64,000 bases of DNA from Bispira polyomma (taxonomy: Eukaryota), in NCBI GenBank assembly GCA_965649765.1, contig OZ287748.1, positions 96,038,001 to 96,102,000 of the forward strand, given 5' to 3'. Position numbers and translations under genes: made by a program. This document shows positions 1-64,000 of this stretch, piece by piece. The first letter of the stretch is position 1. Each line of letters starts with the position of its first letter. Below the pieces are notes generated by a model, which saw only the letters and a list, made by a program, of their open reading frames with translations, had not been told where the DNA came from and did not search any database.

Positions 1-569
1 ACGTGTAAATATTGAGCAATCTTGTGAAATGTATCTCAAAATTACTTTGATCACAGTGGATTCAATAAAAGTCGAGCATAGCCTCTTGACAAGCCATATA
101 ATGTTTAATGTTAACACGCATGAATCAAAAATGGAAACATCACCAGTTTTGTTTGGAATTCTCAATCAACATTACTGGCTAAGTGGTCAATAAAATCCAA
201 ATTGATGATCAGAATTGATGACCAAATAATACCTGAAGTTAATGAAGTTTAGTGGGGAAATTTGAAAAGCTCAAAGAAAAAAAGATAAAAAGCAACAAGT
301 GTTTCCAGAGGGTATATATAATAAAACAAATTGATATACAACTTTTTGGTATCTTCTATGTTCTATGTTTATATGCATCATACAACTTACAATAGTACTT
401 GTACAAATGAATATCATCAATATGTACCCCATAAAAGCTACTTCCTAAAATATATAAACCTGGGTTCTTATGTGTAAAAGCACAAATCATTCAGAGAGAA
501 TTAGATGGTCACAAAGTCTCTTTGTATTAATATAGCAGATCACATGTATAAAAGAGTGATATTGGTACA

Positions 570-3500
570 ATGTTTCCCTGGATCTATTTCTCACATCTCT
601 GCTGCATAAGTGTCCTCGCAGTTGTTTCTGATGGAGGATTTGAAAAAGCACAACCCATAATAAAAAAACTTAATGTAAGTTGAAGTTATAGTATATCTTA
701 TGGTCAGAAGTATTCTCAATGCACATTAATAGTGGGGACAAATTAGAAAGGAAACACATTTGTAGATCTAAATATTCATCCGATTTCAAAGTGCGTTCAT
801 TGATGTGTTATGGGAGATAAAATTTTCAAATGGAAAATTCAATTATGTACCTCTCAAAATAAGTCAGGCTTACATGTCTATAATAAGTATTTAATGTGCA
901 AAATGCACTACTCTTGTGAATTAGAAAATATCTTTATTCATGTGACTGTTTTGACAATTCAAAGCTACAATAATTGAGCATAGTTACTTTATTTAGTTGA
1001 TTAGACATTACTGTAATATATAAATATGAACATTGTCGACATGTAAATTATTGTCAGGCAAAATGATTTTATTAGCCTTCCTATATTACACATACTTATT
1101 TGTTTAAGTCAACATATAATTTCATTTACAAATACTTGGTAGTTTTGAACAGTATTATCTAACCCATATGAATTGGCCTTAAATTTATAAAGCTTTTTGA
1201 CAACAAGGTTACTGTGACCTAACCGTGATGCAAAGTTGAAAATGGTATAACCTTTAGTTGTGGTATTTTTCTAGGAACAATATGAATCCCTCACAATTGA
1301 ACAAATGAAAGATTGGATGAGCCCTCACTGTTTATCAAAGGTTATGAATCAACCACGTGGTCACACTATTGAAGTGGAATCAGCTGACAGTGTTTCTGGC
1401 TATATTCAGAATATTGCTAAGGACACTCAAAGTCTGGCTATATACATAACAAAAGAGAGCAGGAGTACAGGAACTATAGATTTATCAGGCATACAAAAGT
1501 TGACAAACCTAAAAAGGTTGTGTTTGACCATTCCATCTGACAATGATGAACCAGATATGTTCTTATCTAGCATAAAATACAACAAGAATATATCTGTAAC
1601 TTCACTACCCCTAAGAGAGTTGTTTATTGAAATACCTCTAAAATTATATGGTCATTATATGGACGATCTGCCCAACCTATTGGGTCATTCATCTCATATC
1701 AAAGTATTAAAGCTTCAGAGGCTTCAATTTGCAAGTGACATCTCTCACATGTTTAATCCATTGAAAAATTCAACACTTGTGGCATTGTCTTTCCAAACCC
1801 TCAAATGTGTTGCACTAAAATGCCAAACATTTGATATACAAACCATGGAAATCCTGCAGTCTTGCAATCTCAAGTATTTAGATATTAGCAGAAATGAAGT
1901 CATTGAATTAGCTGGAGGTTATATTATTCAAATGAAAAACTTAAAATACTTGGACTTGTCAAACAATCTCTTTGGTAAAACCGCATTTGCTTACATGTGG
2001 TTAGAGGTTTTACTGCATCAATCATTGGAGGTATTTACTTTTAACAACTTAGAAGTTCAAGACCCAATTAATAGTAAGAGGCAGGAAAGAAGTGCTACTA
2101 AAATATTGGGTGTTTGCTTAAGACACCTTAACATTAGCAGTGTCTTTAGTATCAATTTTGCAGATGAAGCAAAATACTGTAAGTTATTAAAATGTTTGGT
2201 GAAAACTGATTCTATACCTTGTGACAGATTCTCAACATTTCCCCAATTATTGTCATTGGTTGATTTCACTTGTACTCCAATAATTCGATTTCCAGTATTA
2301 AAATCAATGAAAGAGATTGTTATTTCCGGTTGGATTCAGAATGCATTATATGGAAATAGAGAGATGTATGGAGAACAAAGAATACATTGTTTTGACAATG
2401 TTTCACTGCATAAATTGGAGTTTTCTTGGAATAAAGTATTGTCACAAAATGCAATGACAGAAGATTATGTTAATAATGCGGAACTATCTGGCATAACGGT
2501 AGACATTTTAGATTTACGTCATAATGGTATGAAAATAAATCTTTCAAATCAAACAAAATTCTTTAGGTATCTCGGTACAAAACAACTTTACCTTGCAGGA
2601 AATGAGATATCTTTCAATGGTCAGTATAATTTTTGTGAATACAATCCGCTATTAGAAATAATAGACTTATCAAAGACAAGTTTATCAAGTATTCCACATG
2701 ATGCCTTTTACAACTGCAGTCATGTCAAACTCATAGACCTGTCAGACAACAAATTGACTTCACTAGAATTTTCTTTTCATCAGGACAGCAAACTTAAGCT
2801 TTTAAATCTTAGTTTTAATCAAATACATACAATTGGTGAAGAACTAATTCAAAGTTTGTCTACTTTATCAACTAAACAACCTTTATTGATAGATTTGGCT
2901 GAAAATATGTTCCACTGTGATTGTACAAGCCTTAAAACCATGACATTTATCAACAGCTACGAGCAAATTATAATTGCCAATGAAAAACTTTTGTGCATTG
3001 GAAATTTGGATGGTAAAACCTTCTTTCAAAGTATTATTGATATAAACATGGGAGACTTCTCACAAGCATGTCTTAATGATAATACCAGAATCATAGTTAT
3101 ATCATCTATGATTAATATATGCTTCTTTGTTGTTGCTATAAGCATATTTTTGGGCTACAAATACCGTTATCGTCTTAGAACCTGGTACTTCCACAAAATC
3201 TCACTAAGATACCGAAAACACACAAATAGGAACCAAAATTTTGGATCGCTACTTCATGATGACATCTCAATGGACTGTTTTGATATTGATGGCACAAATA
3301 GAGATCAAGAGAAGTATGATGCTTTTATATCATACTGTGCAGAAGATCGTTTCTGGGTACATAATGTCTTAGTGAAAGAGCTAGAAGATAATTTTGGTTT
3401 TGATCTCTGCATTCATTATCGCAACTTTCTTGCTGGAAGAAGCATTGCCGATGAAATTGTTAAAAACATTAAATGTAGCCGTGTGCTGTTAGTTGTATTA

Positions 3501-3866
3501 AGTGTAAATGCATTGAAGAGTAATTGGGTGGAATATGAACTTAACGTTGCTCATACTAATTCACTCATTTACAGGAAACAGCTTCTCGTCTTAAAGTTAG
3601 GTTCATTACCACGAAACCTCTTAAATGGTGTAGCACGACAAATTATTGACAGCAATGTATATGCTGAATGGCCAGATCTTGAATATGAAGCTAGGAGATA
3701 TGATTCTAGAAATGGTCCCTCAAGATGTAACTTAAAAAAGACCAATCAAAAGAAGGAAGAGCAGTTTTGGTATAAGGTCACCCGTACTATGTATAATGAT
3801 GATCATGGTCCTTGTTCTGCATCCTTATCATGTTGTACAAAGCGAGAAGTAATAACTAATGAGTAG
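570..3866 (+). CDS. Toll-like receptor copy 1, two coding exons join(570..674,1275..3866), 898 aa: signal peptide, LRRs, LRR-CT, TM, TIR
   Basis: Exon 1 (ATG at 570) encodes MFPWIYFSHLCCISVLAVVSDGG..., a signal-peptide-like sequence, and ends at a GTAAGT donor (675). The acceptor ttttctAG ends at 1274 and opens in frame (EQYESLTIEQ) into the 853-aa ORF. LRRs include LKYLDLSNN, VKLIDLSDNKLT and LKLLNLSFNQI. LRR-CT is NMFHCDC and the TM is IIVISSMINICFFVVAISIFLGY. TIR boxes are KYDAFISY, CIHYRNFLAG and FWYKV. The same exon structure recurs in copy 2. Confidence 0.93.
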
Positions 3867-4342
3867 ATATGTAACTTCACCAATTTATCTTGAATCTTAA
3901 CTTATGTTAACTTGATGTTTGAAACAATAGCAAAATATACTTTCCAAACCTTGAAATTGGTTTCAGCACAGAAAGATAGAGACAAAATAATTTATATATA
4001 ATTAACTTTAATTATCAATACTTATATAAATCACTATCATCACTATAGATGTTGCTTATTACATGTTTTGTATGACTATGTGATGATTTAAAAATGAAAA
4101 TGTATATATTTAAACAACAATGTAATTTGCTAAATGCATCCTTGAATGTGTTAAATATTACTCGTTTTCAAATGACTGAATCACTATGTGCAGATTTTAT
4201 GTAGTTTAAGTTGCCATATGTGTATACACAAATGTTATTGGATAAACAGACAATCAAGTACAAATAAATTTAATCCCTATTCATTTGGGTTTTGTGTGTT
4301 TCTATTGTCTTTTATACAAGAAAAAACTTCAATAGACATTCG

Positions 4343-5120
4343 GCCAAATAAGAACCATGATATAGATGTTGTCCAAAATCGTGCTATTGGATATTTCATG
4401 GGTGTTTATAAATTGACACCAGTCCCTGTCCTACATGGTGATATGGGATGGTTAACCCCAAAAAGTCGCCATAATAAATGTATACTCAGATTGTGGAACA
4501 GCCTAATAAAAATGGGAGATAATAGAATTACGAAGATGGTGGATGGTGGTCTCATGTTTCAAAAATTGCCAATTCTCTGGGTCTTGAAAGTGTATATAAC
4601 TCAAAAGAATCTTTTGACTTGAATAATATAGATTCTATACTTCTTAATGAATGTCAGGAAAAATGGCTCACAAGCGTTAAATCAAAACCTAAACTTAGGT
4701 CATATGAACTATATAAAAGCAATTTTGAAACAGAACATACCTCTTCTTTAATTTGACAAAGAGAGAGATCTTTACTTGTACAATTTTGTACTGGTATACT
4801 CCCCTTAAGGATTAAGACCGGTAGATTTCACAATATAAAAGACCCTGTAACAGGAAAACTTTGTAGATATAAACCTGAGGAACGGCTGTGTCAAGTTTGT
4901 CAATCGAATGAAGCTGAGGATGAAATGCATTTTTTATGTACCTGTACCCAATATAATTCTCTCAGAAAAGAACTATATAAAAAACTATTGCAAGAGAACA
5001 AAACTTAACAAATCTAAATGTACAAGAAAAATTTGTATATCTTATGCAATACTGTACCTATAATCTTGTGAAATATGTGCTTAAAGCATGGAATGTTAGA
5101 AACCAAAATTTATTTATATA
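4343..5120 (+). mobile_element. Degenerate 3' fragment of a non-LTR retrotransposon (RTEX-like C-terminus)
   Basis: Broken frames give VQNRAIGYFMGV...GDMGW, KPKLRSY, TGILPLRIKTGRF and the zinc motif ERLCQVCQSNEAEDEMHFLCTC. It is absent at the paralogous position after TLR copy 2 (about 36763). Confidence 0.7.
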
Positions 5121-5624
5121 GAAAATTTATACTTTCATGTATGTATCTTTTTTTGTATTTAAAAATGTTTAAATTTTTTGAAACACTGTGTAACCAAATT
5201 GTGTTGAATGTGATGCATAAGCCCTATATGAGGCTTGGCAACTGAAAAGTGTATTGCTTAATATGACTGATACTGTAATGTTGCATATCACTTTAATAAC
5301 CTTTCCTTTAGGTGCAATGAAAATTCAATTTTAAATATTTATCAGCCTCGGGCAGAATATCTCATTGAAGCCTTCAAGTAATAAGTTTTTGAATGTTCTC
5401 TCTGTTACCATTGAATATACCTGGGAATATAAATGCCTTTGCCAACAAACCTAAAAAGTGGTTGATAGATATACAAACAAGTGTTTCAAGAACAAGGGAT
5501 TTAATTTTAATTTGGAGTAATTCATCTAAGGTTGGACTGGGAAAAGACAGTTTTGAGAGTTGATAGATAGATTTGAGTATCATCAGCCTACAACTACGCT
5601 AAGGGGATGTGTGTAAGGGTAAAC

Positions 5625-6090
5625 ACGACTTCAGACGGCAAAGGTGTTTTCAGTACCAGATGCTAAGAATGGCTTCTATCACATTAAACTAGATAAGGAG
5701 AGCAGCTATCTAACCACCTTTTGGACACCCTTCGAAAGATACCGATGGCTCAGAATGCATTTTGAAATATCATCAGCACCAGAAGAGTACCAACGCAGAC
5801 AGCACGAAATCCTTGCAGGGCTTGAAGGGGTCGAAGTTATAGGGGATGATATACTTGTCATAGGCTTTGGTGATACAGATGATACAGGAACTCGAGATCA
5901 CAACAAGAAACTTGAAGCACTCTTACAGTGGACAAGAAAAACCAACTGAAGCTTAACAGACGGCAAATGAAACTCTGTTTATCTGAAGTGTCATACATGG
6001 GTTATTTACTAACTTCCAGTGGGTTGAAGCCAGACCTAGAAAAAATTGAAGCTGTAACTGATATGCCACAATCCCAGAATAAGCAAGACC
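5625..6090 (+). mobile_element. Ty3/Gypsy reverse transcriptase fragment
   Basis: FSVPDAKNGFYHIKLD...TTFWTPFERYRWLRMHFEISSAPEEYQRR...IGDDILV, continuing after a frameshift into LKLNRRQMKL...VSYMGYLLTSSGLKPD. No LTRs seen. Confidence 0.85.
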
Positions 6091-6686
6091 TTATAAGCAA
6101 GACCTTAAGAATCCTTATTCCTAAATGAAATCTTTTCCTATTTATATTTTAAAAGGAGTGGTTACTACACTTTGTATTCTCAAATTTGGTTCTCACATAA
6201 TTTATAAGCATGGATTACTATGAATGTGATTTAGACCTCACTACAGGACCCTGGATTTAAACAGTGCAGATAAATCACGGGCTTAGCTCCCACTTATCAG
6301 TACTAAAAAGTAATAATTATTTGACTCATATTTTCAGTGTTATTTTGTTACTCAAATTATTGATTATAGTGAATATTGATTATGTTGATTATTTTGTAGA
6401 TTGTTTTTTAGTTTTATCATCTTACAAATAATAATGTGGCACCTACTTTCTATCATTAAGGTTTCACTAGGTGTATGGCTTTTTTGTTTCTTTCTGTTAA
6501 GAAATTATGTTGCCTGCTTTGGCTCACTTAATTATGCACACCTTAGTTAATGTCTGTGCTGCTAAATCTATGTTTCTTTTAAATTGGGGTTTCTATTTAT
6601 ATGTTTTTACTCATCATTACTCTACCACAATGGTGCATGGCCAGTGGTATAAATTTGACTGAATTTTACGTGGTTTAGTGTTATCA

Positions 6687-9600
6687 CAGTCCCCACCCCA
6701 CCAAGCCAGAGGATAATAAATAAGACATCTGCGGTTACTCTTTTATTATATATATGCAATCTCTAATACTACTATATATTTACAGATCAATCATGATTAT
6801 GCACGGTTATACATACTTTACACATTATTACATAAGCCACATTGGTCACAAACTTATTGTGACCATAACTTAAACTAGGATCACTTTAAGGGGATCTAAC
6901 TTGACTTTACGATAACCTTAAATTGAGTCACTACTTTAAGGGGACCTTAACAAATTTGTGCTAAAAGTGGGCACCACTCCAAGGTGACCTTAACTGTTAC
7001 ATAATGATTTTTTACATTATTTACATTTCTGGTTAGTGACCTCATAGTGTCACCATAACTACATGTGTAGGTATATTACACGAATACTTGAGTATTACAT
7101 TTGTACGTATAAGATTTAAACTCAATATAACATTAAAAAACCCTCAAAGCCCAACCTGTAATACATTTATTGCATTTTATCTAGAGCATTCCGTAGTGAT
7201 GTAGCCACAGTTTCACTCATACGGGACTCACCATGAATATATCTCCACACACAATCCGACGTCCAGCGTTGTATGCAAACGAGACACCTGGAAAGTGTGG
7301 AAGGTATAGTGGTAAGGGGCCAAGCCCAGGTGTACGTTGATTTTTGACAAGACCTTGCACACATGTGTGTCAGTTAGCACTTGCCATTGATGGTTAGATT
7401 TATACTGAAATAAGGGATCTAGCCTAGAAGCAGCATACAACTTGAATAGCAATTTTAAGGCCCTATATGGGCACAGTAGAGGGTCGGATAGCTTGGGAAG
7501 GGTAAGCAGATGTACTTTGTCACATGTTTGCAAGGTTTTTGTCCATTTGATTAATATTTTTACTGAATCTTTGGTAAAAAACAAATTAGCTGGGTTAAGA
7601 TGCCTAGTTGGATCAAAGGCCGAAATGGAGTGGGGGGATATGTTTGATATCCTCAAAAACCCTTGGTTGTCACATTTGATACACACTTTTTTCCCAGTCC
7701 AGTCAGCCTGAAATAACCTGGCAGCCAACGACACGTTGGCCATTTCTAAGTGCACAATATTAAGGTTCATATAATCTTTTGGGACTTGCAAATGGTACAC
7801 CCAATTCTTCCAGACACCCCCAAGTCCAGTTAAACATGCGTCCAACTCTAAAATGTGATCCACAGCCCTGTGGTCATACATTAAGATGCCATTGTATGAA
7901 GGAAGAAACATACTAAACCACCTCAGGTCTCTGTGAAAATTATTAGTGAGCTTGATACTACTTGAGTTATGAGGATTTCTTGATAATTCAAGCATTCTAT
8001 TGAGAAATGCACGAGCTGGTTTCACACATTTGTATATGTATAGTAGAAGCCCTAGCAGTGACTACAACTGACGTTTAGTACATGTGTTTTTTGTTAACCA
8101 GTTTTTAACTGTTTCTTGAATAGTAACTAATTTTTCCTTTGGTATTGAAATGGTATCTTCAACTGTCTCTATTGACACGCCCAAGCATACTGCCTGGGTT
8201 GCAGGTGTTATGAGACTTTTGTCACTGATATTTAAACCAAGATCTTGCAAGGTGCTAAATAAGCAATCATACGACAGAGGGCGTGCCATACCCGATAAAG
8301 TGGTCAATATAGTTTACGACACTGTAACCATGGCAATGCATAACGTAACGTACCATATCACTCAATCTTTGGAATATTTGGCTGCCATGACTACTTCCGA
8401 GTGGGAGGCACGTATCCATGTACACCCCCTGTCAATATAGGTCTAGGAGGTCATAGTCATGTGGGTATATTTTGACGTGCCTGAACGCACGGCTCACATC
8501 AATTTTGTGTAGTAGGGCACCCCTACCTAACTTGTTAAGTTCAGTAGTTATATGGTCAATTGTAGGGAAGGTCAACTTAAGCTTGACCCCAAATACTGGT
8601 TTTTGTCCACACTTGCGTTTACTGAGGCCTTTGGGGGCCAGCTAAGGTCAACTATTACCCTTCTATTGACCGAATTTGGTTTTTCTCTGCTCATGAACGG
8701 GGAGAAGTGCCCCCCTATAATTGGATGTTCAATAAAAGCACCTAATATGGCCCCATACTTGGCCTCTTCCTGCAAGTATACTTCAATGTCTTTTGGATGG
8801 TCAGTGGCCGACTTATGGTTATTGCCTTCCCACCTCAAAGGACACTGCCTATTAAAGTCTACCGGGAAACCAAATTCAATCAATTCCACCAACTGCTTAT
8901 CCCATTGAGATATGTGCGCCAATTTTTGACATTTAACTGTGAAACCAATGGTATTCGTGCATCTCTGAAGTTGTAATCTCCACTATTCTTGATTACCTCA
9001 TGTTGGTGAAAAGGATTAAGTATTGTTTGAGTGTTTCTTACTTGAGATTTGTCACTACCCATTGGATCAGACAAGGGGATAAACCCAAAGTCAAACTCTG
9101 ACTGAGTACGCCAAGCCTTAAAACTGGCCACATTGATCAAATTAGTACTGTCCATAACTGTTTCAACGGGCATGTCACCAATTATGTCAGTGAATGTCAC
9201 TTTGGTCAGTTTTTTCCAATTCCTTACCTTGTACCTTAAGTCTTGGCTGTCACCATCCTTACTAGTCGTAAGTGTTAAAGCCACGTCCATGTTTTTATTT
9301 GTGCCACCACTTTGGTTGTCTGTATAGGCCATTGTTCTTTTGGAATGAAAGACTTTACTAGTGACTCTATTGCTTTGCCTGTTTGGTGTCACTGTGCTTG
9401 TATACTTAAAACTTTGTTCACTTTTACATGCTAATAACGCCTGGGTTTCTTTTACATTAACACCAGTACGATAGAAGACTCTTGTTCTAAATACATTAGC
9501 CTGTACAACAGGAGAACCAGTGTATTTGACTTTCCCCAAGTCCACACCATTCTGTTCAACACATGCATTGGTACTAACCATATGATCATTTACTTGTTTT

Positions 9601-11417
9601 CTGCTGCCCTCACCCTGATCTAGACTTCAGCAGCTTGCTCGTTTTTGCGAACATTTTCTTTTTAGCAAATGTGCAATCTTTTTCAGGGTGATTTAATTCC
9701 CTTCCCCTGTCCAAACATGTTGAGCAAATATGTTTATGCATTTTTCCCCCTGTCTCATGATCTTTTGTGTGAGAGCAGCTACCGTTTTGAAAGTTTTTGC
9801 AAAACCAAGGTTTTCTGGTTGTTTCAGTACTTGTTGCCCAATTTGATTTACCCAATCCTGCTAGATGTTTTTGCGCATGCGTCCTGTGAATTCTATCTAT
9901 GCGAGATGTGTTTTGCCATGTCAAAGTGCCTCTCTCCATCTCGCACAACAGAACCGTGTGTGCCGCTTTAGCTCCCAGCCAGGAAAAATCTGTTGCGTCT
10001 TCCATAAGTTCAGACATGTACTGTACCATTTTGTCCTTAGTTTTACTATCATGTTCTTCTAAAATATTTTTACAGAAGCCCTGAACCCACTGTGTCAGTG
10101 ACAGCTGGTCATAAGCAAGTCCCCCCAAAATACATTCTTGAGGCCAGGCCACGCGTCGTTTGACAACCATGTCAACATTGCCCCTCCCTCCCCCCCCCCC
10201 CGTTTTAATTTAATTTTTGAGGTGAGAAATTTACCTGCCTGACATGCCCCTTCACATTCTAGTTCCCGTAACCTGCTGTCAACCTCCCTCTATGTCTTGA
10301 GAGGATCTTAACACAGACATAGTGGGTACCACAGATTTATCTGAAGAGGTGTCACTTTCACTTGATATCATTCTACTTTTGTAACTACTTTTACTCTTAC
10401 TATAATGTTTTTGACAATCTACATCACTATCACTTTCATTGTTTTTACTTTTCGACTTGCTTTTACTTTTACTGTAATGTTTTTGAGAAGCACTACTTAA
10501 CTTAGTATTGTACCGTCTGGCACTTGTGGTTTTCGCCCGCACATCTGTGACTTGTCCCTTGACCATGTCCAGTCGTGAATTCACCTTCTTGAGTTGCATC
10601 AGGATTTGCATCTGTACACTGTCCGTGTCCTCAACCGCTGACCCCGCCTTGTCCATCTCCAGACTCGCTGGCTGTGGTGTATTCTTCACTCCCTCTGCCT
10701 GTGAACTGCTACTGCCGTTGTCTGCCAAGGTGCACTTCTTCCCCGTGGATGGTGCGTGCCTGGTCATACATTTTTTGCACAATGTTTTATTGCACTTAGG
10801 CATTTTTAATTGTCAAAGTTATCTGAAATTTCTGAACAATATTCACAGCTCTCTGAACGCTGATGTGACAACTTCAAGCTTGTGACCAAAATTCGACCAA
10901 TTTGAACAACATTAACTAATTAAAATGATTTAGATTGTCCCTTTTAAGCTGCCCTTTCAGGCAATATAAGCATGAGGTTGTCAGATCAGCCGAGTGCACT
11001 CCAACTGTGTTCCAACTCCACTGAGTGAAAATTTCACAAGTACTATTCCATGTTCTAGTCCGTTTTTTAAGTCCAGTTTATATATGCACAATCACTAAAA
11101 CGGACTAAAAACGTAAAAACAGTTTGCAAAATTGATAAAAGCTTTTGTAAATATAAAAACCAGTTCTAAACAATTCAAGCACGTCTGTGCCATTCGATCT
11201 CAAGTTTTAAACTGAAGCTAAGTCACAAATGGGAGGTGAACCCTGACACTTGGGCTAATCAGAATTTAAGATAATAAACAATTTGAACCCCTAACAACCA
11301 GTGGAAATCCCATAATGTCATAACCTTTTTACCTGTTAAAATTAGTCTGGTAACTTAAGCAGATTTTTAAAGGGTGAGGCAGGACTGACTCCCGTGAAGC
11401 CTAAACACCACGAGTGA
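6687..11417 (-). mobile_element. YR retrotransposon element 1 (Ngaro-like proteins, atypical ends), 4731 bp, defective
   Basis: Gag pieces at 10803..9610 (CKKCMTRH; C-terminal CKNFQNGSC...HICSTC...H...C). Pol at 9581..7670 (RRVIVDLSWP, LELDACLTG, VHLEM, CDNQ). YR at about 7665..7170 (FLRISN, KWTKT, FHTF, WTSDCVWRY). An internal deletion fuses RNase H to YR. Ends are defined by the empty site gttgtca|aagcaagc at 46100/46101. Confidence 0.92.
6843..7057. repeat. Array of about 11 degenerate TAAGGTNACCTTA palindromes, element 1 3' region
   Basis: Examples: taggatcacttta 6876, tacgataacctta 6908, taaggggacctta 6937, agtgggcaccact 6966, caaggtgacctta 6980. Confidence 0.8.
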
Positions 11418-12895
11418 AAGCAAGCAAGTTGAACGTTAAAGTTAATCATAAGTAGAACAAATATAGTGGATAATGGACATCAGGCTAGTATTCTCAAAAT
11501 AAACTCATGCTCAAACTCAGTTAACAAAAATGTATGCTGTGTACATGGTAATAACCTATACTTGGACCATTCATTCTAATAGAGCTTTCAAGATTGGAAT
11601 CAAATATAAACTCAAGTTAAGATAAGTTTACTGTATCCAGAGTTGTCGAGAATCCTGGTTTGAGTTGAGTATCAGTTTGGGCTAAGTATGAGCCTAGAGT
11701 TACATAGAGTCTACTGTCTGTATTTCAAAAAACAATTAAGTAGGACCTCTGTCATCAGAACTATCTTTTAAGAACTGTATTTTATGTGGACAATGGCTTG
11801 TTTATGAAATATAAAAAGCATTTTAGTGAAATTTAAGCGTATGAATGTCAAGACATTGGGAATATGTTCATGAAAAATATAATGTGTATTTAGATAGTAA
11901 ATCTATAAATGGTATGAAGGTTTGTATTTAAATACCTACATGTAATTTAGACTATTCAGAATCTTACAAGTAACTTTCTCAATCATAAGCAACGTAAAAT
12001 TATATTTGTATACTTCTTACTAAAAATCAGAAAATAAATATGACACAGATGAATGTCCTCATTAGAAAATTTCAAAATGTTTAAATAGGAGGCAGATGAA
12101 TTTCCTAATATTGGAAAGTTCCACAATGTTTACTTTTGCTAAAAAATCAGAATATTAATAGGATGCAGAAGAATTTTTTTATATTGGAAAGTCCAAAAAT
12201 GTTTAAAAGATAACTTCAGAAAAAGTTCATAGTAACCTTTGGAAATGTTATAGATTGACAAGGTATTTTCTACCTCTGTACAATGAAATGATTACTGTCA
12301 TGGTTAATAGATTTGTTTAATTTGTTATGTGCATTTGTTTTTGCCTTCTGTGTTTTTAACCAGGCAGTCAAAGAGAACTATTGGGTTCGAATTTCAGGGA
12401 ATTTATATGTTTATCATCATTGATACCTCTCTTGGTAAATATGCATATAATTATTAGTACTCTGGTCAAAAGAGTTTATCAAATTTAATTAATGCTTTAT
12501 TGTTCAACATGTTAAAAATAGACCTGAAAACCTTTGCCCAATTACTTCCTCGAACTCTGTTCATGTAAGTTATATTTTTCTATATTTAGAAACTTTATGC
12601 AAGCTTCCTTATATGTAGTCTGGTCTTTAAAGGTAAAAAAGCTAAAAAAAAAAATACATTAGAAATTTCTGATACACCATAGTGCACAAGAATAGACAAT
12701 TTGAGAAAATGATTTTGAAAACTACCAAGATCATTTTTCTGAAAATAGTTTCAGTGCCCCGGGAAGGACGGCCAAATTTTTATAACTATAATGAAAATAA
12801 TTTGGTATAAGTTTGGAAGCAGAACACAGTTTGCGGTTAAAATATTTATTAAAAATTCCAGCTAGTCTTACTATGTACAGTTGTGTTTCAGGGCA

Positions 12896-13158
12896 TAAGG
12901 TGACTTTAAAGTCACATGAGCTCACAATGCGTGAGAGTTAAGACCACCCTAAAGTGGTAAGTAGAGGTGAGCATAGGAGATTAAGATTGACCTTAAATTT
13001 TTAAGTTAGGGTGACCCTAATGTTTTTGAGGTCACCTAAAATTGAGGTGTGAGGTAACCTTAAGCAGTTAAATTCCTAATAGTCAAGTTTAGAGTTAAAA
13101 GAGTATTAGCAAAGCCAAATGAGTACATTATGTACTAGTTGACTGTAAGAGGACCTTA
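12896..13158. repeat. Array of about 10 degenerate TAAGGTNACCTTA palindromes, element 2 3' region
   Basis: Examples: taaggtgacttta 12896, aagattgacctta 12983, tagggtgacccta 13007, tgaggtcacctaa 13027, tgaggtaacctta 13050, taagaggacctta 13146. Confidence 0.85.
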
Positions 13159-13263
13159 TGCCCAGAACATATGATTTTCTTTACTGTTATTGAATTATTG
13201 CATGACAACATATATTATGTGTGTTATAAATGTTGTGTTTACTATTTTACAATATTTTAAGAT

Positions 13264-14310
13264 TTACATATAAAGTTTTACATAGAGACTGGCAATAAAC
13301 GTCAGCCACCAAACACCAAATTTTGTAGGGGTAGGTTGTAACGCAGCTTTAAAGGAATCTGCCACCTGAGATCCAGCATCGGCGGAATCCGTTATATAGC
13401 GCCAGACGCAATCCGACGTCCAGGTGCCATGGCGTTGAATGTCCTGCAAACGGACGTTGTTATTAAACGCAAAAGTGGCACCTGAACGCCGGAAAGCATG
13501 GACAGTGAGAGAAGAAGCCGACAAACCAAGCACCTGCAGGATATTCTTGAGGTGCCTGCGCACCCTAGTGTCAGTCAGAGGAATCCACTGGCTTGCTAAT
13601 TTATATTGGAACAGGGGAAGATTTTTACCCCCAGGGGTAATGGTCAAAACGTTTTTGATGGCCCTCACCGGGCATAAGACAGAGGCAGGAAGAGCAGGAA
13701 TGGTGATTAACTTTACTTGGTCATTGGTTTGCAGGGTCTTCGACCACTTGATCATGATGACTGCATAGCCGTGTTTGAATAATACATCAGCCTGAGCCAA
13801 ATGCTTTAGAGGGGAAAAACCACTAATGGAATGAGGACACAAGTTTGACAATCTTAAGAAGCTGAAAAAACTTAACAAGTACACAGCTTTAAATACCTGA
13901 CCCATATACATTGAGTCGCATTTCTTGACTAAAGCAGTCATGAGTGGTATATCAAACAGAGACTTCAGCTTGGCCTGCAGTGGTCTGTTAACAAGGAGAG
14001 CCCGGTTATAGTAACTGATTTTCGGATCCAAAAAGCCATCCACGTTAACACTAAGCAAAATATAACGGGCCTTAATGGCTGAGATATAATTTACAATTTG
14101 TGCATGGGAAACCCTATTACAGGAAAGAAACTCTAGGAAACATAAAAGTTGGAACGTGGTCACCTTAGTAGGGGGCCAACACATGAAGGCCCCGAACGCC
14201 AAGAAGAGCCAGAACATCCTGTCATATGCTTTGCTGGTAGAAGTCGCAAAAGCAGAATTCAGACGCTGAACAGCCCTCCCAGTGAGTAGTGCTTCAACAG
14301 GATGTTTGAC
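13264..14310 (-). CDS. Tyrosine recombinase of element 2 (open frame)
   Basis: The catalytic R-K-H-R-H/W-Y set is visible: FSFLRLSN, KWSKT, HAFRRSGAT, HGTWTSDCVWRY. It is in frame with the RNase H tail in this copy. Confidence 0.88.
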   Translation of the reverse strand, partial: VKHPVEALLTGRAVQRLNSAFATSTSKAYDRMFWLFLAFGAFMCWPPTKVTTFQLLCFLEFLSCNRVSHAQIVNYISAIKARYILLSVNVDGFLDPKISYYNRALLVNRPLQAKLKSLFDIPLMTALVKKCDSMYMGQVFKAVYLLSFFSFLRLSNLCPHSISGFSPLKHLAQADVLFKHGYAVIMIKWSKTLQTNDQVKLITIPALPASVLCPVRAIKNVLTITPGGKNLPLFQYKLASQWIPLTDTRVRRHLKNILQVLGLSASSLTVHAFRRSGATFAFNNNVRLQDIQRHGTWTSDCVWRYITDSADAGSQVADSFKAALQPTPTKFGVWWLTFIASLYVKLYM

Positions 14311-16769
14311 TGCCAATTGATGTAATAGTCGGTGATTAGCAGTGGTTTCCTGCCATCTTGACAGCAAATCTGCTACCTTATTTTTAGCCCCCATGATATG
14401 TATGACATTAAGTTCAATATTGAACTGGCTAATCAGCATGTAGATATTCCTAGAATACGTGGCCAAGACGGAATCTCTGGTCTTACCACTTTGCAATATA
14501 CTTACTACCGCCTGATTGTCACATTTGACCAATAACTTATGGCCCCGCCACACCGAGGCCCAGATCTTCAAAGCTACTAGAATGTTTACACCTGGTCTCC
14601 ATAGATTCCCCCCATGCCTGTTAAACAAGCATCTAACTCGATTTGTGCTGTAACTTTACGATGGGAGAAGAAAGAAACCCCATTAAATTGTTCCATGAAT
14701 TTTATGAACCAATAAAGATCCCTGGTGAATTCAGTGGTGACCCTGATCTGCCTCTTGCTGTGATTTTGCCTCAGCATCTCAAGCATTCGATTCAAAAATA
14801 TCCTTGCATATTTTATACATTTTGCGACATACAATAGTAAGCCAACAAGAGATTGTAACTCCCTCTTGGTGCAATGAGTTTTTCCCTGCCATTCAAGGCA
14901 AATTGCTTTAATTTGGAGTAATTTTTCGGGGGGTATAGAACAAGTGAAGTTTTCAGTGTTTACTACTATACCCAGACACGTTACCTCTGTGGCAGGTGCT
15001 ACTAGTTTTTTCTCGCTGACAGTTAGCCCAAGTTTGGCCAGAAGTGCTTGTAACCTGATGTAGATTGTCTCAATTTTGCTGGGAAGCGATATTGACAAAA
15101 GATCGTCGATGTAGTTGTGTACGGTAAACCTTCCAACTTCATAATATACCTAACTGCGGTCGAAAGCCTCTGAAAAATTGTCGAACCGTTCTGGTAACCA
15201 AACGGTAGGGATTTATCTATATAATAGGACTTCCATTTTAAGCCCAACAAGTCTATGTCGCCCGGATCCATAGGTACATGGCGAAACGCCCTACTAACGT
15301 CTACTTTTAAAATTTTGCAACCTTTACCTAATCTGAGAACTTCTTTAGTCAAATTATCTACAGATGGGTATGACAAAATAAATTCAGTACCAAGGTAAGT
15401 TGATGGTGAGACTCCAGCATTAACCGAAGCGCCTTTTGGCCAACTAAGGTCCACGATTACTCTCCTATTGGTGGAACTCGATTTGTCACGTGTCATTAAT
15501 GGAGAAAAGTGAAGTTTTTCCATTGGTTGCTCCTTAAAAGGACCCAGCATCGCGCCCCAATCACATTCGTCCTTCATGTAAGTATCCACGTGTTCAGGGA
15601 ATTCTAGAGCCGATTTATGATTCTCGCCCTCTGATTGGATGGTGCTTGACCTATCAAAATCCAGGGGAAAACCGTATTTTATTAATAAAGGCAATTGCCA
15701 ATCCCAATAATTACTCAGATATTTGGCCCAGACCCCTGCGTGTAACTGAGAAGGGACAGGTATTTGTAAGCCCAAAAAATTACTTCTGCCATCAGCCCTA
15801 ATTAACTCGTGCATTTCCAAAATGGACATACTGTTATGCTTTACATTTTAATCCCCGATTCTGTCACCCAGAGTACTAATGGGAGTGAAACCATATGGAA
15901 ATTCCGTTTGTGTTTGCCATTCAATGAACGTGTTGACACCTTGAGCTTTTTGTAGCAGTAATTTTTTATTTTGTTTCCGACGCAGCTCCCAGGAATATTT
16001 GTCAGACCACACATTATATTCAGAAGTGTTAGCCCCGAAGTCTCCACTCCCCTGAATAGCACAGTGAACTGGGGAAATGACAATGGGGCCTCCACCCTCT
16101 GTGCCACTGCCCACCATGTGTGGTTTATTGGTCTCTGACTGGGGTCTTAGCCTGCTTCACACCTTTGTTGTTTCCTCTGCCCAAGCCGTTGAAATTCTTG
16201 GTATTGGCAGAGTCTTTTATACTGAGTGTTTTTTTAACACTTTCTCCCCCCCCATTGCCATGGTTCTGTGGGGTGTCAAAACATTCATTACTTCTTACAG
16301 CCCTATCCCCATTGTTTCCCTCACACCTTTCTTCAAGAATGGCGAACCTATTGTGGAGGGTGACAGCCTGTTCCCTAGGGTACTCAGGGCGTCTATTGAC
16401 CCTTTGTTCAGGTTTAACAAATTTCCCCACCTGTATTTTGTTGTCAAGAACATTTTGAACTCGAGATTTATGTTTACCTTTGGTTTGGGCAGTCTTCTCC
16501 CGCCCCTGCTGTTTAGACACACTACTACTTTGCCTTATATATTTACAAGCTACACCAGTTCCGCCTTTAACCGCGTCACTGTAACTGAAACCATTTTTCT
16601 TTTCTTTAACATACTGGCACATTTTATGTACCGTGTCTTTACAAAACAAATCAAAATCTTTGAAATTCGAGCTATAAACCGTTCTGGTCCACGCTACATT
16701 ATTTCTATTTTCATGCGCCACTGCACTATGGCAGTGGCTACCTAGTTTTTTGTAATTTTCTTGGTACAC
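14310..16769 (-). pseudogene. Pol (N-terminal extension, RT, RNase H) of element 2
   Basis: Motifs RRVIVDLSWP, KVDVSRAFRH and LPFGYQNG. A 1-nt loss near 15127 hides HNYIDD. RNase H shows IELDACLTGMGG, CDNQAVV and NKVADLLSR. A small deletion near 14588 removes the HLE segment present in element 1. No DIRS-type methyltransferase follows RNase H. Confidence 0.88.
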
Positions 16770-17753
16770 ATATTCGTTCTGTGACTGGCGTCACAAGTCT
16801 CGCAGGTATGCTTATAGAATTGGGTACCTGTTTTGTGGTTTGTCGGATACTTGCAAGTCCCTTCCTGGAAGAACCTGCATGTAACCGAGCCCTGTTTCGC
16901 CCCCGTCTTCTTTAAACCGACCCCTGAATTCCGAGCAGCATTCGCTGAAGCCGTGTTTGGGAGTATGTGCCTGGGCATGAGCCCTACGGATTCTATCTAC
17001 TTTGTCTGTGTCCGTCCAATTTAGCCTATCCATTTCCATGTTTGTCAAAATGACAGCGTGACAGGCCTTTGCGGCCTCCCAGGAGAAGTCCTGTGCATCC
17101 TCCATCAGACCCCCCATGTATTCTAGCATGGCAGCCCTGACTTTCGGACACTTTTCGTCCTGGATGATCCAAGTAAACCCGCTGACCCACTGTAGTAGAG
17201 TAAGGTCGTCGTAAGAAGGCCTGGCTTTGGAAGAACCCGACAAGACATCATTCTGTGGCCAGTCCACTACTCGTTTCACAATAACGTCCGTCCCCCCTCC
17301 CCTCTGCGATTTAACTTTACCTTGGGGGTTTTCATTCAGGGTTTTTAACTCAGCGAGCCGCTGCTCGACCTGCGTTTGGATTTGAACATTTTGCTTTAAA
17401 AATTCGACGCTAGGAACAATAGTGTCATTACCTTCAACAGGGTCACTTTCAAAGCTGGCAGAACTGATCCCGGAATCGGAAATAGGGTTACCACCCTTAG
17501 CACTGTTGAGGTTCTCGGTCAGAGCCGCCTCAGTCAGCTGCACCCGTTTGTCCATTTTTTCCATCGCTTCATTCATGGTTTGTAACTGTTTGAGAATAGC
17601 TTCAGAAATAGAATTACTTATTTGACCATTTTCCGTGGACTCCTGGGTGTGGCTGTCTTGGCTGGCCTGATCCTCAAAAGTGCAGTGTTTCCCTGTGGGC
17701 TTTGCATGTCTTTTAAAGCATTTCGAACATGAGTACTCTCTCACCGGAGACAT
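16742..17753 (-). pseudogene. Gag-like ORF1 of element 2, one frameshift
   Basis: ORF 17753..16812 (CSKCFKRH, VVDWPQ, MEDAQDFSWEAAKACHAVIL) shifts near 16972 (IRRAHAQ/RHILP) into the zinc finger CRFFQEGTC...HTCETCDASHRTNMC. It aligns with the element 1 Gag. Confidence 0.85.
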
Positions 17754-17967
17754 GACTATGTATAAGTTTGAATAATACTACAATAAAACCATTTAAAAGA
17801 ACTAAAAACATTAAAATTAAAGTAGATAAATTCAAGCCACGCCGTTTTTAAATGCTTGTTGTTCTGCAAACTTCGAAAAAGGCGGCAAAAGTTAGGAGGC
17901 GAGGGCTTTTATAGTCGTGGACAGCCCCCACCCCCTCACAATAGCCTGGTATCCCAGCACTGAATAA

Positions 17968-17987
17968 GGTAGCGCCGAGGCGCTACC
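17968..17987 (-). other. Perfect 5'-terminal hairpin of element 2
   Basis: On + it reads ggtagcgc-cgag-gcgctacc. The sense strand gives an 8-bp stem with a c(CUCG)g loop, extendable by G-U pairs to the second base of the element. Confidence 0.85.
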
Positions 17988-18463
17988 CCATACTTTTTCA
18001 TATATCGATTATATTTATTTCAGTATATAATCAAACTAATGTTACAATGTTACATCAAGATATAAAAAATACTATTTGGTAATAATTACGTTTACATATA
18101 TTTGGTAGGCCATACACTATTGGAAATTTGTTTCTGCGATAGTTGTAAAATTATTCCTAATATTAGTCCTTGTAAGATACTATTTCTGCTTCACCATGAA
18201 ATACTAACTCCAGCAATACACACTCTCAAAAATATTCCTCCACAGAGACCATATCATGGTAAAACAGTTATAAGGATCATTAATTTTGGACAGCTTTTTT
18301 TTGCCTAATACATATGGCTTTATTTTATTCTGTAAAGTGAGTAAGTTCAGCACGTTTTGGTTCACATAAAGATAAAATGTGTAGTAGTTTACAAAACAAA
18401 ATTTAGTGGCCACAGACTTGCATCGTGTGAATAATATCCTAACATTTGAGCTTTTTTGGTAAT

Positions 18464-18985
18464 ACCCCTGTTTCACTATGCCGATCTTACCACACAACCT
18501 TAACGATTATAAGTTTGGGGGCCATTATCATGGACGATTCGTCCCAGTAACGACTTAACTCTTGATGAAAATAAGGAGAGGTCGCAGAGGTTTTCAAACA
18601 TGTCAGATAAGCTCTGCGAGTGAATTTGTATCGGCCGATCAGTCTGGCCCCCTTTAGAATCATCTTTTCCTTGCAACAACTTATCTTTTCAGTTAAGACT
18701 TTAAAAAAAAAGACTTAACTTTTCCTTCCAATGACTTACCTTTTGATAAAAAAAGTTCACCTCAAACAGCAAGGTTGGCCAATTCATCTTTATCAGATTG
18801 TGGTGGGTTTGATACCTATCTTTTTGAGTTAAGACTTATCTTTTGTTATGTTTTCCTTCCAAAGACATATCTTTTGGTCCCTCCAGACTTATCTTTTCAA
18901 TCTTTAGATGCAAATTTTTTTGAAAAAAAAGTGGGGAAATGCCAAGGATTGGGTAGGATCATAGTCTTGATAGTGAAACCGCATG
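18464..18985. mobile_element. MITE-like insertion, possibly PIF/Harbinger-derived
   Basis: Inverted ends gtttcactat (18470) and atagtgaaac (18970), with further imperfect pairing. Internal gacttatctttt repeats. Absent from unit B at about 48382. Confidence 0.6.
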
Positions 18986-20121
18986 ATTAGACTTATTACA
19001 TTAGCAATCATGGCCTCATTTTAGTTTTAAAACCATTCCAAGGATCTATAACTTTACAATAACCTGCAAAAAATAATTTTTTTCACTCCTTTGGCCACAT
19101 AGTCCGCATAAGTCACAATCACACCAACATATTTTATACAGTTATTCTATATTGGAACTATTTATATTGCCGTATATTGTATAAAAAGTTTTTATAATGA
19201 ACTGTGTTCAAATTCATGCACCATTTTTATTCGCAATGTGGATGGATGTCTTTTATTTGATTAGCCTTTGATACAATTATTTACTACCCCTCCCTGAGTT
19301 TATAATTATTGTCACATAGAAAGGTATGTATTGTCATATAACAGTTCATTACCACTCTTATATTGAAAAACAAACAACAATTTGAGAGCCAATGTGTTGG
19401 AATATTAAGAAATATATGATCTAATATAATCCAATTAGTTCATTCCGTAATGGCAGTTAACATAACTTGTATACATAACAAAAAAATTTAATTATCCCCC
19501 AATTAATCTGGAGGGATTACAGATATAGAGAGATCTATAGATTGTAATGTAAACACGCTGTAAATTGTTTCAGCTCAATTTACCTTGAGGCATTACAATA
19601 CATTGGATAATTGAACAATAAGGAAGTCTGTATTACAGGATACTATAAACTGCCTCAACATACTCTGATTGAAAATACACCGAAGAGAACAGCAATGTCA
19701 AGTGTATATATAACATCTGAAAAGGACACTTGACATAATCAGAACAGTAATTAGAGACAGTATATTGTTCCCAGTATAACTGATTTGTAATTGTATTTTT
19801 ATATTTTCATAGTCAGGGCTAGTCATGAAATGGCCCAAGTTGTCTTTTAACACAGTTATCAAATCTACAATAAGTAAGTCCAAAGGAAAAAAATCTGTGT
19901 AAGTCTTTGGGAGTTTTTTGACATATAATCTACTATAATATTATCAAATGAAATAAATAAATTGTAGATGGTATAATTAGATATGATGTTGGTATAATTA
20001 GATATGATGTACCGTGTGTTCTTTGGTCATGCAGATGTATGACTTTATAATTTTCAACAATTTATACTCATTCCTGTGTATTTAAATTGATATTCAGCAC
20101 ATTTATTCAGGAAACATGTGT

Positions 20122-20493
20122 AACTAGACCTAGTGCATCACACAGAACCGATGTATAGTTGTATCCGCCAGAAAGACAAAGCACCCTCGGTAGCAAGCCT
20201 ATGATTTCCTATAGGGCATTTATGCTAAAGCCTTAAATGGCACAAGTGTGTTTCACATTGCAAACCTGTGGGACCAATAATAAGTCTGTGATAGGCACTT
20301 TTCGGTTTGACCAAGACTGACCTTGAACGGCCAAATCAGACCACAAGGCCAAATCAGACCACATCAAAAGATTCCCAGGCCTCAATTTTCTACAAGTTGG
20401 TTTTATATTCCAAACCTCCAAGACGAATAATAGGCGACAGTAGCGTAATAAAGTGTAATCCATAGTATCACTGGAGTTTTCCGGTGGATACAA
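20122..20493. mobile_element. Helentron-associated (HINE-like) non-autonomous element
   Basis: Asymmetric 16-bp inverted repeat ttgtatccgccagaaa (20159) / tttccggtggatacaa (20478). CTAG at 20124, about 35 bp outside the left repeat. Internal tandem ggccaaatcagaccac. Confidence 0.55.
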
Positions 20494-21067
20494 TTATGGA
20501 CCACAAATTAAAGTGATTATGAGAGATGACTGGACATTTTAGTCATTTCACGCAATAGCTAGGCGTAATACTCAAATAAATGGTTGTTATGATCGTGACC
20601 TGGCACATAGTTGCTGTACACACAGTGATGGAACAGATGCTGACTACTGGTGGGTTGATTTGGGAGAGACAGTTATTGTAAAGTCTGGCAAAGAGACATT
20701 TATCGTGAGTATTTCTACAAAGCCAAGAACTGTAACTGTTTCTCTGAACCACTAGATTTAATTCATGCAGCATTCTGATGTGCAAATTGTTTTTGTAAAC
20801 TACCCATTGTGCTATCAGTTAACTCCATGGATGGTGCGCTTTAGAGGATACTGGGATATAAATTTGGACAATTTTCATTACATTACAATATATTACACTG
20901 TTTACTGTGCTTAATATAAAGATGAGATGTCCTAAGTTGGGTGTTTTGTAAAGTAACTTTAGTTTATCCTGGATTATTTTGGCATAGACATCTCATAATT
21001 CTTGAGCATCAGCATATGTCCGAGGGCACATAGTAAAATATATACAACCTAATTTTGTGTATGAAGT

Positions 21068-24000
21068 GTATCTGTATCTGTAGTATACTGGATAACCTCC
21101 TATTGGAGTAACACATCCAGGCATGCATGGTGGTTTAAATAAAATTAGTAAGGGTTTTTCAATTTAGTTTTAAACGGTTCAATTGATTTTGCGTCAATAA
21201 TGTTACTATTCAAATTATTCCATATTGGAATTATCCTAGGAAAGAAAGAGTATTTGAACTGATCACACGTAGATCTTATGTGTTGAAACTGCAGGTGGTG
21301 TTTCCTTCTTGTGGATGAGGTTGACCGCTCCAGGTGCTCTTGGTGATCTATTCCTATCAGGTTGTTAATGGTCTTGTAAAAGAAACTGAGGCTAGCATCA
21401 GTCCTTCTCTGTTCCAGTGTGTCCCAACCTAGCTCCTCAATCATTTTGGTCACACTTGTCTCTATATTATAGTTTCTGCATACAAAACGTGCACTCCTTC
21501 TTTGTACTGCCTCAAGTTGGTAAATGTCCTTCTTAAAGTAAGGGTTCCATACAATGGCAGCATACTCCAGTTTTGAGCATACCAGAGCGAAATAGGCAAG
21601 TTCCTCGAGTTCTTTAGGGCAGTTAAACAGGTTGCGTCGGAGGAATCACAAAGTGGAGTTTGCCTTCTTACATACTGTGGAGATGTGAGTACTCCATTTA
21701 GCACTTGAATGAAGTAGGACGCCCAAGTAAGGGTTTGTATCCTTTTCCTCTAGGATGTGGTTACAAAGAGTGTACGGTGTGATAATTGGGGCTTTTGATC
21801 TGCTAAATCTCGTAACATAGCATTTTATGGGATTAAAGTGCATTTTTCATTGGTTTGCCCATTTTCTAAGGAGAGTAGGTCTTGCTGGAGGATAAGAGCA
21901 TCAGTTACTGTATTAATAGTCCTGTATAAAAGGCTGTCATCTGCAAAAAGTCGTACCTGTGATTTTACACGAGATGGTGGATCATTTATGTAGCATAAGA
22001 ACAGTAGGGGACCCAGTACTGAAACCTGTGGTACACCTGATGTAACTGGTGCTTCAGACGAAGATATTACATTTACTATAACTCTTTCTATTCTGTTAGC
22101 TAAAAAGGAGGATACCCAGTTATGAGCTAACCCTGCAATTCCCATAGAGTGCAGTTTTTTCAGTAGGAGACTGTGGCTGACTTTATCAACGGCCTTCGCG
22201 AAGTCTAGTATTATCATATTCAATTGTGCTTTATTGTTGTAGTGCTTGCATATATCATCTATTGTTACGATGAGTTGGGTCTCACATGAATGTTTACTAC
22301 GAAAACCATGTTAGTAGGGTGTTAAAATGTGATGTTTGTCAAGATGGTTTCGAATATGTTTACATATAATATGTTCCATAGTTTTACAACATACGCTAGT
22401 TAAAGATACTGGTCTGTAGTTTTCTGCTTCGTGTTTGTCACCTTTCTTAAAGATGGGTGCCACATTTGCTTTTAGCCAGTCTTTAGGGAGTGTACCACTT
22501 TTTAGGGACTGTTCAAAAATATAGGTGAGAACAGGTGATTATTCCTCAGCACAATGTTTTAACACTCTGTTTGCCAGATTATCTGGTCCTGATGCAGAAT
22601 TTGTTTTTAGTTACTGGAGGAGTTTGGTTACTCCTTTACGGCAGATGTAAAGATGGTCTATTTCAGGATATGTTGGATTAGGAGGTGATGTATCATCGTC
22701 AGTGTCCTGGGTGAAGACAGATTGGAATTGATTGTTAAGAATTTCGGCTTTTGCTTCATCATCACTGTTAAGCTTTCCATTTAATTTCAGGGGTTGGACA
22801 CCAATGTTTTCATTTTTCTTACTCTTCACATAGTTTCAAAATTTCTTAGTGTCTTTTTCTTCAAAGCTGGTTTTTAGGATGTTCCCCACATGATGACTAT
22901 GAGCTTTTCTGATTTCTTTTTGACATTGATGTTTTAGATCTTTGAATTTATTCCAATCACTTCTGCTATTTGAGCTTTTAGCCTTTTCATATAGTGTATT
23001 TTTCTTCTTAATCAGATGTTTTAGGTCTCTGTTTAACCATGATAGGTTGTATCTGGTTGATGTAATTTTAGATGGTACATTTTTAACAACTGCTTCATTA
23101 ATTGAGTTTTTAAAATACTCCCATTGCTCATCCACAGTTTTACACTTGGATTTGTAGAATTTATCACTAAAATCACTTAATTTATGTTTTACTGCAGCTA
23201 TGTTTTCATCTGTGTACTTATAGAGAGTTCGTGATTTTTTCTTGTTGTGTTTTGCTTGGATGTTGAAATCTGTAACTACTATATCGTGATCAGAAATTCC
23301 CGGTGTAGTGCTTACTTTATTTACCAGTGATGGTTTGTTGGAAAAAACAGGTCGAGGGTATTTTTGTCCCAAGTTGGTTCTTCCACTTGCTGTTCCAGTG
23401 AGAAGTCATCTGTTGTATTTAATAATGCGCTACAAAGTTTAATATTCTTGCCACTTGGTTTTGTACATTTAGTAGACCAGTCAATATCTGGAAGGTTAAA
23501 ATCACCTCCAAGCATTATATGCTTGTTACTAATGTCTTTTGGAAGTTGTTCTAGTGTGTTTTTAGACCTTCTAACAGTTCTTCTAAGTTGTTAGGGTGTC
23601 TATAGAAGCTTCCAATAATTAGACTTTTTGTGTTTTTCAAGTCTACTCTAGCCCATATAATTTCGGTGTTGTCTTGATCTAAATTCATGGCAGAAGATAT
23701 ATGATCAGTGTGTACTGCTATGAATACACCACCTCTGTTACTATTCCTGTCCTTTCTATAAATGTTATAATTTCGTGGAAATATTTCAGAGTTTGTAATG
23801 GAGCTTTCTAACCAACTTTCTGATCCAATAATTCAGTCTGGTTTAATATAATCAATGGCTGTTAAGAATTGTGGGTTATTCTTTTTAACGCTCCTACAGT
23901 TAATGACTATTGTTCTCCAGTGTTTTTTACTGGCAGGACCTTTTGTCAGCTTTGGTTTTGGAGTTCTTGGAGAAGATGTAGCCAGAGGGATTGGAGTTGG

Positions 24001-24577
24001 TGGAGGTGTGGACGGTAGTCCAGAGATTGTATTTAAAGACAAGGATTCAAAACGGGTTGAAACATCTAGTTCATAAGAATTAAAGAATGAGGAGTCAAAA
24101 TTAGGCAGACCACAATTACAACCAATCCACGACACATTTGAATGGTGTAGTGTGCTGTAAACAGCTGAGGATACATTTGCACAGGATTTATGATACCAGA
24201 TATTACAGTTGTCACAGCATATACCTTTTTGGTTCCAGCGAACGGGTTTATCACAACAACCACATGGAAATTTACAGGGACCTGGATTGATGTTTATGTC
24301 TCTAGAAGTAAGTAGTAGTGATAAAACATACCACGTTATGTTTCCATTTCCGTTATTGTACTGCGATGGGTCTGCGGTAAGATTGTGGCATCTTCTTGTC
24401 CTGAAGGTGCTGACACAAAATAAATCCAAGGATAAACTATCGAGATTGGTGAAGCTGTTGCTTAAGCCTGTATGCACTTTTTTTGAGTTTGATGATCTTC
24501 ATGGCGAGTGTGACTTAGAGTATTGATGAGAAGGTAGACGAAGCAGACGAAGAAGCACCTGGCAGTGGCCATTTTGG
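21068..24577 (-). mobile_element. Near full-length, frameshifted CR1/L2-group LINE: 2A-like motif, PHD finger, AP endonuclease, RT
   Basis: PHD CGCCDK...ICCDNCNIWYHKSC. Endonuclease INCRS, GGDFNLPDIDW, ISDHDIV. RT LDFAKAVDKVSH, GVPQVSVLGPLLF, LFADD. C-terminus SFFPRIIPIWNNL. 3' (GATACA)n tail at 21068-21082. 5' CAAAATGGC at about 24567-24575. Confidence 0.9.
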
Positions 24578-51438: not shown

Positions 51439-53771
51439 AGTGGGGGTTCCACATTCAGGATTTGGTCCCTGACCTTCCCGACTTTGAGGTCCGGGACACG
51501 TAGAGGAAGGTCGGGGAGCAAAAAAGGAGTGGTCGGGAAGGTCGGGAAGAATATCAAAAAAGTTAGAATTTTAAAAGTGGTCCCGACTTTTGGTCCCGGA
51601 CCTCAAAATTGGGACCATCAATACATTCGATCCTATTGCCAATACGTTCTGTCGGATAGGTCGGGGCGCACTGCTGGCCTGTCCTATTGGCGGCCCGTTC
51701 TATCCTATTGGGATCTGCCCCTTTTTCAATACGACAGGCCGGGCCGCCAATTCGATCAAACTTATTTGACTCCTGACTTGACGCATTACTCCCCGATCGA
51801 ACTTTTTGTCACCCCAGCAGAACTTGATGTAAGCAGGTTTTTTACCCCGATCGAACTTAACACAGCAGGACAGAACGTATTGGCTATCAGATCTGCCGGG
51901 AGAGGTAAAAGATCGAACGGGGGATAAGACAGAACTTATCAGCATTAGGTTCTGACGTATTCAGTACCGACCAATAGGATCGAACGGGGTTGTTTGAGTA
52001 TAAAAACATCCCATCAGTACGGGACTCGTTGTATTTGGAGATGGCTGACTGGCATGAAGTTGTGTTTTTTGTAGAGAGGGATTTTTATTGTTTTTAATTA
52101 GTTATATGTTTTGAGTTTAGGGCAAGTTTTATAGTTAGTTTTTTTTTATACACACAACATTAATATCAGCATTATGCCTCGATTGAGGAGAGTGAATAGG
52201 AAGATTGTGGAATAGGAGAGAGAGAAGGAGTTTGAATGTCATCAGATGAGATAGAGAGGAAGAGGAGAGATGACAGAGAGTCCTACAGTGAGTGCTGAGA
52301 GTGAGAGAGAGGATGCTTCACAAGTATTGCCTGGATCTTCACAGTACAGAGGACGCGTAAAGAAGGCCGGCAAGATGGTCCATGTCATTCTGACAGAGGA
52401 GGACGAGGAAGCAGTAGTGGATTTTGTCAGAGACAACGAGGTGCTTTTCAACAAGCGCCACAAACAGTTCAAGGACAGGACACTGAAGGAGAAGTTGTGG
52501 TCTGATTTCGCAGCTACCCGTGGTTTGAAAACCAACGAGGTTAGGACTTGGTTTGAGTCGCAGAGGACCCGCTTCAGCAAGTTGAAGGTTAAGAAGTTTG
52601 GACAGGCTGCACCCGATTTTACAGAGCGAGAGACATGGCTTATCTCGCACTTCTCTTTTCTTGGATTTCACATCGTCAGGCATGTCAGTCATCAGGCTTC
52701 AAGCCCAGTGCTACGTCTACCCAGGGAGTGTCCCCACCCCGCCAGGGAAGCCACGATGTGTCCAGATGTTCCAGCATCGGAGGAGAGGGCAACAGCGTCA
52801 CAGAGACCAGTCTCAGGAGCCTCCAGAGAAGTTCCCCGTCTCAGACGCCAACCAGATGCTTGGAGAGCACCTCACACAGATCAGGACACTGATGAGCAGC
52901 TTGCTTGGAGAGCAGAGAAGTCCCCAGAAGCCTGTGACCAACCGCAGCACGTTTTTCGCTTACCTAGCAGCCGAGGCAGAGAAGTTAGATGAGGGCGAGT
53001 TTCAGAGCTTCAGAGACAGCACCTTTTCCTGCCTCAGCCAGATCCAGCAAGGTAGAAGTCAACCCGTGAGGAGTGCCTTCGCCAGATCTGCCCCGACATC
53101 TACCCTGTCTCGAGTGCCTGGATCGAGCTACGTGGAAGTCTAATCTTCTCCGGGGGAGCTCAAGGGGTGCGTGGTGGTCTTGGGTTTAAATCCTCCTGAG
53201 CCTGAGCCTGAGCCTTGTCTTTGTCATGTTGTAATATAAGCATGAGGATACATATTTCAATATTAAAAAAAAACTAAAAATATCCCTAGTCTCCTCAAAA
53301 AATCTTCATCACTTCTTCCTTGCATTTTACTCACTTACTCAATTATTAATGACCTGATTACTTAAAAATTCCTGAGTTTTAGGGCTCAAAAATAGGTACT
53401 TATAGGGTCTAGAAGCACTCCCGACTTTAATTTTTAGAAAGTTTGATCCTATTGGTCGGGATGACCAATATGTCAGATCCTATGGTCAATACGTTCGATC
53501 CTAAGCCAATACGTTTGATCCTATCGTCAATAAGTTTGATCCTATCTAGGTCGCGAAGGTCGGGGTCAATGAAGTTCGAAGTCGTACGACCTTTACGTAT
53601 GATCGGGGTCGCGGGCCCGTCAAAATGGCGCCAATCAGTTCGATCGGGAAGGTCGGGGCACATTTTCATTTTCCCGCCAAAAAATGGATTTTATCGATGT
53701 TTTGGTCCCAACCTCCCCGACTTTAAAGTTGGGGTCTTTTTGCCAATCGAACTTGAGTGTGGACCCGCCCT
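51439..53771 (+). mobile_element. Non-autonomous PIF/Harbinger transposon, 2333 bp
   Basis: TAA TSD at 51436-51438 and 53772-53774. Imperfect TIRs agtgggggttccacattcagg / cttgagtgtggacccgccct. Dense subterminal cccgac/gtcggg and gatcctat repeats. It carries a MADF gene and no transposase. Confidence 0.85.
52270..53143 (+). CDS. MADF/Myb-SANT-like DNA-binding protein of the Harbinger element, probably frameshifted in its C-terminal half
   Basis: EEAVVDFVRDNEVLFNKRHKQFKDRTLKEKLW...VRTWFESQRTRFSKL is a MADF signature. The likely natural C-terminus (RSTFFAYLAAEAEKLDEGEFQSFR) lies in the overlapping frame 52598..53143. Confidence 0.8.
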
Positions 53772-56757
53772 TAATGGGGATACATAGGTAGAAGTATTCC
53801 TTAACAGATAGTTAAGCCGAATCATTGTTGCTGTTTTCTGTTTTTATTTCAATAAAATCTGTTGTTAATTGCAAATATTAAGAAAATTTAATAGATGTTT
53901 CAGTTTCTAAATCAGCACAGTAGAAATGTCTTAAAAACATCCAGGATATTAAGTTTATAAAACATTTTAAAGTAGTGTTCAGAAAACATTTTAGAAGCAA
54001 AATTACAAGCAATTTTTTTAATTTGTAAAGATTTTTGTCTCTAAGAATACAGTTTGGAATGGTCGCCGAAAGTTAATTTCATTGCTCAAGTGACTATCTT
54101 TAAATATTCATGTTTTAAGTACCTCAGTGTGTGCCAAGGAAAGTAGCTATTTAATTTATCGTCTCGCAAAAATCGAAATTTCAATTATTACTTTTGAGTT
54201 ATTGTCAAAACATCACGGCTTTAACAAACTATCACTACATCAACTATATTGAGATTTTTACTTTATTTTTTATACTCTTCTCACCAATTTCATTTAACCT
54301 TCTTTCATTATCGCTCACATACCTCGTTTCGTGCATCCGCTTTTCTGTGAATTTTGCATGCCTATTTCTGCTGTATAACTTTCTCACACATATCATAGGT
54401 TCTTTAACTTTTTTACTAACGTTAAACATTCTGCCAACAATTTTATACCTTTTTTACTTACACTCCTCTGTTTTAATGCCCTTGTTAGTAGTCGCCTTGA
54501 CTACTGCAACTCCCTTTTGTTTGGAGTAAACAAGTTACAGATTAAAAAGCTGTAGTCCATTTAAAACTATTTATGCAGGGTCATTTTTTGCATAGGCACT
54601 CACACCGATGTAACTCTACACTGGCTTGACTACAGAATGTTGTTCAAAATGCATGTCACCACATTCAAGGCTGTAGTCAATCAAGAGCTCTCCTACCTCA
54701 CTTCCCTTCTCTCTTCCAGTAGCTTGAAGAGAGGTAATATACTTTCTATTTCCTCAGTTAAACCTACTAGGGAGGTTGGATCGAGAGCTTTTCAGTTGCA
54801 GCCTCCTTGTGATGGAACAGTCTCCCAGTTGACCTCAGACCTCAGCAGTGCAATTTAATGATAGTATAGTTACACCTTATGTAAAGTCACATTGGATTCA
54901 ACATAAAAAGAACCTCTAATTTGTTGGGTTATCCATGAGTGAACAGTGTCCTTATGGTTGTAACAGTTCCTAATATCATTGGCCTTTTACCTCTGTAATT
55001 TTTATGTTTTTGTTTGACCACAGGAGACAAATGTGCTACTCAAAACAACACCATCCATTCGAAATTGACAATATTACATGTAGTAAAATGGGTCGGTCAG
55101 GATACATGTTTACATTACAATGGCGTATGAAACAACAATGTTTTTAAAGGAAAATTCATTACATAGTAGATTATTATCCGGCATAATTTTACAATGCCTG
55201 TTCTTGTTATCAATGAAAGGCATGCTGTCAGATTGTTGTCATTGCTATTTAAATGGCAAAATGTAAATTAAATTAAGTAGAATATACTTACACAATATCA
55301 CTTCCAGGTGGAAGAGAAATTATAGATGCACACCAGTGTAACACATTATGAATACTCTAAATTAAACAACATCAAATGTTATACTTCCAGACTGACTAGC
55401 TGAGACCTATGGGATTGGTTGTAAAAAGTTGTTCAAACCCAAACCAGTGCAAAGATTCTGAATGTGAAAAGAACTTGGAAACAATGAAGTGCAGCAATGG
55501 GTGTGAAGCAGGATATCAAGAGTTAGATTGTTCAGAGAGTAAGTGAAACCTTCACATATGCATGGTTTTTCATATGCCAATATTCCAAGGACAATTTTTT
55601 AAGAAATTACTTATTAATGTAAGCTAGATATAAAACTGAGTTTGAACTAAAACATGCAACATAAACTCAAAGCTTATTTGGTCTTTATTGTCAGCTCTTT
55701 CATATGTGATGTATCTATATTTGATGAGTTCAAATTTCGTCAAAAAGTGACTAAAAGTTTTGGGGATTGTAGGAATAGAATGCAGATATTCAGTGTACTG
55801 ATAGATATTACATAGACAGAGTTTCCATTTGATGTCAAAATGTTGACTTTTAAGTGTTGGACTTAGAATGTGGACTTAAAGGGTAGATTTTTATATCTGA
55901 TATAACAACACATATGGCTTTGATATTGTATGAGTTCGAATTTTATGAAACCATTTTGTATTTAAGGTTGACTGGTTATTACAATGTAGTTTTTCAGTTT
56001 GTCCGACATTGTTACATTTGTAGTTATAGCTATATATGTCGTTGGAAATTATGGAGACATTGGCCTTGCCAATTGATAGGGAAATTAAGTTAGAAGTTTA
56101 AGATCCTACCATATCGGTCCATATCTATACATATCTATGAGTTAAGTTTCCTTATCTCTTCACCGGGGGCATCTGCAATATGAAACAAAACTTTTCTAGT
56201 CTTGTATTTTCTTTATAATTTAACCTGCATATAAAGGGCAATGGACAACATACGGTCTTCCAAAACAGGTTCTTCTGGACAAGTAGGCAAATGTGATTAC
56301 ATAGGTCTATTTAAACTTTAAGATGCAGTTTCTATTCATTTGAAAGCTTTTAGTTACATTACACTTTTTAAAAATTTTGAATCAAGTTTCTATTTATGTT
56401 GACCTGTACATAAATCTCAATTGACTACACTAGGTCTTCTAAAGGGTTATTCAGACAAATGTGATCATGAAACCCTGATGTTTGATTTTTTAATAGGTCT
56501 GAAGTTCTTCACCACATAACCATAAATGTTTGCACATTATGTTGCAGAATGTGATGGCCAAAGCTATGGAATACGTTGTCTACCATGTTCTGAAAAATGT
56601 ACAGATGTAAAGTGTGAGAAGATTTTAGAAACACTGAAATGTACAGATGGGTAAAAATGGGGGAACTGGAGAAGATTGTTCACTGATGAGCCACAATTCA
56701 CAAGTGGTCGCTTGTACAAGTTTGATTGTGTACAATTTAACATTAATTTCCATGTAT

Positions 56758-59700
56758 TTGTTCCTTGGTTATCATCTATAAATCAGTAACTCTGCATAGA
56801 CAGCACTATATACTTATAAAATTGTAAACACTAAATTTCAGGAGATTGTGATAAAAACAATTGTTCACTGGGTGAGATAAATATAATATATACTAATGAC
56901 CAGAAAATACCTGGAAAAGGTGTGTGGATGCTGGTCTCCTAATAAATATTTAAAAATTGCAAACTCAATATGCACCCATACCGCAGAGATTTAGGCATCA
57001 TCAGCACATGCGCAGCGGGTGTGACGTCACTATGGGTTGTTATTGACATGGGTGTACGCTATGTTGTCTTATGTGGTTCAACATTTTGGCGCATTGGTGT
57101 GTGACTTTTATGGACAAGATTGTTTGCGTGGTGAAAATTTCCATTGGGAGAACATGTATATGTTTCAGAGGAAATGTGTAGATATACACTCAGGTAAGCA
57201 GATAACTTCAGAAGTAATATTAAAAGCTCTGGCTAAGGCCTAATTTTTTTTATGGATATTTGTGCTGATATTTGTTTGTTATTCAGATTTGAATGCAACG
57301 TTATTACCAGTCTATTTGCAGGAGTATTGTGGGCAGTGGTTGAATTTTAATTTATTTGATTTTCAACAGGGAGGTTATGTTAGAGGTGAAGATATTTAAT
57401 GGGAGAATTTACAGTAGTTTATTGAAGGTTTGGTCCCACTAAACCTCTTCCCAAAGGCTCCTATTTTCGGCAGCCCTGACATCTAAAAATATGTTTGTGG
57501 TTTAGCATTTCCTTAAAAAATGAACCAGCCACTTTATACGTTGCACAAATCGACAAGAAGGAATATTAAGAGAACAAAGTCATTCTAGTGACTATAGATC
57601 AGCAGTGGGATGCCCACCTGATGGATTTGACAAAAATTGCCCAATATAATGATGGTTACAATTATGTTCTGTTAGCTAACATGTTCGGTGGCATGGATCA
57701 AGCTAATAACATTATGGAAGCTAACAATCCAGTAACACAAAAAAGGTTAGGGTCCAGAATTAAAGATTTTATAAAAAACACTTGGCAAAATAAGAAAGGT
57801 TTAATAATGGAGTCAGGAATCAGAGAAAGATTTGGTCAAAACCGAGAACTATTTTGTTGAACTTAAAGGTAATGTTGGTTTCTTGGAAGGAGTATTGTTT
57901 CAGTGACCAAAAATGGAAGGGGAAAGCACTAGGGTTAAATTGCAGAATTCCCCTGGAGGGTCGCCATTTTGAACTGAAGAAGTAGTTTGGTCATAAATAG
58001 GGAAAATAGTTCCACATATAGTGACAAATAGTTCGTATTTTATATATATAATGTAATAGATAGGTTGACATGTACAAAGGTAGACAGGTCGACAGGTAGA
58101 CAGTTGTTATGTTATCCATAATAGATTTATTTACATGTAGAAAGGTAGACAAGTCTAAAGTTCAATGATATAAGGTATTATTAATTGGTTTTTAATGAAT
58201 GTAGGTACACAGGTAAACAGGTCGACAGGTAGACAGTTGTTCTTATGTTATCCATAATAAATTATTTTACATGTATAAAGGTACACAGGTCGACAGGTCG
58301 ACAGTTCAATGATATAATATATCATTAATTGGGGTTCAATCAATGTAGGTCTACAGGTAGACAGGTCGACAGGTCGACAGTTGTTCCTAAAATTAATAAA
58401 ATGTTATCCTAACAGATACAAACTGTTACAGGTACAAAGGTAGAAAGATCAACAGGTCGACAGTTCAATGATATAGGATATGATTATTTAAAGTATGTAG
58501 CTAGATAGACAGCTCGAGAGGTAGACAGTTAAATTATATAGCATATCATTAAAAACACACATACACAGTCACATGGTTGTGATGTCAAATATATAATATT
58601 ATCTATTCAGATAGACAGCCTGTCAGGTCGACAGGTAGACAGTTGTAATGCAGTCCATAAAATGCTATGGCAGTGGTATACAGTTGTGATGAGATCTATA
58701 TCATATCAAATTGTCAGGTAGACAGTTACAAAGTTGTGATATCAGCCAGTCCAAAGATAACTTAAAAAAAATAAACAAATATAATTGTTATAAATAATTA
58801 TCAATACATACGAATATCATATTTTCATTAAAATTAATAAAAATTTGTATACATTAATATTATCATAACAATTAATTTCATTCCTTTGGCTTATCATACT
58901 TCTTCCTTGGTCATAATATTTCCTTTTATTCATCTCACATCGTTTTGGTATAATTCAATACTTCATCCACATAAGTTCTCCAGTAAAAAGTTCATTAAAA
59001 AAAAAAAAAAAAATAAAAAAATAAAATTGTTACACATGAATATTAAAATATATGACTGTGACATTTCAATTTCAATTAATGATAATTCACATAAATTAAT
59101 AAATCAATAACAATTAATTTATGTAACTTATAATTAAAAACAATTATAAAAAAAAACACTTATTAATAACTTTATTTCCTATATATATATATATATACAT
59201 ATATACATATTTTGATACATAACACAAATACAAAAAATAAATCTAACAGTACAAGGCTAAGAATACAAGGTTGACATTACAAGGGTTACATATATTACAA
59301 TTATAACAATAAAAGGATAACAACACAAATCTACCAATACAAGGCCACAAATATAAAAATCTCAAATTATATCTCAAATTATATACAATTATTATAATGC
59401 TATTATTATTATTACAAATTATAACGCTAACAATACATTGGTAAAAAAACCCCATTTAATTGGTGAATTTTTACTGTTCTTATGTGATTTTGTGTAGAGC
59501 TTTTAAGCACTTTTAGTAACATCTAGATCTTGTGCAAGGTCCTTCTATGAGGCCATTATGAGTTTTTGTCTATATCCCTCCATGACTTGAAGACACTGCC
59601 AGTTATAAAAAAACTAGTGCCGATGCCTTTGGAACAGAACTGTGTAAAATGTAGTCATACAGTGTTTCATCAACAGTAAAGACTTGTAAGCAAGTCTAAA

Positions 59701-62700
59701 TGACATGATAATATAAGGCAATCTTGTGAAGCTTTTAAGCACCTTTTAAGTGACCTTTCAATATTGAGCAATCTTGTAAAATATATCTCAAAACTACTCC
59801 CTGACACACAATATAATGTTTAATAGAATACAAAAACATCACCAATTTTGTTTAGAATTGCCAATCCACTGTTTAATAAAATCAAAATTCATGACCACAT
59901 ACTACCTGTTTAGTGGGGGAAATTTAAAAAGTTAAAAAAAAGTTCAGCGGGGAATTTCCATGTTTTTTTCCATAATAAGTCATAATTTTGTTTTTTTTAT
60001 GGGAAATATTTTCTGATGTGTAAAAGCACAAATCATACAGAGTCAGATATTCAGAAAGCCTCTATGCTCTGGTATAGCATCAACTCTGTATGAAAGAGTG
60101 ATATTGGCACAATGTTTCCTTGGATCTATTTCACATATCTTTTCTGTGTAAGTGTCCTAGCAGTTGTTTCTGATGAATGATTTGCAAAAACGCTACCCAG
60201 CAATAAAACAGTTGATGTAAGTAGAAGTTACTGTATATTTTATGGTCATGATGCACATCAATGCACATTAATATGGCGGACAAATAAAACAGGAAACAGT
60301 TTGTAGACATAAATTGCAAATTTAAACGTGTGTTCAGTAATATGTCAGCGTAGATAATATCTTCAGAAGCAAACTTAACTGTATACTGTTGAAAATATGT
60401 CACGCTTGAATGACCATAATAAATACTTAATATACGAAATGCATTGCTCTTGTAAATTATAACAGGTATATATTGCTGCAAAATATTTTTTCATGAATTT
60501 TAAGGTTTTGACAATTCAAAGCTGCAATAATTTTGCAGAGTTACTTTATTTATAGGATAGGAGTTGAACAATTGAAGAATTTGATGAGCCCTAACTGTTT
60601 ATCCAAGGTTACAACTCAACCAAGTGGTCACATCATGGAAGTGCAATCAGCTGAAACTGTCTCTAGATATCTTCAGAATATTGCTAAGGACACTCAAAGT
60701 CTGACTATATACATAACAAAAGAGAGCAGGAGTACAGGAGCTATAGATTTATCAGGCATACAAGAGTTGAAAAACTTAACGAGGTTGTGTTTGACCATTC
60801 CATCTGACAAGGATGACCCAGATATGTTCTTATCTAGCATAAAATACAATAAGAATATATCTGTAGCTTCACTACCCCTAAGAGAGTTGTTTATTGAAAT
60901 ACCTCTAAACTTATATCGTCATTATATGGACGATCTGCCCAACCTACTGGGTCATTCATCTCATATCAAAATACTAAAGCTTCAGAGGCTTCAATTTGCA
61001 AGCGACATCTCTCACATGCTTAAAAGCTTCACAAGATTGCCTTATATTATCATGTCATTTAGACTTGCTTACAAGTCTTTACTGTTGATGAAACACTGTA
61101 TGACTACATTTTACACAGTTCTGTTCCAAAGGCATCGGCACTAGTTTTTTTATAACTGGCAGTGTCTTCAAGTCATGGAGGGATATAGACAAAAACTCAT
61201 AATGGCCTCATAGAAGGACCTTGCACAAGATCTAGATGTTACTAAAAGTGCTTAAAAGCTCTACACAAAATCACATAAGAACAGTAAAAATTCACCAATT
61301 AAATGGGGTTTTTTTACCAATGTATTGTTAGCGTTATAATTTGTAATAATAATAATAGCATTATAATAATTGTATATAATTTGAGATATAATTTGAGATT
61401 TTTATATTTGTGGCCTTGTATTGGTAGATTTGTGTTGTTATCCTTTTATTGTTATAATTGTAATATATGTAACCCTTGTAATGTCAACCTTGTATTCTTA
61501 GCCTTGTACTGTTAGATTTATTTTTTGTATTTGTGTTATGTATCAAAATATGTATATATGTATATATATATATATATAGGAAATAAAGTTATTAATAAGT
61601 GTTTTTTTTTATAATTGTTTTTAATTATAAGTTACATAAATTAATTGTTATTGATTTATTAATTTATGTGAATTGTCATTAATTGAAATTGAAATGTCAC
61701 ATTCATATATTTTAATATTCATGTGTAACAATTTTATTTTTTTATTTTTTTTTTTTTTTTTAATGAACTTTTTACTGGAGAACTTATGTGGATGAAGTAT
61801 TGAATTATACCAAAACGATGTGAGATGAATAAAAGGAAATATTATGACCAAGGAAGAAGTATGATAAGCCAAAGGAATGAAATTAATTGTTATGATAATA
61901 TTAATGTATACAAATTTTTATTAATTTTAATGAAAATATGATATTCGTATGTATTGATAATTATTTATAACAATTATATTTGTTTATTTTTTTTAAGTTA
62001 TCTTTGGACTGGCTGATATCACAACTTTGTAACTGTCTACCTGACAATTTGATATGATATAGATCTCATCACAACTGTATACCACTGCCATAGCATTTTA
62101 TGGACTGCATTACAACTGTCTACCTGTCGACCTGACAGGCTGTCTATCTGAATAGATAATATTATATATTTGACATCACAACCATGTGACTGTGTATGTG
62201 TGTTTTTAATGATATGCTATATAATTTAACTGTCTACCTCTCGAGCTGTCTATCTAGCTACATACTTTAAATAATCATATCCTATATCATTGAACTGTCG
62301 ACCTGTTGATCTTTCTACCTTTGTACCTGTAACAGTTTGTATCTGTTAGGATAACATTTTATTAATTTTAGGAACAACTGTCGACCTGTCGACCTGTCTA
62401 CCTGTAGACCTACATTGATTGAACCCCAATTAATGATATATTATATCATTGAACTGTCGACCTGTCGACCTGTGTACCTTTATACATGTAAAATAATTTA
62501 TTATGGATAACATAAGAACAACTGTCTACCTGTCGACCTGTTTACCTGTGTACCTACATTCATTAAAAACCAATTAATAATACCTTATATCATTGAACTT
62601 TAGACTTGTCTACCTTTCTACATGTAAATAAATCTATTATGGATAACATAACAACTGTCTACCTGTCGACCTGTCTACCTTTGTACATGTCAACCTATCT

Positions 62701-64000
62701 ATTACATTATATATATAAAATACGAACTATTTTTCACTATATGTGGAACTATTTTCCCTATTTATGACCAAACTACTTCTTCAGTTCAAAATGGCGACCC
62801 TCCAGGGGAATTCTGCAATTTAACCCTAGTGCTTTCCCCTTCCATTTTTGGTCACTGAAACAATACTCCTTCCAAGAAACCAACATTACCTTTAAGTTCA
62901 ACAAAATAGTTCTCGGTTTTGACCAAATCTTTCTCTGATTCCTGACTCCATTATTAAACCTTTCTTATTTTGCCAAGTGTTTTTTATAAAATCTTTAATT
63001 CTGGACCCTAACCTTTTTTGTGTTACTGGATTGTTAGCTTCCATAATGTTATTAGCTTGATCCATGCCACCGAACATGTTAGCTAACAGAACATAATTGT
63101 AACCATCATTATATTGGGCAATTTTTGTCAAATCCATCAGGTGGGCATCCCACTGCTGATCTGTAGTCACTAGAATGACTTTGTTCTCTTAATATTCCTT
63201 CTTGTCGATTTGTGCAACGTATAAAGTGGCTGGTCCGTTTTTTAAGGAAATGCTAAACCACAAACATATTTTTAGATGTCAGGGCTGCCGAAAATAGGAG
63301 CCTTTGGGAAGAGGTTTAGTGGGACCAAACCTTCAATAAACTACTGTAAATTCTCCCATTAAATATCTTCACCTCTAACATAACCTCCCTGTTGAAAATC
63401 AAATAAATTAAAATTCAACCACTGCCCACAATACTCCTGCAAATAGACTGGTAATAACGTTGCATTCAAATCTGAATAACAAACAAATATCAGCACAAAT
63501 ATCCATAAAAAAAATTAGGCCTTAGCCAGAGCTTTTAATATTACTTCTGAAGTTATCTGCTTACCTGAGTGTATATCTACACATTTCCTCTGAAACATAT
63601 ACATGTTCTCCCAATGGAAATTTTCACCACGCAAACAATCTTGTCCATAAAAGTCACACACCAATGCGCCAAAATGTTGAACCACATAAGACAACATAGC
63701 GTACACCCATGTCAATAACAACCCATAGTGACGTCACACCTGCTGCGCATGTGCTGATGATGCCTAAATCTCTGCGGTATGGGTGCATATTGAGTTTGCA
63801 ATTTTTAAATATTTATTAGGAGACCAGCATCCACACACCTTTTCCAGGTATTTTCTGGTCATTAGTATATATTATATTTATCTCACCCAGTGAACAATTG
63901 TTTTTATCACAATCTCCTGAAATTTAGTGTTTACAATTTTATAAGTATATAGTGCTGTCTATGCAGAGTTACTGATTTATAGATGATAACCAAGGAACAA
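56758..64000. repeat. Large inverted repeat: arms 56758..59741 and 61017..64000 (at least 2984 bp), spacer 1275 bp
   Basis: Mirror ORF pairs 57037/63515, 57588/62898, 58886/61648 and 59243/61303. End coordinates sum to 120758 at both ends, so there is no net indel. Only a handful of substitutions were seen. Confidence 0.97.
60112..61016 (+). pseudogene. Toll-like receptor copy 3, truncated pseudogene
   Basis: Exon 1 has GGA>TGA at 60178-60180. A deletion of about 312 bp at 60562/60563 removes the splice acceptor. Coding sequence ends at ...FASDISHM, where the inversion begins. Confidence 0.92.

Follow-up and report, generated by a model that had tools for sequence, protein, structure and literature searches.

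The pairing between the ends of three tyrosine recombinase (YR) retrotransposons proved to be one local hairpin, which spans the junction between their repeats B and A. The layout of this hairpin was conserved in 14 junctions, the elements carrying it had exact ends and had inserted bluntly, and their target sites were biased. The best reading of these sequences, towards which we lean somewhat, is that the hairpin may be a folded sense-strand DNA site, similar to those of integron attC and phage CTX, that is used in single-strand exchange. A broader proposition, which in our judgment is evenly balanced, is that a clade of animal retrotransposons may integrate like an integron cassette: the YR would read folded single-stranded DNA by its shape and exchange one strand at almost any chromosomal site, giving blunt insertion without duplication or homology.

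The window, by which we mean the whole 64,000-nucleotide stretch analysed, belongs to an animal assembly of 1.04 Gb and is located in a duplicated Toll-like receptor gene cluster. A Toll-like receptor gene (LRR and TIR) and its broken or partial paralogues were located at 1305–3866, 33625–36198 and 60533–61144, in segmental duplications of 27–35 kb. Three elements were found on the minus strand, each coding for gag, reverse transcriptase/RNase H (RT/RH) and YR. From ~20 copies and three empty sites, their true ends were placed at 11417–6687 (element 1, E1), 17992–12752 (element 2, E2) and 45665–41022 (element 3, E3, an older decayed copy). Each element starts with T and finishes with ACTG, and in the E1 family the exact ends were common to ~20 copies. 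E1 (6687–11417) retains ORF remnants in the order A1-gag-RT/RH-YR-B1, without A2-spacer-B2; its repeat A1 measures 250 bp (11168–11417) and its repeat B1 ~460 bp (6687–7147). E2 (12752–17992) has the same A1-gag-RT/RH-YR-B1 form, with repeat A at 17843–17992, a gag-like ORF at 16812–17753 that is placed like ORF1 of intact relatives, a frameshifted RT/RNase H at 14275–16003 and a YR reading frame at 13321–14304. A fourth YR element remnant, with minus-strand RT and YR fragments, was noted at 49940–50990, with palindromes near 49946–50020; we looked for its ends and did not find them. Other features of the window were a decayed LINE-like element on the minus strand (21145–24477), identified from translations only by its endonuclease-like and RT-like ORF pieces; a GC-rich stretch (52270–53143) whose ORFs resemble a MADF-type DNA-binding protein and, to judge from them, possibly belong to a Harbinger-like transposon; and a 2984-bp inverted repeat (56758–59741 and 61017–64000), 100% identical and reaching the window end, which reflects either an inverted duplication of very recent date or an error of assembly.

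Because the segmental duplications supply paralogous copies, the window also contains an empty insertion site for each element. These were found at 46090–46110 for E1 (insertion point 46100|46101), 47930–47950 for E2 (47939|47940) and 6228–6248 for E3 (6238|6239). In all three cases the insertion was blunt, with nothing duplicated or lost. A one-base duplication of T was rejected, since the empty sites show that this T belongs to the element.

Judged by their sequences, the window elements are decayed Ngaro-type YR retrotransposons (order DIRS). As in published Ngaro elements (PMC9210276, PMC3783388, PMC8547959), the ORFs follow the order gag, RT/RNase H, YR, without a methyltransferase: on four intact pol proteins no methyltransferase family match was obtained at E ≤ 0.1, and the YR began right after RNase H. 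The split direct repeats of Ngaro, A1-ORFs-B1-A2-B2 (PMC9210276, PMC8547959), were present at the family level; the three window copies themselves are without A2-B2. Solo A-spacer-B units in the E1 family likewise correspond to the solo AB units known from Cafeteria (PMC9210276, PMC3783388, PMC8547959). Both the element type and the solo AB units are therefore already known, but the families described here differ from Ngaro in having a unique spacer of 0.1–1.3 kb between A2 and B2, and in the predominance of A..B forms in this genome. DIRS-1-like elements share with ours a sequence complementary to both joined termini and a circle junction as the point of integration (PMC7192593). In contrast to them, our elements have no long inverted repeats, no internal complementary region (ICR) near the 3' end, no methyltransferase and no duplicated trinucleotide at their two ends, and their complementary arm lies 30–32 nt inside repeat A. 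Self-comparisons gave direct repeats only, and a DIRS-1 reading with inverted terminal repeats and ICR was rejected for want of long inverted repeats. The PAT-like combination was also not found, as split repeats were present and the methyltransferase was absent.

The complete form was seen in young relatives, which comprised 41 distinct loci in nine families, most copies coming from one assembly of another animal (ENA assembly ERZ22147071). Their YRs were 46–60% identical to that of E2, and in most families the recombinases were identical across copies. The arrangement B1-A2-spacer-B2 was found in 38/41 loci, two of them cut at the 5' end and one with an extra unit, and the A..B form in the other 3/41; the active form in these relatives is A1-gag-RT/RH-YR-B1-A2-spacer-B2. 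In the young copies A1 equals A2 and B1 equals B2 at ~100% identity, and 0 nt separate B1 from A2, in this genome as well. The junction is therefore already covalently present inside the element. Within this genome, a copy of the E1 family (L025) has the layout A-ORFs-B-A-spacer-B-A-spacer-B, with a unique 122-bp spacer, and its A2 and A3 match positions 1–250 of the A1 of E1. In the E2 family a second 150-bp A copy was present in at least 6/26 copies, with a unit of ~1.33 kb, although counts for the E2 and E3 families are bounds, judged from coordinates only; the B1 end exactly adjoined A2 wherever that end was among the matches listed. Because the B|A junction is retained in one E1 copy, in these E2 copies and in the young relatives, we concluded that terminal redundancy exists, contrary to the original prediction that the elements have none.

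That prediction had pictured autonomous A..B elements whose RNA closes by pairing of its ends, followed by a jump of the RT or by end ligation. A..B forms are indeed the commonest in this genome (11/14 sequenced full-length E1-like copies, up to 20/26 E2 copies), end pairing is geometrically possible, and four A..B copies group as one clade in the E1-family tree, which leaves some room for an autonomous A..B lineage. However, decay was evident in all A..B copies of the E1 family (at least 2.3% apart, with 46–301 private changes and no ORF longer than 571 aa), the split-repeat copy L025 nests among them, and A..B forms are scarce in the young families. Moreover, several families carry a TATA-like box in repeat A, downstream of the hairpin, at +80 in E2 (17906–17913, a putative promoter) and at +91 to +93 in three others; the main or genomic transcript would thus probably be without the 5' hairpin. 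With the junction already covalent inside the element, closure of the RNA by jump or ligation was not supported, and we consider this model very unlikely. The simplest reading is that the window copies lost A2-spacer-B2 after insertion, presumably via recombination between B1 and B2. Annotators should note that in older genomes the split repeats of a Ngaro family can be masked by A..B copies.

Some copies deserve separate mention. Tandem expansions of A-spacer-B, the reciprocal of the loss giving A..B copies, were seen at positions 5289–6944 of L025 and 9579–12622 of another locus, L065. At L040 (reverse strand 169–1440) a 5'-truncated B-A-spacer-B copy is flanked by a directly duplicated 15-bp sequence, in contrast to the blunt insertions made by the YR; it is possibly a cDNA captured at a break, or a copy mobilized by a LINE enzyme. 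At L032 (reverse strand, 504–642 against 5330–5486; the region is duplicated as L034/L035) A1 and A2 are only ~83% alike and A2 is cut at ~160 bp, so that this copy is either chimeric or had a second subfamily inserted at its end. A scan of viral contigs did not find relatives.

We then consider the hairpin itself. In E1 the left arm of the basal stem is the 3' end of repeat B (6687–6702, ending in ACTG) and the right arm, starting with CAGT, lies at 11373–11387; the inner 30 nt (11388–11417) hold the poorly paired spacer, the apical stem and the loop, with the crossover at their 5' edge. As had been claimed, the 15-nt arm 11387–11373 pairs with 6687–6702 over 15 bp, with three G-U pairs and one bulged G. 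The 3' end is needed for this structure, as the 46 nt at 11372–11417 alone folded no better than shuffles (z −0.5). Folded as RNA, the contiguous E1-family junction of L025 gave −35.4 kcal/mol on the sense strand (z −3.9) and −20.8 on the antisense strand (z −1.9); as DNA, the values were −12.9 and −10.3. In E2 the basal stem is formed by the 3' end (12752–12764) and by 17952–17962, and the inner 30 nt (17963–17992) contain a 12-bp stem. This E2 hairpin (17964–17991) has the two G-U pairs and the C-U-C-G loop attributed to it, but the cYNMGg-type tetraloop is not conserved: loops in other families were unrelated and 3–12 nt long, and a role for the tetraloop was rejected. Its RNA fold gave z −5.5 for the sense and −4.3 for the antisense strand, and as DNA the strands were equal (−9.2 and −9.1). 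In E3 the terminal G faces a U (T in the DNA), also as claimed, and the inner part is 37 nt long, not 30–32 nt.

The original prediction further held that the pairing works on the sense strand through G-U pairs. A leaning to the sense strand was confirmed: this strand folded better in 11/14 junctions as RNA and in 12/14 as DNA, and G-U outnumbered A-C pairs by 39 to 9, or by 43 to 5 with corrected registers. The claim was nevertheless overstated, because the 6-bp core is Watson-Crick, the antisense strand folded equally well or better in 3/14 junctions (RNA), and both strands can fold. The strand gap in DNA folding was small, and about half of the G-U excess lay in the spacer, where a run of G is opposite a run of pyrimidines.

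Comparison of the 14 junctions revealed a fixed layout, consisting of a basal stem of 6–8 bp, the crossover, a poorly paired spacer of ~5 nt (positions +1 to +5) and a covarying apical stem. The partner arm starts 30–32 nt past the crossover in 13 of the 14 junctions, the exception being the decayed E3. Basal positions −1 to −6 were Watson-Crick in 80/84 cells, with a compensated change from C-G to A-T at −3 in three families. The sequence of the apical stem varies among families, and yet 78/98 of its positions were Watson-Crick, compared with 55 ± 3.5 (maximum 67) when arms were swapped between families under the same offset search; the families are related, so these counts and their p values are inflated. 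A one-base offset was present in 8/14 junctions, not at a fixed base. RNAalifold found two-sided changes in 10/16 pairs. Distant metagenome families (YR 27–37% identical) had this geometry too; in them the basal stem consisted of A/T pairs throughout and 5+5 nt were left unpaired. Five A/T pairs at that spacing occurred at 0.5% of background positions. Two paired boxes, an unpaired spacer and a structure conserved with covariation, as in attC sites, were thus all present. Covariation across families (RNAalifold) and strand asymmetry (the G-U excess), on which the original prediction had staked itself, were both found, and its claim of a conserved structure at the circle junction that leans to the sense strand was borne out.

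These data also bear on the view that a perfect inverted repeat decayed by transitions, leaving G-U pairs that carry no strand meaning. The copies here are old and rich in transitions, and the elements were likewise present, with transition decay, in three sets of sequencing-run contigs (none recorded as RNA). However, the G-U positions were common to nearly all copies of a family, including near-identical young ones, and decay would yield A-C as often as G-U. The shared positions and the excess of G-U over A-C largely refute this explanation, to which we give virtually no credence.

Target sites were compared in a logo of 53 insertions, which showed G at −7, A at −4, W at −2 (52/53 sites, p = 2e-9), W at +1, G at +2 and W at +8 (p = 1e-5), these p values being inflated by the relatedness of the families. 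The logo left out copies with damaged ends (L071, L076, L032/L035) and one-ended copies, none of which had a 6-bp-shifted pattern; one included locus (L053) was one base off register, with the W−2 count unaffected. The consensus resembles the element's own basal box around a 6-bp spacer, and its dyad symmetry, though modest, was highest for a 6-bp spacer lying 3' of the crossover (r = 0.49). Homology of the 53 targets to the element's own spacer did not exceed chance, and a requirement for homology in the target spacer was rejected. Copies with ends shifted by 6 bp were absent among ~50 sequenced insertions and the 41 young loci, and permuted A-B-A-ORFs-B copies were absent among the 41 young loci, which is indirect evidence consistent with one product type.

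One alternative places the function of the hairpin in RNA. At the internal B1|A2 junction, or during the step from RNA to cDNA, it would fix the ends by serving as a signal for priming, pausing, strand transfer or packaging, and a double-stranded junction would then be used by the YR. The G-U excess agrees with this, as does the strand gap of the L025 junction, far larger with RNA than with DNA energies; B1|A2 lies within the transcript, no primer is known for DIRS elements, and for DIRS-1 a hairpin at the 3' end has been proposed (PMC7192593). An RNA signal leaves three things unaccounted for, however: the position of the crossover, in every family exactly at the border of stem and spacer; the likeness of the targets to the basal box, arranged about a spacer of 6 bp; and the absence of shifted and permuted products. 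We regard this alternative as unlikely.

A rather improbable alternative, in our view, is that recombination takes place on duplex DNA, or on a cruciform that a supercoiled circle extrudes, by a homology-independent two-strand exchange of the Tn916/Tn1549 kind with biased repair of a mismatched spacer. The ability of both strands to fold and the two-sided symmetry of targets about 6 bp would fit such an exchange, and the Tn1549 integrase was among the fold matches of the E2 YR. But if two strands were exchanged without homology, some copies should have ends displaced by 6 bp, and permuted copies should arise as well from a double-stranded circle, which has two identical junctions; two product types and the use of both junctions are expected, whereas only one type was seen among the ~50 sequenced insertions and 41 young loci. 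Nor does this alternative offer a reason for G-U over A-C. Because neither shifted nor permuted copies were seen, we favour the exchange of a single strand, on a sense strand that folds locally.

Under this preferred reading, the YR would recognize the junction hairpin, folded in sense-strand DNA, as its attachment site. One YR monomer would bind the basal stem and cut at ACTG|T, and another would bind the apical stem, across the poorly paired spacer of 5–6 nt. A single strand would then be exchanged with chromosomal DNA at a degenerate site, and the host would complete the blunt insertion by replication or repair, in the manner of integron attC and the attP of CTX phage. In YR chemistry the 5'-OH end lies on the spacer side; the cut at ACTG|T would accordingly fall on the sense strand, in line with the bias to G-U pairs. 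A double-stranded YR site consists of two boxes with a 6–8 bp spacer (PMC4792948); the conserved inverted cores here are 30–32 nt apart, and YR geometry is reached only when they are folded. The model presumes that sense-strand DNA becomes single-stranded and exposed at one junction only, the outer one. The only DIRS cDNA measured, that of DIRS-1, is antisense and single-stranded (PMC7192593), and this is a real difficulty for a folded sense-strand site.

The specificity of DIRS recombinases has not been studied experimentally (PMC7192593). The E2 YR matched PF00589 weakly, and its model (pLDDT 86) matched the structures of Cre and Xer; integron integrase was not among the fold matches listed. 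Arrays of AAGGT-N-ACCTT palindromes were noted in repeat B of the three elements (6860–7070, 12896–13160 and 41170–41360), with related motifs in repeat B of several young families, and these arrays are possible accessory binding sites of the recombinase.

For Ngaro, the literature searched yielded neither a junction hairpin nor a target consensus, nor a model with a folded site, although its incomplete coverage does not prove absence. This window contributes the three empty-site cases of blunt insertion and the target logo with its 6-bp dyad; in addition, neither shifted nor permuted products were seen, and the premise that redundancy is lacking was refuted. With a defined substrate of ~50 nt, together with its strand, a position for the cut and a consensus for the target, integration becomes a question for a direct oligonucleotide assay. 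If the folded-site reading is true, these elements would be the eukaryotic equivalent of single-strand recombination as integrons perform it, and their recombinase would be one that makes blunt insertions at sites that are only weakly specified.

Among the closest known systems is integron attC with IntI (PMC2727003, PMC4792948), which the junction hairpin resembles in its two stems around an unpaired spacer, its variable loop, its conservation of structure over sequence and its short conserved core at the crossover; it would probably also work like attC, with one strand used. It differs from attC/IntI in belonging to a eukaryotic retroelement, in having a nearly unspecific target rather than attI, in the lack of evident extrahelical bases at fixed positions, and in a YR whose fold matches Cre and Xer, without an evident I2-like domain. 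The attP site of CTX phage, used by XerCD, also folds from the plus strand, within the single-stranded product of replication (PMC4792948), but our elements encode their own YR, have no dif-like fixed target, and carry a hairpin that is short and local.
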